Source: an uncultured Bacteroides sp.
GTDB lineage: Bacteria > Bacteroidota > Bacteroidia > Bacteroidales > Bacteroidaceae
DNA: 64,000 nucleotides
Reading direction: 5' to 3'
NCBI GenBank assembly: GCA_944320865.1
Contig: CALUJC010000007.1
Coordinates: forward strand, 17,560 to 81,559
The notes beneath the pieces were generated by a model. That model was not told the origin of the DNA. It made no database searches and saw only the letters and a list, made by a program, of their open reading frames with translations. Below are positions 1-64,000 of this stretch, one piece after another. A program made the translations under genes and the position numbers. Each line of letters starts with the position of its first letter. Positions within the stretch are counted from its first letter, which is position 1.

Positions 1-927
1 AACCTCCTCCCACCGGTAGACCAACAGGAGAAGGGTTATGCTTCGCAAGGCTCGGCTTACACGTTGCTTGGCAATGTTTATATTGTAAGAAAGCAATGGG
101 CGGAGGCGGAAGCTGCCCTGAAAAAAGTGACAGGTTATCAGCTTTTGGACGATTATGCCGCTATTTTCGACCCGGACAACAAGAACCATGCGGAGTCTAT
201 CTTCGAGATTCAATATTGGGATGACCAGGCCGCCGGCAAGCAAAGCGACTTTGCCTATAACTTCCTCCCGATACTTTCCAACCCGGGATTGGTGGAAGGT
301 TTTCCCGACGGAACTACCAATAACTATGCCGGGTGGAATATTCCTACACCGGAAATGATTGCTGCCTATGAGCCGGGAGACAAGCGCAAGGATGCTTCCA
401 TCGGCTACTTCACCGGCGACCCGGTTTACAACTATGTGGACTTCCCCTATGTGAAGAAGTATGTGCATGGAGCCACGTTGCCCGGTTATTGCAATGACGA
501 CTGGCCGGTGTACCGCTATGCCGAAGTGCTGTTGTTCTTGGCCGAGGCCATCAATGAGCAAGGTGGCGGCCGGACAGCCGAGGCTTTGGGCTACCTCAAT
601 CAGGTGCATGCCCATCCCCGTACAGGCTTGTCCCCATTGGCAGCTACCGACCAGGCTGAACTGCGCGAGCTGATTCAGCAGGAAAGGCGGGTAGAGTTGG
701 CTTTCGAGAATAAGCGTTGGCTTGACCTCGTGCGTACGGGCAAGGCTATTGAGGTGATGCGCGCCTTTGGCGAGCGCCTGAAGGCCGACCCCACAAAATA
801 TTACTACCCCGAGAATGTATTTCCGGCAGCTGAGGCGTTTGACGTTACCGAAGAACGTCTGCTGTTCCCCATCCCCGACCGGGAGATTCGCTTGAATCCT
901 TTTATGGAACAGAATCCGGGTTATTGA
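1..927 (+). CDS. SusD/RagB-family nutrient-binding outer-membrane lipoprotein, C-terminal part (5' end lies left of the window)
   Basis: Frame 1 is open from base 1 into listed ORF 64..927. SusD-like C-terminal motifs are present: YRYAEVLLFLAEA, ERRVELAFENKRWLDLVR, LLFPIPDREIRLNP. It is followed by glycoside hydrolases, as in a PUL. Confidence 0.85.
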   Translation, partial: NLLPPVDQQEKGYASQGSAYTLLGNVYIVRKQWAEAEAALKKVTGYQLLDDYAAIFDPDNKNHAESIFEIQYWDDQAAGKQSDFAYNFLPILSNPGLVEGFPDGTTNNYAGWNIPTPEMIAAYEPGDKRKDASIGYFTGDPVYNYVDFPYVKKYVHGATLPGYCNDDWPVYRYAEVLLFLAEAINEQGGGRTAEALGYLNQVHAHPRTGLSPLAATDQAELRELIQQERRVELAFENKRWLDLVRTGKAIEVMRAFGERLKADPTKYYYPENVFPAAEAFDVTEERLLFPIPDREIRLNPFMEQNPGY

Positions 928-944
928 TGGTTTTCAATAGGTAG

Positions 945-1001
945 GTATCAACCCGTCGCCGGATGTCTCCGGTGCATGGAGTAAAGGCGGCGGGTTGATA
1001 C
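945..1001 (+). terminator. Hairpin downstream of the SusD-like gene
   Basis: 16-bp stem gtatcaacccgtcgcc / ggcggcgggttgatac (one G:T pair) with an inner ccgga..tccgg hairpin. It starts 18 nt after the stop and is followed by tgttta. Confidence 0.5.
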
Positions 1002-1064
1002 TGTTTATAACTGCTTGATAAATGATTGATGTATAAAGGATTACTACTTTATTTTTTCTTTAAA

Positions 1065-1152
1065 AGGAATAAAGTGTTACTTTACTAGGAATAAAGCAGT
1101 ACTTTAGTAGGAGTAAAGTAACGCTTTATTAGGAGTAAAGTAAAATAAAGTA
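1065..1152. repeat. 4 x 22-bp AT-rich direct repeat
   Basis: Units start at 1065/1087/1109/1131: aggaataaagtgttactttact, aggaataaagcagtactttagt, aggagtaaagtaacgctttatt, aggagtaaagtaaaataaagta. Confidence 0.85.
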
Positions 1153-1194
1153 AGAACATTGACGGCGCTGATGCGCTTATAAGTTATCATAGAT

Positions 1195-4100
1195 ATGGAA
1201 CGACGGACATTCTTAAAAACCATGTCATCTGTCGGGTTGTTCAGCTTGTTCAGCCCGAGTTTCGCAATGGATATTTGCAAACCTCAAGGTAAGGCTGCGG
1301 CTTCTTCGTTTGAAGCAGGATTCCTTCATCCGCCTTTTTCATCCGGGGTATATACCTGGTGGCATTGGATGAATGGCAATATCACCAAAGATGGCATTAC
1401 ACGCGACCTCGAGGCGATGAAGGCCAATGGCGTAGCCGGTTACCAGCTTTTTGAAGCCGGGAGCGGCATACCCGTCGGCCCGGTAGAATCCCTCAGCGAT
1501 GAATGGGTGGAGCTTATCCTTCATGCCATCAGGGAGTCGGAACGGCTGGGGTTGGAATTTTGCATGCACAATTGCCCCGGCTGGTCGTCGAGCGGTGGTC
1601 CTTGGATTACGCCCGACAAGGCCATGCAGCTGGTCACGTGGAGCGAAACTTCCGTCAAGGGTGGTGGGAAAGTGCAAGTGCAGTTGCCCATGCCTCCGCA
1701 TAAATTCGATTATTATGCCGATACTTATTGCCTGGCCATTCCGGCCAATGTGGATGTGGTGCCGAGGAAGTCGGTGGTGGATATCAGCGCTTCCCTCCAG
1801 GCCGATGGCACGTTGTTGTGGGATGCCCCCGAGGGCGACTGGACGGTTTTGCGGTTTGGCCAGACCGCAAAAGACCAGATGAACCATTCTGCCCCGACAA
1901 AATCTACGGGATTGGACTGCGACAAGTTCAGCACCGAAGCCTTGGATTATCACCTCGATTGCATGTTCCGCAAACTGATGCCGGTTATGGAGAAGATGGC
2001 GCGCCATGCCAAAGTAGGCTTGCTGATAGATAGCTATGAGATGGGCGACCAGGATTGGACCCGGGACATGCCTGCTTATTTTGAACAGAAAGCCGGCTAT
2101 CCGTTATGGCCGTTCTTGCCGGTTTGGGCCGGGAAGACGGTGGATGATGAAGATGCTACCCAACGCTTCCGGTTTGATTTCAAACGTACCCAGGCCGACA
2201 TGTTTGCCGACCGTTATTATTCACATTTCCAGAAACGCTGCAAGGAAAAAGGGATTATTACCTATACCGAGCCTTACGGGGGCGGCATGATGGAAGAATT
2301 GCAGGTGGCTCAGCGGCTCGACATCAACATGGGCGAGTTCTGGTGCGGGCAAACGATGTTGTGGCCTAACTTCCTGCTTAACCGTACCGTCAAGCAAGTT
2401 GCATCCGTAGCCCATACGCTGGGAGGAAACATTGTAGGGGCAGAGGCCTTTACTTCGGAACCGGATTCGGACAAATGGTTGTTGTATCCCTATGCATTGA
2501 AGTCGTTGGGCGATTATATGTTCACTCGCGGACTGACCCGCATCTATTTCCACAGGTATGTGCACCAGCCCCATCCTACGGCTATGCCCGGCATGACGAT
2601 GGGGCCGTGGGGACTGCACTTCGACAGGACAAACACTTGGTGGAAACCGGGGAAGGCGTGGATAACCTATTTGAACCGTTGCCAATACGTCTTCCAGCAT
2701 TCAGCCTTTTATGCCGATATGCTTTATCATAGCGGGGACAACACATTTGGCACAACCATTGAGCCCGAACAAACCCCGTTGGCACCACCCGAAGGATATG
2801 ATTACGACATTGTAAACACGGAAATATTGGAGAAAGCCGTCATTAAGGACGGGAAGATAGTGCTGCCTGCCACGAAGTTTGGAGGTTATAAATTGCTGGT
2901 ATTCCCGGTTTCTGACGCTATCACGATGCCTACGCTCAGAGTGTTGGCCCGACTGGTCAGGGCAGGTATGGTGCTGGTGGCCCGAAAGCCGAAGTATGCA
3001 TTGGGTATGGAGGGCAAGAGGCAAGAAGGTGAATTCCGTATGCTGATAGATGAAATCTGGAGTTCCCCGCATGTCTATGAAGAAGGGCTTCCGGCTGTAT
3101 TGGAACAATTGGAACCCTCTCCCGACTTTTCTTTCCACTCTGTCGGCGGGGAAAATTCTATTCATGCGATACACTACCAGCAAGACGGAAAACATCTGTA
3201 TTTCGTGGCCAATCGTAAGCGTTGCCATGAACAGGGCGTAGCGTTTTTCCGGGTAAAAGGTTGTGTGCCCGAGTTGTGGAATCCCTATACGGGAGAGATA
3301 GTGGCTTGTCCCGTATTCCGGGAGACCGGACATGGCATAGAATTGCCGCTTGAACTCTCTCCTGCAGGCTCAATGTTCGTGGTATTTAAACCCTGTGCAC
3401 AAGCCGGCAGTTATTGGACGGATTTGAAGATTGGCGGGACATCGTTGTTTGAGCTGCCTTCAATGGAGGAGCAACACTGTCCGCACACCAATTTCAGCAT
3501 CGCATGCTGGATAAAACCGGAACTGGATATTGCACTTACCGACGAACAAGAGTTCGGCGCTTTGCGCACTCGTTGTTTTGCTTTGTATCCGGCAGATGGT
3601 GAAGCCTTGTATGGCCGGGGGCATAGTGTCATCGGGTTGTCTGTCGGGCGGAATGGTGTGGTTGTCTATGAGCGTAGCCATCAGGCTCTGGTCGCTTTCC
3701 GTAAGGCGATGCCTGTCAGTGGTTGGAACCATTTGGTGCTGGTTTGCCAAAACAATGTGCCGTCTGTTTGGCTTAACGGAATGTGCATCGGTACTGGAAA
3801 TGCTTCGCAAATGGTGGTACATGCCCAAGGGAAGAGTGATTGTTTTAGCAAGGCCGATGCATTTGACGGGGAAATTCAGTATTTGCATATTTATGACCAT
3901 GTTTTGAGTGAGTATGATATCAAGCAACTTGTTCGTGAGGACATATCGCGTCTGCCACTTTATCGTTTCCCGCCTGTTACTTGGCTGTCTGCCCGCCAGC
4001 TTGCTGTGTGGTCGGATGGTAGCTATGAATTGAGCAATGACGATACCGGTTTACGAAGAAAGGTAGACCGTCATGCAGCCGACTTGGTGCTTGACGGGAA

Positions 4101-4686
4101 GTGGGAGCTGCATTTTCCACCCAATTCCGGAGTACCGGAAACATTCAGTTTAAGTAAGTTGCATTCGCTTCATTTGGAGAAGGACTTTGGTGTCCGACAT
4201 TTTTCTGGAACCGTGAAGTATGTTTACTACTTACAGTTGGATGAGCGGTATATCAAGAAAGATTTGCGTTTGCGTCTGGATTTGGGGCGTGTGGCAGTGA
4301 TAGCAGAAGTATTTGTTGACAACAAACCCGCAGGTGTTTGCTGGGCACCTCCTTATGGCGTTGATGTTACCGGATTGCTGCACAAAGGAACCAATAAACT
4401 GGAAATACGGGTGACAAACTTGTGGGTCAATAGGCTGATAGGGGATGAATATCTGCCGGAAGAAAATTTGTATAACTACCAAGATATAGAAAATAAATTT
4501 GCTGCTCTGAATAACGGCGGCATAAAGGAACTTCCTGATTGGTATAAACAGGGTAGGGACAAGCCTTCAGGCGGACGGATAGCATTTGCTACCTGGCGGC
4601 ATTATGATAAGGAATCTCCTCTGACAGAGTCTGGCTTGATTGGGCCGGTAACCTTGCAGGTCGGGAAGGTGGAAACTTTGGGATAG
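1195..4686 (+). CDS. Large secreted glycoside hydrolase, GH106-like (putative alpha-L-rhamnosidase), with an internal LamG/concanavalin-like module and a C-terminal jelly-roll
   Basis: ATG start and signal peptide. N-terminal motif YTWWHWMNGNITKDGITRDLEAMKANGVAGYQLF and C-terminal motif FSGTVKY..LDLGRVAVIAEVFVDNKPAGVCWAPPYGVDVT..LEIRVTNLWVNRLIGD are typical of the GH106 'glycosylhydrolase-like jelly roll' family. The LamG-like stretch is FSIACWIKP...GWNHLVLV...FDGEIQYLHIYDHVLSEYDIKQL. Confidence 0.7.
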   Translation: MERRTFLKTMSSVGLFSLFSPSFAMDICKPQGKAAASSFEAGFLHPPFSSGVYTWWHWMNGNITKDGITRDLEAMKANGVAGYQLFEAGSGIPVGPVESLSDEWVELILHAIRESERLGLEFCMHNCPGWSSSGGPWITPDKAMQLVTWSETSVKGGGKVQVQLPMPPHKFDYYADTYCLAIPANVDVVPRKSVVDISASLQADGTLLWDAPEGDWTVLRFGQTAKDQMNHSAPTKSTGLDCDKFSTEALDYHLDCMFRKLMPVMEKMARHAKVGLLIDSYEMGDQDWTRDMPAYFEQKAGYPLWPFLPVWAGKTVDDEDATQRFRFDFKRTQADMFADRYYSHFQKRCKEKGIITYTEPYGGGMMEELQVAQRLDINMGEFWCGQTMLWPNFLLNRTVKQVASVAHTLGGNIVGAEAFTSEPDSDKWLLYPYALKSLGDYMFTRGLTRIYFHRYVHQPHPTAMPGMTMGPWGLHFDRTNTWWKPGKAWITYLNRCQYVFQHSAFYADMLYHSGDNTFGTTIEPEQTPLAPPEGYDYDIVNTEILEKAVIKDGKIVLPATKFGGYKLLVFPVSDAITMPTLRVLARLVRAGMVLVARKPKYALGMEGKRQEGEFRMLIDEIWSSPHVYEEGLPAVLEQLEPSPDFSFHSVGGENSIHAIHYQQDGKHLYFVANRKRCHEQGVAFFRVKGCVPELWNPYTGEIVACPVFRETGHGIELPLELSPAGSMFVVFKPCAQAGSYWTDLKIGGTSLFELPSMEEQHCPHTNFSIACWIKPELDIALTDEQEFGALRTRCFALYPADGEALYGRGHSVIGLSVGRNGVVVYERSHQALVAFRKAMPVSGWNHLVLVCQNNVPSVWLNGMCIGTGNASQMVVHAQGKSDCFSKADAFDGEIQYLHIYDHVLSEYDIKQLVREDISRLPLYRFPPVTWLSARQLAVWSDGSYELSNDDTGLRRKVDRHAADLVLDGKWELHFPPNSGVPETFSLSKLHSLHLEKDFGVRHFSGTVKYVYYLQLDERYIKKDLRLRLDLGRVAVIAEVFVDNKPAGVCWAPPYGVDVTGLLHKGTNKLEIRVTNLWVNRLIGDEYLPEENLYNYQDIENKFAALNNGGIKELPDWYKQGRDKPSGGRIAFATWRHYDKESPLTESGLIGPVTLQVGKVETLG

Positions 4687-4745
4687 AAATCATGTACTAA
4701 TGTTTAGGAGTTTTTTAGTGGTAATTCTTTAAATGTAATTGTCTT

Positions 4746-7700
4746 ATGGTAAAAACAATACAATTCCTGTCTTTTGTGGCATGCCTGTTGTTCACATCTC
4801 TGTCTGCCTACGCCCATACATCTGTAACTGACCTGCGCGTGCAGCATCTCACCGAGCCGTTGGCGGTGGAAGATGCCCATCCGTTGTTCAGCTGGAGAAT
4901 GGAGTCGGACGTGGCGGGACAGGAGCAAAAGGCTTATCGGCTGGCGGTGGTGCGCGAGTGTGACCAGCAGACAGTATGGGATAGCGGGCGAATGGAGTCG
5001 GGCTTGTCGGATAATATCCGTTATCTGGGTGTGGCTCTGCAGCCGAAGATGGGCTATACATGGCAGGTTACGGTGTGGGATGCGCAAGGCGGGATGCACG
5101 TGGCTTCTTCGCGCTTCGAGACGGGATTGATGAACCCCTCGCTGGCGGCATGGGAGGGGGCTACCTTCATCGGCTCCAAGGCACCGAGGCTTGACGCGGC
5201 TTCGCATTATTATTTTGAGATAAGTACCCGTTTCCGGATTGTGGAGGGCGATAAGATGTCGCTTGTGCTCGGCGCCAACGATTTCCGCCTGCGGGATGCT
5301 TTTCAGAACCCGGGAAATCTGGCCGGTGAGAACTATGTGCGGGTGGAGATTGACTTGTCCGGTGTAGGGACAAAGGAGGGTGCGGCCCTGAACATCTACC
5401 GGAAAGGGTATGCTGCCGACGACCGTGAAGATAAGCCGCTCATCAGCATATCTGCCAAGGACTACCCGGAGTGCAATATCAACCAATTATTGACGCTTGA
5501 GAATAAGCATGAAGAGCATACATTATCCATCGGAGTGGAGACCAGCAACATTCACTTCCTTATCGATGGGAAGGACTTGCGGACCACTCCCGGGCAGTAT
5601 CATGCCTTCTCGTCCGGCTTTGCCGTGGGGAATTCGTCGTTGAACAACAATAATGCCACCCGCTTCCCGATAGGCGTTTGGGGAACGACGCACGACTTTA
5701 ACACGTCGCCCAATCTGTGTTCGGTAGGCTTTGCAGCCTTGCCGGGATGTAAGGTGATTTATACGGATTACCGGATAAGGAATTGTGGCTATAGCCGGGA
5801 TAATGTGGTCTTTGATAATCGGCATTATGCCGTGTTCAGTGCGTTGCCCCACGTGAAGGTAGAAGGCAACCGCTTAGTGGTGGAAAACCCTTCGGCAGAC
5901 ATGGCTGTGGAGTATGCCGACCCTACGCACGGGGCACTTACCATGCTTCGCTCGGAGTTTGGCACGAAAGGGAAGATTCAGAAGGCCAAGGTCTATGCCA
6001 CGGCCATGGGTGCCTTCGAACTGTTCATCAATGGAGAGCGGGTGGGCAATGACTGGTTTGCGCCGGGCGATGACCAATATCGCGAGCTGCTGGGCTATCG
6101 TGCCTATGACGTCACCGGCTTGCTAAGGGAGGGCGACAACTGCGTGGCCGCCTTGCTGAATCCGGGTTGGTACACGGGGTATATGACCTTCATGACGGTA
6201 AACTTCAACTTCTTCGGCGACCATGAGGCGTTGTTGCTGAAGCTTGTCATCGACTATGAAGACGGTGGCAGGGAGGTCATTGTCACCAATCCGGAGACCT
6301 GGAAGGCATTCAATGACGGGCCGGTGCGCTATGGCAGCTTTTTCAACGGAGAGCGCTATGATGCACGCCGGGAAGCCGCTGTGGCAGGTTGGAAGGAATC
6401 CGGCTATGCCGATGGCCTGTGGAAACCTGCTGAAACGATTGAGCCTCGCGAATGGACAGCCTTTGCCATCCGTGCGCGTTACGATAATCCGGTGCAGGTG
6501 CGCGAGGTGCTGACGGCCACCCGCGTTACCCCCACTCATAGCGAGGATGGACATACCTACATCTACGACATGGGCGTCAACATGGTCGGGGTACCGTCGG
6601 TCACTATTCCTGCCGGGTGGCTGGAAGCAGGAGATACGGTTATCATGCGCTATGGCGAACAACTTTACCCGGGGCTTAAAGGAGATGATAGGGAGTATGT
6701 CCGCAAATTCGGCCAGCGGAAAAACTACATTGCCGGAAGGCCGTTGTACGAGACCTACCGGGCCGCGCTTGCCACAGACTTCTACATAGCCAAGGGCAGT
6801 GAGGCGGTAACCATTTGCCCGACCACCAGCTACCGGGGGTATCAGTACATACAGATTACCTTGCCCGGGCATGAAGGCGCGTTGCCTTTGGAGAACATTA
6901 AAGGGTTGGTATTATCGTCCGACGAACTGCCTGCGGGAACTTACCGGGCGGAGACTGCCGATGATAACTATACCGGCCGTTTAGCCAATCAACTCTTCAA
7001 GAACATACAGCGCAGCCAGCTGGGCAACTTCTTCACCATCCCCACCGATTGCCCGCAACGCAACGAGCGCATGGGCTGGACGGGCGACGCGCAAGCCTAT
7101 GTGCGTACGGCCACGTATAACTCGGACGTGCTGAACTTCTTCCGGCAATGGATGGCCATGCTGCGGGCTGACCAGGGTATAGGCAGCAAGACAGACGTGC
7201 CCGGCGGAGTGGGCAGCACCGTGCCTACCTACAACCAAGGGGACGATACCTCGTTTCCCGACGGGACCACGTGGGCGGCGGCCATCTGCATGGTGCCGTG
7301 GCAACTGTATAGCCAGTATGGCGACACGCAGGTCATCCGCGAGAACATGGAGGCCATGATGAACTGGCTGAACGGGATGGACTTTTATGACCTTAGTGAG
7401 GAATATCCGCACCTGTCGGCCAAGACTACGGGGCTGGGCGACTGGCTGGCCATGGACGAGCGCACGCCGGCCGACCTGGTGAACAACGCCATCTACATCT
7501 ATATGATGGAGGTGACGGCCCGCATGGCCGATGCCATTGGCGAGAAGGACTACGCCGATGTGCTGCGCCGCCGCCATGCGTTGGCCAAGGAAGAATGGAA
7601 CCAGCTTTACGTCAGTTCGGAGACGGGCAAGACGCGGACGGCCGAAGGAGTATTGATACACTCGCAGTCGTCCTATGCCACCCCGTTGCGCTTCAACTGC

Positions 7701-8414
7701 TTTGATGAGGCCAATCGCCCTAAGGCGGAAGCCTGGTTGGCCACGTTGGCAGCCAATCCTTCGGCCAGCGGAGAGGGGAAGGTGGAATATCCGCCCTACA
7801 CCATCACCACGGGCTTCTCGGGCACGCCTAACATACTGCCTGCCTTGAGCCGCAGCGGGCACAGGGAGGAGGCTTACCGCATGTTCACCTGCACGGACTT
7901 TACTTCGTGGCTTTACCCGGTGACCAAGGGGGCAACCTCCGTGTGGGAGCGGTGGAACGGCTACGAGGTGGCCTTCGGCAAGACGAACGAGAACCACATG
8001 AACTCGTTCAACCACTTTGCCCTCGGCTCCGTGGGGCAGTGGATGTATGAGTTCCAGCTGGGCATTACAAGCGATGAAGGCGGATACAAGCACTTCATCC
8101 TGCAGCCCGGTGCCGGCGGGAATTACACGAAACTGGAAGGCAGCTATGAATCCCGTTACGGCACCATCCGCAGCGCTTGGACGGCCGACGGGCAAGGCCG
8201 GATGCTGACCTATCGGGCCACCGTCCCCGCCAACACCACGGCCACGCTCTACCTGCCCCTCCACGGCGACGGGCAGCGTTGCGGCGAGAGCACCCACGCG
8301 CGCTTCTCGGGTCGGGAGGAACACTGCGGGCATCCATGTGCCCGCTACGAGCTGGCATCGGGCACCTACACCTTTATGCTTGCGGACGAAGGGATTACGG
8401 TGACTGAGGAGTAA
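4746..8414 (+). CDS. GH78 alpha-L-rhamnosidase
   Basis: Signal peptide present. Motifs FELFINGERVGNDWFAPG and the GH78 catalytic-domain hallmark PTDCPQRNERMGWTGDAQ. Length is 1222 aa. Confidence 0.9.
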   Translation: MVKTIQFLSFVACLLFTSLSAYAHTSVTDLRVQHLTEPLAVEDAHPLFSWRMESDVAGQEQKAYRLAVVRECDQQTVWDSGRMESGLSDNIRYLGVALQPKMGYTWQVTVWDAQGGMHVASSRFETGLMNPSLAAWEGATFIGSKAPRLDAASHYYFEISTRFRIVEGDKMSLVLGANDFRLRDAFQNPGNLAGENYVRVEIDLSGVGTKEGAALNIYRKGYAADDREDKPLISISAKDYPECNINQLLTLENKHEEHTLSIGVETSNIHFLIDGKDLRTTPGQYHAFSSGFAVGNSSLNNNNATRFPIGVWGTTHDFNTSPNLCSVGFAALPGCKVIYTDYRIRNCGYSRDNVVFDNRHYAVFSALPHVKVEGNRLVVENPSADMAVEYADPTHGALTMLRSEFGTKGKIQKAKVYATAMGAFELFINGERVGNDWFAPGDDQYRELLGYRAYDVTGLLREGDNCVAALLNPGWYTGYMTFMTVNFNFFGDHEALLLKLVIDYEDGGREVIVTNPETWKAFNDGPVRYGSFFNGERYDARREAAVAGWKESGYADGLWKPAETIEPREWTAFAIRARYDNPVQVREVLTATRVTPTHSEDGHTYIYDMGVNMVGVPSVTIPAGWLEAGDTVIMRYGEQLYPGLKGDDREYVRKFGQRKNYIAGRPLYETYRAALATDFYIAKGSEAVTICPTTSYRGYQYIQITLPGHEGALPLENIKGLVLSSDELPAGTYRAETADDNYTGRLANQLFKNIQRSQLGNFFTIPTDCPQRNERMGWTGDAQAYVRTATYNSDVLNFFRQWMAMLRADQGIGSKTDVPGGVGSTVPTYNQGDDTSFPDGTTWAAAICMVPWQLYSQYGDTQVIRENMEAMMNWLNGMDFYDLSEEYPHLSAKTTGLGDWLAMDERTPADLVNNAIYIYMMEVTARMADAIGEKDYADVLRRRHALAKEEWNQLYVSSETGKTRTAEGVLIHSQSSYATPLRFNCFDEANRPKAEAWLATLAANPSASGEGKVEYPPYTITTGFSGTPNILPALSRSGHREEAYRMFTCTDFTSWLYPVTKGATSVWERWNGYEVAFGKTNENHMNSFNHFALGSVGQWMYEFQLGITSDEGGYKHFILQPGAGGNYTKLEGSYESRYGTIRSAWTADGQGRMLTYRATVPANTTATLYLPLHGDGQRCGESTHARFSGREEHCGHPCARYELASGTYTFMLADEGITVTEE

Positions 8415-8419
8415 TGATT

Positions 8420-8447
8420 GGGGAGGCTCAGGCCTCCCCCTTTTTGT
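8420..8447 (+). terminator. Rho-independent terminator of the GH78 gene
   Basis: Stem ggggaggc, loop tcag, stem gcctcccc, followed by ctttttgtt. It starts 6 nt after the stop codon. Confidence 0.75.
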
Positions 8448-8470
8448 TCACCTATGTGTTCCCTTCGGAT

Positions 8471-8631
8471 ACCTCAAGACCTCAACCGTGGCGACCTCAA
8501 GACCTCACCTGCATCGAGCTCTTGACCTCAACCATGCCGAGCTCTTGACCTCGGCGACGTCGACCTCTAGAGGTCTCCGCCGGGTAGGTCTAGACCTCGT
8601 TTCGGGGTAGCTCTGCCCGTGGTTTGTGGAA
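8471..8631. repeat. 7 x 23-bp strictly phased degenerate tandem array with dyad-symmetric cores
   Basis: Unit starts are 8471, 8494, 8517, 8540, 8563, 8586 and 8609. Example units: acctcaagacctcaaccgtggcg, agctcttgacctcaaccatgccg, acctctagaggtctccgccgggt (contains the perfect palindrome gacctctagaggtc), aggtctagacctcgtttcggggt. Confidence 0.8.
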
Positions 8632-8640
8632 GGGTTTTGG

Positions 8641-10272
8641 TCAGAAGCGGACGCTTGCCCCCGCCAGGAAGTTAAACCCTTCGGCGGGATAGCTGGGGTA
8701 GTACTGGTAGTCTTTATTCAGCAGGTTGTTGATGCGGAGGTGCACCGAGAGCCACCTCAGCAATTCATAGCTGCCGCCCAGGTAGAGGTTGGACACGGGG
8801 TCGGCCTTCCGACCGTTGTACTCGTCGCGGGCGATGGCCTGGTAGCCTACGTGCACATGCAGCGGGCTGATGGGGTGGATGTCCATGCGGGCTTCGGCCT
8901 CGACCATGGGCTTGAAGGCCAGTACGTAGAGGTCTTCGCCTTGCTTGGCTGCCGACCACTTGCGGTAGGTGCCCCGGGCGGTGAAGGCGATGAGGCCCTT
9001 GTAGTCATAACTGATTTCCGCTCCGGCATAGAGGTTGTCGGTATTCCAAGTGCCCAGCGCCAGGATGTTGCTGCCGCCGGTGGGGAGGGCTGCATAGAGG
9101 TCGTCTTTCAGGTTCTGGTAGCCGCCGTACAGGTGCAGGTGGAAGCCGCCGAGGGTACCGGTCTTCAGCCCGATGGCGGCGTTCAGTTGCTCGTAGGTGG
9201 CATCGAGCTGGGCGGTGGTTTGCCCGTAGGGGGTGAAGCGCTCCAGGCGGCGGAAGTCGTTTTGCAGCTCGCCGCCCCGGGCTTGCAGGTAGACGGCGCT
9301 CCGGGCAAAGTGGTAGGCGGCATAGACGTCGGGAGACACATCCAGTATGGAGCCGAAACCGAAAGTCAAGTCGGCATGTACGCCCAGCCTGACTTCCCAT
9401 GTTTCGTTATGGAAACTGTAGTAAGGGTTCAAGCCTAACGAGGTATAGTCGGTGTATGCATTGTTCTTATAGAATAGATTATCCATCCCGGCGGCCACCC
9501 CGATGGTCTGCGTGGCAGAGATTTGTCCGGTAACATCGGCTGTGGTGTGTACCAGTACTTCCTGTGCATTGGCAAAGCCCGGCTCGTGCTGTCGCTGGTA
9601 GAACATCAGGTTGGTTTCGGCCTGGAATTGCAGGGGCAGCTCGTCGGTGGTAGAGGCTACGCCCAGGTGGAAATCGCCTGCGGTGAACTTCTGCTTGCGG
9701 TCGGCGGTTCCGGGCAGGAAGTTGAAGTTGCTCAGGTCGAAGTGTCCGGCCAAGTCCATGTCCACCTGGCGGAAGGCATGGCGATAGTCTATGGCGGCAT
9801 GGGTGCGGTAGTAATAAGAATCCCATTCACTTGTGCTGCCGGGGATGTGGAGCGTGCCGTTCATCCCATCCATGCCGAAGGTCAGGTTGAGGCGGTCTTT
9901 GGGGGATAGGCAGAACAGGTAGTTGGCGCGGATGTCGAGGTTGCCGTAGTTGCCATAGCCCAGCCTGAGGTAGCCCGGAGTTGCTTTTGACAGCTTTTGC
10001 CGGCCGGCATAGGCTTGCATGTTTTCGGCGGGGATGTCTCCGGCCGGTTGCAGCCGGTTGTCATATTCCACGGCTTTGGGCTGCACCACGGGGGCTTCGA
10101 CGGCGGGCACGGCGTTGATTTTGGCTGCGTCCCTGATGTTGGGGGCATATTCTTGTTCTACCACCACGGTACGGTTCAATGTAGAGTCTTGTGGTTGTGC
10201 CTGTGCGGCCATTCCTGCCGGGAAGGCGGTCAGTGTTATGAGGATGAAGGTCCGTATCTTTTTCATGTGCAT
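8641..10272 (-). CDS. Outer-membrane beta-barrel protein (TonB-dependent-receptor-like barrel, no plug recognised)
   Basis: Signal peptide MKKIRTFILITLTAFPAGMAAQA (a second in-frame ATG lies at 10266). The sequence is rich in alternating aromatic/polar residues and ends ...FLAGASVRF, the terminal-Phe OMP signature. Confidence 0.65.
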   Translation of the reverse strand: MHMKKIRTFILITLTAFPAGMAAQAQPQDSTLNRTVVVEQEYAPNIRDAAKINAVPAVEAPVVQPKAVEYDNRLQPAGDIPAENMQAYAGRQKLSKATPGYLRLGYGNYGNLDIRANYLFCLSPKDRLNLTFGMDGMNGTLHIPGSTSEWDSYYYRTHAAIDYRHAFRQVDMDLAGHFDLSNFNFLPGTADRKQKFTAGDFHLGVASTTDELPLQFQAETNLMFYQRQHEPGFANAQEVLVHTTADVTGQISATQTIGVAAGMDNLFYKNNAYTDYTSLGLNPYYSFHNETWEVRLGVHADLTFGFGSILDVSPDVYAAYHFARSAVYLQARGGELQNDFRRLERFTPYGQTTAQLDATYEQLNAAIGLKTGTLGGFHLHLYGGYQNLKDDLYAALPTGGSNILALGTWNTDNLYAGAEISYDYKGLIAFTARGTYRKWSAAKQGEDLYVLAFKPMVEAEARMDIHPISPLHVHVGYQAIARDEYNGRKADPVSNLYLGGSYELLRWLSVHLRINNLLNKDYQYYPSYPAEGFNFLAGASVRF

Positions 10273-10310
10273 AAAGATGAATTGTGCGATGGATGAAAAT
10301 ATTCAAACTG

Positions 10311-13300
10311 TCACTCGTTGCCCGAAGGTTGCTGGTTTTCTACTTCTGCCAGTTTCCCAAGGCGTTGCTGTATCATGCCGGCAATGTCGTCGTCTTCCTG
10401 GTAGTTTTGTTGCAGGCTCAGCAGGTATTGGCGTGCATCGAGGTTCTTGCCGGTGGCCATGTAGATGTCTGCCAGCAAGATGAAGCTTCGTGCCAGCCAG
10501 TAGGCATGCGGGGTGCTCTGGTCTATGAAGTCCAGCACTTCCTTTTCGGCTGCGGCATAGTCTCCTGCTTCGTACCAATGTTGGGCGACGAGGTATTTGG
10601 CTTCGGCGCCACGCAGCGTGCGGGTGTCTTTGGCCAGCACTTCCAGGTCGGCAAGGGCTTTAGTGCCGGCTTTCTGGTTGAGGTAGGCTTTGGCGCGGTC
10701 GTATAAGGCCTCGTCGCGTCGTTCGGGCGACAGCTTGCCTTCGGCCAGCAGGGCAGTGGCGGCGTGGATGGTTTCAGTGTCGTCGTGCAGCAGTGTACCG
10801 CAGCGCAGGGCACCCAGCAGGCCCAATTGACGGCGTTCGTCGGTGGTGGCTTTAGCTTGCAGCTGTTTGTAGTCGGCCAATGCTTGTGTATACTCTGCAC
10901 GGTTGAACAGCACTTCGCCGCGCATCAGCAGGGCTTCTTCGGTGTAGGGGCTGTCGGGGTATTCCAACAGTTTGCCGGCGTGTGTCAGCAGGGCATCGTC
11001 GTCCTTCTCTTGCTTGGCGATGACGCACAGACGGTAGTGGGCATCGAGGCCGAAAGCACCATTAGGATAGCTTTGCAGGTAGCGGGTAAAACTATTCTTT
11101 GCGGTGGCGGTTTCTCCCCTCATGTACACCTTTTCGGCGGCAATGTAGGTCAGCGAGTCTTGTTCGTCGGGGTTGAAGTGGATGTTGCCCGGCAGTTGGG
11201 CGGCCAGAGCGGCGAACTCGTCCACGCGGTTGGCATCGACATAGATGGACTTGAGGTCGCGCATGGCCAGCCGTGCTTCTTCGCTGCCCGGATAGCGGGT
11301 AGCTACTTGCTTGTAGGCTTCAATGGCGCGGTCATAGTCTCCTGCCTGGTAATACAACAAGCCGATTTCGGCAGCTGCCTTGCGGCTGACGGGGCTTTGC
11401 GGATACTTGTCTGCCAATTCGCGGAAGGTGGCGATGGCGCGGGCGTTGTTGTTTTCTTGCACGTAGGAGCGTCCTTTTTCGTAAAGAGCGTCCACGTTAT
11501 AAGGCGATTGCGGGTATTTGCTTGCCAGGCGGTCGAGCAGGGCAATCTTGCCGTCATAATCCTTCTGCAGCCCGGCCACCAAGGCCAGTTGGTAGAGTGA
11601 ATAGTCGCCCGAGGCGGCACCCAGGTTTTCGGCCCGTGTGTAGTATTGGCTGGCTTCGGCAAAGCGCCGGTTTTGCAGGTAGCAGTCGCCTATGCGGTTG
11701 CAGGCATCGGCCTGTACGGCGGCATCTTCTTGTTGTCCTGTTTGCAGGAAGCGGAGGAAATGGCTTTCGGCCGTGGCATAATTCTTCTGGTGGAAGGCTA
11801 TGTAGCCCAGGTTGTAGTGGGCAAGGGCAACCATCTTCCCGCTCCTGTCGGTGGTGGTGGAGAGGTAGTTGTTGAAGCACCGGGCGGCTTGCGGCATCTG
11901 TCCCAGCCGGTAGAGGGTTTCGCCCTCCCAATACAGGGCGTTGCAAAGGATGTCCTTGGCCTCATTGCCCAGTGCGGAGGCAGTGGCACGTGCCTGGCGG
12001 AAGCGGTCGAGGGCTTGCGTAAAGTCGGTGTTGGCAAAGGCTTGTGCCCCCAGTTGGAACTGGATGCGCGCCTTGGCGCGCCGTATCTGCGGCGTGGGTT
12101 GCTGAATGCGTTCGATGGACTTGAGGGCGGCTTCGTAGCTGCGGGTGCTCATGTACACGTCCACCAGGTAGCTGCTTACGCGGTCGGCATAGGCGGAGCC
12201 GGGGAAGTCGTTGAGGAACTTCTCGAACACGGTGACCGATTCGCCAAAGGCGGAGTAGGAGGTGTCGTGGATGCAAAGTACGTAGTTGTAGGCGGCTTGC
12301 TCTTTGATGTCCGGGTCGGCATCCGATGCGGCTGCCTGTTCGAAAGCCATGCGTGCCTTGGTCTTGTCGCCTGTCTGCAGGTAGGCAAGCCCCATGTGCA
12401 GGTAGGCGTTTTGGGCAAGGGCATCGTTGCCTGTGGCTGTCACTTTGCCAAGTATTTCAGGTACTTGCGAAAATGCGCCACAGCGGTAACAAGCCATTCC
12501 CTGCATATAGAGGGCATCGCGGCGGGGCGAACCGTCGGCCGTGGCTTGGAGGTATTGCCCGAAGTCTTCCATGGCTTCGCGGTATTTGCCGTAGTGGTAG
12601 TGCGCGCTGCCTTCGATGCGGTGCATTTCGGCGGCATGGGCTTCTTCGGGCCAGGCAGAGAGGTAGTTCTGCGCCACGATTTCCGCCTTGTCGTAGTTGC
12701 GGCGCAGCAGGTAGATTTCGGCTATATAATAGGGCACCAGCTTTTCGTATTTTTCATGGCCTTGCAGGGACAGGAAGCCGTTTAAGGCTTCGTCGTGCCG
12801 CCCTTGGGCGTAGCGGATGTAGGAGAGGTAGTAGGTGCAGTCGTCTTCATGCCGCGTGCCGGTGTTCCGCAGGGTTTCCAGCCAGATGGCGGCTTGCGGC
12901 AGGGCGCCGGTATGCAGGTAGCACAGGGAGAGCCGGAAGGTCATGTCGTCGCGTTCGGCGGGGGGAAGCTGTTCCAGGCGGGCTTGCTGGAAGGTTTGCA
13001 ACGCCTCCTCATAGTTGCCTTCGAAGAACTGTACGGAGGCCATCAGGGCATAGATGCGGTTGGCATGTGGCGTGTCGGGATATTCGCCAAGGAAAGCCTG
13101 CAGCTTCTCCAGGCATTGCTCGTCCCTAAGTTCGTAGGAGGTGCAGGCCAGCATGTAGGCGGCCTCTTGCCGTTGCTGGGCCTGGGGGAGCGGTGCGTTT
13201 TCAGCTGCCGTCTGCCTTAGGTAGGTCTGCAGGGGGGCGATGGCGGCGGTGTAGGCTTTTTGTTGGAACAATGTTTTTCCCTCGCGGTAGAGCCGTTCGG

Positions 13301-13391
13301 GCGAAGCGTCTTTTTCGGGTGTCTGTGCCACGGTGTGCAGGGTGATGCAGCATAGGGCAGCGCAAAGCAGCGGTAGTATTCTGTAGTTCAT
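10311..13391 (-). CDS. Large (1026 aa) secreted tetratricopeptide-repeat protein
   Basis: Start re-set to the ATG at 13391 (MNYRILPLLCAALCCITLHTVAQ signal peptide). The 127-codon upstream extension in the ORF track is Arg/Pro/Gly junk that overlaps the NUDIX gene. TPR-like repeats occur throughout, with many A..Y..G.Y..A...F periodicities. Confidence 0.8.
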   Translation of the reverse strand: MNYRILPLLCAALCCITLHTVAQTPEKDASPERLYREGKTLFQQKAYTAAIAPLQTYLRQTAAENAPLPQAQQRQEAAYMLACTSYELRDEQCLEKLQAFLGEYPDTPHANRIYALMASVQFFEGNYEEALQTFQQARLEQLPPAERDDMTFRLSLCYLHTGALPQAAIWLETLRNTGTRHEDDCTYYLSYIRYAQGRHDEALNGFLSLQGHEKYEKLVPYYIAEIYLLRRNYDKAEIVAQNYLSAWPEEAHAAEMHRIEGSAHYHYGKYREAMEDFGQYLQATADGSPRRDALYMQGMACYRCGAFSQVPEILGKVTATGNDALAQNAYLHMGLAYLQTGDKTKARMAFEQAAASDADPDIKEQAAYNYVLCIHDTSYSAFGESVTVFEKFLNDFPGSAYADRVSSYLVDVYMSTRSYEAALKSIERIQQPTPQIRRAKARIQFQLGAQAFANTDFTQALDRFRQARATASALGNEAKDILCNALYWEGETLYRLGQMPQAARCFNNYLSTTTDRSGKMVALAHYNLGYIAFHQKNYATAESHFLRFLQTGQQEDAAVQADACNRIGDCYLQNRRFAEASQYYTRAENLGAASGDYSLYQLALVAGLQKDYDGKIALLDRLASKYPQSPYNVDALYEKGRSYVQENNNARAIATFRELADKYPQSPVSRKAAAEIGLLYYQAGDYDRAIEAYKQVATRYPGSEEARLAMRDLKSIYVDANRVDEFAALAAQLPGNIHFNPDEQDSLTYIAAEKVYMRGETATAKNSFTRYLQSYPNGAFGLDAHYRLCVIAKQEKDDDALLTHAGKLLEYPDSPYTEEALLMRGEVLFNRAEYTQALADYKQLQAKATTDERRQLGLLGALRCGTLLHDDTETIHAATALLAEGKLSPERRDEALYDRAKAYLNQKAGTKALADLEVLAKDTRTLRGAEAKYLVAQHWYEAGDYAAAEKEVLDFIDQSTPHAYWLARSFILLADIYMATGKNLDARQYLLSLQQNYQEDDDIAGMIQQRLGKLAEVENQQPSGNE

Positions 13392-13423
13392 TGTCTTAAA
13401 GATGCAGTTAGTATTATCAACGA

Positions 13424-13945
13424 CTAAATGTGCAGCCACCGGATGAGGCCCCGGCGGATGGAACCCAGCCCGAAGTCGTCCGGCCGGATGTCGGCAATGG
13501 GCATGAAGAAGGCCTCGGCGGCATCGTCCATGGCGTGGAAGTGCGCGGTGTCGGCCACGGTGCATCGGAAGAACAGGTCGAGCGTGTGCACCTCGAATCC
13601 GGAGTACAGGTAGAGGTTGGGCAGCGAAAAGAGGTATTCGGCCTTCAGTACCTCCAGCCCCGTCTCTTCGCGCACCTCGCGTGCCACGCCCTCTTCGCCC
13701 GTCTCGTTCAGGTCGATGAATCCTCCCGGCAGGTCGAGCGTCCCTTTGGCGGGGTCTTTGGCCCGGCGGCACACCAGAAGTTCATCCCGGTCGTTGGTGA
13801 TGAGGGCCACGGTGGCGGCCGATGAGTTGAAGTAGTACGTAAAGCCGCAATCGGCACACTGCTTCGACTTGAAGTTGTGCACCTCGAAGCGGGGCGAACC
13901 GCACTTCGGACAGTAGTGGAAAAGGGCAAGCGGATGTTGTTCCAT
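13424..13945 (-). CDS. NUDIX hydrolase with N-terminal zinc ribbon
   Basis: Start at MEQHPLALFHYCPKCGSPRF..CADCG (CxxC...CxxC). Nudix box GGFIDLNETGEEGVAREVREETGL is present. Confidence 0.85.
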   Translation of the reverse strand: MEQHPLALFHYCPKCGSPRFEVHNFKSKQCADCGFTYYFNSSAATVALITNDRDELLVCRRAKDPAKGTLDLPGGFIDLNETGEEGVAREVREETGLEVLKAEYLFSLPNLYLYSGFEVHTLDLFFRCTVADTAHFHAMDDAAEAFFMPIADIRPDDFGLGSIRRGLIRWLHI

Positions 13946-14083
13946 TGCAAGGGCGGTGTTGGTTAGTGTATCGGCAGGCAAAGTTAAGATGTTTGGGCGA
14001 ATAACGCACAAAGGTGGCGGTATTTATTTGACGGAGCGGCATTTTTAACCTACCTTTGGGGGCCTTTTAGACTGTTTTGGTAG

Positions 14084-14149
14084 CGTAGTATCGCTACCGC
14101 GCTGGCGTAGTATCGCCACCGCGCTGGGTTTCCAACGCTACCAAGGCAG
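14084..14149. repeat. 3 x 22-bp array, 'tagtatcgctaccgcgctgg' family (locus 1 of 3)
   Basis: The cgc[t/c]acc core recurs at 14092, 14114 and 14136. Units include cgtagtatcgctaccgcgctgg and cgtagtatcgccaccgcgctgg, with the internal dyad ggtagcg..cgctacc. Confidence 0.75.
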
Positions 14150-14206
14150 TAAAGGCATGCTTGCCGGCCGGGCCGGTAAGATGTTGTAAACGCTTGTAAG
14201 ACAGGA

Positions 14207-14917
14207 ATGAAAAAGATGTATGCCCGGATGAAGGGCTGGCTGGAGGCCTTGGTGCGGTTGTTCTTTCCGAGGCATTGCGTGGTGTGCGGCGATTGCCTGC
14301 AGCAGGGGGAGGACGTGTTGTGTATGCGTTGTAGCATCGACATGCCCCGCACGGGCTTCCACCTGCACCGGGACAACGAGGTAGAACGCATGTTTTGGGG
14401 GAAACTTCCCTTGGAGCGCGCTTCTGCCTACTTTTATTATAGTAAGGGAAGCAACTACAGAGGCATCCTGCACCAGTTGAAGTATAATGGCCGGCACGAT
14501 GTAGGCGAAGCGATGGGGCGCTTCATGGCCGCAGAGCTACAGGCGTCGGGCTTCTTCGAGGGAATAGACGTTTTGGTGCCCGTGCCCTTGCACCGGCGTA
14601 AGCAAAAGGCGCGGGGCTACAACCAAAGCGAGTACATTGCACGGGGCATCGCGCAGGTGACGGGCATCGGGGTAGACAGCACTGCGGTGGTACGATTGAA
14701 AAACACGGCCACGCAGACCCGCAAGTCGGCTTACGAACGGTGGGAGAATGTGAGGGAAATATTCGCGCTGCGCCATCCCGAACGTTTTACCGGCAAACAT
14801 CTGTTGCTTGTGGACGACGTGCTGACCACCGGAGCCACCTTGACGGCCTGCGCCGATGCCTTTACGCCCGTAGCGGGTATACGCATCAGCATATTGGCCT
14901 TGGCCTTGGCCCGGTGA
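14207..14917 (+). CDS. comF: ComF-family protein (phosphoribosyltransferase domain)
   Basis: N-terminal Cys-rich region CVVCG...CMRC. PRTase motif LLLVDDVLTTGATL is present. Confidence 0.85.
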   Translation: MKKMYARMKGWLEALVRLFFPRHCVVCGDCLQQGEDVLCMRCSIDMPRTGFHLHRDNEVERMFWGKLPLERASAYFYYSKGSNYRGILHQLKYNGRHDVGEAMGRFMAAELQASGFFEGIDVLVPVPLHRRKQKARGYNQSEYIARGIAQVTGIGVDSTAVVRLKNTATQTRKSAYERWENVREIFALRHPERFTGKHLLLVDDVLTTGATLTACADAFTPVAGIRISILALALAR

Positions 14918-14928
14918 AGGAGGGGCAT

Positions 14929-14963
14929 AAAGCAAAATCGGCCCGCTTCCGTGGAAGCGAGCC
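14929..14963 (-). terminator. Terminator after the tRNA-Asn pair
   Basis: On the minus strand the hairpin is ggctcgcttcc-ac-ggaagcgggcc (one mismatch), followed by gattttgcttt. Confidence 0.5.
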
Positions 14964-14968
14964 GACCG

Positions 14969-15042
14969 CTCTTCGTCTTGGACTTGAACCAAGGACCCTC
15001 TGATTAACAGTCAGATGCTCTAACCGACTGAGCTAACGAAGA
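14969..15042 (-). tRNA. tRNA-Asn (GTT)
   Basis: The reverse complement folds as a cloverleaf: TCTTCGT-TA-GCTC-AGTCGGTTA-GAGC-A-TCTGA-CTGTTAA-TCAGA-GGGTC-CTTGG-TTCAAGT-CCAAG-ACGAAGA-G. Anticodon is GTT. No CCA is encoded. Confidence 0.92.
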
Positions 15043-15071
15043 ATAAATGAATGAATGATACTGAAAGCTTG

Positions 15072-15145
15072 CTCTTCGTCTTGGACTTGAACCAAGGACC
15101 CTCTGATTAACAGTCAGATGCTCTAACCGACTGAGCTAACGAAGA
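15072..15145 (-). tRNA. tRNA-Asn (GTT), identical second copy
   Basis: Same 74-nt sequence as 14969..15042, separated from it by a 29-nt AT-rich spacer. Confidence 0.92.
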
Positions 15146-15170
15146 GTGTTGTTTTTTCTCAAATGCGGTG

Positions 15171-15178
15171 CAAAAGTA
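15171..15178 (-). promoter_or_regulatory. Bacteroides-type -7 box (TAnnTTTG) for the tRNA-Asn operon
   Basis: Minus strand reads tacttttg, 26 nt upstream of the tRNA 5' end. Confidence 0.45.
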
Positions 15179-15334
15179 ATAGGATATTTTGAAATATGCA
15201 ATATCTTTGCACAAAAAAATGAAGAACAGGCCAAAATATTAGGTATATAATGCCCTGATACGTTCGAATGGGACATTTCCGGCGGCCTGTTTTGCCGATA
15301 AGTATAATAATTGACACCTTAATTATCGTAGAAG

Positions 15335-17029
15335 ATGAAAAGAGTACGGAAGATACATGGAATGGTTGCCCTGCTGGCCATCGCTGGCATTTCTGCCGTT
15401 TGTTTGAGCTTCAAAAGCGGGGATGACCGCAGTTTCCAGGTGGCTAAGAACCTGGATATATTCAACTCCATCGTCAAGGAACTGGACATGTTTTATGTCG
15501 ATACCCTCGACCCTAACAAAACCATCCGCACAGGCATCGATGCCATGCTTTATTCGCTGGACCCTTATACCGAGTATTATCCGGAAGAAGACCAAAGCGA
15601 ACTGGAGCAGATGGTAAAGAACTCGTATGGCGGTATCGGCTCGGTCATTACTTGGAACGACAAACTGAAACGTTCCGTCATCTCCGAACCTTACGAAGGA
15701 ATGCCCGCTGCCGAGGCTGGCTTGAAGGTTGGCGATGTGTTGATGGAGATAGACGGGGAAGACCTGGCCGGAAAAAACAACCAGGAAGTCAGCCAAATGT
15801 TGCGCGGCCAGGTGGGCACCAGCTTCAAGCTGACGGTGCAGCGCCCCGGCGCAAAGAAGCCGTTGACGTTCGACATTGTGCGCCGTTCCATCGAGTTGCC
15901 TATCATACCATATTATACTGTATTGGACAACAACGTCGGCTACATCAACCTCAGTACCTTTTCCGGTGAGCCGGCCAAGGAGTTCAAGCGGGCTTTCCTC
16001 GACCTGAAGAAGCAGGGCATCGTCTCCCTGGTCATCGACTTGCGCAGCAATGGGGGCGGCCTGCTGGATGAAGCCGTGGAGATTGCCAATTTCTTTGTGC
16101 CGCGTGGCAAAACGTTGGTCACCACCAAGGGGAAAATAAAGCAGGCAAGCAACACCTATAAGACCTTGCGCGAACCGCTCGACTTGGACATCCCGCTGGC
16201 AGTGCTCACCAGCAGTGTCACGGCCTCTGCGGCCGAAATCCTGGCCGGCTCTTTGCAAGACCTCGACCGTGCGGTGATTGTCGGCACACGCACATACGGC
16301 AAAGGTTTGGTACAGACTACCCGCATGTTGCCCTATGGCGCGCAAATGAAACTTACTACTTCCAAGTATTACATTCCCAGCGGGCGTTGTGTGCAAGCCA
16401 TCGACTATGCCCACCGTAATGCCGACGGCAGTGTGGGCCGCATTCCGGACAGCCTGACCACGGTGTTCCACACGGCGGCCGGGCGCGAGGTGCGCGATGG
16501 CGGCGGAGTGACGCCCGACATCCAGGTAGAGCAGGAGAAGCTGCCCAACATCCTGTATTACCTGGTGGCAGACAACCTGATATTCGATTACGCCACGGAC
16601 TATTGCCTGAAGCATGCCACCATTCCGGCACCCGAGCAATTCACGGTGACCGATGCCGATTATGCCGAGTTCAAGGAGAAGGTGAAGCAGGCCGACTTCA
16701 AGTACGACCAGCAGTCGGAGAAGCTCTTGAAGAGCTTGAAGGAGATGGCCGAGTTCGAGGGCTATCTGGACGATGCCGCCACGGAGTTTGAATCGCTCGA
16801 AAAGAAGCTGACCCATAACTTGGACCGCGACCTCGACCACTTTGCCAAGGACATCAAGGAGATGATTGCCGTGGAAATCGTCAAGCGCTATTACTACCAG
16901 CGTGGCAGCATCATCCAACAGCTGAAAGACGATGCCGACCTGAAGGAAGCCGTGAAGGTGCTGGGCGACAGTGTGCGCTACAAAGAGATATTGAGCGTGG
17001 CGGCCCAGCCTGCCGCCGAAAGAAAGTAG
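15335..17029 (+). CDS. ctp: Carboxy-terminal processing protease (S41 family, PDZ domain)
   Basis: PDZ motif PAAEAGLKVGDVLMEIDG. S41 motifs LVIDLRSNGGGLLDEAV and ASAAEILAGSLQDLDRAVIVGTRTYGKGLVQ. Confidence 0.9.
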   Translation: MKRVRKIHGMVALLAIAGISAVCLSFKSGDDRSFQVAKNLDIFNSIVKELDMFYVDTLDPNKTIRTGIDAMLYSLDPYTEYYPEEDQSELEQMVKNSYGGIGSVITWNDKLKRSVISEPYEGMPAAEAGLKVGDVLMEIDGEDLAGKNNQEVSQMLRGQVGTSFKLTVQRPGAKKPLTFDIVRRSIELPIIPYYTVLDNNVGYINLSTFSGEPAKEFKRAFLDLKKQGIVSLVIDLRSNGGGLLDEAVEIANFFVPRGKTLVTTKGKIKQASNTYKTLREPLDLDIPLAVLTSSVTASAAEILAGSLQDLDRAVIVGTRTYGKGLVQTTRMLPYGAQMKLTTSKYYIPSGRCVQAIDYAHRNADGSVGRIPDSLTTVFHTAAGREVRDGGGVTPDIQVEQEKLPNILYYLVADNLIFDYATDYCLKHATIPAPEQFTVTDADYAEFKEKVKQADFKYDQQSEKLLKSLKEMAEFEGYLDDAATEFESLEKKLTHNLDRDLDHFAKDIKEMIAVEIVKRYYYQRGSIIQQLKDDADLKEAVKVLGDSVRYKEILSVAAQPAAERK

Positions 17030-17091
17030 GAACAACAGCATGGTAAAATGAACGCGCTCGCTCATTCCTTGATGAGTGGGCGCGCTTCATA

Positions 17092-17196
17092 TGAGAGGGT
17101 ACGCTCATGCTTCGGTGAGAGGGTACGCTCATGCCTCGGTGAGAGGGTGCACTCATGCCTCGGTGAGAGGGTGCACTCATGCACCGGTGAGAGGGT
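17092..17196. repeat. 4.4 x 24-bp tandem repeat
   Basis: The tgagagggt core starts at 17092, 17116, 17140, 17164 and 17188. The unit is tgagagggt[a/g]c[g/a]ctcatgc[t/c/a][t/c]cgg. The array ends on the ispG stop codon. Confidence 0.85.
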
Positions 17197-19034
17197 CAGC
17201 AATGGTAATCGCCATTCTGCTTGATGAGCGCTATGAGTCGTTCCACCGCTTCTTCTTCGGGGATGTTCTTCTCGATGCACTCTTTCTTCCGGTACAGGCT
17301 GACTTTGCCGCGACCGGCGCCCACGTAGCCGTAGTCGGCATCGGCCATTTCGCCGGGGCCGTTCACAATGCAGCCCATGATGCCAATCTTCAGCCCCGTC
17401 AGGTGGGCGGTGGCCGCCTTGATGCGGGCAATGGTGCCCGGCAGGTCGTAGAGCGTGCGTCCGCAGCCGGGACAGGAGATGTACTCCGTCTTGCTGGTGC
17501 GTGTGCGTGCTGCCTGCAGGATGCCGAAAGCTGTGGTGTCGATGGTGGCAGGGGCAATATCGCCTTGATTGAAGAGGAAGATGCCATCCGTCAGTCCGTC
17601 CATCAGCAATGCACTCATGTCGGCGGCGGCTTTCAGTTGGAAGTCTTCAGTCTGCTGCTCCACGTAGTGCTGGAAGTAGATGACGGGATTCTTCAGTCCT
17701 TCGCACGTCAGTTGGTGGGCCAGTGCACGGAATTCACCTAATCGGTTGGCATGGCTGCTTTGGGCAATGAGTACAATCTCGGGGTGGAACTTCAGGCAGG
17801 CCAAAGCCTCTTCATTCAGCCCCATGTAGGTGATGAACAAGAACTTCAACCCGGCCGTGCAGGCACTCATAAAGGGCAATTGGTCGGCCTTGAACGCCGG
17901 CCAGGTGCCCGGTTGCCCTTGCCACAGGTCGGCATCTACGATACACTCTACGCCTTCCGGCAACTTGTCGGGCAGATGGCGGCCCACATACACATAATCG
18001 GGGCGCAGCAGCGGGTCAAAGCTCATGTTGCCGTCTATCCGTGCCGAGATGACTACGGGTACTTGCTCGCCGCCGATGTTGCGCACGGCCCGTGTCTGCC
18101 GGCGTGCAGGATTCAGGTAGTCGAAGCCCGGTGCCACAGCTCCTGGGATGTAAGAATGGCCTTCGCGTTTCCCTATGTAGTCCACCAGCTTGCGAGCCAC
18201 GGGTATTTCGGCTTCGGGTGCCTCGCTCAGTGATACACGTATGGTGTCGCCCAATCCGTCGGCCAGCAGGGCGCCGATGCCTACGGCCGATTTGATGCGC
18301 CCGTCTTCGCCGTCACCGGCTTCCGTCACGCCCAGGTGCAGGGGAAAGTGCATGCCTTCCTGCTCCATAGTGGCCACCAGCAGGCGCACGGTTCTCACCA
18401 TCACCACGGTGTTTGATGTCTTGATGGAGATGACCACGTCCGTAAAGTCTTCGTCCACGCAGATGCGCAGGAACTCCATGCACGACTCTACCATGCCTTC
18501 CGGGGTATCGCCGTAGCGCGACATGATGCGGTCGGACAGCGACCCGTGGTTCACGCCGATGCGAATAGCGGTGTGGTGTTCCTTGCACAGGCGGAGGAAG
18601 GGGACGAAGCGGTCGCGTATCTTCCGCAGCTCCCCGGCATATTCCTCGTCGGTATACTCCAGATGCTTGAAGGTGCGGGCGGCATCCACATAGTTGCCCG
18701 GGTTGATGCGCACCTTCTCCACATATTGGGCGGCCACGTCGGCCACGCGGGGATTGAAGTGTATGTCGGCCACGAGCGGCACGTCGTATCCGTCGCGGCG
18801 CAGGGCGGCGTTGATGTTGCGTAGGTTTTCGGCCTCTTTCACCCCTTGGGCGGTGAGGCGCACGTATTCGCCGCCGGCGTCCACGATGCGTTTGGCCTGC
18901 GCCACGCAAGCGTCGGTGTCTTGCGTGGGGGTGTTGGTCATGCTTTGCAGGCGTATGGGGTTGCTTCCCCCCATGGGGGTAGCGCCGATGTTGACTACGG
19001 AAGTCTCACGGCGGGAGTAGTTGAATAAGTCCAC
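17196..19034 (-). CDS. ispG: 4-hydroxy-3-methylbut-2-en-1-yl diphosphate synthase (long Bacteroidota form)
   Basis: Motifs PIRLQSMTNT, GEYVRLT, ...CPGCGRT.., IGIMGCIVNGPGEMADADYG. The ORF-track start at 19076 is a TTG inside an AT-rich heptamer repeat. I prefer the GTG at 19034 (VDLFNYSRRETS...), but the start remains uncertain. Confidence 0.9.
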   Translation of the reverse strand: MDLFNYSRRETSVVNIGATPMGGSNPIRLQSMTNTPTQDTDACVAQAKRIVDAGGEYVRLTAQGVKEAENLRNINAALRRDGYDVPLVADIHFNPRVADVAAQYVEKVRINPGNYVDAARTFKHLEYTDEEYAGELRKIRDRFVPFLRLCKEHHTAIRIGVNHGSLSDRIMSRYGDTPEGMVESCMEFLRICVDEDFTDVVISIKTSNTVVMVRTVRLLVATMEQEGMHFPLHLGVTEAGDGEDGRIKSAVGIGALLADGLGDTIRVSLSEAPEAEIPVARKLVDYIGKREGHSYIPGAVAPGFDYLNPARRQTRAVRNIGGEQVPVVISARIDGNMSFDPLLRPDYVYVGRHLPDKLPEGVECIVDADLWQGQPGTWPAFKADQLPFMSACTAGLKFLFITYMGLNEEALACLKFHPEIVLIAQSSHANRLGEFRALAHQLTCEGLKNPVIYFQHYVEQQTEDFQLKAAADMSALLMDGLTDGIFLFNQGDIAPATIDTTAFGILQAARTRTSKTEYISCPGCGRTLYDLPGTIARIKAATAHLTGLKIGIMGCIVNGPGEMADADYGYVGAGRGKVSLYRKKECIEKNIPEEEAVERLIALIKQNGDYHC

Positions 19035-19046
19035 TTGATAGTTAAC

Positions 19047-19079
19047 AATTGATAATTGACAATTGACAATTGTCAATTC
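19047..19079. repeat. aattgNN heptamer run containing a perfect 18-bp palindrome
   Basis: The sequence reads aattgat aattgac aattgac aattgtc aatt. The stretch 19061..19078, aattgacaattgtcaatt, is its own reverse complement. It lies between the purE stop and the ispG start. Confidence 0.8.
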
Positions 19080-19081
19080 TT

Positions 19082-19591
19082 TTAGTTGGTTTTATATTCG
19101 TACTTCACCGCCTTGAGGTCTTCGTTGGCTTTGGTGATTTTCTTTTTCAGTCCCTCCTTATAGGCGGCAAAGGTTTCGGCCAGTGCGGGGTCGGCCAAGG
19201 CCAGCATCTGCACAGCCAGGATGGCGGCGTTCATGGCGCCGTTGATGGCCACCGTGGCCACGGGTATGCCGGGAGGCATCTGGATGATGGAGTAGAGAGC
19301 GTCCACCCCGTTGAGCACCGAGCCTTTTACGGGCACGCCGATGACGGGCAGCGTGGTGTTGGCGGCAATTACCCCCGGCAATGCGGCGGCCATGCCTGCG
19401 GCGGCTATGATGACCTTGATGCCGCGTCCGGCGGCTTGCTTGGCAAATTGCTCCACAGCTTCGGGCGTGCGGTGGGCGGAGAGCGCGTTCATCTCGAAGG
19501 GAACGTGCATGTCGTTGAGCAGTTGGGCGGCTTTCTCCATGACCGGCAGGTCGGAGGTGCTGCCCATGATGATACTTACTATGGGAGTCAT
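19082..19591 (-). CDS. purE: N5-carboxyaminoimidazole ribonucleotide mutase
   Basis: Motifs IIMGSTSDLPVM, SAHRTP, AGMAAALPGV. Length is 169 aa. Confidence 0.95.
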   Translation of the reverse strand: MTPIVSIIMGSTSDLPVMEKAAQLLNDMHVPFEMNALSAHRTPEAVEQFAKQAAGRGIKVIIAAAGMAAALPGVIAANTTLPVIGVPVKGSVLNGVDALYSIIQMPPGIPVATVAINGAMNAAILAVQMLALADPALAETFAAYKEGLKKKITKANEDLKAVKYEYKTN

Positions 19592-19613
19592 GTCTTTGGA
19601 AATTAAGAATTAA

Positions 19614-19669
19614 GAATGAAGAATTAAGAATGATGCATGACAAGATTCTTCATTCTTAGTTCTTCATTC
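19614..19669. repeat. 20-bp-stem hairpin built from aagaat[g/t]a heptads
   Basis: gaatgaagaattaagaatga (19614..19633) pairs with tcattcttagttcttcattc (19650..19669) at 19 of 20 positions. It lies between gcvH and purE. Confidence 0.75.
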
Positions 19670-19681
19670 TTCATTAAACTT

Positions 19682-20062
19682 TTATTCATTGATAAGCGCC
19701 TTGTAGGCCTCGGCATCGAGCAGGCTGTCGAAGTCGGCATCGTCGGCGGGTTTAATCTTGACGAGCCAGCCTTCGCCATACGGGTCTTGGTTCACCAGCT
19801 CGGGCTGGTCGGCCAGGGTTTCGTTCTGCTCCAGCACTTCACCGGACACGGGGAGAAACAGGTCGGAGATGGTCTTCACCACTTCGATGGTGCCGAACGT
19901 TTCGCCCGCTGCCAACGTCTCGCCCACGGTGGGGATGTCGACGAACACAATGTCGCCCAGCTGCTGCTGCGCATAGTCGGTAATGCCTACGTAGGCCACG
20001 TCGCCTTCCTGGCGTATCCACTCGTGCTCTTTGGTGTACTTCACGTTTGTCGGACAGTTCAT
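19682..20062 (-). CDS. gcvH: Glycine cleavage system protein H
   Basis: Start re-set to [16 protein letters not shown] (126 aa). Lipoyl-lysine context is EVVKTISD. The upstream 138 codons of the listed ORF are Arg/Gly-rich junk. Confidence 0.95.
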
Positions 20063-20139
20063 AATCTTTAGTTTTAAGGGGTTATACGTTGATTGAATAT
20101 ATAAAGTTTCCGTTATTGTCGCTACCTCCCTGCCTTCGG

Positions 20140-20817
20140 CTAAAACAGGATGTAGCTGAACAGGTAAATCAGCAACTTGCTGCCCGGGTGCAATGCCGCC
20201 AGCGAGCACAGCAGGCCCACGGCAAAACCTCCCAGCACCTCGCCCTGCGTGTGGTGGCGCAAGATGATGCGTGCGCTGCCCAGCATGCCTGCCACCAGTA
20301 TGAAGATGCACAGCCAGCCCACGGGGTTGTAGCCAAACAGTTCGCTGAACGCCACCAGTCCGCCTACAATGCCTCCCGCGCCGGCCATGTGCTCGCTCAG
20401 TTTCCACCTCAGGTTGAAGGCCACGCAGATTATCAAGGTCAGCAAGGCGGCCAAGATAATGCCGTTCATGTACCAAGGCAGGTTAAGCTGGCGCATGGTG
20501 AGCAGGCAGAACACGTACGAGATGATGGTGAGCAGAAAGGGCATGTACCGGTGGCGGCGCACCCTCAGGTCGTCCGGCGTAAAGCCGTTTATCTTGCGGA
20601 AGAGGAAGATGGTGAGCGTGGGCATCAGTATGGTGAACCCATACACCACGGCCAGCACCAGCACCTTGAACACCAGGGGCGTGATGTTGAGGTAGGAGAA
20701 CAAGAACAGTATCAGGAAAGCCAGAAAGGGTATGGAGAACGGCGTGAACACCGCCGACACCACTTGGGCTGTCCGGATTAAGGCCTTATCGTCTTGGCTA
20801 TGTCTCAGTCCTTCCAT
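20140..20817 (-). CDS. Polytopic membrane protein, PAP2-like phosphatase family
   Basis: About 6 hydrophobic helices. PAP2-like motifs [10 protein letters not shown] and [18 protein letters not shown] are present. Confidence 0.55.
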
Positions 20818-20820
20818 GTC

Positions 20821-22320
20821 TTATTTCCTTAGCCGGGCTACCGGGATGTTCATCTGCTGGCGATACTTGGCTACTGTGCGGCGGGCTATGGGGTAGCCTT
20901 TCTGCTTCAGCATTTCGGTCAGCTCGTCGTCGGTATAGGGTTTCTTCTTGTCTTCGCTGTCTATGCACTCCTTCAGTATGTGGCGTATTTCGCGCACCGA
21001 CATCTCTTCGCCGCTCTCCGTGGTGTAGCCGTCGCTGAAGAAGAACTTCAGTGGGTAGATGCCGTAGTTGGTCTGTACATACTTGCTGTTGCTCACCCGC
21101 GAGATGGTGCTGATGTCCAGCCCTGTGCGTTCGGCCACGTCCTTCAGTATCATGGGGCGCAGCAGCGACTCGTCTCCCTCCAGGAAGAAGGGGCGCTGCA
21201 GGTCTATGATGGCCTGCATGGTGGTGAGCAGGGTGTTCTGCCGTTGCTTCACGGCGTCTATGAAGCCTTGGGCCGCGTCTATCTTCTGCTTGAGGAACAT
21301 CATGGCCTCTTTGGACTCTTTCGACTGGTTGGCGCGGTTCTTGGTGTGCTCTTCCAGCATCTGGGTGAAGTCGCGGTTCATGCGTAGTTCGGGCACGTTG
21401 CGGTTGTTCAGCGAGAGGTTGATGGTGCCGTCGTCATAGGTGTCCACAATGAAGTCGGGCACTATCTGCTGCATGTTTTTGCCTATGGCCTCGCCCATCG
21501 AGGCGCCGGGACGCGGATTGAGTTTGCACACTTCGCGGATGGCTTGCTGGCAAAGGCTCTCGTCCATGCCGAGTTTTTGTTGTATCTTGTCCCAATGCTT
21601 GCGGGTGAATTCGTCGTAGCATTCCTGCACTATGGCTTCTTCTGCTTTCAATAGAGACAGGTCGGCATTGTCCGGCTGTTGCTCCATCTTGCGGCGTATC
21701 TGTATCAGGAGGCATTCTTGCAGGCTTTGTGCCCCAAGTCCGGGCGGGTCGAAGCTCTGCACCACGTGCAGGGCCTGCTCCAGTTCTTGCGGGGTGGCCT
21801 CGATGCCGGCGTAGATGGCCAGTTCGTCGCTGATGCTGTCCAGCGACTTGCGCAGCAGCCCGTCGTCGTCCAGCGAGCCGATGAGGTACTCGGCCAACTG
21901 GCGCTGGTGCTCGGTCAGGTCGTGCTCGCCCAGCTGTTCTTTCAGCGTCTCGTAGAAAGAGGTGGTGTCCGAGAAGGGGATTTCCTCCGCCCGGTCGTCA
22001 CGGCTGCGGTTGTTCTCCTGCAGCTTGTAGTCGGGTATGTCGTCCTCCGTCAGGTAGTCGCCCAGCGAGTCGTAGTCCGTGTCGCCCCCGTCTTCGGGGC
22101 TTTCGGTCTGGGTGTCGGGGTCGTTGTCGGCATAGTCGTTGTCCGGCGTGTCTTCCTTGCCTTCCTCGAGGGCGGGGTTTTCCAGCAGCTCGGCGCGCAC
22201 GCGGTCTTCCAGTTCTATGGAGGGCAGTTCCAGCAGCTTCACCGCCAATATCTGTTGGGGTGACAGGGTCTGCACCTGTTGCTGTGTCTGGGCTTGTATC
22301 TGTCGGGAACCTTGTGGCAT
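20821..22320 (-). CDS. rpoN: RNA polymerase sigma-54 factor
   Basis: Gln-rich N-terminus followed by an acidic region. The HTH and RpoN box ...ARRTVAKYRQQMNIP are present. Confidence 0.95.
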   Translation of the reverse strand: MPQGSRQIQAQTQQQVQTLSPQQILAVKLLELPSIELEDRVRAELLENPALEEGKEDTPDNDYADNDPDTQTESPEDGGDTDYDSLGDYLTEDDIPDYKLQENNRSRDDRAEEIPFSDTTSFYETLKEQLGEHDLTEHQRQLAEYLIGSLDDDGLLRKSLDSISDELAIYAGIEATPQELEQALHVVQSFDPPGLGAQSLQECLLIQIRRKMEQQPDNADLSLLKAEEAIVQECYDEFTRKHWDKIQQKLGMDESLCQQAIREVCKLNPRPGASMGEAIGKNMQQIVPDFIVDTYDDGTINLSLNNRNVPELRMNRDFTQMLEEHTKNRANQSKESKEAMMFLKQKIDAAQGFIDAVKQRQNTLLTTMQAIIDLQRPFFLEGDESLLRPMILKDVAERTGLDISTISRVSNSKYVQTNYGIYPLKFFFSDGYTTESGEEMSVREIRHILKECIDSEDKKKPYTDDELTEMLKQKGYPIARRTVAKYRQQMNIPVARLRK

Positions 22321-22347
22321 GCTTCTTCTTGTTTATGCTTTACGCCA

Positions 22348-22355
22348 CAAAAGTA
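22348..22355 (-). promoter_or_regulatory. -7 box TAnnTTTG upstream of rpoN
   Basis: Minus strand reads tacttttg, 28 nt upstream of the ATG. Confidence 0.4.
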
Positions 22356-22431
22356 ATGAATAGTTCGTGAACGTAAGGCACGTTGCGCGTATATTTTCGT
22401 GGGAGGGTTGAATATTCCCGGCAAAAGGTGC

Positions 22432-22439
22432 TACCTTTG
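22432..22439 (+). promoter_or_regulatory. -7 box TAnnTTTG upstream of cobB
   Basis: tacctttg, 35 nt upstream of the ATG. Confidence 0.45.
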
Positions 22440-22473
22440 CAAGTGTAGAATCAATTAAAGAAAGGTATAGACT

Positions 22474-23202
22474 ATGAAAAAGAATCTGGTAGTATTGTCG
22501 GGCGCGGGGATGAGCGCCGAGAGTGGTATTAGTACGTTTCGCGATGCCGGAGGCCTGTGGGAGCAGTATCCCGTGGAGCAGGTGGCCACGCCCGAGGGCT
22601 TTGCCCGCAATCCCGGGCTGGTGCTCGACTTCTACAACGCGCGCCGCCGCCAGTTGCTGGAGGTGGAGCCTAACGAGGGGCACCGGGGAGTGGCGGCCTT
22701 GGAGCAGGACTTCAACGTGACGGTGGTGACGCAGAATGTGGACAACCTGCACGAGCGTGCCGGCAGCACGCACGTCATCCACCTGCACGGCGAGTTGGAC
22801 AAGGTGTGCTCCAGCCGCGACCCCTACGACCCGCGCTACATCCGCCGCCTCCGCCCGGAGGAGTACGACGTGAAGCTGGGCGACCTGGCGGGCGACGGCA
22901 GCCAGCTGCGCCCCTTCATCGTGTGGTTTGGCGAGGCGGTGCCCGCCATTGAGACCGCCATCCACTACGTGGAGCAGGCGGACATCTTTGTTATTATAGG
23001 TACGTCGCTTAACGTCTACCCGGCAGCGGGCCTCCTGGCCTACGTGCCGCGCCACGCCGAGGTCTATCTTATCGACCCCAAGCCGGTGGACACGCACAGC
23101 GACCGCCCGGTACACGTCATCCGCAAGGGTGCTTCGGAGGGCGTGAAGGAGCTGCGGCAGTTGCTGGCGGCTCAAAGTACGGGCACGGAGCAAGCCTTAT
23201 AA
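22474..23202 (+). CDS. cobB: NAD-dependent protein deacylase (Sir2/CobB family)
   Basis: Motifs VLSGAGMSAESGISTFRD, VTQNVDNLHERAGS, HLHGEL. Confidence 0.9.
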   Translation: MKKNLVVLSGAGMSAESGISTFRDAGGLWEQYPVEQVATPEGFARNPGLVLDFYNARRRQLLEVEPNEGHRGVAALEQDFNVTVVTQNVDNLHERAGSTHVIHLHGELDKVCSSRDPYDPRYIRRLRPEEYDVKLGDLAGDGSQLRPFIVWFGEAVPAIETAIHYVEQADIFVIIGTSLNVYPAAGLLAYVPRHAEVYLIDPKPVDTHSDRPVHVIRKGASEGVKELRQLLAAQSTGTEQAL

Positions 23203-23215
23203 GGCTGCCTGCCCA

Positions 23216-23282
23216 GCTTAGTATCGCCACCGCGCTGGTGTAGTATCGTTACCGTGCTGGCGTAGTATCGCTGGCACGGCAA
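23216..23282. repeat. 3 x 22-bp array, same family as 14084 (locus 2 of 3)
   Basis: tagtatcg starts at 23219, 23241 and 23263. Units are cttagtatcgccaccgcgctgg, tgtagtatcgttaccgtgctgg and cgtagtatcgctggcacggc. Confidence 0.8.
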
Positions 23283-23375
23283 TGAAAAGCCCCCTGTCTG
23301 CCAGGCGCTTAGTCCTTGCAGACAGGGGGCTTGTCGTGTCGTTGCCCGGAGAGGATAGAGTGGGGCTTGTGCGTA

Positions 23376-24989
23376 TTACCGCGCCACGAGCTTGATGCGC
23401 AGCAGCGAGGGCTCGGCACCGATGTAGGGGCCTCCCCAGTCCGTCTGGTCGCCGTTCAGTATGCGGGTCATCTGGAACTCGCCATCCTCATAGTAACCTT
23501 CTTCCACCACCAGATATTGCCAGGGCTTCCCTTCGTTTTTCCCTTTGCCACGGAAGGTGAAGCGGCAGCCGGTGCCCACGGCCATAAACTCGTTTTCGCC
23601 CAAGGTGATAATCATGGCCTTGCCGTTGGCGGGGCCGCCGGTCTTCGCCTCATTGCGCCTTCCGCTGCCAAAAGTGATGATGGCTTCCCACTGGCCCAGG
23701 TCGATGGTCTGTTGCGCGTGGTCTTCGGGCTCGATGACGGATTGTATACGCCCCTCAAAAGCCCAGCGCGCCAGTTGCCGCGACATGGGGGCCAACAGTT
23801 TGTACTCGGCGGCAGTGGGGTTGTTGAGGTCGTTCTCCACCTTCTGCGCGGCATCCACGCCGAAGGGCGCGTAGCCAATGCCTTGCTTGATGACTTCGTA
23901 CATGTACTTCACGTGGCCGGTTCCTGTTTCGGGCACCATCAGCGCGTTGTCGGGGCGGGCATAGAGGTCGATGATTTTCAGCACGCGCTCGTCGCCCGTC
24001 AGGTAGATGTCCGGCGCCAGCAGGCCGATGGAGGGTGCCGCAGCTTTCCAGATGGGGATAACGTTGTCCGTGGCGCCCCCGCTTTCGTATTGATTGGGTT
24101 TGAGGTCGGCCAGCGGGTCGCGCAGGGCCACGTTGACATACATGGGCAGTGGGTTGACCGCCTTTCCGGCAGCAGCCACATACTCAATGTAGCTTGCCAC
24201 GTGCCAGGCGTGGAAGTACTCGTCGGCATGCTCGCCGAACACCTCGCTCCACGTGCCCCGGGGCTTGCCTGCGATGCCCAGCTGCTTCAATACCTCAGGC
24301 TTCAGCAACGCTTCGGGCACGGGCTGTTCAAAGAGCTTCTGCGCAGTCTTCGAGTAGTCGCGCACGCTGTACCACGACCCCGGCTCGTTCTGCACCTGCA
24401 CCATGATGACGGTGTGCTGCGGGTCGGCCTCCTTCAGGTAGCCCATGAACCGGGCAAAAGCCTTGGCGTCGGCCTCCATGGCCGCCGTGCAGTGGGGCGA
24501 AGGGGTGTCGACATACGTGCCGTCCTTGGCCATGACGTTGAAGTACTTTTTGGCATCTTGCTTCATCCATTGGGGCATGTAGTGGTTGCTGCCGTTCTTC
24601 CAGGTGGCAAACCACAGCAGCACCAGCCGCATGTCGTGCTGGCGTGCCTGGTCGAGCACCATCTGCACCATCGAGAAGTCATATTGTCCCGGTTGCGGCT
24701 CCACCTGCTCCCAGTAGATGGGTATTTCCAGCGTATTGGCGTGCATGTCTTCCATCACCTGCCACACGCCCGGCAGCATCTTCGGCCAGGTAGACGAGTT
24801 GGACGATTGCCCGCCCAGCATGAGGAAAGGCTCTCCGTCCACCAGCAGGGCATGCCGTCCGTCTTTCTCCACAAGGCGGGGCATCTCGGCCTCCGCCGCC
24901 TGCTGGGCATGGATGACTCCCGTGCCGGCCACACTCAATGCCAGCGCGGCGCACAGTGTTTGCATAAAGTTGGTAACAAGGTGTTTCAT
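23376..24989 (-). CDS. Secreted clan GH-A glycosidase, GH35/GH42-like (DUF5597-type beta-galactosidase-like)
   Basis: Signal peptide present. Motifs LVDGEPFLMLGGQ, NTLEIPIYWEQVEPQPGQYDF, MRLVLLWFATWKNG, VQNEPG (acid/base Glu context). Confidence 0.65.
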   Translation of the reverse strand: MKHLVTNFMQTLCAALALSVAGTGVIHAQQAAEAEMPRLVEKDGRHALLVDGEPFLMLGGQSSNSSTWPKMLPGVWQVMEDMHANTLEIPIYWEQVEPQPGQYDFSMVQMVLDQARQHDMRLVLLWFATWKNGSNHYMPQWMKQDAKKYFNVMAKDGTYVDTPSPHCTAAMEADAKAFARFMGYLKEADPQHTVIMVQVQNEPGSWYSVRDYSKTAQKLFEQPVPEALLKPEVLKQLGIAGKPRGTWSEVFGEHADEYFHAWHVASYIEYVAAAGKAVNPLPMYVNVALRDPLADLKPNQYESGGATDNVIPIWKAAAPSIGLLAPDIYLTGDERVLKIIDLYARPDNALMVPETGTGHVKYMYEVIKQGIGYAPFGVDAAQKVENDLNNPTAAEYKLLAPMSRQLARWAFEGRIQSVIEPEDHAQQTIDLGQWEAIITFGSGRRNEAKTGGPANGKAMIITLGENEFMAVGTGCRFTFRGKGKNEGKPWQYLVVEEGYYEDGEFQMTRILNGDQTDWGGPYIGAEPSLLRIKLVAR

Positions 24990-25073
24990 GTCGTATAAGT
25001 TTTATAGATGTTGGTTATAGTGGTTTGTTCTCTTATGCAAAGGAAGTGGAAAATGCGGGAAAGAGGGGGACAT

Positions 25074-25418
25074 TCAAAATATAGCCGCCAGCTTGCGGAT
25101 TTCATCCAGACGCTGCATGAACGTCTTGTCTTTTCGTGCCACCCGCATGTTGTACTTCGTCTGTAGTCGCATCAGGGTTTCCGCACTTACCCCCAATGCC
25201 GCCTCAAATAGCATCGCTGTTTTTTCAGTCACAGGGCGGCGTGCATTCAGTATCTCGTTCAACACAGAGTACCCCATACCTATTTGTTCCGCCAACTTGC
25301 GTTGCGAAATGCCCCGGTATTCAATTTCGTCTTTCAGCACTTCCCCGGGGTGTGTCGGAAATGCCGGCTCAAGATTGTTGGCTATCATTTTAGGGTCAAC
25401 TCCCGGTATTGTTATCAT
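25074..25418 (-). CDS. higA: HigA-family antitoxin (XRE-type HTH)
   Basis: Motif HPGEVLKDEIEYRGISQRKLAEQIGMGYSVLNEILNARRPVT. An alternative ATG lies at 25388 (MIANNL). The gene lies 11 nt downstream of higB. Confidence 0.8.
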   Translation of the reverse strand: MITIPGVDPKMIANNLEPAFPTHPGEVLKDEIEYRGISQRKLAEQIGMGYSVLNEILNARRPVTEKTAMLFEAALGVSAETLMRLQTKYNMRVARKDKTFMQRLDEIRKLAAIF

Positions 25419-25429
25419 GACTGGCTTGG

Positions 25430-25744
25430 TTATTTATAATGGTTTGACAATTCTGTTATGTTGCATATAGTGGCAATGATTTCACCTTCTTTTGTTTGCT
25501 CCTCAAATTCAATGCGATATTGGTCGTTCACTCGAACGGATGATAGTCCGACCTTGTCACCTTTAAGCTTTTCGTAGTTTAATGCATGATACCTGTTGAG
25601 CTCTAATACATTAGGCACTTCCGACATTAGCTCTATTACACGGATGTATTTCCGCACTATTTGTGGCTGAAAGCGGTGTTTCTTGTCAGTTTTGCCCGTG
25701 AGGTACATTATCTGCAAATATTCTTCTTTGAAAACGATTTCCAT
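25430..25744 (-). CDS. higB: HigB-like RelE/ParE-superfamily toxin (plasmid-maintenance killer family)
   Basis: Start re-set to MEIVFKEEYL (104 aa). Motif YEKLKGDKVGLSSVRVNDQYRIEFE. Toxin-first gene order is typical of higBA. Confidence 0.75.
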   Translation of the reverse strand: MEIVFKEEYLQIMYLTGKTDKKHRFQPQIVRKYIRVIELMSEVPNVLELNRYHALNYEKLKGDKVGLSSVRVNDQYRIEFEEQTKEGEIIATICNITELSNHYK

Positions 25745-25764
25745 CCTTTCGTCTATTGTAATTA

Positions 25765-25772
25765 CAAAGGTA
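25765..25772 (-). promoter_or_regulatory. -7 box TAnnTTTG upstream of higB
   Basis: Minus strand reads tacctttg, 21 nt upstream of the ATG at 25744. Confidence 0.4.
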
Positions 25773-25884
25773 CAACTATCTTTTTGTATTCGCAAAAAAA
25801 GCGAACTCTTTTTGTTCTGCAAGCAGGTTTGCCAAAGAAAACAGTATTTTCAGTAGAACGCACCATTATTAAGAATACAATTAT

Positions 25885-25892
25885 TATATTTG
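25885..25892 (+). promoter_or_regulatory. -7 box TAnnTTTG upstream of the ATPase gene
   Basis: tatatttg, 19 nt upstream of the ATG at 25911. Confidence 0.4.
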
Positions 25893-25910
25893 CAATAAAA
25901 TAAAGAAGCT

Positions 25911-27050
25911 ATGCAGAAACCAACGATATTAAATCCTTTCGTGGTGGGACGATATGTGTCCGAACATTATTTCTGCGACCGGGAAAAAGAAACGGAATTC
26001 TTGGTCAAGCAGGTGGAGAACGGGCGGAATGTAGCACTTATTTCTCCACGGCGCATGGGGAAAACCGGACTGATTTGGCATTGTTTCAGTCAGCCCCGCT
26101 TCAGAGACAATTTCCATACTTTCTTTGTGGACATTTACTCCACCACTTCCTTGGCAGAATTTGTTTACTTATTGGGAAAATCCATTTACGAAGAATTAAA
26201 GCCCAAGAGGCAGGATTGGGCGGAACGTTTTTTCCAAATCATTCGCTCTTTGCGCGTGGGCTTTAAGCTGGATGCTGTCACAGGTGAGCCCGGTCTCGAC
26301 ATCGGTTTAGGCGATATACAGGTGCCGGAAACCACACTCGATGAAATCTTTACTTATCTGGAGGATGCCGATAGACCTTGCTTGGTTGCCATCGATGAGT
26401 TCCAGCAAATCAGTTCGTATGAAGAAAAAAACGTGGAAGCCCTGTTGCGCACCCATATCCAGCAGTGCAAGCATACGCAATTCATTTTCTCCGGGAGCAA
26501 ACGGCATTTGATGAGCAACATGTTCAACTCTTCTTCCAAGCCTTTTTACCAAAGTGCCATCAGCATGAGCCTGGCGCCTATACCGCTGGAGGCCTATGTC
26601 GCCTTCGCTTCCGGGTTGTTTGAAGAACGGGGCAAGCATGTGGAGCCGGGTTTGGTGGAGGCTGTATACCAACGTTTCGAGGGGTGCACCTGGTTTATGC
26701 AAATGTTTATGAATGAGCTGTTTGCCTTGACTGCCCCCGGTGCACTGTGCGGCATAGACAAATTGGAAACTGCCATGACCAATGTTATCCGTGCGCAAGA
26801 AGAAAGTTACAAGGATTTGCTTTCCCATCTTGCCCCCAAGCAAAAAATGGTGCTTCAAGCCATCGCGAAAGAAGGGAAAGCTGCGGGCATCACTTCGGCT
26901 GCTTTTATCAAGAAATACAATCTTCCTTCAGCCAGTTCTGTGCAGTCGGCCGTCAAGCCTTTATTGAGGAATGATTGGGTCACGCACGACGGCGAGGCCT
27001 ACCGGGTGTATGACTACTTTTTTGCCGAATGGCTGAAGATAGAATACTGA
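25911..27050 (+). CDS. AAA+ ATP-binding protein (archaeal-ATPase/DUF234-like family)
   Basis: N-terminal FVGRYVSEHYFCDREKETEFL. Walker A is SPRRMGKTGL. Walker B is LVAIDEFQ. The C-terminus looks winged-helix-like. Confidence 0.7.
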   Translation: MQKPTILNPFVVGRYVSEHYFCDREKETEFLVKQVENGRNVALISPRRMGKTGLIWHCFSQPRFRDNFHTFFVDIYSTTSLAEFVYLLGKSIYEELKPKRQDWAERFFQIIRSLRVGFKLDAVTGEPGLDIGLGDIQVPETTLDEIFTYLEDADRPCLVAIDEFQQISSYEEKNVEALLRTHIQQCKHTQFIFSGSKRHLMSNMFNSSSKPFYQSAISMSLAPIPLEAYVAFASGLFEERGKHVEPGLVEAVYQRFEGCTWFMQMFMNELFALTAPGALCGIDKLETAMTNVIRAQEESYKDLLSHLAPKQKMVLQAIAKEGKAAGITSAAFIKKYNLPSASSVQSAVKPLLRNDWVTHDGEAYRVYDYFFAEWLKIEY

Positions 27051-27070
27051 AACTCGTCTTTTTTATCAAT

Positions 27071-27179
27071 CCTTACATCCCCTCCGTCTACCCCCTTCGC
27101 ACCCGAGTCGTACCCCATTCGGTACTCCTTCGAATGTGCTTCGGCCCTATGGAACGGAAAAATAGCGGACATGGACAGG
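27071..27179 (+). repeat. 109-nt dispersed element, copy A
   Basis: It closely matches the reverse complement of 43012..43120. For example, gtcgtaccccattcggtactccttcgaatgtgcttcggccctatggaacggaaaaa aligns with gtcgtaccccattcggtactccttcggatgcgcttcagccctatggagcggaaaaa. Confidence 0.8.
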
Positions 27180-27255
27180 CGAAAAACAGGCGGGAGAGCG
27201 GGCAATCCGGGAAAATGCTTATCTTCGCAGCCGGATAAGCTTGAACCGGATATAC

Positions 27256-29007
27256 ATGAAACAAACTGCTGCCTCACTCTGCACCCTGTTGCTGCTCTGC
27301 CTGTGCTTCGTGGCTTGCAGGCAGGCGCCTTACCCTGCTTTACTCCTGCAGGCCGACTCGCTGCTGCGGACGGGGCCGGACAGTGCCATGGCCTTGCTGC
27401 GGCAGGCCGCCCCGCTGATGGCGCAGGAGCCCGAGGCCACCCGCATGTACTACCGCCTGCTCTGCGTGAAGGCGGCGGACAAGGCCTACGTGGTCCACAC
27501 CTCGGACAGCCTCATCCGCCCCGCCATAGCTTACTACGAGGAGCACCGGGACAGGCGGCACCTGCCAGAGGCTTACTACTACGGCGGCCGCGTGTATCGC
27601 GACCTGGGCGACGCGCCGCAGGCGCTGGACTATTTGCAGCGGGCCTCGGATATTCTGCCTGAGGGGGAGGGCGACATGCTGAAAAGCAAAATCTACAGCC
27701 AGATGGCCATGCTTTTCCTCTATCAGCACATGTATGATGAAGCGTTGGATATTCTTCGCAAAGCCCATGCGCACAATGTGGCGACCGGTAACGTCAGGAG
27801 CCGTATTTTCAATTTGCGGGATATGGCGGACGCTTTTCGTGGAATCAATCAGATGGATAGTGCTTTATGCTACTTTCAAAAGTCTTACGACCTAGCTTGC
27901 GATAACAGCATGGTTGACCTGGCCAACATGGTTCAGAGCCAAATAGCAAGTATGTATGACTTGCTGGGCGAGTACGATAAGGCGCGAGAGGCTCTGCAGC
28001 AGGCATTTAAGTATAAGCACAAAGCAGGGCAAAGTGCTATCTATTCTATTGCCGCAGATATTTATCTGCATTGCGGGCAAGTGGATTCTGCCTTGTATTA
28101 TAATACCCGCTTGTTGGATATGGGTAACGTCTATGGTAAAAGGGCCGCTTATATGGATTTGGCACAGATGGCTATGGAAAACAACGACGCCAAGAAGGCT
28201 TTGGAATATCTGCATGATTATGCACTTTATACGGATTCTGTTGAGCAGATGACGGATATGGAGACTGTCAGAAGAATGCATGCATTGTATAATTATCAGC
28301 TACGTGAAAAGGAAAATGCCCGGTTAAAGGCTGCCAATCGACAGAAGCAGACATTGATTAATTATATGCTCGTTGCCGGTTTGGTTTTGTTCTCATTGTT
28401 GTTTGCCTACCTGCAATATAGCCGTAGGAAGAGAATGGAGCTACAGATTCAATTAGAGAAAGCCGAACGCCTCAAAAATGAATTGTATAGGCAAAGCGAA
28501 AGCTACATTAAAGAGAATAATGCTAAAATAACCCGGCTGGAAGAACAGTTGCGGGAAAGTGATGCTTCTTTGCAGAAACAGCTGGAAGCACAAAGAGAAG
28601 CGATGCTTTACGAAAACAGGCAGGCTTATATGGCTTTAGAGAAACAAAAGCAGGTGTCGGCAGCTATTAACGACTCGGGTATACGGAAAGACATTTTGGT
28701 CAAATTGAATACTTGCGATAGTTGTAAGAAGGTATTGACCGTGACTGATTGGCGCGCCATAGAGCAGGAGATTGAGCAAATTTCATCGGGCTTTAAAATA
28801 AGGTTATACAATCTATGCAGTAAACTTAGCGAAAACGAGTATCATATCTGTCTGCTGATAAAACTTGGATTTCAGCCTACAGAAATAGCCAAGCTGACCT
28901 TGCACAGCAAAGAAAGCATTACTTCTACCCGGCGCCGTTTGTATGAAAAAGTATTTGGCAGCAAGGGTAGCCCGAAGGATTGGGACGAGGTGATTTATGC
29001 TCTTTGA
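27256..29007 (+). CDS. Transmembrane one-component regulator: lipoprotein-type signal, TPR sensor region, TM helix, coiled coil, LuxR-like HTH
   Basis: Start re-set to the ATG at 27256 (the ORF-track start is a TTG). The lipobox is LCFVAC and TPR-like repeats follow. A TM segment LINYMLVAGLVLFSLLFAYLQY is followed by RRKR. A long heptad coiled coil runs MELQIQLEKAERLKNEL... The C-terminus is SENEYHICLLIKLGFQPTEIAKLTLHSKESITSTRRRLYEKV. Confidence 0.75.
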   Translation: MKQTAASLCTLLLLCLCFVACRQAPYPALLLQADSLLRTGPDSAMALLRQAAPLMAQEPEATRMYYRLLCVKAADKAYVVHTSDSLIRPAIAYYEEHRDRRHLPEAYYYGGRVYRDLGDAPQALDYLQRASDILPEGEGDMLKSKIYSQMAMLFLYQHMYDEALDILRKAHAHNVATGNVRSRIFNLRDMADAFRGINQMDSALCYFQKSYDLACDNSMVDLANMVQSQIASMYDLLGEYDKAREALQQAFKYKHKAGQSAIYSIAADIYLHCGQVDSALYYNTRLLDMGNVYGKRAAYMDLAQMAMENNDAKKALEYLHDYALYTDSVEQMTDMETVRRMHALYNYQLREKENARLKAANRQKQTLINYMLVAGLVLFSLLFAYLQYSRRKRMELQIQLEKAERLKNELYRQSESYIKENNAKITRLEEQLRESDASLQKQLEAQREAMLYENRQAYMALEKQKQVSAAINDSGIRKDILVKLNTCDSCKKVLTVTDWRAIEQEIEQISSGFKIRLYNLCSKLSENEYHICLLIKLGFQPTEIAKLTLHSKESITSTRRRLYEKVFGSKGSPKDWDEVIYAL

Positions 29008-29120
29008 CGGAAAGGATAACTTTCCGGATAATCTTCCTATTGCGGCTTTTATTATTTTAGCTTGTAATCTTAATAAGTCTTTGTTGTACAACGCATAATG
29101 TGCAATGACAAGGGGCACCT

Positions 29121-29169
29121 GCACATTTGTTTGCACACTCCTTAGGCAAAAGCACACGATTTTGCACAC
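29121..29169 (+). promoter_or_regulatory. Candidate operator: four GCACA(C/T) boxes in two 12-bp-spaced pairs
   Basis: gcaca starts at 29121, 29133, 29152 and 29164. tttgcacac occurs twice, 31 bp apart (29130 and 29161), just upstream of the -7 box of the toxin operon. Confidence 0.35.
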
Positions 29170-29201
29170 TTCATTTGCAGGATAAAGGACCTGTAAAAGC
29201 A

Positions 29202-29209
29202 TATTTTTG
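29202..29209 (+). promoter_or_regulatory. -7 box TAnnTTTG upstream of the DUF3244-like/MACPF operon
   Basis: tatttttg, 34 nt upstream of the ATG at 29243. Confidence 0.45.
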
Positions 29210-29242
29210 CAGCAATCAAAGTTGAACTTAAATTATAAAATT

Positions 29243-29626
29243 ATGAAGTTGTTTATTTGCTGCATCCTAACTGTATTTTGTATGAATCTGTATGCCAGTG
29301 ATAGTAGAAAAAACATTTGGCTATCGTGTTCATATTACAATGATTATGATAAACTGAGAAGTACAGATGACCGTTCTTTCGTTACAGAGCTTTCAGCCTG
29401 TTATGACAGCAACACTATTTATTTGTATTCAGAGAAGGCTTTCCACGAGGTGCACATCGTGGTTACAGACGCCAGTGGCTCCATGCTTTGTGAGGAATAT
29501 ACTTCTTTAGTTTCGGGGGCAGAACACTCCTTGTTTATTGGTGATATTGCTGTCGGTGAGTACCAGTTGATTATTGATACAGAGATAGGCCGGTATCAAG
29601 GCTCTTTTCAAATAGCTAATGAGTAA
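29243..29626 (+). CDS. Small secreted beta-sandwich protein, DUF3244-like
   Basis: Start re-set to MKLFICCILTVFCMNLYA (signal peptide). The pattern TIYLYSEKAFHEVHIVVTDASGSMLCEEY...GEYQLIIDTEIGRYQGSFQI resembles Bacteroidales DUF3244 proteins. Confidence 0.55.
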   Translation: MKLFICCILTVFCMNLYASDSRKNIWLSCSYYNDYDKLRSTDDRSFVTELSACYDSNTIYLYSEKAFHEVHIVVTDASGSMLCEEYTSLVSGAEHSLFIGDIAVGEYQLIIDTEIGRYQGSFQIANE

Positions 29627-29667
29627 ATAAGTATCACTAAATATTAAACTTAAAACCGTAAAGTAAC

Positions 29668-30956
29668 ATGAAAACAAGAAATTTATGCCTTAGCATGGCA
29701 GTAGGGCTGTTGTTTTGCCTATCAGCCTGTACTGAGAATGAATTCGATTTGCCCACAGAAGTTCAGCCGGAACAACTTCTGGCTACAAGGGCATTGGAAG
29801 CGGATACGTTGAAGCGGATTCTATTGTGCTTTTCCAGGTAGACCCGGATACGCTTCCTCCCCGAATTCAGACACTGGCAAGTACAAACTATGTGCCTTAT
29901 CTTAGTGATAACCTGTTTGCCATCAGGAATATGCCGATACGTATCTCTACTCAAGAGAGTACACCTAATTATTTGACATTTAGTGCCCAAGGGGAAGCTG
30001 TTGTGCCTAAAGCCAAAAATGATAAGGATGATGAAAAACAACGGTTTTATATAGAAGTATTGCCTGCTACAGCGGGTATTCCTTATGTAATTCGAACATG
30101 GAATGGCGGTTATCCGCTTGCCGTAGGGCAATATAGCAATAACCCGGAGCATAAACTGCTATATGCAGCCCCCACTACTACGGCAACTTTGCCGGCTGCT
30201 GCTTGGGAAATTTATGCATCTTCTACTTCAGGTTATCTTACGGTAGAAAGCCCGGCATTGATGGAAATGGGCAGTAGCGGGAGTTGGATGGACTATTATT
30301 ATTGCGTGTGGGAACATCAAGGCGCAGGTAATGAAGTAACTTTCAGCAAATATACGCAGAAGGATGGGCAGGAGTTCGCTTTTACGCCTGTGGATGAAGT
30401 TGAGATAGAAGATATTCAATTTTTTAATAATTATGCATCCTCTGTTACGCAGAAGAATGATGCTACAATAGAAGAGACTTATACGAATTATAGTCATTCA
30501 GATGAACCTTATGACATGCCGTTTGAAAAAGATTTTACTGAAAGCTATAACTTCAACGAGTTTAAGGGTGTCAATTTTGAGTATTCCAATCCTTCTATAT
30601 CTGTTCTAAGGCCTTCTGTGTCGCAAGGTACTTTACTGCTTCCTTCAAATGTGAATGATTCCATATTTGTCACTTATAGCGGTAAAAGTGCTATAAATCA
30701 TATTTCGAATGAGGTGCAATTAGATGTTCCTGCAAGAACTCGATTGACTTTAACTTATCATGTTCATGTTTATGAGGTGAAGGCTTATTATGAAGCTACC
30801 CTTAAAATTTCGTATGCAGATGAAGAAAGACGGACTAAAGTTGCCGGAATCTGGGAAGGTACTGTCTATGTAGACGAAGTAGTAAATACTGATCATGATT
30901 ATAGATATACGAATATAGATACAGGTGTTATTTCCGGCAAACCAAGATTACGTTAA
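29668..30956 (+). pseudogene. Frameshifted lipoprotein gene (lectin-like N-terminal half, beta-rich C-terminal half)
   Basis: The ATG at 29668 opens a lipoprotein signal (MKTRNLCLSMAVGLLFCLSAC-TENEFD) that stops at 29839..29841. The 376-codon body (ORF 29826..30956) is in the -1 frame, which is open from 29742. Both frames are therefore open over 29742..29838, so a 1-nt deletion or 2-nt insertion lies there. Confidence 0.6.
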
Positions 30957-30971
30957 TAAAAAATAGAAGCA

Positions 30972-32609
30972 ATGAAAAGAACAATTATAAGTTTATTGTC
31001 AGGCATGTTGCTGTTTGCGGCATGCACAAATGAAATGACCGGTCCTCAGGCTGGCATTGAATCTGGAACTCAGAAAGAAGTAGTGTTGCAGGAAAGAGCA
31101 TCTTATCTGCCTACGGAATGGACAGTGAAAAAGAATAGCAAACCGGCTACGCGCAGCGTACAGTCGGTAGAAGAGTATATCGGGCGATCGTATGACATTG
31201 GAAATACCATATTAGGTGATCCTGATAATGTCCGACTGCCGGTATTGGATTATGAGAAAATCAAGTCGAGAGTAATTAGTGATTTTGCAGGAACAACTGA
31301 AATCGCTTCATATGCGTATGCTGATTATGACCGATATGAGGAGAATGTGCTTGAAACAAAGGAAATAAGTTCTGGCTTTTCTATCAATTTGCTCATTTTT
31401 AAATTTGGAAGAGAAAAGAAAACGACAGAGACTTTTAAGACGCAAACTATTGATGAAAATAGGCAAGTGTTTGGAGAAGTGGACGTGGAGGTACGTGACC
31501 AAGCTTATCAAATATCAACGACATCGGCTACACTTAAGAATTTGGCTGCCAATGCGCTTTCAGAAGATTTCAAGTTCGACCTGTATTTTGCCCCGATGGT
31601 AGAGGTTTTAAATAATTATGGTCCATTTGTTATTACCGGCTATTATTCTGGTGGAAGGGCTACAGCTATGTATTATGGCTACAGTTCAGAAAATACTACC
31701 GCTGAGAATAGAGAAAAAGATTTGTCTAAAGATATTAATGCGTCTTTTGCATGGGGGAGCCAAAAGAAAGATTCACTGAAATCTGTAGGATTGGATTTTG
31801 GCTTTGGAACTGATAATGGTAATAGCGAGGCTTATGAACGGTCGTTGGAAGAGGTTTATATGCAAGTGAAAACACAAGGAGGCAATAAGAATTTACAATG
31901 CAATACAAATGCAGGTGAAGTAGGTACTATGAGTGTAGATCTGTCTAGTTGGTTAAGTTCGTTAGACGATAAGAGTACGCATACTTTAATTGGCATTCGG
32001 GATGGCGGGCTTACCGGATTGAATTCTTTTATGTTGGAAGAAAATTTTAAACGCAGGATGCAAGATACACATTTGGGACACTTAAATGTGGATGCATTCT
32101 TGGAGCCTTATATTGAGATAGGCAGGGTGTATGTACGTGCCACATCTTCCGGCGAAAAGCTGTATAAGATTGCCCCTATACTGAACACAAGACAGGGTGA
32201 TAAAATTGTGCTAAATAATGATGAAGATGCACAGTTTACTGACGAAGAGTTGAGGAAAAATAACGATAATGATTACTTCATGACTCAAAGTCAGGCTATT
32301 GCTGCGGAGAAAGGGCAGTATTATAAATGTGCCATCACGGCCAATCCTAATCTTAGGGTAATGCCTTTGCTTAGAGTACCACTTTGCATTGAACTTGGTG
32401 AGATTGATGAGAGTCGGATGTGCAAGTTCTTCAATGAAGAAAACAATATGTGGTACATTTACGACCCGGTAGCACTTACTGCTTATTCTTTCTATTTAGA
32501 CGACTTTGTCTTAGATATGTATGGCATGAGGGAGTGGGTAGAAAGTCTGCCTACAAAGAGTATTTCCATGGTGAACTTGTATATGCGTTATACCATAATC
32601 GGGTTGTAA
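30972..32609 (+). CDS. MACPF-domain lipoprotein (BSAP-like candidate pore-forming toxin)
   Basis: Lipobox is LLFAAC-TNE. MACPF-type signature ...FAPMVEVLNNYGPFVITGYYSGGRA fits [YW]-G-x-x-[FYV]-x6-G-G. Length is 545 aa. The gene starts 15 nt after the previous one. Confidence 0.65.
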   Translation: MKRTIISLLSGMLLFAACTNEMTGPQAGIESGTQKEVVLQERASYLPTEWTVKKNSKPATRSVQSVEEYIGRSYDIGNTILGDPDNVRLPVLDYEKIKSRVISDFAGTTEIASYAYADYDRYEENVLETKEISSGFSINLLIFKFGREKKTTETFKTQTIDENRQVFGEVDVEVRDQAYQISTTSATLKNLAANALSEDFKFDLYFAPMVEVLNNYGPFVITGYYSGGRATAMYYGYSSENTTAENREKDLSKDINASFAWGSQKKDSLKSVGLDFGFGTDNGNSEAYERSLEEVYMQVKTQGGNKNLQCNTNAGEVGTMSVDLSSWLSSLDDKSTHTLIGIRDGGLTGLNSFMLEENFKRRMQDTHLGHLNVDAFLEPYIEIGRVYVRATSSGEKLYKIAPILNTRQGDKIVLNNDEDAQFTDEELRKNNDNDYFMTQSQAIAAEKGQYYKCAITANPNLRVMPLLRVPLCIELGEIDESRMCKFFNEENNMWYIYDPVALTAYSFYLDDFVLDMYGMREWVESLPTKSISMVNLYMRYTIIGL

Positions 32610-32610
32610 T

Positions 32611-33033
32611 ATGAAAGGAAATATAAGAAGTATAAGGACATGGCTTATCGCTGTGCTCTGCTTTATAGCTGTTAGTGGGTGCAGTGACGACCACGATGAC
32701 ACTTCTGCCCAACAGTTGAGTACGGAGTTCCTGAAGCAAACAGTATGGAAAGGGGAACGCATCCGTTATGACAACGGGGTGGAATATGAGCGGAATAGCA
32801 TCAGCATTCTGTTTGCTACCGATAGCCGAGGCAGTTGTGAGGAATGGGATGCTTCCGGGGGTGAAACGGGATACTATTTCTCGTACACTGTGGATGGCAA
32901 CTTGCTGACAATAGATGGCGGTGGCATAGAAGGTTGGTGGCTGCTCATGGAGCTGTCAGAAGACAGGATGGTGCTTGCCTCCGATTTGGAGGAACGGATT
33001 TCAGAGAAACTGGTTTTGGATAGGTTCTATTGA
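32611..33033 (+). CDS. Small lipoprotein, lipocalin-like (candidate immunity/accessory protein)
   Basis: Lipobox is AVSGC-SDDHDD, a strong acidic export signal. The ATG lies 1 nt after the MACPF stop (taatatg). A W..ER...LxL pattern (GWWLLMELSEDRMVL) resembles lipocalin-like domains. Confidence 0.5.
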   Translation: MKGNIRSIRTWLIAVLCFIAVSGCSDDHDDTSAQQLSTEFLKQTVWKGERIRYDNGVEYERNSISILFATDSRGSCEEWDASGGETGYYFSYTVDGNLLTIDGGGIEGWWLLMELSEDRMVLASDLEERISEKLVLDRFY

Positions 33034-33075
33034 ATCTGCTTTATTGAGGCATCCTTGTCATTGCAATTTCAAGAC

Positions 33076-33115
33076 TGCTGCCGGTATCCCTCCCTGGGGT
33101 ATCGGCAGCATTTTT
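33076..33115 (+). terminator. Rho-independent terminator closing the toxin operon
   Basis: Stem tgctgccg / cggcagca with a 19-nt loop, followed by ttttt. Confidence 0.55.
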
Positions 33116-33129
33116 AGCAGGCAGCGCGT

Positions 33130-33876
33130 TCACTTCTTAATGACGGCCCGCACCACAAACCAGGCGTGGAGGAGGAAGGTGGCGGGCCAGCCGTAGTGGC
33201 GGGTCATGATGCGGAAGCGCTCCAGCAGGGAGGCGCGGTGGTTGCGGGTGGTGAGGCCTTCGTCGAGGTAGTCGATGAGGGTGAGGCGGGTGTTGTGCGT
33301 GGTGCGGGCTTGCTTCAGGATGCGGATGCACCAGTCGAAGTCGGCCGAGAAGCGGTAGCGCAGGTCGTAGCGGGGGGCCAGGGAGGCTTTGGGCCAGAAG
33401 GCCTGGTGGCACACCAGCATGCCTTGGCGGAAGCTGCGCCACGTGAGCTGCCGGGGGGCACGGAGGCGGCGCATGCGCACGAAGTGGCCTTCATGGTCCA
33501 CCAGCTCGGTTTCGCCATAGATGACGTCGGGCAGCTCCTGCCCCGCGAGGCTGTGCACGGCTTGCAGCAGGGTGTCGTCTTCGTGGAAGCTGTCGCCAGC
33601 GTTGAGGAAGATGAGGTAGTCGCCCGTGGCGCGGGCCATGCCTTTGTTCATGGCGTCGTACAGTCCCTTGTCGGGCTCGCTGACGACGAGGGCGATGCGG
33701 TCGCGGTAGCGGTGCACGATGTCGAGGGTGCCGTCGGTAGAGCCTCCGTCGATGATGATGTACTCCACGTGGTGGTAGGTCTGGGTGATGACGCTTTGTA
33801 TGGTGTCTTCCAGCACGGCGGCGGCGTTGTAGGTGACGGTGATGACGCTGAACCTGGGGGTGGGGTGGTGAAGCAT
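33130..33876 (-). CDS. Family 2 glycosyltransferase
   Basis: Motifs FSVITVTYNAAAVLEDTIQSVITQTY..EYIIIDGGSTDGT. DxD-context motif is FLNAGD. Confidence 0.9.
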   Translation of the reverse strand: MLHHPTPRFSVITVTYNAAAVLEDTIQSVITQTYHHVEYIIIDGGSTDGTLDIVHRYRDRIALVVSEPDKGLYDAMNKGMARATGDYLIFLNAGDSFHEDDTLLQAVHSLAGQELPDVIYGETELVDHEGHFVRMRRLRAPRQLTWRSFRQGMLVCHQAFWPKASLAPRYDLRYRFSADFDWCIRILKQARTTHNTRLTLIDYLDEGLTTRNHRASLLERFRIMTRHYGWPATFLLHAWFVVRAVIKK

Positions 33877-33888
33877 GGGCGCAGGGGG

Positions 33889-35139
33889 TTAGAGCTTGTT
33901 GTAGAGGTCAATGTACTTCTTTGCCACCACGTTTTCGGCGTAGTGGGTGGCGGCCTTGCGGGCGGCTTGCTCGCAGAGGCTGTCGTAGCCCGGCTCGGTG
34001 AGCAGCCAGTAGATGCCGTTGGCAAAGTCGCCGGCGTCGCGGTAGGTGGCCACGTAGCCGTTGTGCAGGTGGTCTATCATCTCGGGTATGCCGCCCACGT
34101 TGAAGCCCACGCAGGGGGTGCCGCAGGCCATGGCTTCCATGATGGTGTTGGGCAGGTTGTCTTCCAGCGAGGGGGTGGCAAAGAGGTCGACGGCGTTGTA
34201 GATGTCTACCAGCTGGTGGTCGTCGGTCACAAAGTCCAAGGGGTAGACCTTGAAGGGGAGCAGGCTGCCCAGCTGTTGGGAGTTGCGGCCGAAGGCCACC
34301 ACGGCCAGACGGTCGCGCAGCTCAGGGTGCTGGTCGGCCAGCAGGCGGCAGGCCTTCACGAGGTAGTCTATGCCCTTGCGCTTGTCGGTTATCTTGACGG
34401 AGCCGAAGAGCATGAGCCGCATGTCCTGGGGAAGCTGGAGCTTGTGGCGTGCCGCTGCCTTGTCGTGCGGGCGGAAGAGGTTGGTGTTGATGGCGTTGGG
34501 GATGCTGGTGACGGGCATGCCTTGCAGCAGGGCGCTTTGGCGTGCCTGCCCTTCGAGCCACCGGCTGCAGGTGACGAAGTGTATCTGCCGCCCGGCGTAG
34601 AGGGCCTGCTTGCGGCGGAAGGTGGTGGCGGAGAGGTCTTTGTTCCGCCGCCCGCCGGCCAGGTAGGGGCAGTTGTGGCAGGCCGTGCGGTAGTGGTCGC
34701 AGCGGCGGGCATAGTGGCAGATGCCGGTGCAGGGCCACATGTCGTGCATGGTCCACACCACGGGTTTGCCCGAGTCGAGTATCTTGCGGATGTCTTTCAG
34801 CGAGAGCATGCCTTGGTTCACCCAGTGCAGGTGGACGATGTCGGCCTGCTGGAATTCGGGCAGCGAGGTGATGTCGTTGCCCGTGTTGGCAATGTCCACG
34901 GCAAAGAGGTTCTGGCGGCTGAAGCGGTTGGCTGTCCAAATGACCACGCGTTCCCATACAAACTGCCACACCATGCGCCAACTGGGTTTCAGCGCCACTA
35001 CGGTGCTTTGGCCGGTTTGCTTGTTGCGCACCAGCATCTTGGCCTTGATGCCTTGCGCCTTGAGGGCTTCCATCAGCCGGTTGGCGGCTATGGCGGCTCC
35101 GCCGATGCGTTCGGAAGTGTTGATGAGGATTACTCGCAT
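33889..35139 (-). CDS. GT4 (GT-B fold) glycosyltransferase
   Basis: N-terminal ILINTSERIGGAAIAA and C-terminal ATPSLEDNLPNTIMEAMACGTPCVGFNVGGIPEMI. Confidence 0.9.
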   Translation of the reverse strand: MRVILINTSERIGGAAIAANRLMEALKAQGIKAKMLVRNKQTGQSTVVALKPSWRMVWQFVWERVVIWTANRFSRQNLFAVDIANTGNDITSLPEFQQADIVHLHWVNQGMLSLKDIRKILDSGKPVVWTMHDMWPCTGICHYARRCDHYRTACHNCPYLAGGRRNKDLSATTFRRKQALYAGRQIHFVTCSRWLEGQARQSALLQGMPVTSIPNAINTNLFRPHDKAAARHKLQLPQDMRLMLFGSVKITDKRKGIDYLVKACRLLADQHPELRDRLAVVAFGRNSQQLGSLLPFKVYPLDFVTDDHQLVDIYNAVDLFATPSLEDNLPNTIMEAMACGTPCVGFNVGGIPEMIDHLHNGYVATYRDAGDFANGIYWLLTEPGYDSLCEQAARKAATHYAENVVAKKYIDLYNKL

Positions 35140-35212
35140 GTTTTTGTCATCGTTTAGGGTTAGGAGAACTCTTTACGGGGGCAAAGTTAGGGTTTTTCTT
35201 GGGAATATGCTT

Positions 35213-35396
35213 GTTTACCGTATAGTAAATCGTCCGTTTGCCGTATAGTAAACGGTCTGTTTACCGTATAGTAAACGGTCCGTTTACCGTATAGTAAATG
35301 GTCTGTTTACCGTATAGGCATCCGGCGACCCCTCGGATAGGCATCCGGCGGACCCTCGGATAGGTATTCGGCAGACCCTCGGATAGGTATCCGGCG
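35213..35396. repeat. 8 x 23-bp strictly phased array made of two related unit types
   Basis: Unit starts are 35213, 35236, 35259, 35282, 35305, 35328, 35351 and 35374. The first units are gtttaccgtatagtaaacggtcc. Unit 5 is the hybrid gtttaccgtataggcatccggcg. The last units are gaccctcggataggcatccggcg. Each unit has an internal dyad, for example ccgtttac..gtaaacgg. Confidence 0.85.
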
Positions 35397-35401
35397 GCCT
35401 G

Positions 35402-36328
35402 TCACCTGCCGAAGTCGCCCCGCAGCGTGCGCTTGATGCGCCGGATGGCCTTGGCCCAGAAGCCGAAGTGGCGGCGGTAGTAGCGCGCGAGGCATTGGCG
35501 TGCGGCCTCGTTTTCCTCCACAGGGGAGATGGGGGCGACGGGCAATGGCTCCATCCACAGCTTGGAGCGGTAGAGGCCTCCGCCGCCGCAATGGGTGCCG
35601 CTGCCGTCGAAGCCGTCGTTCAGCACCAGCGAGCGGCCCACGTTGAGCGAGAGCACGTCGGCCAGGAAGAGGCTGGCATTCCAGCGGATGGCCCACGAGT
35701 CGTTCTTCCCCTCCACCTGGCGGCGCAGCATGCGGGTGTAGCGGTAGGTGCCGTCGAAGTCGAAGCGCCGCGTCAGTCCGCGCCGCTGCAGCTCGTCCAG
35801 CAGGGCGCGGCCGTCGGGGTTGAACAGCCGCCAGGCCCTTTGCCACGTGGCCCATCCCCAGCTGCCCGTCCAGCGGATGAGGAAGGTGGGGGGCAGGGCC
35901 GGGTCGCCGGTGAAGTCGCATGCCTGGATGTGGCCCACGCGTGGCTCGTCCCGGTACGCCTCCAGCGCGTCGTTCATGAAGCGCAGGAAGTAGGGCGACA
36001 GCACCAGGTCGTCTTCCAGCACGATGACGCGGCCGTAGCGGTTCACCTGTTCGGTCACCCCGGCAATGATGCTGCGGGCCAGTCCCCAGTTTTCCGCGCG
36101 CTCAATGATGTCCACCTGCGCGAAGCCGCGGATGGTGCGCAGGTAGCGGCGCACCTCCTGCACGGCGGGGCGTGCGGCATCATTGCGCGGGGCGTCGCTG
36201 TACACTATCAGGCGGCTCTGCCGGGCTTCGGCGTTCCGGCACAGGCTCTCCACCAGGCGGCGCGTGTGCTGCGGGCGGTTGTAGGCAAAGAGCAGGATGG
36301 GGGCAAGGCGGTTATCGGTTGTTTCCAT
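35402..36328 (-). CDS. Glycosyltransferase, GT-A fold (GNT-I-like/family-2-like)
   Basis: Motif PILLFAYNRPQHTRRLVESL...IVYSDAPRN and acidic motif LEDDLVLS. It lies within the glycosyltransferase cluster. Confidence 0.65.
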   Translation of the reverse strand: METTDNRLAPILLFAYNRPQHTRRLVESLCRNAEARQSRLIVYSDAPRNDAARPAVQEVRRYLRTIRGFAQVDIIERAENWGLARSIIAGVTEQVNRYGRVIVLEDDLVLSPYFLRFMNDALEAYRDEPRVGHIQACDFTGDPALPPTFLIRWTGSWGWATWQRAWRLFNPDGRALLDELQRRGLTRRFDFDGTYRYTRMLRRQVEGKNDSWAIRWNASLFLADVLSLNVGRSLVLNDGFDGSGTHCGGGGLYRSKLWMEPLPVAPISPVEENEAARQCLARYYRRHFGFWAKAIRRIKRTLRGDFGR

Positions 36329-37316
36329 AAGGCTGATGGGTTAGTTTGCAATATATTTTGGTGAAGAACCGGCGGAGGCTGTACCGCCCGAGGCGTTGGC
36401 GGATGAAGGCGGGCAGCATGCGCAGGTAAGAGGCGGTGAGGCCGGCCTCCCGCAAGCAGGCAAACCATAGGCCGCGCTTTGGCACTTGCAGGCTGTTCCA
36501 TGGCTTCAGCGGCCCCACGTAGTGCACTTGCACGGGGCGCGCCAAGGCCCGGGTGAACATGGCCAGCCTTTCGGCCTCGCCCTCGGGAAGCCAACGGCTC
36601 GTCGAGACAAAGTGGACGTCTCCGCGAGAGAAAGGCTTGTAATAGGTGTTGCACACCACGTATTCCATAGGCAGGTGGCGCACGCGCGGCCCGCAGCACA
36701 GCGCCAGGCAGTCTTGCTCGGGCAGGGGCAGGCGGTGGTAGTTCCGGCGGTAGAAGTCTGTCAGCCTCTCCAGCATCCCGTCGCGGCGGATGGTCTTGAG
36801 GTTGAACAGCAGGTAGCCGGCCATGATTTCCTGCTCCAGGGCTTGCTTTTCTTGCGGTGAAAACAAGTCGTCGGCATAAGCTTTCATGCGCCCGCTTTCC
36901 AGTACCTGCCCTACGCCGGCATAGTAGAAGTCTTCGTCGGGAAACAGGAAGTAGGAGGGAGAGATGTCTCCTGTGAACACGACATCGACATCAGAGCAAA
37001 GAATGCGGTCGTATTGCGGGAATATCTCTGCGGCTATCAGCTTGTAGTAGATTTCTTTGGAGAAGTGCGATTTCCCTTGCCCGATATCGCCTTGCCCATC
37101 AAAGTGTGAGACATCGACAAATTGCAGGTCGGCATTGGGAAAGCGTTTTACCAAGCGTGTGAGTCTCTTTTGGATGGCCTGGGGGATGGAGGTGTGCAAT
37201 ACGTACAATTTATATTGGTATAGCGGGGCGGCATGGCGCAACAATGAGTAGAAGGCCACGGCAGCAGGCACCGCGTAGTAGCGGTCGAAGGTGAAGAATA
37301 TAGGTATTTGCTTCAT
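36312..37316 (-). CDS. Family 8 glycosyltransferase
   Basis: Start re-set to MKQIPIFFTFDRYYAVPAAVAFYSLL. Motif ILCSDVDVVF (DxD). There is a 4-nt ATGA overlap with the upstream GT2 and a 17-nt overlap with the downstream gene. Confidence 0.8.
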   Translation of the reverse strand: MKQIPIFFTFDRYYAVPAAVAFYSLLRHAAPLYQYKLYVLHTSIPQAIQKRLTRLVKRFPNADLQFVDVSHFDGQGDIGQGKSHFSKEIYYKLIAAEIFPQYDRILCSDVDVVFTGDISPSYFLFPDEDFYYAGVGQVLESGRMKAYADDLFSPQEKQALEQEIMAGYLLFNLKTIRRDGMLERLTDFYRRNYHRLPLPEQDCLALCCGPRVRHLPMEYVVCNTYYKPFSRGDVHFVSTSRWLPEGEAERLAMFTRALARPVQVHYVGPLKPWNSLQVPKRGLWFACLREAGLTASYLRMLPAFIRQRLGRYSLRRFFTKIYCKLTHQPYGNNR

Positions 37317-38275
37317 GGGCGTAGGGGATTGATGATGTATCGCCCGTGGTCGCGGATGAAGGCCAGGGGCAGGAAGAAGGCACGCAGGCATTGCACGGCG
37401 CCCTGCACGCCGGGGGCAGCTTCTTGCCTATGCCTCAGGCAGAGCAGGCAGGCGGAGAGAATGCCCCACAGGCTCCCCTTTGCCATGAGGCGGACGGCTT
37501 GCCCGGCGGTGTCATCCCGGAAAGGCACTTGCCCCAGCAGGGAGAAGTAGAGGGCGGTGCGTCGCCTGTTGTCTGCCTTCCACAGGGCGCGGATGGCTTG
37601 CAGGTAGCCGTGCCATTTGCTTGCTTTTGGCGTATCGCTCCGGTAGGTGGCGGCCTCTTCATGCCTCCGCCAACGCACCAGCGGGGTGTGCAGATAGCGC
37701 ACCCTGCCCATGCTGCCGGCCAGGGTGAACAGCAGGTAGTCGTAGGACACGTTGTAGCCCTTGAACGGTTTCAGCTTCTCCCGCACCTCTTGCCGGAACA
37801 GCATCTGGTGGCCGTAGGCGCGTGGGTAGAGTATGGCGCACAGCGGGGGGAAAGACGTGGGCAATGGGGTGGTATATAGCAGGCGGGGTTTCGGACTGCC
37901 GTCCATCACGTAGGAGTTGTGGAAGATGAGCGGGCTGTCGCCTATCTCCCGCATCAGTGTCTCCAGTTTGTCCGGCAGCCAGATGTCGTCTTGGTCGCAG
38001 CAGGCTATATACTCTCCCGTGGCACGTTGCAGGGCGGTGAGAAAGTTCCGGTTGAACCCCAGCCGTCGCGGGTTGGCATGAAAGCGGATGTTCCTGTCGG
38101 GATATTGCTCCCCGTAGGTGTGGACAATCTGCCCGGTGCCGTCTGTAGAGCAGTCATCCTGCACAATGAGCTCGTAGAACGGGTAAGTCTGGGCGAGCAG
38201 CGAGTCTATTTGCTCCCGCAGGTAGGCCTCCCCGTTGTAGGTGCAGAGTATGATGGATATCTTCCGTGTACGCAT
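37313..38275 (-). CDS. Family 2 glycosyltransferase
   Basis: Motif ISIILCTYNGEAYLREQIDSLLAQTY..ELIVQDDCSTDGT. CDQDDIW motif is present. Confidence 0.9.
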   Translation of the reverse strand: MRTRKISIILCTYNGEAYLREQIDSLLAQTYPFYELIVQDDCSTDGTGQIVHTYGEQYPDRNIRFHANPRRLGFNRNFLTALQRATGEYIACCDQDDIWLPDKLETLMREIGDSPLIFHNSYVMDGSPKPRLLYTTPLPTSFPPLCAILYPRAYGHQMLFRQEVREKLKPFKGYNVSYDYLLFTLAGSMGRVRYLHTPLVRWRRHEEAATYRSDTPKASKWHGYLQAIRALWKADNRRRTALYFSLLGQVPFRDDTAGQAVRLMAKGSLWGILSACLLCLRHRQEAAPGVQGAVQCLRAFFLPLAFIRDHGRYIINPLRP

Positions 38276-38279
38276 GGCC

Positions 38280-39281
38280 TTATCGTGCTTTTATCTTCTG
38301 CAAGAGGGTGATGATGCGGTCGTACAGCCTTTTGCCGGGGGTGATGTGCGGGATGCCGGTGTAGCGCGATGCCCTTGCCCAAAAGGCCTGCTCGTCCTGT
38401 ATGCAAGGCTTATCCACCAGGAGTTTATACAGGCGATACAGCCCGCGCTTTTTCTCATAGGGCAGGTGCCACACGGCAAGGTGCTCGTCGCCGGGGTGCA
38501 CATTGTTGAAGCGTGGAGTGGTCCACATGCGTTTCACGTAGCGGTTGCCTATGGTGTTGCGCAGGTGCAGGCGTTCGGCCAGCACGCTGAGGAACAGGGC
38601 TTCCTCGTTCAGCTTGGGCAGCCCTTGGCGGAAGCGTTGCAGGTTGTATTGCCACAAAGGCCGGTAGCCCTCGTTTACCCGTGCTACGGCATCGCCGCGC
38701 AGGGCAATGAATTCCCCGCCGTAATAGCTGAGGGGGGGCGACGGTGCTTCGCCGTAGCAATCGGCATACAGCGCTTCCATCTGCTGCAGGTTTATGCCGT
38801 TGAGCGGCTCGGCAGGGTCGGTGGCCTGCTCGTAGAGGGCGCAGCCTTGGGCTTCTACTTCCCGGAACAGCGGGGCAAGGGAATGTCGGCACAGACAGTC
38901 GGCATCACATACCAGCAAGGTATCAGTCGCCGCCATTCGGCCCTCCATGTAGCGCAGGATGTCGTACAGGTAAAACTGGTTGCGCCATGCCTTGTACCAG
39001 CCTTCGGGAGGCATGCACCGGTAGGGCAGGCGTATCACCTCCACTTGCAGGCGTGCAAACAGTTGTTCCAGATAGGTAGGCAACTGTTGCGCGTTGGTGA
39101 AAAACAGCAGCCGGCTTTCCGGGTTGTAGTGCCGGAAGGTGACAAAGAAAGGCACTTGAATCTGCATGTAGATGGAGTGCGTCAGTCCGGAATCCCCCCG
39201 TTGCCCGGCTTGGGGATAATAGCTGGCATCTTTGGCAGACTCCTTGTAAAACCAGGTGGCGATATAAGATGTGGAACTCAT
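38280..39281 (-). CDS. Hypothetical protein; possible nucleotide-sugar transferase
   Basis: No family recognised. The motif LLVCDADCLC is DxD-like. The gene sits inside the GT cluster and overlaps the wzx stop by 4 nt. Confidence 0.45.
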   Translation of the reverse strand: MSSTSYIATWFYKESAKDASYYPQAGQRGDSGLTHSIYMQIQVPFFVTFRHYNPESRLLFFTNAQQLPTYLEQLFARLQVEVIRLPYRCMPPEGWYKAWRNQFYLYDILRYMEGRMAATDTLLVCDADCLCRHSLAPLFREVEAQGCALYEQATDPAEPLNGINLQQMEALYADCYGEAPSPPLSYYGGEFIALRGDAVARVNEGYRPLWQYNLQRFRQGLPKLNEEALFLSVLAERLHLRNTIGNRYVKRMWTTPRFNNVHPGDEHLAVWHLPYEKKRGLYRLYKLLVDKPCIQDEQAFWARASRYTGIPHITPGKRLYDRIITLLQKIKAR

Positions 39282-40837
39282 AGCTTTTTCTTAAAGATGA
39301 AACGGATGCTTTCCCGGAAGATGACAGACTGCAGCTTCCAAAGCACCAGTGCATACAGCCCTGCCACGATGATAACCTTGGCCATCAGGCTGAGGTAACA
39401 GTTCTCAATGTCTTGCGTAAGGTAGCGTGCCAGGATGACCAGTGCCGCCGACAGTAGCAGGTAGGGACTGATGTCTCTCAGCAGGTTGCCCAAGGTCAGG
39501 CCTATCTCCCGCCGCACAAAGGCAAACCATACAAACAGCCACGCGATGTTGATGGCTACAAACACCCGCAGCATCCACGTCATGCCCAGCGGATACATGG
39601 CACAGGCAGCCACCAGTTGCAGCACGCTCAGGCAGATGGTGTTCCACATGTAGGTCGCGGAATGCCCACGGCTGACCAGCAGGTTGGAGAACAGGTTGTT
39701 GATGGGTACAAAGGCCCCCCATATACATAGCAGTTGCAGGATGTCGGCACTGGCCAGCCACTTGTCGGTGATGGCAATAACAATCAGTTCGTGCGCCACC
39801 AGGCTCAACCCCAGCATGGCAGGAAACGACACAAAGGCCGTGAAGCGCAACAGCTTGCGGAAGATGCCCCGTTGTCTGCCCCGGTCGTCGGACACGCTGG
39901 CCAGTACCGGCTGCGCCACCCCGTTTAGCATGCCGGTCACGGTGGTGTGCCCCATGTAGTTCCACTTGTTGGCTTGCGAGAAGTCACCCACCTCCCGGGG
40001 GGAATAAAAGCGTCCCAGCAAGGTGGAGAACAAGTTGTTGTTGATGATGTTGAAGATGTTCGTGATAAGCATCCGGCTGCTGAAGCCCACCATCTCGCGG
40101 ATGGGGGTAAAGTCGAACGACAGCGTCGGCCTCCACCGGGCAAAGTAGAAGTTGAGCGCCGTGACGATGGTGACGTACACCAGCGATTGCGCCGCCAGTC
40201 CCCAGTAAGCAAAACCATTGGCCGCCAGCAGGATGCCCACGATGCCCGACCCCGTCAGGCAGGACAGCGAGATAATGGTGTTTTCTTTCACCTTCAAGTT
40301 CTTGAACAAAATGGCGCGGGGGGCAATGCTCAGGCTGGCAATGACGAATCCTAAGAAAGTGAAACGCGCCAGCGGCACCAGTTCAGGCGTGTGGAAAAAA
40401 TCAGCTATCAGCGGGGCAGCCAGCCACAGCACGAGGTAGAGCACCACGCTGCACGACGTGCTGAACCAGAACACTGCATTGTAATCCCGGTGGCAAGCCT
40501 GCTTGCGGTTGGTCAGTGCCGAGATGAATCCCCCTTCCTGAAGCGTTGAGGCTATCTGCGTGAAGATGGCCAGCATGCCCACCATACCATAGTCTGCCCG
40601 CGTCAGCAGCCGTGCCAGGAAGATGCCGAAAAGGAGGTTCAGCAACTGCTGCAGGCCGTTGCTGAAACCTCCCCAGAATAGTCCTTTGGCGGTTTTCTCT
40701 TTTAAAGAAGAGCCTTTTTTCAATGAAGAAGAAAGAATAGCTGCTTCATGGCGAAATGAAGAATCTGCCCTTTCCGGAGCGGATTCTTCATGCTTCAGCC
40801 CTAATTCTTCATGAAGCTGCGGCTCTTCATTCTTCAT
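39278..40837 (-). CDS. wzx: Wzx-type oligosaccharide flippase (MOP superfamily)
   Basis: About 12 or more hydrophobic helices. N-terminal motif LKEKTAKGLFWGGFSNGLQQLLNLLFGIFLARLL. The first ~45 codons (MKNEEPQLHEE...) lie in the heptad-repeat/hairpin region, so the true start may be downstream. Confidence 0.8.
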   Translation of the reverse strand: MKNEEPQLHEELGLKHEESAPERADSSFRHEAAILSSSLKKGSSLKEKTAKGLFWGGFSNGLQQLLNLLFGIFLARLLTRADYGMVGMLAIFTQIASTLQEGGFISALTNRKQACHRDYNAVFWFSTSCSVVLYLVLWLAAPLIADFFHTPELVPLARFTFLGFVIASLSIAPRAILFKNLKVKENTIISLSCLTGSGIVGILLAANGFAYWGLAAQSLVYVTIVTALNFYFARWRPTLSFDFTPIREMVGFSSRMLITNIFNIINNNLFSTLLGRFYSPREVGDFSQANKWNYMGHTTVTGMLNGVAQPVLASVSDDRGRQRGIFRKLLRFTAFVSFPAMLGLSLVAHELIVIAITDKWLASADILQLLCIWGAFVPINNLFSNLLVSRGHSATYMWNTICLSVLQLVAACAMYPLGMTWMLRVFVAINIAWLFVWFAFVRREIGLTLGNLLRDISPYLLLSAALVILARYLTQDIENCYLSLMAKVIIVAGLYALVLWKLQSVIFRESIRFIFKKKL

Positions 40838-40852
40838 TCTTCATTCTTCATT
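40757..40852. repeat. gaatgaa heptad run plus inverted repeats (same motif family as 19614..19669)
   Basis: atgaagaatc (40757..40766) pairs with gattcttcat (40782..40791). The stretch 40825..40852 carries four ttcattc heptads. Confidence 0.7.
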
Positions 40853-40859
40853 TAAACAG

Positions 40860-42902
40860 TTACTTCACTTCGCTGCCCGGCTTCACCTCGCGCAGCAGGG
40901 TAGTTACGGCCAGCGAGCCGTCCCAATCCTCGGCGCTAAGAATCATGCCCTCGCTCACCAGCCCGTTCTTGAACTGGCGGGGAGCCAGGTTGGCGATGAA
41001 CAGCACTTGCTTGCCTACCAACTCCTCGGGCTTGTAGTGCTGGGCGATGCCGCTCACGATGGTGCGGTTCTCCAGTCCGTCGGCTATCTTGAACTGCAGC
41101 AACTTCTTCATCTTGGGCACGGGGGCGCACTCCAGCACGGTGCCCACGCGGATGTCCAGCTTCTCGAACTCATCAAAGGAGATGACGGGCTTCACGGGGT
41201 TGGCCTTGTAGTTGGCCGCCTCGTTGGCCTTCTTCGTAGCCAGCAGCTTGTCTACCTGCGCTTGGATGGTGGCGTCATCAATCTTCTCGAACAGCAGGAC
41301 AGGCTCTCCCAACTGGTGGCCTACGGGCAGCAGGTCGGTGTGTCCCAGGTTGTCCCACTCCAGATGCTCCACGTTCAGCATCTCGCGCAGCTTCTTGCTG
41401 CTGAAGGGCAAGAACGGCTCAAAAGCAATGGCCAGGTTGGCCACGAGTTGCAGGGCGATGTTCAGGATGGTACCCACGCGCTCCATGTCCGTCTTGGCCA
41501 GCTTCCACGGCTCGGTGTCGGCCAGGTATTTGTTGCCGATGCGCGCCAGGTTCATGGCCTCCTTCTGCGCGTCGCGGAACTTGAAGATGTCCAGCAACTT
41601 CTCCACTTCCGCCTTGACGTCGGCAAACTCTTGCAAAGTCTCGCGGTCGTAAGCATTTAGCTCGCCACACGCAGGCACTTTGCCGTCGAAGTACTTCTTG
41701 GTGAGTTGCAGGGCGCGGTTCACGAAGTTGCCATACACGGCCACCAACTCGTTGTTGTTGCGCGCCTGGAAATCTTTCCACGTAAAGTCATTGTCCTTCG
41801 TCTCCGGAGCATTGGCGGTCAACACATAGCGCAATACGTCCTGCTTGCCGGGGAAGTCTTGCAGGTACTCATGTAGCCATACCGCCCAGTTGCGAGACGT
41901 CGATATCTTGTCACCCTCCAGGTTGAGGAACTCGTTGGAAGGCACGTTGTCCGGCAGGATATACGAGCCCTCAGCCTTCAGCATGGCAGGGAAGACGATG
42001 CAGTGGAAGACGATGTTGTCCTTGCCGATGAAGTGGATGAGGCGCGTCTCCGGGTCTTTCCACCACTTTTCCCAGTCATCGGGCAGCAGTTCCTTGGTGT
42101 TGCTGATGTAGCCGATGGGTGCGTCGAACCATACGTAGAGCACCTTGCCTTCGGCTCCTTCCACAGGCACGGGGATACCCCAGTCCAGGTCGCGGCTTAC
42201 GGCGCGGGGCTGCAGGCCCATGTCCAGCCAACTCTTGCACTGGCCGTAGACGTTGGGGCGCCACTCCTTGTGGTCCTCCAGAATCCATTGGCGCAACCAG
42301 GCCTCGTGCTTGTCCAGGGGCAGGTACCAGTGCTTGGTTTCCTTCATCACCGGTTCGCTGCCGCTGATGGCGCTCTTGGGGTTTATCAATTCCGTGGGGC
42401 TCAGGGTGGAGCCGCACTTCTCGCACTGGTCTCCGTAGGCACCTTGGGCGTGACAACGGGGGCATTCGCCCGTGATGTAGCGGTCGGCCAGGAAAGTCTT
42501 CGCCTCCTCGTCATAATATTGCATGGAGGTCTTCTCGATGAACTCGCCCTTGTCGTAGAGCTTGCGGAAGAAGTCCGATGCCGTGTCGTGGTGTACCTTC
42601 GAGGTGGTACGTCCATACACGTCGAACGAGATGCCGAACTCCTCGAACGACTTCTTGATGAGTTCGTGGTAGCGGTCCACAATGTCCTGCGGCGTGCATC
42701 CCTCCTTTTTGGCGCGGATGGTGATGGGCACCCCGTGCTCGTCGGAGCCGCCAATGAAGAGCACGTCTTCTTTCTTCAGGCGCAGATAGCGCACATAGAT
42801 ATCCGCCGGGACATACACGCCTGCCAGGTGGCCGATGTGCACCGGTCCGTTGGCATAGGGCAGTGCCGATGTCACGGTAGTACGTTTGAAATTCTTTTCC
42901 AT
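40860..42902 (-). CDS. metG: Methionine--tRNA ligase
   Basis: The class I HIGH signature appears as [14 protein letters not shown], and the zinc knuckles as [18 protein letters not shown]. The KMSKS-equivalent region and a C-terminal tRNA-binding (EMAP-like) domain are present. Length is 680 aa. Confidence 0.95.
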
Positions 42903-42938
42903 ATCGTTGTGATTCTAATATTAAGCTACAATACCCGG

Positions 42939-42946
42939 CAAAGATA
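42939..42946 (-). promoter_or_regulatory. -7 box TAnnTTTG upstream of metG
   Basis: Minus strand reads tatctttg, 37 nt upstream of the ATG. Confidence 0.45.
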
Positions 42947-43011
42947 CGGGTTTTCCGGGAAATAATTTATGCTTTCTTGCCGGAAGTGTTGTTATTTGTC
43001 TGTATCCGCCA

Positions 43012-43120
43012 CCCTCCTTGTCCGTTCTTTTTCCGCTCCATAGGGCTGAAGCGCATCCGAAGGAGTACCGAATGGGGTACGACCCGGGTACGAATGGGGT
43101 AGGGCGGAGGTTTGTATGGA
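43012..43120 (-). repeat. 109-nt dispersed element, copy B (inverted relative to A)
   Basis: The reverse complement aligns end to end with 27071..27179. It lies in the divergent metG/rnhB intergenic region. Confidence 0.8.
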
Positions 43121-43188
43121 TTTTTGGCGGTGGGGACGAAAGGGCTCTTAAAAAAGTGGCGGTGTTATGATTTTAACCGATAATTGTT

Positions 43189-43196
43189 TATTTTTG
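43189..43196 (+). promoter_or_regulatory. -7 box TAnnTTTG upstream of rnhB
   Basis: tatttttg, 76 nt upstream of the ATG. Confidence 0.4.
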
Positions 43197-43271
43197 CCAA
43201 GCTTAATCGTATAGCGAGCAGGCACTATGATTTCAATAAATAGAGACCTTATGTTTTTGGGAGAGAAATAA

Positions 43272-43880
43272 ATGTTATTACCTTACCTTCACGAAAACTT
43301 GATTGAAGCCGGTTGTGATGAGGCCGGAAGGGGATGCCTGGCCGGGGCGGTGTATGCGGCAGCGGTCATTCTGCCCAAGGATTTTCATAACGAGCAGTTG
43401 AACGATTCAAAACAGCTGACCGGGCGGCAGCGTTATGCCTTGCGCGAAGTGATAGAGCGTGAAGCCGTGGCATGGGCGGTGGGGGTGGTGAGCCCGCAGG
43501 AGATAGACGAGATTAACATCCTCAATGCTTCCATACTGGCCATGCACCGGGCTGTCGACCAGTTGCAGGTGCGTCCGCAGCATCTGTTGGTAGACGGCAA
43601 CCGTTTTAAGCCTTATCGCGACGTGCCTCATACTACGGTGGTGAAGGGTGATGGCAAATACCTCTCTATTGCTGCGGCTTCCATCCTTGCCAAGACGTAC
43701 CGCGATGACTACATGGAACACCTGCATGAGGAGTTTCCCCAATATGGCTGGGATAGGAACAAGGGGTATCCCACGCGGCAGCACCGCGAGGCCATTGCCC
43801 GGTATGGCTCCACGCCTTACCACCGCCTGACGTTCAATCTGCTGGGAGGGGACAGGCAGTTGTCGCTGGACTTCGGATAA
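43272..43880 (+). CDS. rnhB: Ribonuclease HII
   Basis: Motifs [31 protein letters not shown]. Confidence 0.95.
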
Positions 43881-43890
43881 GGCAAGAGCA

Positions 43891-44817
43891 TCAGAACCAC
43901 TTGATTTTGCGGAACCACACGAAGATGATGGCCGACAAGGCTGCCGAGAACAGCACAATGAAAAGGAATGCGTGCGGGTAGCGCTCTAAGTGGAGGCTGA
44001 CGTTCATGCCGTAGAAGCTGGCGATAAGCGTGGGAATCATGAGGGTGATGCTGAGGCTGGTCATGCGTTTCATGATGGCATTCACGTTGTTCGAGATGAT
44101 GGAGGCAAAGGCATCCATGGTGCCTGTGAGGATGTTGCTGTATACGTTGACCGTGTTATAAGCCTGTTGCAGCTCGATGACTACGTCTTCCAGCAGTTCT
44201 ACATCCAGGTAGCCGGTGTTTTGGAAGATGTTTTTCAGTTTCCCTATCAGCATTTCATTCCCTCGGATGGAGGTGTTGAAGTACACCAGCGTCTTCTGCA
44301 GCTTCATCAGGCGGAGAAGGTCTTCGTTGCGGATGCTTTTCTCCAATTCCTTTTCGGCGGTGGTGACGTCGTTGTTTATCTGCTGCAGGTATTTCAGGAA
44401 CCATACGGCGGATGAGTAGATGATGCGCAGGATGAAGTCGGACTTGTTGCGTATGGTTATGTTCTTGTGCCGTGCGTGGGCAATGAAGTCGGGGATGAGG
44501 TCTGTGCGGTGGTAGCAGACGGAGACGGTGACTTTGTCGTTGGTGATGATACCTATGGGGATAGTGATGAAGGGCACGTTCGGTTGACTGCTCTGCATGG
44601 GGATGCGCAGGATGGTAAGCAGCCAGTGGCCTTCGCTGTCGGTGCGGGGACGCTCGTCAGTATCGGCAATGTCGTCGAGGAACGATTTGGGCACTTGCAG
44701 CTTTTGTGTGAGGAATTGGAAGTCATCATCGTCCGGGCATTCGATGTTCACCCAGCAGTTGGGTTGCCATTCGGGCTTTTCAATGAAGCCGTTCTCGAAG
44801 TAGAGGTACTTTCTCAT
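43891..44817 (-). CDS. corA: CorA-family magnesium/cobalt transporter
   Basis: The YGMN motif (FYGMNV) sits between two C-terminal TM helices. Confidence 0.9.
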   Translation of the reverse strand: MRKYLYFENGFIEKPEWQPNCWVNIECPDDDDFQFLTQKLQVPKSFLDDIADTDERPRTDSEGHWLLTILRIPMQSSQPNVPFITIPIGIITNDKVTVSVCYHRTDLIPDFIAHARHKNITIRNKSDFILRIIYSSAVWFLKYLQQINNDVTTAEKELEKSIRNEDLLRLMKLQKTLVYFNTSIRGNEMLIGKLKNIFQNTGYLDVELLEDVVIELQQAYNTVNVYSNILTGTMDAFASIISNNVNAIMKRMTSLSITLMIPTLIASFYGMNVSLHLERYPHAFLFIVLFSAALSAIIFVWFRKIKWF

Positions 44818-44860
44818 GGGTGGAGTTTTTTATTGCTAAGTGGAAACGGCATTTCCTTCG

Positions 44861-44868
44861 CAAAAATA
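44861..44868 (-). promoter_or_regulatory. -7 box TAnnTTTG upstream of corA
   Basis: Minus strand reads tatttttg, 44 nt upstream of the ATG. Confidence 0.4.
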
Positions 44869-45009
44869 GTAAAAACCATCAGATGCTGTGGCTATTTATT
44901 GTCATTTCTTCTTTCTCGTTTACAGATTTGCGGAGAATGGGCTTCTTTGCACCACATCTTTGTAATGCATAAATAACGGAAGATGTGCTGCTTTAACCAT
45001 GCTTTTTTG

Positions 45010-45017
45010 TAACTTTG
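45010..45017 (+). promoter_or_regulatory. -7 box TAnnTTTG upstream of gpmI
   Basis: taactttg, 64 nt upstream of the ATG. Confidence 0.4.
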
Positions 45018-45080
45018 CGGCCGGTTCGGCGAGGCTGCGCCGGCTGGCAAAGAAATACTTAACTTAAAAAACATACAACT

Positions 45081-46601
45081 ATGGCTAAGAAAGCTCTTCT
45101 TATGATTTTGGACGGTTGGGGAATTGGCGACCGTCAGAAAGACGATGTGATTTACATGACTCCTACTCCCTATTGGGATAGCCTGTTGGCACAGTATCCG
45201 CACTCACAGCTCCAGGCGAGTGGTGAAAATGTAGGTTTGCCCGACGGACAGATGGGTAATTCCGAAGTAGGCCACCTCAACATTGGTGCCGGACGCATCG
45301 TTTACCAGGACTTGGTGAAGATTAACCGCGCTTGCGCCGACGGCAGCATCTTGAAGAATAAGGAAATCGTTTCCGCCTTCTCTTATGCTAAAGAGCACGG
45401 TAAGAATATCCACTTCATGGGTTTGACCTCGAACGGTGGTGTTCACTCTTCGTTCGACCATCTCTTTAAACTTTGTGACATTGCCAAGGAGTACGGCATC
45501 GGCGAACGCACCTTCATCCACTGCTTCATGGACGGCCGTGACACCGACCCGAAGAGCGGCAAGGGCTTCATCCAGCAGTTGACTGACCATTGTGCACAGA
45601 GTGCCGGGCGCATCGCCAGCATTGTGGGCCGCTTCTATGCCATGGACCGCGACAAGCGTTGGGCCCGTATCAAAGAAGCCTACGAACTGCTGATTAATGG
45701 CCAGGGCAAGCAGGCTACGGACATGGTGCAGGCCATGCAGGAGTCTTATGACGAGGGCGTGACGGACGAATTCATCAAGCCTATCAACAACTGTGCTTTC
45801 GACGGCACCATCAAGGAAGGCGACGTGGTCATCTTCTTCAATTACCGCAACGACCGTGCCAAGGAACTGACCATCGTGCTGACCCAGCAGGATATGCCCG
45901 AGGAAGGCATGAAGACCATCCCCGGCTTGCAATACTACTGCATGACGCCGTATGACGCTTCCTTCAAGGGCGTGCACATCATTTTCGACAAGGAGAACGT
46001 GGCCGACACGTTGGGCGAATACCTCTCGAAGCAAGGCAAGAAGCAGTTGCACATCGCCGAGACGGAGAAGTATGCGCACGTCACCTTCTTCTTCAACGGC
46101 GGACGCGAGGCTCCGTTCGAGGGCGAGGACCGCATCCTGGTGCCCTCTCCCAAGGTAGCCACTTACGACCTGAAGCCCGAAATGAGTGCCTATGAAGTAA
46201 AGGACAAGCTGGTGGAAGCCATCAACACGCAGAAGTATGACTTCATCGTGGTGAACTATGCCAACGGCGACATGGTGGGCCACACGGGTGTGTACGAAGC
46301 CATCGAGAAGGCCGTGGTTGCCATCGACAACTGCGTGCGCGACACGGTGGAAGCCGCCAAAGCCAATGACTACGAGGTCATCATCATCGCCGACCACGGC
46401 AATGCCGACCACGCCCTGAACGCCGACGGCACGCCCAACACGGCTCACTCTCTGAATCCCGTTCCTTTTGTTTACGTCACGACAAACAAGGACGCCAAGG
46501 TAGAGAACGGCGTATTGGCCGATGTGGCTCCGTCCATCCTGCATATCATGGGCCTGCCCCAGCCGGCTGACATGACGGGCAAGGACTTGATAAAAGGTTA
46601 A
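45081..46601 (+). CDS. gpmI: 2,3-bisphosphoglycerate-independent phosphoglycerate mutase
   Basis: Motifs [40 protein letters not shown]. Confidence 0.95.
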
Positions 46602-46617
46602 AACATCATTCTTTTTA

Positions 46618-46661
46618 CCCCATCAACCATCATTCTTGCGATGAGTTGATGGGGATTTTTT
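46618..46661 (+). terminator. Rho-independent terminator of gpmI
   Basis: Stem ccccatcaac / gttgatgggg (10 bp), followed by atttttt. Confidence 0.75.
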
Positions 46662-46670
46662 ATCTAAGAT

Positions 46671-47324
46671 ATGCGTTGTTTTTCTATCTTATTTTTGATA
46701 TTCATTTTATGCAATTCTTGTGAGAAAGAAGTCGCAGATATTTTCAATGAAGATAATACGGAGAAGGGAGAATTGACGCAATTAATGAACCTGCTTACTA
46801 ACGGGAATTGTGAAGAATGGGTCTTTTATGCCGGGGACAAAGATGGAGATTATCTTGATGGTTGGTCTATGGAAGATAATCGAAACGCAGTTCATAAAGA
46901 GCAAATAGAGGTCTATGAAGGTAAATATTCTGCTAAGTTATGTTCGCCACGCACTGGCATTACGGCGTTTGTCAGCCAGAGGGTAGATATTGCTTCCGGG
47001 CACAGGTTAAGGATTGCTTTTCATTATCGGATGGATTACCAATCCGGAACAGGTGCTCGTATGTACTGTTATTTTCGTCAGGGGCGAACATCCAATATAC
47101 CTAATAAAGTCTTATATACTTTCTACGATGATGCCACTTTGAATATCATCCGTGGAGGGGGATACGGCATTAATAAGTTTGGTGATACAAATGGTGAGTG
47201 GAAGATGTTTGACTATACGATACAAGCTCCTGCTATTGCCGACTGTTTTGTCTTTGAAATTCATAGTTATGCAGGTACAGTCTTTTATGTGGACGATTGT
47301 TATGTGATAGATTTGGATATGTAA
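46671..47324 (+). CDS. Hypothetical lipoprotein with jelly-roll/CBM-like composition
   Basis: Lipobox is ILCNSC. The gene lies in an AT-richer patch. The stretch YEGKYSAKL...ITAFVSQRVDI..GHRLRIAFHY...WKMFDYTI resembles CBM4/9-type galactose-binding-like folds, but the match is weak. Confidence 0.45.
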   Translation: MRCFSILFLIFILCNSCEKEVADIFNEDNTEKGELTQLMNLLTNGNCEEWVFYAGDKDGDYLDGWSMEDNRNAVHKEQIEVYEGKYSAKLCSPRTGITAFVSQRVDIASGHRLRIAFHYRMDYQSGTGARMYCYFRQGRTSNIPNKVLYTFYDDATLNIIRGGGYGINKFGDTNGEWKMFDYTIQAPAIADCFVFEIHSYAGTVFYVDDCYVIDLDM

Positions 47325-47358
47325 TTTAATTCTCAATTTTTAATTTTCAATTAATCAA

Positions 47359-47940
47359 ATGTTGCAAGTTGGTGACGTTGTCGTCAGTTTCGACGTGCTG
47401 AAAGAAAAATTCCTTTGCGACCTCAGTGCCTGCCGGGGGGCATGCTGCGTGGAGGGCGATGCGGGTGCCCCTCTGGAGTTGGACGAGGTGGCGCAGATTG
47501 AAGAAGTGCTTCCGCTGATTTGGGACGAGCTGTCGCCTGAGGCGCGGGAGATAATAGACAAGCAGGGCGTGGCCTACGTGGATCGGGAGAGCGACCTGGT
47601 GACGTCCATCGTGAACGGCAAAGACTGCGTGTTTACCTGTTACGACGGGCGGGGCTGCTGCTATTGCGCCATCGAGCGGGCTTTCCGAGCGGGGAAGACA
47701 AAGTTCATGAAGCCCGTGTCCTGCCACCTCTACCCCATACGCGTGAAAGACTTCGGTACGTTCAAGGGCGTGAACTACAACCGTTGGGACGTGTGCAAGG
47801 CGGCGGTCTTGCTGGGGCAGAAGGAGAACCTGCCCGTCTACAAGTTCCTCCGGGAGCCGCTCATCCGCAAGTTCGGGGCGGAGTGGTACGCCGAACTGGA
47901 GACGGCGGTGGAGGAACTGAAGAAACAGAACTACCTCTGA
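47359..47940 (+). CDS. DUF3109-family Cys-rich protein
   Basis: Motif FLCDLSACRGACCVEGDAGAPLE, characteristic of Bacteroidota DUF3109. Confidence 0.7.
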   Translation: MLQVGDVVVSFDVLKEKFLCDLSACRGACCVEGDAGAPLELDEVAQIEEVLPLIWDELSPEAREIIDKQGVAYVDRESDLVTSIVNGKDCVFTCYDGRGCCYCAIERAFRAGKTKFMKPVSCHLYPIRVKDFGTFKGVNYNRWDVCKAAVLLGQKENLPVYKFLREPLIRKFGAEWYAELETAVEELKKQNYL

Positions 47941-47989
47941 CCTGCGTAACCCATCCCTCTTTTAAGCCTTATATGACTGCTGCGGTGGT

Positions 47990-48054
47990 GTTGGAACGCT
48001 ACCGCGCCAGCTTAGTATCGCTACCATGCCGGCATTGGGACGCTGTTTTATCCG
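47990..48054. repeat. 3 x 22-bp array, same family as 14084/23216 (locus 3 of 3)
   Basis: The cgct core recurs at 47997, 48019 and 48041. Units include gttggaacgctaccgcgccag and cttagtatcgctaccatgccgg. Confidence 0.7.
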
Positions 48055-48124
48055 CATCAGGGCGATGCTTTTCCCGATTATTTCTTTTACCTTTGTCTTG
48101 GTTTAATCTAAAGCATGAAAAGAT

Positions 48125-51100
48125 ATGAAAAAGCAATTCCTATTTTCCCTGCTGGCCCTGGGCGTGGCGGCAGGGATGCAGGCCGAAGAAGGCAGGTTGC
48201 TCCGCTTCCCCTCGACGAACGGGACGGACGTGGTCTTTACCTACGCGGGCGACCTGTATAAGGCGCCTTTGGCGGGAGGCGAGGCCCGGAGGCTGACCTC
48301 GCACGTGGGTTACGAACTGTTTGCACGTTATTCTCCGGACGGAAAGACCATCGCCTTTACGGGCGAGTACGACGGCAACCGCGAGGTTTATGTGATGCCT
48401 GCCGAAGGCGGGCAACCGAGGCGGCTGACGTACACCTCGACCAACGCCCGCGACGATGTGGGCGACCGCATGGGCCCGAACAACATCGTCATGGCCTGGA
48501 CGCCGGACGGCAACGGCGTGGTCTACCGCAACCGCATCGGCGACGGGTTCGAGGGACGGCTGTGGACGGCTCCCCTCAAAGGCGGCATGCCCGAGGCGCT
48601 TCCCCTGCCCGAGGGCGGCTTCTGCAGCTATTCGCCGGACGGCAAGCGGTTGGCCTACAACCGCGTGTTCCGCGAATTCCGCAACTGGAAATACTACCGT
48701 GGCGGCATGGCGGACGACATCTGGGTGTACGACCCGCAGGCCAAGCGCGTGGACCGCGTGACGGACAATGTGGCGCAGGACATCTGCCCCATGTGGATTG
48801 GTGACGACATCTACTTCATCTCCGACCGCGACAAGACGATGAACCTCTTCGTCTACCACACCGCTACCCGGCAGACGGAGAAGGTGACAAATTACACGGA
48901 CTACGACATCAAGTTTCCCAGCACCGACGGCAAGGTCATCGTCTACGAAAAGGGAGGCTACCTCTTCCGCTTCGACCCGCAGACGCGCCGTGCCGAGCAG
49001 ATACACATCACGCTGAATGCCGAGAACGTCTACGCGCGCCCCGAGTTGAAGCATGTGGCCGCCAACCTCACGGCTGCCGGACTGAGCGCCGACGGCAAAC
49101 GCCTGGCGGTGACGGCCCGTGGCGAGGTGTTCGACGTGCCCGCGAAGAATGGCGTGACACGCAACATCACCCGTACGCCCGGCGCCCACGAGCGCGGGGC
49201 CGACTGGAGTCCCGACGGCCAATACATAGCCTACATCTCCGACCGTACGGGCGAGACGGAAATCTGGCTGCAGCCTGCCGCCGGTGGAGACCCCGTGCAG
49301 CTGACCGAGGGCAACGACACCTACATCCGCAGCCTGCTGTGGAGCCCGGACAGCAAGACGGTGCTCTACACCGACCGCAAGAACCGCATCGTCACCGTGG
49401 ACGTGGCGAAGAGAACAAAGACCGTGGTGATGCAGTGCCCCGAAGGCGAGTTCTACGACGTGTCCTTCTCGGCGGACAGCCGCTGGCTGACTTACACCAA
49501 GCCGGCAAAGAACCAGTTCTCCGTGGTCTATGTCTATAACTTGGATACAAAGAAGGAATACGCCGTGACGGAGAAGTGGTACAACTCCTCCAGCCCGGCG
49601 TTCAGCACCGATGGCAAGTACCTCATCTTTGAGTCCGACCGTGATTTTAATCCCATCTACGGCCGCCTGGAGTGGAATCATGTCTACACCCGCATGGGCG
49701 GCATCTACCTGGCCATGCTACAGGCCAGTACGCCTTCACCTTTCTTGCCCGCCGACGAGGCAGTGAACAGTGACAAGGAGGAAGAAGCCGGTAAAACTTC
49801 CGCCAAGGACACCAAGAAGAAAGACGCCCAAGCCGAAGACAAGACGGTGAAGATTGACCCCGAAGGTATCGTGGGGCGCATCGTCAAGCTGCCCCTGCAG
49901 GCCGGCAACTACTGGAACCTGTACAGCGACGGGCAGACCGTGTGGTACTATGGCAACGGCGGCACGCATGCCTTCGACCTGAAAGAACAGAAAGATGAAC
50001 TGATAGCCGAAGGCACCATCATGGCACCCGTAAACGGCAGCAAGAAGGTACTTTACAGCCGTGGCAATGCACTCTACGTAGGCGAACTGTCTACTCGCAA
50101 AGTCACACTGGAAAACGCAGTATCACTGAACGATATGGTAGCCCCAGTAGACTACGGGCAGGAATGGGCACAGATATTCGACGAGGCCTGGCGTGCCTAC
50201 CGCGACGGCTTCTATGTGGAGAACATGCACGGAGTGGACTGGAAGGCCATCCGCGAGAAGTATGCCGTGCTGTTGCCCTACGCCAAGACGCGCCTCGACC
50301 TGAATTACATCATCGGCGAGATGATTGCCGAGCTGGCGTGTGGCCATGCCTACGTCAACCCCGGCGAATACGCCAAGCCCGAGCGCATCCCGATGGGTTT
50401 GCTGGGTGCCGAACTGAGCCGCGACAAGAGTGGGTTCTACCGCATCGACAAGATTCTGCCGGGCGCGCCATACAGCGAGAAGCTGCGTTCGCCCCTCGCC
50501 GAGCCGGGCATGGAAGTGCGTGAGGGCGACTACATCACGGCCATCGACGGCGTATCTACAGCCACGGTGGACAACATCTACCAGCTGCTCATCGGCAAGG
50601 CCGGCGTGCTGACCGAACTGGTTGTCAATGGCAAACCTTCAGAGCAGGGGGCACATAAAGTTGTGGTTACACCTACCGATAATGAATACCCGCTCTATCA
50701 TTACAACTGGGTACAGAACAACCTCCGCCGCGTGGAGGAAGCCACCGATGGCCGCGTGGGCTACATCTACATCCCCGACATGGGGCCGGAGGGACTGAAT
50801 GAGTTTGCAAGGTATTTCTACCCGCAGCTGGACAAAGAGGCCCTCATCATCGACGACCGCGCCAACGGCGGCGGCAACGTTTCGCCCATGATTATCGAGC
50901 GGTTGCTGCGCAAGCCCTACCGCATGACCATGTACCGCACGTCCAGCCAGACGGGCACCATCCCCGACGCCACGCAATATGGCCCGAAAGTGTTGCTTAT
51001 CAACAAGTATTCGGCTTCCGATGGTGACCTCTTCCCCTGGAGCTTCAAGGCCAACAACCTCGGCACCGTCATCGGCACCCGCACGTGGGGCGGCATTGTG

Positions 51101-51373
51101 GGCATCAGCGGCTCCCTGCCCTACATGGACGGCACGGACATCCGCGTGCCCTTCTTCACCAACTACGATGCCAAGACCGGACAGTGGATTGTGGAGAACC
51201 ACGGTGTTGACCCCGATATCTTGATAGACAACGACCCCATCCAGGAGCAGGCCGGCGTAGACCAGCAGTTGGAGAAAGCCATCGAAGTGGCCCTTCAGCA
51301 GCTGAAGGACCGCAAGCCTCTGCCCGGCGTTCCCGCGCCGCGCACAATGAAGGACTTGGGGGTGGAAGAATAA
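48125..51373 (+). CDS. Tricorn-protease-like S41 peptidase (beta-propellers + PDZ + S41 domain)
   Basis: Signal peptide, then TolB-like repeats (SPDGK..IAF, WSPDGQYIAYISDR, FSTDGKYLIFESDR). The S41 core motifs are IIDDRANGGGNVS and SASDGDLFPWSFK..GTRTWGGIVG. Confidence 0.85.
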   Translation: MKKQFLFSLLALGVAAGMQAEEGRLLRFPSTNGTDVVFTYAGDLYKAPLAGGEARRLTSHVGYELFARYSPDGKTIAFTGEYDGNREVYVMPAEGGQPRRLTYTSTNARDDVGDRMGPNNIVMAWTPDGNGVVYRNRIGDGFEGRLWTAPLKGGMPEALPLPEGGFCSYSPDGKRLAYNRVFREFRNWKYYRGGMADDIWVYDPQAKRVDRVTDNVAQDICPMWIGDDIYFISDRDKTMNLFVYHTATRQTEKVTNYTDYDIKFPSTDGKVIVYEKGGYLFRFDPQTRRAEQIHITLNAENVYARPELKHVAANLTAAGLSADGKRLAVTARGEVFDVPAKNGVTRNITRTPGAHERGADWSPDGQYIAYISDRTGETEIWLQPAAGGDPVQLTEGNDTYIRSLLWSPDSKTVLYTDRKNRIVTVDVAKRTKTVVMQCPEGEFYDVSFSADSRWLTYTKPAKNQFSVVYVYNLDTKKEYAVTEKWYNSSSPAFSTDGKYLIFESDRDFNPIYGRLEWNHVYTRMGGIYLAMLQASTPSPFLPADEAVNSDKEEEAGKTSAKDTKKKDAQAEDKTVKIDPEGIVGRIVKLPLQAGNYWNLYSDGQTVWYYGNGGTHAFDLKEQKDELIAEGTIMAPVNGSKKVLYSRGNALYVGELSTRKVTLENAVSLNDMVAPVDYGQEWAQIFDEAWRAYRDGFYVENMHGVDWKAIREKYAVLLPYAKTRLDLNYIIGEMIAELACGHAYVNPGEYAKPERIPMGLLGAELSRDKSGFYRIDKILPGAPYSEKLRSPLAEPGMEVREGDYITAIDGVSTATVDNIYQLLIGKAGVLTELVVNGKPSEQGAHKVVVTPTDNEYPLYHYNWVQNNLRRVEEATDGRVGYIYIPDMGPEGLNEFARYFYPQLDKEALIIDDRANGGGNVSPMIIERLLRKPYRMTMYRTSSQTGTIPDATQYGPKVLLINKYSASDGDLFPWSFKANNLGTVIGTRTWGGIVGISGSLPYMDGTDIRVPFFTNYDAKTGQWIVENHGVDPDILIDNDPIQEQAGVDQQLEKAIEVALQQLKDRKPLPGVPAPRTMKDLGVEE

Positions 51374-51410
51374 TGCATAGGCTATAGAGACGCCAGTGCA
51401 TACTTACTTC

Positions 51411-51461
51411 AGAGGGGCGTATCCACATGCGCAGGTACCTGCGTGCGGGATACGCCCCTCT
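51411..51461. terminator. Bidirectional terminator hairpin between convergent genes
   Basis: 14-bp stem agaggggcgtatcc / ggatacgcccctct with an inner palindrome cgcaggtacctgcg, followed by ttta. Confidence 0.7.
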
Positions 51462-51469
51462 TTATATCT

Positions 51470-53239
51470 CTACCGCAACGATACTGTGCAACGTTTCAAA
51501 TAGCTATGTTTTCCGTTCCGGCACAGGTAATAAGGGAAAATATGTCCGTCCTTGTCTTTGCCCAATGCAAAGGCAAGAGGTTTGTCAGCGTCTTCGAGTT
51601 GCAGGAAGGCAGAGTAAATTTCATGTCCTTCTCTGGTCAATACCCTGTATTCGAAGATGTCTGTGGCCTCTTTCATGGGGCTTTTACCATGTCTGATAAG
51701 GCAGTGTATGCCTTGCTCGTCCAGCCTTAACTCGTCAATATAGCGGTGGAACGTCCCAAGAAAGTGGTTGAAATACTCGTCGGTGTACATGTCATGCTTT
51801 GCAGCGAGCAGCAAAGAGTCAGTTACCGGCACGTCGAACAAAGTGAATTCGCGTCCTTGACGGTCGGCATTTCTATCCGTCAGCCACACCTTCCCCGAAC
51901 ATCCGTCTGTATAGACTAACTCCCTGCCGTCACAGTCGCCCGTGGGCATTGTATAGTAGTAGCCAGTGTGGGTTTTCTGAAATATGCTGTCCAATTGCCC
52001 GAATCGTTTCAATAATTTTCCGGTGTGCATGTCAAAGATGGCACAGATAGGGGCTTCCGTATAAAACCGGCTTTGGAATATGTCACGCTCAGGGTCAGCT
52101 TTCGTCTCTTCTGCCGTCATGGTCACAGGGTATCCGGTGAGGCATCCCAGCATGAGTCGCTCGTCACCTATAGGTATGATATGCGTAGTGCTCGTGTAGA
52201 AGTAAAGCGGATTTTCATGCAGCAAGTCCAGAGGCAGCATGGTGCATGTGTCTGCCGATGCCGACAATTGGGTTTGCAGCAGGACAGCTTGGTTATAGTA
52301 AGCAATGGTTTCCTTGTCCTTGTATGTTAGTTGGGGTAAAGAATAAGATACGATGGCAGTGCCCGTTTCGGAATCAAGGGAGCATCCGTTGGCCATAATG
52401 AAGATTTGCCCGTCATTCTTCATGCCTTTGTACACAGAGTCCGGTATTTCTACAAATGCCCGCTCCTGTCTGTCGGTTGGCACAATGCGTTTCTGTAGTT
52501 GGGCTATCGAATCACCTTTTATCTCGAACAACAACCCCGCCGACAACAACTCGTCTGAATAGAGGAAGGTGTCGCCTGTCCATGCGGGAAGTTCTACCAC
52601 ACCGGAAATATCTGCGTCATTGCCTAAATCTATGCGTACAGCAGGATAAGTGCCCTGTGGCTTAAGCCCTACCGTGATAGGCGACGTTAGAGTGGCTTCC
52701 TGCCGGAACATGGGCATATATTGTGTGTTGTCGGCCAATTGCTGCAAGAACTCCTTGCTCATTGTCGGCGTATCGCCTCCACACATCAAACGTCCTTGCT
52801 TCGCATCAATTTGCAGGACGTAAGTTACGGCCAACCGCCCTGCCCGATACCGGAAAATTTGTTCGTGCAGATTCTTGGTGTCTACTATCAGTTGGTCGAA
52901 TCCGAATTTCTGCTTCACGTATTTCCGTGCCAAGTCTGCCTCAGGATAAGCGGCAATCAATACTACCCGGGCTTCCGGCTTGATTTGAGGCATCTGGTGT
53001 ATAAAATAGGGGATATCTACTTCGCACCGCGGGCAGAATTGTGGGATAAAAAGGATGGCAAATACTTCATCACACCCTTCGCCGTAAGGCCCCAAAAGTT
53101 CTTTCAGTTGTTGCTCTGTGCCTTCTCTTTGCATAATGCCATGGTGGTTGGCCAGCATCTCTGCAATGTAGTCAGTCTTTTGCCCGCAAATGTTTAAAGA
53201 AAAAAACAAAAGGGCGAAAATGCAGGTTAGCTTTTTCAT
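51470..53239 (-). CDS. Secreted hypothetical protein with N-terminal thioredoxin-like (CxxC) region
   Basis: Start re-set to MKKLTCIFALLFFSLNICGQ. The motif FAILFIPQFCPRCEV is redoxin-like. The remaining ~430 aa are beta-rich and their family was not recognised. Confidence 0.55.
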   Translation of the reverse strand: MKKLTCIFALLFFSLNICGQKTDYIAEMLANHHGIMQREGTEQQLKELLGPYGEGCDEVFAILFIPQFCPRCEVDIPYFIHQMPQIKPEARVVLIAAYPEADLARKYVKQKFGFDQLIVDTKNLHEQIFRYRAGRLAVTYVLQIDAKQGRLMCGGDTPTMSKEFLQQLADNTQYMPMFRQEATLTSPITVGLKPQGTYPAVRIDLGNDADISGVVELPAWTGDTFLYSDELLSAGLLFEIKGDSIAQLQKRIVPTDRQERAFVEIPDSVYKGMKNDGQIFIMANGCSLDSETGTAIVSYSLPQLTYKDKETIAYYNQAVLLQTQLSASADTCTMLPLDLLHENPLYFYTSTTHIIPIGDERLMLGCLTGYPVTMTAEETKADPERDIFQSRFYTEAPICAIFDMHTGKLLKRFGQLDSIFQKTHTGYYYTMPTGDCDGRELVYTDGCSGKVWLTDRNADRQGREFTLFDVPVTDSLLLAAKHDMYTDEYFNHFLGTFHRYIDELRLDEQGIHCLIRHGKSPMKEATDIFEYRVLTREGHEIYSAFLQLEDADKPLAFALGKDKDGHIFPYYLCRNGKHSYLKRCTVSLR

Positions 53240-53350
53240 TTCATTTGACTTAAAATCGTTATCTGGAAATAGCACGAGCCGCCTCTCTTAATGGAGGCGA
53301 CTCGTGGTGAATTTTATTTGTATCTGCGGCTACAAAGTTATGACTTTTTT

Positions 53351-53401
53351 CTATAGAAAACGCGCCGGACTTTCGGGAAATATTCCCACAAAGTCCGGCG
53401 C
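53351..53401 (-). terminator. Rho-independent terminator of gyrB
   Basis: 12-bp stem gcgccggacttt / aaagtccggcgc, followed on the minus strand by gttttctatagaaaaaag. Confidence 0.7.
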
Positions 53402-53448
53402 TTCTTTGTAGTAAGATGTGAGGCGGTTGATAAAAAAACTATCTGTCC

Positions 53449-55443
<1,995 letters not shown>

Positions 55444-55452
55444 TTAACCCCG

Positions 55453-64000: not shown

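Follow-up and report, generated by a model that had tools for sequence, protein, structure and literature searches.

A probable BSAP-5-type toxin cassette, divergent and partly inactivated, in a low-GC block of a Bacteroidales genome

BSAPs are LES-bearing surface lipoproteins (PMC12853789). Protection against the classical BSAPs is by receptor replacement, and no immunity gene is needed. In CDCLs cleavage follows TR or TK, and the lipoprotein BcdI shields their producers, providing a precedent for lipoprotein immunity (PMC11169675). In B. thetaiotaomicron, the genes BT_3442..BT_3433, which include the parts of the locus described here and show its gene order over BT_3442-BT_3438, were described by Xu et al. 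2010 (PMC2954219), who called BT_3441 Ig-like and suggested a 'cross-membrane transport system'. BT_3439-3441 were co-induced 60-96-fold in co-culture with a bacterial competitor (PMC8264420). NCBIfam r20 (June 2026) contains curated models for BSAP5a (NF053771, a MACPF toxin), BSAP5b (NF053772, a pore-forming toxin), BSAP-5i (NF053773, an immunity protein) and the BT3442 family (NF053779). A literature search found no publication behind the 'BSAP-5' names, so that the assignment of toxin and immunity roles is based on annotation. A sequence-only reading of the present locus, largely right in its guess at function, had known of no BSAP with this architecture; the two papers on the B. thetaiotaomicron genes and the 5a/5b/5i models already cover it.

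The window, the whole 64,000-nt stretch of DNA that was analysed, contains a block of ~40% GC in a genome of ~60% GC. A composition scan of the window gave a GC of 0.34-0.47 over 28000-33000 and of 0.55-0.69 in the flanks, in agreement with the AT-rich block described earlier. Because the GC of the block deviates from that of its flanks, the cassette is, judged by composition, horizontally acquired and of foreign origin. Within the regulator gene the GC is 63-69% in the initial 450 nt and ~41% downstream. A HigA/HigB pair (25074..25822, minus strand) forms the left edge of the block, and synteny with strains of differing left flank begins at 25061. The adjacent ATPase_2/AAA gene accompanies the cassette in all close relatives (loci L001-L006 and L031-L034), and the neighbour of the cassette in the window is a glycosyltransferase/Wzx locus. 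The features are as follows.

25074-25418, minus strand: HigA, toxin-antitoxin pair with HigB (Pfam HTH_3, 1.5e-8)
25430-25822, minus strand: HigB, toxin-antitoxin pair with HigA (Pfam HigB-like_toxin, 2.7e-9)
25911..27050, plus strand: ATPase_2/AAA family protein (Pfam ATPase_2, 4.2e-9)
27256-29007, plus strand: BT3442-family membrane-spanning regulator (NCBIfam BT3442_fam, Pfam TPR_12, LuxR-type HTH)
29121..29168, plus strand: putative operator, two copies of the direct repeat GCACA-N7-GCACA 31 nt apart, directly upstream of the promoter
29202-29209, plus strand: TATTTTTG, Bacteroidetes -7-type promoter box (TAnnTTTG), 34 nt upstream of the ATG at 29243
29243-29626, plus strand: small secreted DUF3244 protein of beta-sandwich type, resembling BT_3441, SPI-type signal (Pfam PF11589)
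29668..30956, plus strand: BSAP5b-like lipoprotein gene (gene 2, 5b), a pseudogene here (ORFs 29668-29841 and 29826-30956)
30972-32609, plus strand: BSAP5a-type MACPF lipoprotein (5a; MACPF, D2 and D3), intact (NCBIfam, Pfam, PDB)
32611-33033, plus strand: BSAP-5i-like small lipoprotein (5i), putative immunity protein, starting 1 nt past the MACPF stop, C-SDDHDD signal
33076-33110, plus strand: intrinsic-terminator hairpin (15 bp, 9 GC) with a T-run, between convergent genes (hairpin search)

The cassette runs regulator, DUF3244, 5b, 5a, 5i on one strand with tight spacing, and the ORF coordinates reproduce the gaps of 41, 15 and 1 nt noted before. The regulator and four downstream genes are present as described, in an order shared with L019 and L020, among other loci, and with BT_3442-3438. 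All four NCBIfam models match cassette proteins full-length, but only the MACPF protein scores above its cut-off, with 605 bits against 500 (E 1.4e-181). The MACPF signature reported in this 545-aa product was upheld by Pfam (MACPF 9.4e-5, MACPF_D2 6.5e-37, MACPF_D3 6.5e-22) and by PDB entry 3KK7, which is BT_3439 (2e-126). Homologues of 5b and 5i flank the MACPF gene, which does not fit a classical single-gene BSAP (BSAP-1..4) and agrees with the proposal of a multi-gene MACPF system rather than a lone BSAP. The DUF3244 call was likewise supported, at 35.1 bits against a Pfam gathering score of 25 (E 1.3e-8). DUF3244 genes occupy the equivalent position in L009, L017, L019 and L020, and we infer a role for this protein in the cassette.

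The regulator aligns with NF053779 over positions 7-544 of 563 (E 5.2e-34), but despite this its 117.9 bits are below the cut-off of 940; it also matches SusR_regulator in the NCBIfam search (9.6e-7). It has a lipoprotein-type signal (FVAC), a periplasmic TPR domain (TPR_12, 2.4e-13), a TM helix at ~372-395, a coiled coil and a C-terminal LuxR-type HTH, whose profile matches the DNA-binding domains of VraR, DesR and ComA (best E 1.4e-4). Homologues of the same architecture lie upstream of the cassette in seven GTDB loci. The dedicated membrane-spanning regulator of the earlier reading is thus retained, and homology identifies it as a one-component transmembrane type with a predicted periplasmic TPR sensor and cytoplasmic LuxR-type HTH. 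The GCACA-N7-GCACA repeats may serve as its operator: these two copies are the only ones in 64 kb (0.23 expected), and other lineages have different repeated words at the equivalent position. The box TATTTTTG, which had been noted as the block's own promoter, is correctly placed, the motif by itself being not above chance with 32 matches across the window against 27 expected. The terminal rho-independent terminator was also found again, as a strong hairpin.

Gene 2 had been read as an intact lipoprotein gene, and its frameshift was overlooked. At 1289 nt, 29668..30956 is not a multiple of 3, and it is split into two ORFs in differing frames, 29668-29841 (57 aa, signal peptide and lipobox) and 29826-30956 (376 aa). 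Compared with the intact 429-aa allele of L002, L003 and L005, a 1-nt deletion between 29816 and 29817 (the missing C in GAAGCG[C]GATTC) parts the signal peptide from mature 5b. Because of this frameshift 5b is not exportable in this genome, which leaves the operon, as written, with three exportable products out of four; the claim of four products with export signals holds for those three and fails for gene 2. The three lipoboxes with acidic residues after the Cys (LSAC-TENEFD, FAAC-TNE and VSGC-SDDHDD) are seen in the sequence as described. Numerous independent metagenome contigs carry the frameshifted allele as well.

The intact allele P0113 matches the NCBIfam 'BSAP5b family pore-forming toxin' model over positions 1-416 of 418 (E 5.6e-93), at 312.5 bits against a cut-off of 380, and the window copy is frameshifted besides. 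The 5b family profile matches the pore module of LSL (1W3A, E 3.5e-6). The top Foldseek matches of the 5b model were 1W3A, LIP, Dln1, SaroL-1, epsilon toxin and aerolysin, with a probability of 1.0 for LSL, SaroL-1, Dln1, epsilon toxin, Cry51, parasporin-2 and aerolysin; Pfam PF01117 gave 13.7-14.1 bits (E ~0.03), below its gathering score of 24.3. Judged by profile and by a model with pLDDT of 74-88 in the C-terminal half, gene 2 carries an aerolysin/LSL-type pore-forming module, in line with its designation as a co-pore candidate. The lectin half is of low confidence: alignments to LSL and SaroL-1 extend across both domains, but the pLDDT of the N-domain is just 44-74. This domain shows a QxF/xxW/QxF pattern and matches RicinB_lectin_2 at an E of just 0.02 in 2 of 19 members, with further weak matches in L035-L037.

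The 140-aa lipoprotein matches NF053773, the 'BSAP-5i family immunity protein', over positions 4-134 of 135 (E 1.2e-22), lending annotation-based support to the earlier guess of immunity. It is homologous but divergent, scoring 80.4 bits against a cut-off of 150. The label 'lipocalin-like' proved weak, since Lipocalin_4 (PF13648) gave 14.8 bits (E 0.056), below the gathering score of 22.4, and matched 2 of 8 family members. The AF2 model of 5i was unusable (pLDDT 38). Homologues of 5i adjoin the MACPF gene in L008, L011, L019, L020, L021, L025 and L035-L038.

A co-occurrence survey of 22 loci, from genomes of different Bacteroidota genera (GTDB), revealed that the cassette is co-conserved across genera, as the sequence-only reading had supposed. 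In 17 of the 22 loci 5b immediately precedes 5a, the spacing ranging from -4 to +40 nt and often being a 4-nt overlap, and the pairwise-identity matrices of the two proteins correlate (r = 0.94). The other five D2/D3-type MACPF loci (three in Pedobacter, one in Rikenellaceae, one in Mediterranea) are without 5b, and 5b may for this reason not be obligatory. The 5b-5a-5i triad is carried as ICE cargo in L038, and the B. thetaiotaomicron-like locus L020 clears the 5b and 5i cut-offs. An [ST][RK] site is kept in 21 of 26 N-terminal tethers of 5a and 12 of 19 of 5b.

Collectively, these results make it likely that the block is an antibacterial toxin cassette of the BSAP-5 type, gained by horizontal transfer and corresponding to BT_3442-BT_3438. 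Homology assigns a regulator, a DUF3244 secreted protein, a lectin/aerolysin-type 5b, a MACPF-D2-D3 5a and a small lipoprotein of the 5i family. The regulator, probably triggered by an envelope or competitor signal, would switch on the four-gene operon by binding to the GCACA repeats that precede the TAnnTTTG promoter. Directed by the acidic residues of their lipoprotein export signals, the lipidated 5a, 5b and 5i would reach the cell surface or OMVs. The lectin-like domain of 5b and/or D2/D3 of 5a would then recognise a receptor on the surface of a related target cell. The N-terminal tether of each toxin protein may be cleaved at its conserved T-R site by a surface protease, and the toxin proteins would oligomerise into beta-barrel pores in the target outer membrane. 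Surface-exposed 5i would shield the producer, as BcdI does for CDCL producers. Of these steps, we infer protease activation and operator binding. Most likely this strain produces just 5a and 5i; as read, it would keep immunity, with toxicity at most attenuated or 5b-independent.

Could 5a act on its own as a single-component BSAP, in the manner of BSAP-1 to -4, with 5b either an accessory it can do without or a second toxin that works independently, so that the frameshift costs little? The loci without 5b point that way, as do the second, independent 5b frameshift in L035 and the intact 5a, identical in 25 contigs, beside a frameshifted 5b. However, the adjacency and frequent overlap of the two genes, their co-divergence, the a/b components named by NCBIfam and the presence of a gene of immunity type, unnecessary for classical BSAPs, argue against it, and we consider it rather unlikely. 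That the cassette is a decaying remnant without current function in this lineage is less likely still. The 5b frameshift is fixed in 18/18 contigs with the window's exact neighbouring GT2 allele, but the remaining four ORFs are intact, promoter and terminator are kept, intact 5b alleles are also present in this genomic context (L003), and 5b shows no further decay, since frameshifted and intact alleles are identical beyond the first ~250 nt.

Eukaryotic cells are the targets of the proteins structurally nearest to 5b (LSL, SaroL-1, Dln1 and aerolysin). Together with the transport system suggested by Xu et al., this would suit a system that, instead of acting against bacteria, attacks the membranes of eukaryotes (host or protist) or works in transport or in the biogenesis of OMVs. 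We regard this as very improbable, given the cognate small surface lipoprotein of an immunity-annotated family, the induction of the B. thetaiotaomicron operon by a bacterial competitor (PMC8264420) and the fact that every Bacteroidales lipoprotein toxin of the MACPF or CDCL kind characterised so far is antibacterial. An antibacterial BSAP-5-type cassette remains our preferred reading.

Compared with pleurotolysin (PlyA and PlyB), the cassette likewise encodes a MACPF protein with a small or second beta-rich partner. That partner is aerolysin-like, and no aegerolysin match was obtained for any cassette protein, including DUF3244 and 5b, in Pfam, PDB or Foldseek, so that the cassette is not an aegerolysin and MACPF pair of the pleurotolysin type and the analogy drawn earlier finds no support. 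5b resembles LSL (1W3A) in the profile match of its pore module and both LSL and SaroL-1 (7QE4) in fold over ~360 columns, but it is a MACPF-paired bacterial lipoprotein of 12-13% identity, with a putative beta-trefoil N-domain. With BSAP-1 to BSAP-4 the locus shares a MACPF-domain surface lipoprotein, the lipoprotein export signal, a C-terminal specificity domain and a variable island, which, as with BSAP-2 and BSAP-3, lies beside genes for glycan synthesis; those BSAPs are single genes, whereas in the window the MACPF gene is accompanied by another pore-former gene, a gene of immunity type and a regulator of its own. Like the two-component CDCL and BcdI system (PMC11169675), it has Bacteroidota lipoprotein pore-formers whose two genes are adjacent, an operon-encoded surface lipoprotein for immunity, T-R/T-K protease sites in N-terminal propeptides and mobile-element cargo. 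The CDCL pair, however, are paralogues of one CDC-like fold, whereas 5a and 5b come from two pore-former superfamilies that are not related to each other, MACPF and aerolysin, and 5i (~13 kDa) is likened to BcdI (~30 kDa) by role. The closest system is BSAP-5/BT_3442-BT_3438, with all five parts shared in kind, order and strand, an above-cut-off 5a with MACPF, D2 and D3, alignment of 5b, 5i and the regulator along the full model length, and toxin and immunity lipoproteins with acidic residues after the Cys. In contrast, the window 5a is only ~40% and 5b ~31% identical to the Bacteroides orthologues, 5b, 5i and the regulator fall under the curated cut-offs, and 5b is frameshifted. BT_3442-BT_3438 lies downstream of ftsZ, whereas the window cassette adjoins a glycosyltransferase/Wzx locus in a ~60% GC Bacteroidales host and lacks the second MACPF paralogue, porin and BT_3433-like gene of BT_3442..BT_3433. 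The window cassette is a divergent, partly inactivated version of the already catalogued BSAP-5 type.

The cassette at window positions 27256-33033 belongs, as a divergent and partly inactivated member, to a system already described and curated, and does not form a new category. Its genes lie on the forward strand at the coordinates given by the sequence-only reading, and the last four are spaced by 41, 15 and 1 nt:

27256-29007, + strand, regulator (583 aa)
29243-29626, + strand, DUF3244 small protein (127 aa)
29668-30956, + strand, gene 2 or 5b, 1289 nt with a broken reading frame
29668-29841, + strand, gene 2 ORF 1 (57 aa), with signal peptide, lipobox and tether
29826-30956, + strand, gene 2 ORF 2 (376 aa)
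30972-32609, + strand, MACPF protein or 5a (545 aa)
32611-33033, + strand, 5i-like small lipoprotein (140 aa)

Curated equivalog models of NCBIfam release 20.0 (June 2026) were matched by the 5a, 5b and 5i proteins and by the regulator.

Matches of the cassette proteins to NCBIfam equivalog models:
BSAP5a family pore-forming toxin: MACPF protein, 605 bits, above the cut-off of 500; E 1.4e-181
BSAP5b family pore-forming toxin: intact allele of gene 2, 312.5 bits, below the cut-off of 380; full length, E 5.6e-93
BSAP-5i family immunity protein: 140-aa lipoprotein, 80.4 bits, below the cut-off of 150; full length, E 1.2e-22
BT3442 family protein: regulator, 118 bits, below the cut-off of 940; positions 7-544 of 563

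A B. theta-like locus 3' of ftsZ (L020) scored above the cut-off for both 5b (423 bits) and 5i (150.3 bits), and the N-terminus of its MACPF protein is nearly identical to the published N-terminus of BT_3439. Because L020 matches in its ftsZ position, MACPF N-terminus and 5b and 5i scores, the curated BSAP-5 system corresponds to the BT_3442-BT_3438 cluster. BT_3442-BT_3433 was reported as a putative operon whose products share lipoprotein signals and a conserved acidic residue past the Cys (Xu et al. 2010, PMC2954219), and BT_3439-3441 are upregulated 60-96-fold in co-culture with Akkermansia (PMC8264420). Proteins of the BT_3439 type, which carry MACPF_D2 and MACPF_D3, have been described as a group of Bacteroidales secreted antimicrobial proteins (BSAPs) whose receptor is unknown (PMC12853789). 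A literature search that included the BSAP papers of 2025-26 found no publication using the name BSAP-5, so the toxin and immunity labels are those of NCBIfam annotation only. The architecture had been thought undescribed; it was in fact published in 2010 and is now held in NCBI annotation models. The functional reading as a toxin system was substantially right, but it missed a frameshift in gene 2.

The 545-aa protein was confirmed as a MACPF protein by Pfam (MACPF_D2, 6.5e-37; MACPF_D3, 6.5e-22; MACPF, 9.4e-5), and over residues 30-545 it matched the crystal structure of B. thetaiotaomicron BT_3439 (3KK7) with an E-value of 2e-126. The DUF3244 assignment of the 127-aa protein likewise held (35.1 bits against a cut-off of 25); its signal peptide is of the ordinary kind. 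The sequence bears out the previously described lipoboxes, with acidic residues past the Cys (LSAC-TENEFD, FAAC-TNE and VSGC-SDDHDD). Profile searches against the PDB with 5i and DUF3244 gave no useful match, and a single-sequence AF2 model of 5i (pLDDT 38) was set aside.

No Pfam match above cut-off was found for the 5b family, of which an exhaustive search returned ~320 representative clusters among 1.84 billion. A profile built from 19 family members matched the pore-forming module (residues 142-308) of the Laetiporus haemolytic lectin LSL (1W3A) with an E-value of 3.5e-6, aerolysin being next in the same search (E ~0.7). The intact 5b allele was modelled with AF2 from an alignment of 7 sequences, giving a mean pLDDT of 59.7 with 74-88 in the C-terminal half, and Foldseek matched this model with probability 1.0 each to LSL, lamprey LIP, Dln1, SaroL-1, epsilon toxin, Cry51, parasporin-2 and aerolysin. 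The N-terminal half is poorly modelled; it has a QxF/xxW/QxF pattern and weak RicinB_lectin_2 matches, and the LSL and SaroL-1 alignments cover both domains, making a beta-trefoil plausible for this half of the model. The analogy drawn with the pleurotolysins was rejected, as the cassette has no aegerolysin.

Gene 2 had been read as a single exported ORF. At 1289 nt, however, 29668-30956 is not a multiple of three and holds two ORFs in different frames. Alignment of the window with near-identical metagenome contigs located the frameshift to a C missing between 29816 and 29817 (GAAGCG[C]GATTC) in the window and its close relative L001, the base being present in the relatives L002 and L004. In L002, L003 and L005, gene 2 encodes an unbroken 429-aa lipoprotein, and in L003 the genomic surroundings of this intact allele are the same as those of the window's. 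Programmed frameshifting at 29816-29841 was considered and rejected, since this stretch has no canonical slippery heptamer and the intact allele differs by a single base. An assembly artefact is ruled out because the deletion was recorded on many contigs and in at least four sample series: shortened products of 341 and 376 aa occur on 21 and 10 contigs, respectively, and intact 429-aa variants on ~30, which places the deletion allele in roughly half of this cassette's contigs (~21-31 frameshifted versus ~30 intact). All 18 contigs with the window's exact neighbouring GT2 allele, from four sample series, carry the broken gene. Broken and intact alleles are identical beyond the first ~250 nt, so the lesion is recent. 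A genuine frameshift at this point suggests that this lineage has lost the ability to export the mature 5b domain. That loss of 5b with retention of 5a and 5i is a recurrent natural state and not an accident is a tentative and rather unlikely proposition, which draws on how common this deletion is and on a different 1-nt deletion that breaks 5b in an unrelated lineage of the cassette (L035); if true, it would point either to a polymorphism between producers and immune non-producers of a MACPF and aerolysin toxin, or to a 5a that acts without 5b.

Judged by composition, the cassette is foreign: GC content is 34-47% at ~28.0-33.0 kb compared to 55-69% in both flanks within the window. The step falls inside the regulator gene, where GC is 63-69% over the first 450 nt, 49% over the next 300 nt and ~41% thereafter. 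The regulator gene is chimeric, which suggests that recombination inside a regulator gene already resident brought the cassette in. HigBA and an ATPase_2 gene occupy the left part of the low-GC block. Strains with another left flank (TonB receptor, FecR and sigma factor) are syntenic with the window from 25061, beside the HigA stop, and the junction in these strains is marked by a 152-bp second copy of the 5' end of the ATPase_2 gene and its promoter (window 25865-26016; L002:3914-4065) that looks like a recombination scar. A separate ~100-nt repeat at 27077-27175 (+) and 43015-43122 (-), with ~87% identity and an exact core of 26 nt, lies 5' of the regulator and of metG in the same orientation relative to each gene; Rfam gave no match for it, and it does not fold stably (z = 0.07).

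The regulator has TPR repeats (Pfam), a hydrophobic helix with SRRKR after it, and a stretch of coiled coil, and an N-terminal Cys is invariant across its family. A profile of its C-terminal ~90 residues matched LuxR/NarL-type DNA-binding domains such as those of VraR, DesR and ComA (best E 1.4e-4). The protein looks like a one-component transmembrane regulator of the SusR type. A 7-bp hairpin at 29008-29026 immediately follows its stop codon. In the intergenic region between the regulator and the operon, GCACA-N7-GCACA at 29121-29168 represents the sole two matches in the window, with 0.23 expected. Direct pattern search found lineage-specific short direct repeats in this region, 5' of the DUF3244 gene, in the window (GCACA ×4) and in six other loci (L009, L016, L017, L019, L020 and L029), where the words include GTCCACGC ×2, GTCCATATC ×2, GTCCAC ×3, TGTGTACTnnGTGTACTC ×2 and GTGTAA. 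These repeats look like candidate operators co-varying with the HTH of the BT3442 family. The proposed promoter box TATTTTTG at 29202-29209 is well placed, 34 nt 5' of the first operon ATG, but motifs of this type are not enriched in the whole window (32 matches versus 27 expected), and the argument for the box is thus one of position only. The predicted terminator was borne out as a 15-bp hairpin (9 GC) with a T-run at 33076-33110, which ends the operon between convergent genes. An Rfam search of window 24500-44000 found no RNA family.

The analysis shows how these parts are related and folded, that they are linked, that they bear export signals, and that a promoter box and a terminator sit where expected; the mechanism that follows is a proposal. 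Acting at the GCACA-N7-GCACA repeats (29121-29168), the regulator would activate the operon, and 5a, 5b and 5i would be delivered to the cell surface, BSAPs being lipoproteins of the surface or of OMVs that carry a lipoprotein export signal (PMC12853789). Surface proteases activate BSAP-1 and CDCLs. A conserved [ST][RK] motif in the N-terminal tether, T60-R61 of 5a (21 of 26 homologues) and T40-R41 of 5b (29785-29790; 12 of 19), is similar to the TR/TK sites where CDCL toxins are activated by C11 proteases, and may itself be a C11-protease site. 5a and 5b would then form pores on a related target cell and 5i would protect the producer, much as the surface lipoprotein BcdI blocks CDCL pore formation (PMC11169675). 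In the window's strain, 5b would be lost.

Among 22 GTDB genomes with a full-length D2/D3-type MACPF gene and upstream sequence, the expected co-occurrence was found for the toxin pair, but the other parts are less widespread. 5b lies directly 5' of 5a in 17 of the 22 (gap -4 to +40 nt), across Bacteroides, Phocaeicola, Parabacteroides, Segatella/Prevotella, Hallella, Mediterranea, Muribaculaceae, Limibacterium and Sphingobacterium; the five loci with no 5b are from Pedobacter (three), one Rikenellaceae and one Mediterranea. The pairwise-identity matrices of 5a and 5b are correlated (r = 0.94). A BT3442-like regulator is upstream in seven loci, four of which have a passing DUF3244 gene between it and 5b, and 5i homologues adjoin the MACPF gene in at least nine. 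The window's 5a and 5b are distant from all of their homologues here, at 34-42% and 20-32% identity, respectively.

Other arrangements were also observed. An integrative conjugative element (L038:1-11509), with a TraG-type coupling protein, TraM, DUF4138 and two integrases, carries a 5b-like gene (473 aa), a MACPF gene (548 aa, 52% identical to the window's) and a 5i-like gene (140 aa) with neither regulator nor DUF3244 gene. In four Prevotella/Phocaeicola MAGs (L012, L013, L018 and L024), a C39-peptidase ABC exporter and an OMP_b-brl_3 protein precede the 5b-5a pair and a BACON and BspA-type LRR lipoprotein follows it, in place of the regulator, DUF3244 and 5i. A degraded locus in a Prevotella MAG (L030:8700-8954) retains a 68-aa MACPF remnant beside a BACON/LRR-type lipoprotein gene. 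At L035:4751-5994, in a lineage whose MACPF protein (P0014) is 45% identical to the window's, a 5b-like gene is split into 334 + 80 aa by another 1-nt deletion, TGGAGTTT[G]TCCC, on one contig and possibly by assembly error; this gene is whole (414 aa) in L036:4750-5994 and L037, and 5a and the 5i-like gene are whole in all three.

In this class, pore formers from two superfamilies that are not related, MACPF and aerolysin-type, come together with an immunity lipoprotein and a transmembrane regulator of their own. The window adds to the class a lineage that is very divergent and resides in a Bacteroidales host of high GC, with testable candidate operator repeats and candidate protease sites; the low-GC island here and the ICE-borne triad elsewhere are evidence of horizontal spread. 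The most useful leads are the apparently recurrent 5b loss and the pair of natural 5b-null and intact alleles in the same genomic context, a ready comparison on whether 5b is required.

Converging on the cassette is a polysaccharide locus of native GC (33130-40837, -) encoding GT2, GT4, GT2, GT8, GT2, a 333-aa protein with no Pfam match and a Wzx-type flippase; its far end varies by strain, with a flippase of 519 or 482 aa and extra SLFN_AlbA_2 genes in some. This adjacency recalls the BSAP-2/3 loci but is absent from the other 5a/5b loci, and a BSAP-2/3-style receptor-replacement role for the GT/Wzx locus is a less likely reading, unsupported by these, the Bacteroides cassettes being located after ftsZ. 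For classical BSAPs, replacement of the receptor makes an immunity gene unnecessary (2026 BSAP-1 preprint). Compared to BSAP-1 to -4 or the CDCLs, the class to which this cassette belongs is far less studied.

What the first reader, a model, noticed from the sequence alone, without database searches (positions are those of the whole stretch)
30972..32609. MACPF-signature lipoprotein adjacent to a surface-glycan locus (BSAP paradigm)
The motif ...VEVLNNYGPFVITGYYSGGRA fits the MACPF core signature ([YW]-G-[TS]-H-[FY]-x6-G-G), with PF in place of TH, a level of divergence that is common in bacterial members. The Ser/Thr/Gly-rich stretches on both sides of it are compatible with the two membrane-inserting helix clusters. 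Known BSAPs target either an OM beta-barrel or the LPS glycan. Their genes sit next to the gene or locus that makes the producer's resistant version of the target. This gene lies about 500 bp from a GT/Wzx cluster.
Basis: partly seen in the sequence, partly recalled or inferred. Interest (0 to 1): 0.7.

Follow-up and report, generated by a model that had tools for sequence, protein, structure and literature searches.

The report
BSAP-5-type pore-toxin and immunity cassette
The gene is a real perforin-like (MACPF) surface lipoprotein, but it belongs to an already catalogued mobile cassette of two pore-forming toxins and an immunity protein (BSAP-5 type) that was inserted beside a sugar-coat gene cluster, so the proposed toxin/glycan-locus link is not supported.

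Summary
The ORF 30972-32609 is real. It is a lipoprotein and a true MACPF protein: Pfam MACPF, D2 and D3 all pass, and it aligns end to end with the BT_3439 crystal structure 3KK7 (E=2e-126). It passes NCBIfam's equivalog cutoff for "BSAP5a family pore-forming toxin". It is one gene of a compact operon: DUF3244 protein, a lectin/aerolysin-type lipoprotein (BSAP5b-like), the MACPF, and a small lipoprotein (BSAP-5i immunity-like), with a BT3442-like TPR protein upstream. This matches BT_3442-BT_3438 of B. thetaiotaomicron gene for gene. The partner sits directly upstream of the MACPF in 18 of 23 reference loci and co-diverges with it (Mantel r=0.93). The three-gene core also occurs on conjugative Bacteroides plasmids. 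In this window the partner gene has a 1-bp frameshift. The glycan-locus reading fails on several counts. The cassette has 40% GC and the GT genes 60-70%. The two are convergent units separated by a terminator-like hairpin. The nearest GTs are conserved in 80 sister-taxon loci that lack the cassette. No GT genes flank the cassette elsewhere. The C-terminal domain is not the glycan-type DUF5648, and a putative immunity gene is present. Verdict: a divergent new member of a known family. The adjacency looks incidental.

The parts
25074..25744 (-). HTH_3 antitoxin-like (25074-25418) and HigB-like toxin (25430-25744) pair at the left edge of the low-GC region
   Evidence: ORFs; Pfam labels HTH_3 and HigB-like_toxin on the identical contigs; GC falls from 0.62 to 0.38-0.45 here
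25911..27050 (+). ATPase_2/AAA-type ATPase, 379 aa; part of the inserted region, role unknown
   Evidence: Pfam ATPase_2 E=4.2e-9; absent from all 80 sister-taxon loci
27256..29007 (+). BT_3442-like TPR protein with a lipoprotein-type signal and one predicted membrane helix; putative regulator of the cassette
   Evidence: Pfam TPR_12 E=2.5e-13; NCBIfam BT3442_fam E=5e-34 but 118 bits, far below the 940 cutoff; homologues 2-4 kb upstream of the MACPF in 7 genome loci. A C-terminal HTH is my reading of the sequence only; Pfam did not confirm it
29243..29626 (+). DUF3244 secreted protein, equivalent by position to BT_3441 (which Xu 2010 call Ig-like); first gene of the operon
   Evidence: Pfam DUF3244 E=1.6e-8, 34.8 bits against a cutoff of 25; DUF3244 proteins in the same position in L011, L019, L021, L022; Xu 2010; a TAnnTTTG-like box about 35 nt upstream (consensus match only)
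29668..30956 (+). BSAP5b-like partner lipoprotein gene (beta-trefoil lectin-like N-domain plus aerolysin-type pore module), disrupted here. The signal-peptide/lipobox fragment is 29668-29841. A 1-bp deletion lies between 29816 and 29817. The body ORF is 29826-30956
   Evidence: Frameshift relative to the intact 429-aa allele in L002, L003, L005; profile against PDB 1W3A LSLa E=2.4e-7; AF2 plus Foldseek top hit 1W3A E=1.9e-8, followed by Dln1, epsilon-toxin, Cry51, aerolysin; NCBIfam BSAP5b_fam 307 bits, below the 380 cutoff
30972..32609 (+). The flagged gene: BSAP5a/BT_3439-type MACPF lipoprotein, 545 aa
31617..31655 (+). MACPF signature variant YGPFVITGYYSGG (residues 216-228)
   Evidence: compare Bth-MACPF YGEFVx6GG
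32103..32606 (+). C-terminal D2 (residues 378-480) and D3 (483-545) domains; 'group 2' C-terminal domain, presumed receptor-binding module
   Evidence: Pfam PF20779 and PF20785; classification in PMC12853789
32611..33033 (+). Small lipoprotein, 140 aa, BSAP-5i immunity-like; starts 1 nt after the MACPF stop codon
   Evidence: NCBIfam BSAP5i_fam E=1.2e-22, 80 bits, below the 150 cutoff; homologues downstream of the MACPF in L010, L013, L021, L022, L023 and on the plasmid
33076..33110 (+). Terminator-like hairpin (15-bp stem, then TTTTT) closing the cassette operon
33130..40837 (-). Context, not part of the system: native glycan locus downstream of metG. Order: Wzx, 333-aa unknown, GT2, GT8, GT2-like, GT4, GT2
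   Evidence: Pfam; conserved ends and a variable middle in 80 sister-taxon loci

Best explanation
The flagged gene is the MACPF component (BSAP5a-like, BT_3439-like) of a horizontally acquired operon. The operon order is DUF3244 protein, lectin/aerolysin-type pore-forming lipoprotein (BSAP5b-like), MACPF lipoprotein, small immunity-like lipoprotein (BSAP-5i-like). A BT_3442-like TPR protein lies upstream. Shown here: the identities and folds of the two toxin-family proteins; the conserved gene order across Bacteroidota; co-divergence of the two toxin genes; carriage of the core on conjugative plasmids; the insertion of the cassette at the end of a native glycan locus; and a frameshift in the 5b gene of this window. 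Inferred: both lipoproteins are exported to the cell surface or vesicles; they bind a target-cell surface receptor through the D2/D3 domains and/or the lectin-like domain; they form beta-barrel pores that kill competing bacteria; and the small lipoprotein protects the producer. Self-protection would then come from an immunity protein rather than from altering a glycan, so the neighbouring GT cluster is an incidental neighbour. Because 5b is frameshifted here, this strain probably makes the MACPF and the immunity protein but no exported 5b.
For: MACPF identity: (BSAP5a_fam 605 bits, above the 500 cutoff). Partner fold. Synteny with BT_3442-BT_3438. The partner is directly upstream of the MACPF in 18 of 23 genome loci spanning Bacteroides, Prevotella, Segatella, Parabacteroides, Muribaculaceae, Limibacterium and Sphingobacterium. 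Mantel r=0.929, with 0 of 2000 permutations reaching it. BT_3439-3441 are co-induced 60-96-fold in co-culture with Akkermansia. All three NCBIfam BSAP-5 models pass their cutoffs in L021 and L022. The same three genes are on 44-57 kb conjugative plasmids of seven Bacteroides/Phocaeicola species. Horizontal origin: GC 0.36-0.46 against 0.60-0.70, and the cassette is absent from 80 sister-taxon loci. The core cassette is 99.5-100% identical with no non-synonymous change in the gap-free comparisons, while the flanking GT genes differ by 0.3-5.6%. Operon anatomy: gaps of 42, 15 and 1 nt, then a terminator-like hairpin.
Against: No experiment on this protein or on BT_3439 was found in the held literature. 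The JBC 2025 paper says the Bt_3439 receptor is unknown. The primary report behind the NCBIfam BSAP-5 names could not be found, so 'toxin' and 'immunity' rest on curated names and on inference. The window's 5b (307 bits, cutoff 380) and 5i (80 bits, cutoff 150) score below the equivalog cutoffs. The N-terminal lectin-like domain is only moderately modelled (pLDDT about 60-75). The immunity-like protein has no structural or Pfam match. The gene downstream of the MACPF belongs to different families in other genera. No conspecific strain lacking the cassette was found, so strain-level antagonism cannot be inferred from presence/absence.
Confidence: 0.75

Rival explanations
1. One reading: a single-component BSAP that targets an LPS or surface glycan. 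The adjacent GT/Wzx cluster would make the producer's resistant glycan and would have been co-acquired with the toxin gene.
For: The MACPF lipoprotein lies 521 bp from a Wzx/GT cluster. The middle GT genes of this cluster (333-aa unknown, GT2, GT8, GT2-like) have only 25-38% identical counterparts, or none, in most sister taxa; one gene (GT2-like) reaches 68% in four loci. The partner protein has a lectin-like domain that could bind a glycan.
Against: GC of 0.40 against 0.60-0.70. The nearest GT4 and GT2 genes are conserved orthologues in 80 MACPF-less loci, and the middle GT genes vary there without any MACPF. Transcription is convergent, with a terminator-like hairpin between the units. No DUF5648 domain is present. 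An immunity-like gene is present. No GT genes flank the cassette in 23 genomes or on the inspected plasmid. Sequence divergence is decoupled. The GT2|SIR2 junction holds unrelated cargo in other taxa.
Confidence: 0.06
2. The MACPF works alone as a conventional one-protein BSAP, with receptor binding through D2/D3. The upstream aerolysin-type lipoprotein is an independent second toxin that merely travels with it.
For: All characterised BSAPs (1 to 4) act as single proteins. In 19 of 23 contigs of this species 5b is frameshifted while 5a stays intact with no non-synonymous change. That pattern fits 5a being useful on its own.
Against: Strict adjacency in 18 of 23 loci and Mantel r=0.93. NCBIfam names the two proteins as the 'a' and 'b' parts of one toxin. 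They are co-induced as one operon in B. thetaiotaomicron. Co-inheritance does not prove physical cooperation, so this rival remains open.
Confidence: 0.12
3. In this strain the cassette no longer makes active toxin. With 5b frameshifted, the strain is an immune non-producer that keeps the immunity gene. This agrees with the best explanation on what the cassette is and differs only on its present activity.
For: The 1-bp deletion separates the signal peptide and lipobox from the body of 5b. The allele is in about 19 of 23 contigs from independent assemblies. The 5i gene is 100% conserved.
Against: 5a is intact and shows only synonymous changes. The 5b body has no further lesions, so the event is recent and its effect on killing is unknown. 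Whether 5a needs 5b has not been shown.
Confidence: 0.35
4. The two pore-formers are aimed at eukaryotic (host or protist) membranes rather than at bacteria.
For: The closest structural relatives of the partner (LSLa, Dln1, lamprey LIP, epsilon-toxin, aerolysin) act on eukaryotic cells. Xu et al. 2010 raised a virulence role.
Against: The family is named as a BSAP with an immunity protein, and a producer-side immunity lipoprotein makes sense only for a bacterial target. All tested Bacteroidales MACPF toxins are antibacterial. BT_3439-3441 are induced by a bacterial competitor.
Confidence: 0.05

Closest known systems
BSAP-5 family as curated in NCBIfam release 20 (NF053771 BSAP5a, NF053772 BSAP5b, NF053773 BSAP-5i)
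   Same: Same three genes in the same order. The window's MACPF passes the BSAP5a equivalog cutoff (605 bits, cutoff 500). All three models pass in the Parabacteroides segnis and B. xylanisolvens loci that share the layout.
   Different: The window's 5b (307 bits, cutoff 380; intact allele) and 5i (80 bits, cutoff 150) fall below the cutoffs, so this is a divergent branch. 5b is frameshifted in the window. The host genome is high-GC (Alistipes-like by inference). I could not read the primary description, so functional equivalence is untested.
BT_3442-BT_3438 cluster of Bacteroides thetaiotaomicron, including Bth-MACPF (BT_3439, PDB 3KK7)
   Same: Gene-for-gene match: TPR protein, DUF3244/Ig-like protein, trefoil 'hemolytic lectin'-like protein, MACPF with D2+D3, small lipoprotein. 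The motif variant Y-G-x-F-V-x6-GG is shared.
   Different: B. thetaiotaomicron has a second, duplicated set (BT_3433-3437) plus a porin, and its cluster follows the fts/mur operon. The window has one set, inserted beside a glycan locus.
BSAP-2 / BSAP-3 / M068_0191 (glycan-targeting BSAPs)
   Same: MACPF surface lipoproteins of gut Bacteroidales that lie next to GT genes.
   Different: These carry a DUF5648 C-terminal domain, have no partner toxin and no immunity gene, and their GT genes are part of the same strain-variable, co-acquired block. None of these features holds here.
Pore-forming lectins LSLa (Laetiporus sulphureus, 1W3A) and SaroL-1 (Salpingoeca rosetta, 7QE4)
   Same: The partner matches the two-domain plan of an N-terminal beta-trefoil lectin followed by an aerolysin-type pore module.
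   Different: The partner is a bacterial lipoprotein, shares about 12% sequence identity, is paired with a MACPF, and its sugar specificity is unknown.
Two-component CDC-like (CDCL) antibacterial toxins of Bacteroidota (PMC11169675)
   Same: Two pore-forming-family proteins encoded together and used against bacteria by gut Bacteroidota (abstract).
   Different: Both CDCL components belong to one superfamily (CDC-like). Here the pair combines an aerolysin-type and a MACPF-type protein.
Pleurotolysin-type fungal binary toxins (aegerolysin PlyA plus MACPF PlyB); from my own knowledge, not tested here
   Same: A small membrane- or receptor-binding partner encoded with a MACPF pore-former.
   Different: The partner fold differs (aegerolysin rather than aerolysin/lectin). 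The system is eukaryotic and has no immunity protein.

Membership tests
MACPF/CDC superfamily (Pfam PF01823) | Profile HMM match above the curated threshold | tested here: met
   23.1 bits against a cutoff of 21.5, E=9.4e-5, residues 182-334
MACPF/CDC superfamily (Pfam PF01823) | Signature Y/W-G-T/S-H-F/Y-x6-G-G | tested here: inconclusive
   The strict pattern is absent. The variant YGPFVx6GG is present and matches the variant seen in the solved Bth-MACPF structure. Positions 1-2 and the GG pair are conserved
MACPF/CDC superfamily (Pfam PF01823) | MACPF fold with two helix clusters (TMH1/TMH2) flanking the bent sheet | tested here: met
   Full-length alignment to crystal structure 3KK7, E=2.2e-126, with only small indels across the TMH1 and TMH2 equivalents. 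Inferred from homology; not modelled separately
MACPF/CDC superfamily (Pfam PF01823) | Oligomeric pore formation in membranes | not testable with these tools
   Needs liposome, electron-microscopy or killing assays
BT_3439-type / BSAP5a family ('group 2' C-terminal domain) | C-terminal D2 (PF20779) and D3 (PF20785) domains | tested here: met
   E=6.5e-37 and 6.5e-22; group definition in PMC12853789
BT_3439-type / BSAP5a family ('group 2' C-terminal domain) | NCBIfam equivalog cutoff for BSAP5a | tested here: met
   605 bits against a cutoff of 500
BT_3439-type / BSAP5a family ('group 2' C-terminal domain) | Lipoprotein signal with an acidic residue shortly after the lipidated Cys | tested here: met
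   LLFAAC18-T-N-E. Surface exposure itself was not tested
BSAP-5 three-gene system | A 5b partner toxin directly upstream | tested here: inconclusive
   A homologue is present (E=2.7e-91) but scores 307 bits, below the 380 cutoff, and is frameshifted in the window
BSAP-5 three-gene system | A 5i immunity protein directly downstream | tested here: inconclusive
   A homologue is present (E=1.2e-22) but scores 80 bits, below the 150 cutoff. Its protective function was not tested
Classic BSAP paradigm (BSAP-1 to -4) | The toxin gene and the replacement target gene(s) form one co-acquired, strain-variable block | tested here: not met
   GC is discordant. The adjacent GT4 and GT2 are conserved orthologues in MACPF-less taxa. 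Divergence is decoupled. The units are convergent with a terminator-like hairpin between them
Classic BSAP paradigm (BSAP-1 to -4) | Presence/absence polymorphism among strains of the species | tested here: not met
   Every conspecific contig found through the exact MACPF, GH35, GT2 or SIR2 proteins, where it reached the site, carries the cassette. Sampling is limited to exact-protein look-ups
Classic BSAP paradigm (BSAP-1 to -4) | Glycan-type C-terminal domain (DUF5648, PF18885) in glycan-targeting members | tested here: not met
   No such Pfam hit at E<=1; definition
Classic BSAP paradigm (BSAP-1 to -4) | Kills strains of the same species that lack it | not testable with these tools
   Needs overlay or competition assays
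Aerolysin/ETX-MTX2 beta-pore-forming toxins (for the partner protein) | Aerolysin-type elongated beta-sheet pore module | tested here: met
   Profile against 1W3A residues 142-308, E=2.4e-7. Foldseek gave 43 PDB hits at E<=1e-3, dominated by aerolysin-family members. The C-terminal half has pLDDT 80-90
Aerolysin/ETX-MTX2 beta-pore-forming toxins (for the partner protein) | Pfam Aerolysin model above the curated threshold | tested here: not met
   13.7-14.1 bits against a cutoff of 24.3
Aerolysin/ETX-MTX2 beta-pore-forming toxins (for the partner protein) | N-terminal ricin-B/beta-trefoil lectin domain as in LSLa | tested here: inconclusive
   Full-length alignments to LSLa and SaroL-1 have TM scores of 0.43-0.50, but pLDDT is 60-75 with disordered loops. 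Only 2 of 20 members give weak RicinB_lectin_2 hits. Xu 2010 predicted a trefoil fold for BT_3440

The most novel reading that the evidence does not exclude
The position beside the glycan locus is not accidental. The lectin-like domain of the 5b partner (or D2/D3 of the MACPF) would recognise the surface glycan made by the hypervariable metG-Wzx...GT4-GT2 locus of sister taxa. The producer's unique middle GT genes would then give a second layer of resistance on top of the immunity protein. This would link a two-family (aerolysin plus MACPF) binary toxin to glycan-type-specific killing in Alistipes-like gut bacteria.
Probability: 0.07. Interest if true: 0.6.

Novelty: new member of a known kind. 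Interest (0 to 1): 0.3.

Why it matters
For annotation: this gene should be labelled a BSAP5a/BT_3439-type MACPF toxin component in a toxin-toxin-immunity cassette. It should not be read as evidence that the neighbouring GT cluster is a toxin-resistance locus. For biology: the cassette pairs two unrelated pore-forming superfamilies (aerolysin-type lectin and MACPF). It has moved into a high-GC, Alistipes-like lineage, and related copies sit on conjugative Bacteroides plasmids, so this weapon family spreads beyond Bacteroides. Most sampled contigs of this species carry a frameshift in one toxin gene while the immunity-like gene is intact. That makes a natural comparison for asking whether both toxin parts are needed, and whether immune non-producers arise in the gut. 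The receptor of this MACPF group is still reported as unknown, and the lectin-like partner suggests a concrete glycan-binding hypothesis to test.

Tried and rejected
(1) Finding the producer species. The genome-contig scan returned only relatives at 43% identity or less, and the exact-sequence cluster look-up gave no names. The Alistipes-like assignment rests only on GC and is an inference.

(2) Finding conspecific strains without the cassette. Look-ups with the exact MACPF, GH35, GT2 and SIR2 proteins found none. L034/L124, which at first looked cassette-free, is the alternative arrangement with a SusC/SusD block and ends before the site.

(3) Deepening the partner alignment. The two word-indexed searches gave only 7-8 proteins, so the AF2 model rests on 8 sequences and has a mean pLDDT of 65.

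(4) Structure of the 140-aa lipoprotein. The single-sequence AF2 model has pLDDT 38 and is unusable. Its family profile has no PDB or Pfam match. The weak Lipocalin_4 hit (E=0.056) was not pursued.

(5) Mobile-element hallmarks. No flanking direct repeats, integrase or tRNA gene were found around 24.9-33.1 kb.

(6) DUF3244 against PDB 3D33. phmmer did not recover it; the best hit was 4G5A at E=0.026. The equivalence to BT_3441 rests on Pfam and on gene position.

(7) A C-terminal HTH in the TPR protein. Pfam does not support it, so I present it only as a reading of the sequence.

(8) Literature. McEneany 2018 and Chatzidaki-Livanis 2014 are not held. No held paper uses the name BSAP-5.
Full report
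OBSERVATION. The ORF at 30972-32609 (+) is real: 545 aa with an ATG start. Its N-terminus (MKRTIISLLSGMLLFAAC-TNE) is a lipoprotein signal with an acidic residue at +4 after the lipidated Cys. The quoted string is residues 210-230, and the core YGPFVITGYYSGG is residues 216-228 (nt 31617-31655). The strict MACPF signature is absent from the window. The relaxed form occurs once in 66,435 stop-free residues, at this site. The motif alone would be weak evidence, but the profile evidence is decisive. Pfam MACPF passes (23.1 bits against a cutoff of 21.5). MACPF_D2 (E=6.5e-37) and MACPF_D3 (E=6.5e-22) are strong. The protein aligns over residues 30-545 with PDB 3KK7, the BT_3439 (Bth-MACPF) crystal structure, at E=2.2e-126. 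Xu et al. 2010 describe the same divergent motif in that structure (225-YGEFVx6GG-237).

WHAT SURROUNDS IT. The gene sits in a low-GC stretch (0.36-0.46 over about 28.2-32.7 kb) inside a 0.50-0.70 GC background. Five plus-strand genes are tightly packed:
- a TPR protein (27256-29007);
- a DUF3244 protein (29243-29626; Pfam E=1.6e-8);
- a roughly 430-aa lipoprotein gene (29668-30956);
- the MACPF;
- a 140-aa lipoprotein (32611-33033).

The gaps between the last four genes are 42, 15 and 1 nt. A 15-bp-stem terminator-like hairpin follows at 33076-33110. Beyond it, on the opposite strand and converging on it, lies the glycan locus: metG, Wzx, a 333-aa unknown, GT2, GT8, GT2-like, GT4, GT2.

THE PARTNER GENE. 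The upstream lipoprotein gave only a sub-threshold Pfam Aerolysin hit. I extracted 16 homologues from reference genomes, all of them lipoproteins. A profile of 20 members matched the pore-forming module of the Laetiporus sulphureus haemolytic lectin LSLa (1W3A, residues 142-308) at E=2.4e-7. An AlphaFold2 model had a mean pLDDT of 65, with 80-90 in the C-terminal half. Its best Foldseek match was LSLa across both domains (E=1.9e-8, TM 0.50). The next matches were Dln1, lamprey LIP, epsilon-toxin, Cry51, parasporin-2, SaroL-1 and aerolysin. The partner is therefore an aerolysin-type pore-former with a lectin-like N-terminal domain. The family is modest in size: 318 representative clusters at E<=1e-3 among 1.84 billion.

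A CONSERVED CASSETTE THAT IS ALREADY KNOWN. A partner homologue lies directly upstream of the MACPF in 18 of 23 reference-genome loci. These cover Bacteroides, Prevotella/Segatella/Hallella, Parabacteroides, Mediterranea, Phocaeicola, Muribaculaceae, Limibacterium and Sphingobacterium. Pairwise distances of partner and MACPF are tightly correlated (Mantel r=0.929; 0 of 2000 permutations reach it). DUF3244 proteins precede the partner in Bacteroides and Parabacteroides loci. A 126-149 aa homologue of the small lipoprotein follows the MACPF in five loci.

Xu et al. 2010 described this same arrangement in B. thetaiotaomicron. BT_3442 is a TPR protein and BT_3441 is Ig-like. BT_3440 was described as 'trefoil fold resembling hemolytic pore-forming lectins'. 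BT_3439 is the MACPF, and BT_3438 is paired with BT_3436. That cluster lies downstream of the fts/mur operon. BT_3439-3441 behave as one operon and are induced 60-96-fold in co-culture with Akkermansia.

NCBIfam release 20 names the three proteins. The MACPF matches 'BSAP5a family pore-forming toxin' at 605 bits, above the 500 cutoff. The partner matches 'BSAP5b family pore-forming toxin' at 307 bits, below 380. The small lipoprotein matches 'BSAP-5i family immunity protein' at 80 bits, below 150. The TPR protein matches 'BT3442 family' far below its cutoff. All three BSAP-5 models pass in the P. segnis and B. xylanisolvens loci with the same layout. I could not find the primary BSAP-5 report in the held library. 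The functional labels are therefore curated names, not results I could check.

HORIZONTAL ORIGIN. A tblastn search of plasmids found full-length relatives (35% identity) on 12 records. Eleven are predicted conjugative, they are 44-57 kb among those listed, and they come from seven Bacteroides/Phocaeicola species. On B. xylanisolvens plasmid NZ_CP041231.1 the MACPF is flanked by a 440-aa BSAP5b protein (416 bits, passes) and a 131-aa BSAP-5i-like protein. Coyne et al. 2014 had listed a MACPF gene in a region transferred between co-resident species. Plasmid carriage, together with the 40% GC, explains how the cassette could reach a high-GC genome. Among gut Bacteroidales, only Alistipes is reported at 53.5-58.5% GC, so an Alistipes-like host is my inference.

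IS THE GLYCAN LOCUS LINKED? I tested the features that define the BSAP-2/-3 paradigm as stated by Roelofs 2016 and the 2025-26 papers.

(a) Co-acquisition. The GT genes have 0.60-0.70 GC and the cassette about 0.40.

(b) Replacement of GT genes. A metagenome scan with the terminal GT2 returned 80 human-gut loci from sister taxa (GT2 71-77% identical, MetG 82-95%, SIR2 70-84%). All share the order metG-Wzx-[variable middle]-GT4-GT2, followed by SIR2 wherever the contig extends that far. None contains the MACPF, partner, DUF3244, TPR, ATPase or small lipoprotein. The two GT genes next to the cassette are therefore native and conserved. The middle of the locus varies among taxa that have never had the cassette. 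In sister taxa with extra DNA at the GT2|SIR2 junction, the cargo is GH115, a GDSL lipase and a methyltransferase. In the window's species the same junction also holds a GH35 gene, plus a SusC/SusD block in some strains. The junction is a general cargo hotspot.

(c) Shared history. Between lineages of this species, the gap-free comparisons of DUF3244, the partner body, the MACPF and 5i are 99.5-100% identical at the nucleotide level. They show no non-synonymous change in the partner, the MACPF or 5i, and one in DUF3244. GT2, GT2-like, GT2c, the 333-aa unknown and Wzx differ by 1.4-5.6% and GT4 by 0.3-1.3%, with many substitutions of both kinds.

(d) Generality. No homologue of the window's GT or Wzx genes lies within 8 kb of the cassette in 23 reference loci (tblastn; phmmer at E<0.01 against 402 ORFs). 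A Pfam tally of 119 flanking ORFs from 13 genera shows TPR, OMP beta-barrel, DUF5036, C39/ABC exporter and Fic families, and no GT family among the 25 most frequent.

(e) Domain type. The C-terminal domain is D2+D3 ('group 2', receptor unknown), not DUF5648.

(f) Self-protection. A 5i-type immunity-like gene is present. Classic BSAPs dispense with immunity genes because the receptor gene is replaced.

(g) Roelofs 2016 note a MACPF gene next to an O-antigen locus (BACUNI_00959) with no detected activity.

Taken together, the adjacency looks incidental.

STATE OF THE SYSTEM IN THIS WINDOW. A 1-bp deletion between 29816 and 29817 (GAAGCGCGATT to GAAGCGGATT) puts the signal peptide and lipobox of 5b (MKTRNLCLSMAVGLLFCLSAC...) out of frame with the body. 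The 5' ORF stops at 29841, and the body ORF starts at a GTG at 29826. The allele appears in contigs from several independent assemblies. It accounts for about 19 of 23 contigs, 15 of them through the tool's 'similar places' grouping. The intact allele is on L002, L003, L004 and L005. The window is 100% identical to L001 across the island. The 5b body has no other lesion, so the event is recent. If both toxin parts are needed, this lineage is an immune non-producer. If 5a works alone, it is still armed.

MECHANISM (inferred). The TPR protein would control the operon. The DUF3244 protein is an accessory of unknown role. 5b and 5a would be lipidated and exported to the surface or to vesicles, as described for BSAPs. 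They would bind a target-cell surface molecule through the lectin-like domain and/or D2/D3. 5b would then insert an aerolysin-type beta-barrel, and 5a a MACPF-type beta-barrel formed from TMH1/TMH2 (residues about 117-164 and 239-291). The 5i protein would block the toxin on the producer. The shown steps are the folds, the gene linkage, the co-inheritance, the mobility and the frameshift. Export, receptor binding, pore formation, cooperation between a and b, and immunity are all inferred.

VERDICT. The glycan-locus paradigm is not supported. The locus is a divergent new member of a known, curated family (BSAP-5 / BT_3439 cluster) in a new, high-GC host, with one toxin gene recently inactivated. 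Interest is modest at 0.3.

Noticed in passing
window 29668-29841 and 29826-30956 (deletion between 29816 and 29817): The lipoprotein gene upstream of the MACPF is split by a 1-bp deletion that detaches its signal peptide. The allele is on about 19 of 23 contigs of this species, and four contigs carry the intact gene.
   Followed up: yes
window 25074-25744: A HigB-like toxin / HTH_3 antitoxin pair sits at the left edge of the low-GC region, next to an ATPase_2-type ATPase (25911-27050). It may be a maintenance module of the inserted DNA.
   Followed up: partly
L002 3914-4065 compared with window 25865-26016: In the alternative strain arrangement, a 152-bp copy of the ATPase gene's 5' end (96% identical) lies to the left of the HigB/HTH pair. 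This suggests the TA pair was inserted with a duplication of that segment.
   Followed up: no
window 24989-25074 compared with L002/L005/L124/L128/L129: There are two arrangements within the species. Some contigs carry a sigma70/FecR/SusC(STN)/SusD block between GH35 and the cassette region. The window lacks it, apparently by a deletion of about 7 kb.
   Followed up: partly
window 35402-39281; L042-L121: The middle of the metG-Wzx...GT4-GT2 glycan locus (333-aa unknown, GT2, GT8, GT2-like) is hypervariable among 80 human-gut sister-taxon loci, while both ends are conserved. This is an O-antigen-like diversity pattern that does not depend on any MACPF gene.
   Followed up: partly
L102 10725-13115; L105 10725-15281: The GT2|SIR2 junction carries unrelated cargo in some sister taxa (GH115, GDSL lipase, methyltransferase). 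The site is a recurrent insertion hotspot.
   Followed up: yes
window 27300-27600, within the TPR gene: A GC spike (0.68) occurs in the 5' part of the TPR gene, while its 3' part has about 0.40 GC. The TPR gene is also far more diverged between lineages (96.9%, 19 non-synonymous changes) than the four genes downstream (99.5-100%). A recombination breakpoint may lie inside or just after this gene.
   Followed up: no
L022 8001-9674 and 10368-12014: The B. xylanisolvens locus has two tandem BSAP5a-type MACPF genes (713 and 583 bits) with a 5i-like gene between them, like the BT_3439/BT_3437 duplication in B. thetaiotaomicron.
   Followed up: partly
flanks of L009-L031 (13 genera): C39-peptidase/ABC bacteriocin-type exporter domains (3 ORFs each), OMP beta-barrels (4), DUF5036 lipoproteins (4) and Fic proteins (3) recur near the cassette in other genomes. 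The gene immediately downstream of the MACPF is a lipoprotein in most of these loci, but it belongs to different families (about 140, 243, 370 or 465 aa).
   Followed up: partly
window 36312-37391 (GT8): The GT8 gene shows several indels between lineages, and gene callers give it different lengths (334 or 298 aa, against a 359-aa ORF here). It overlaps the next GT2 gene.
   Followed up: no
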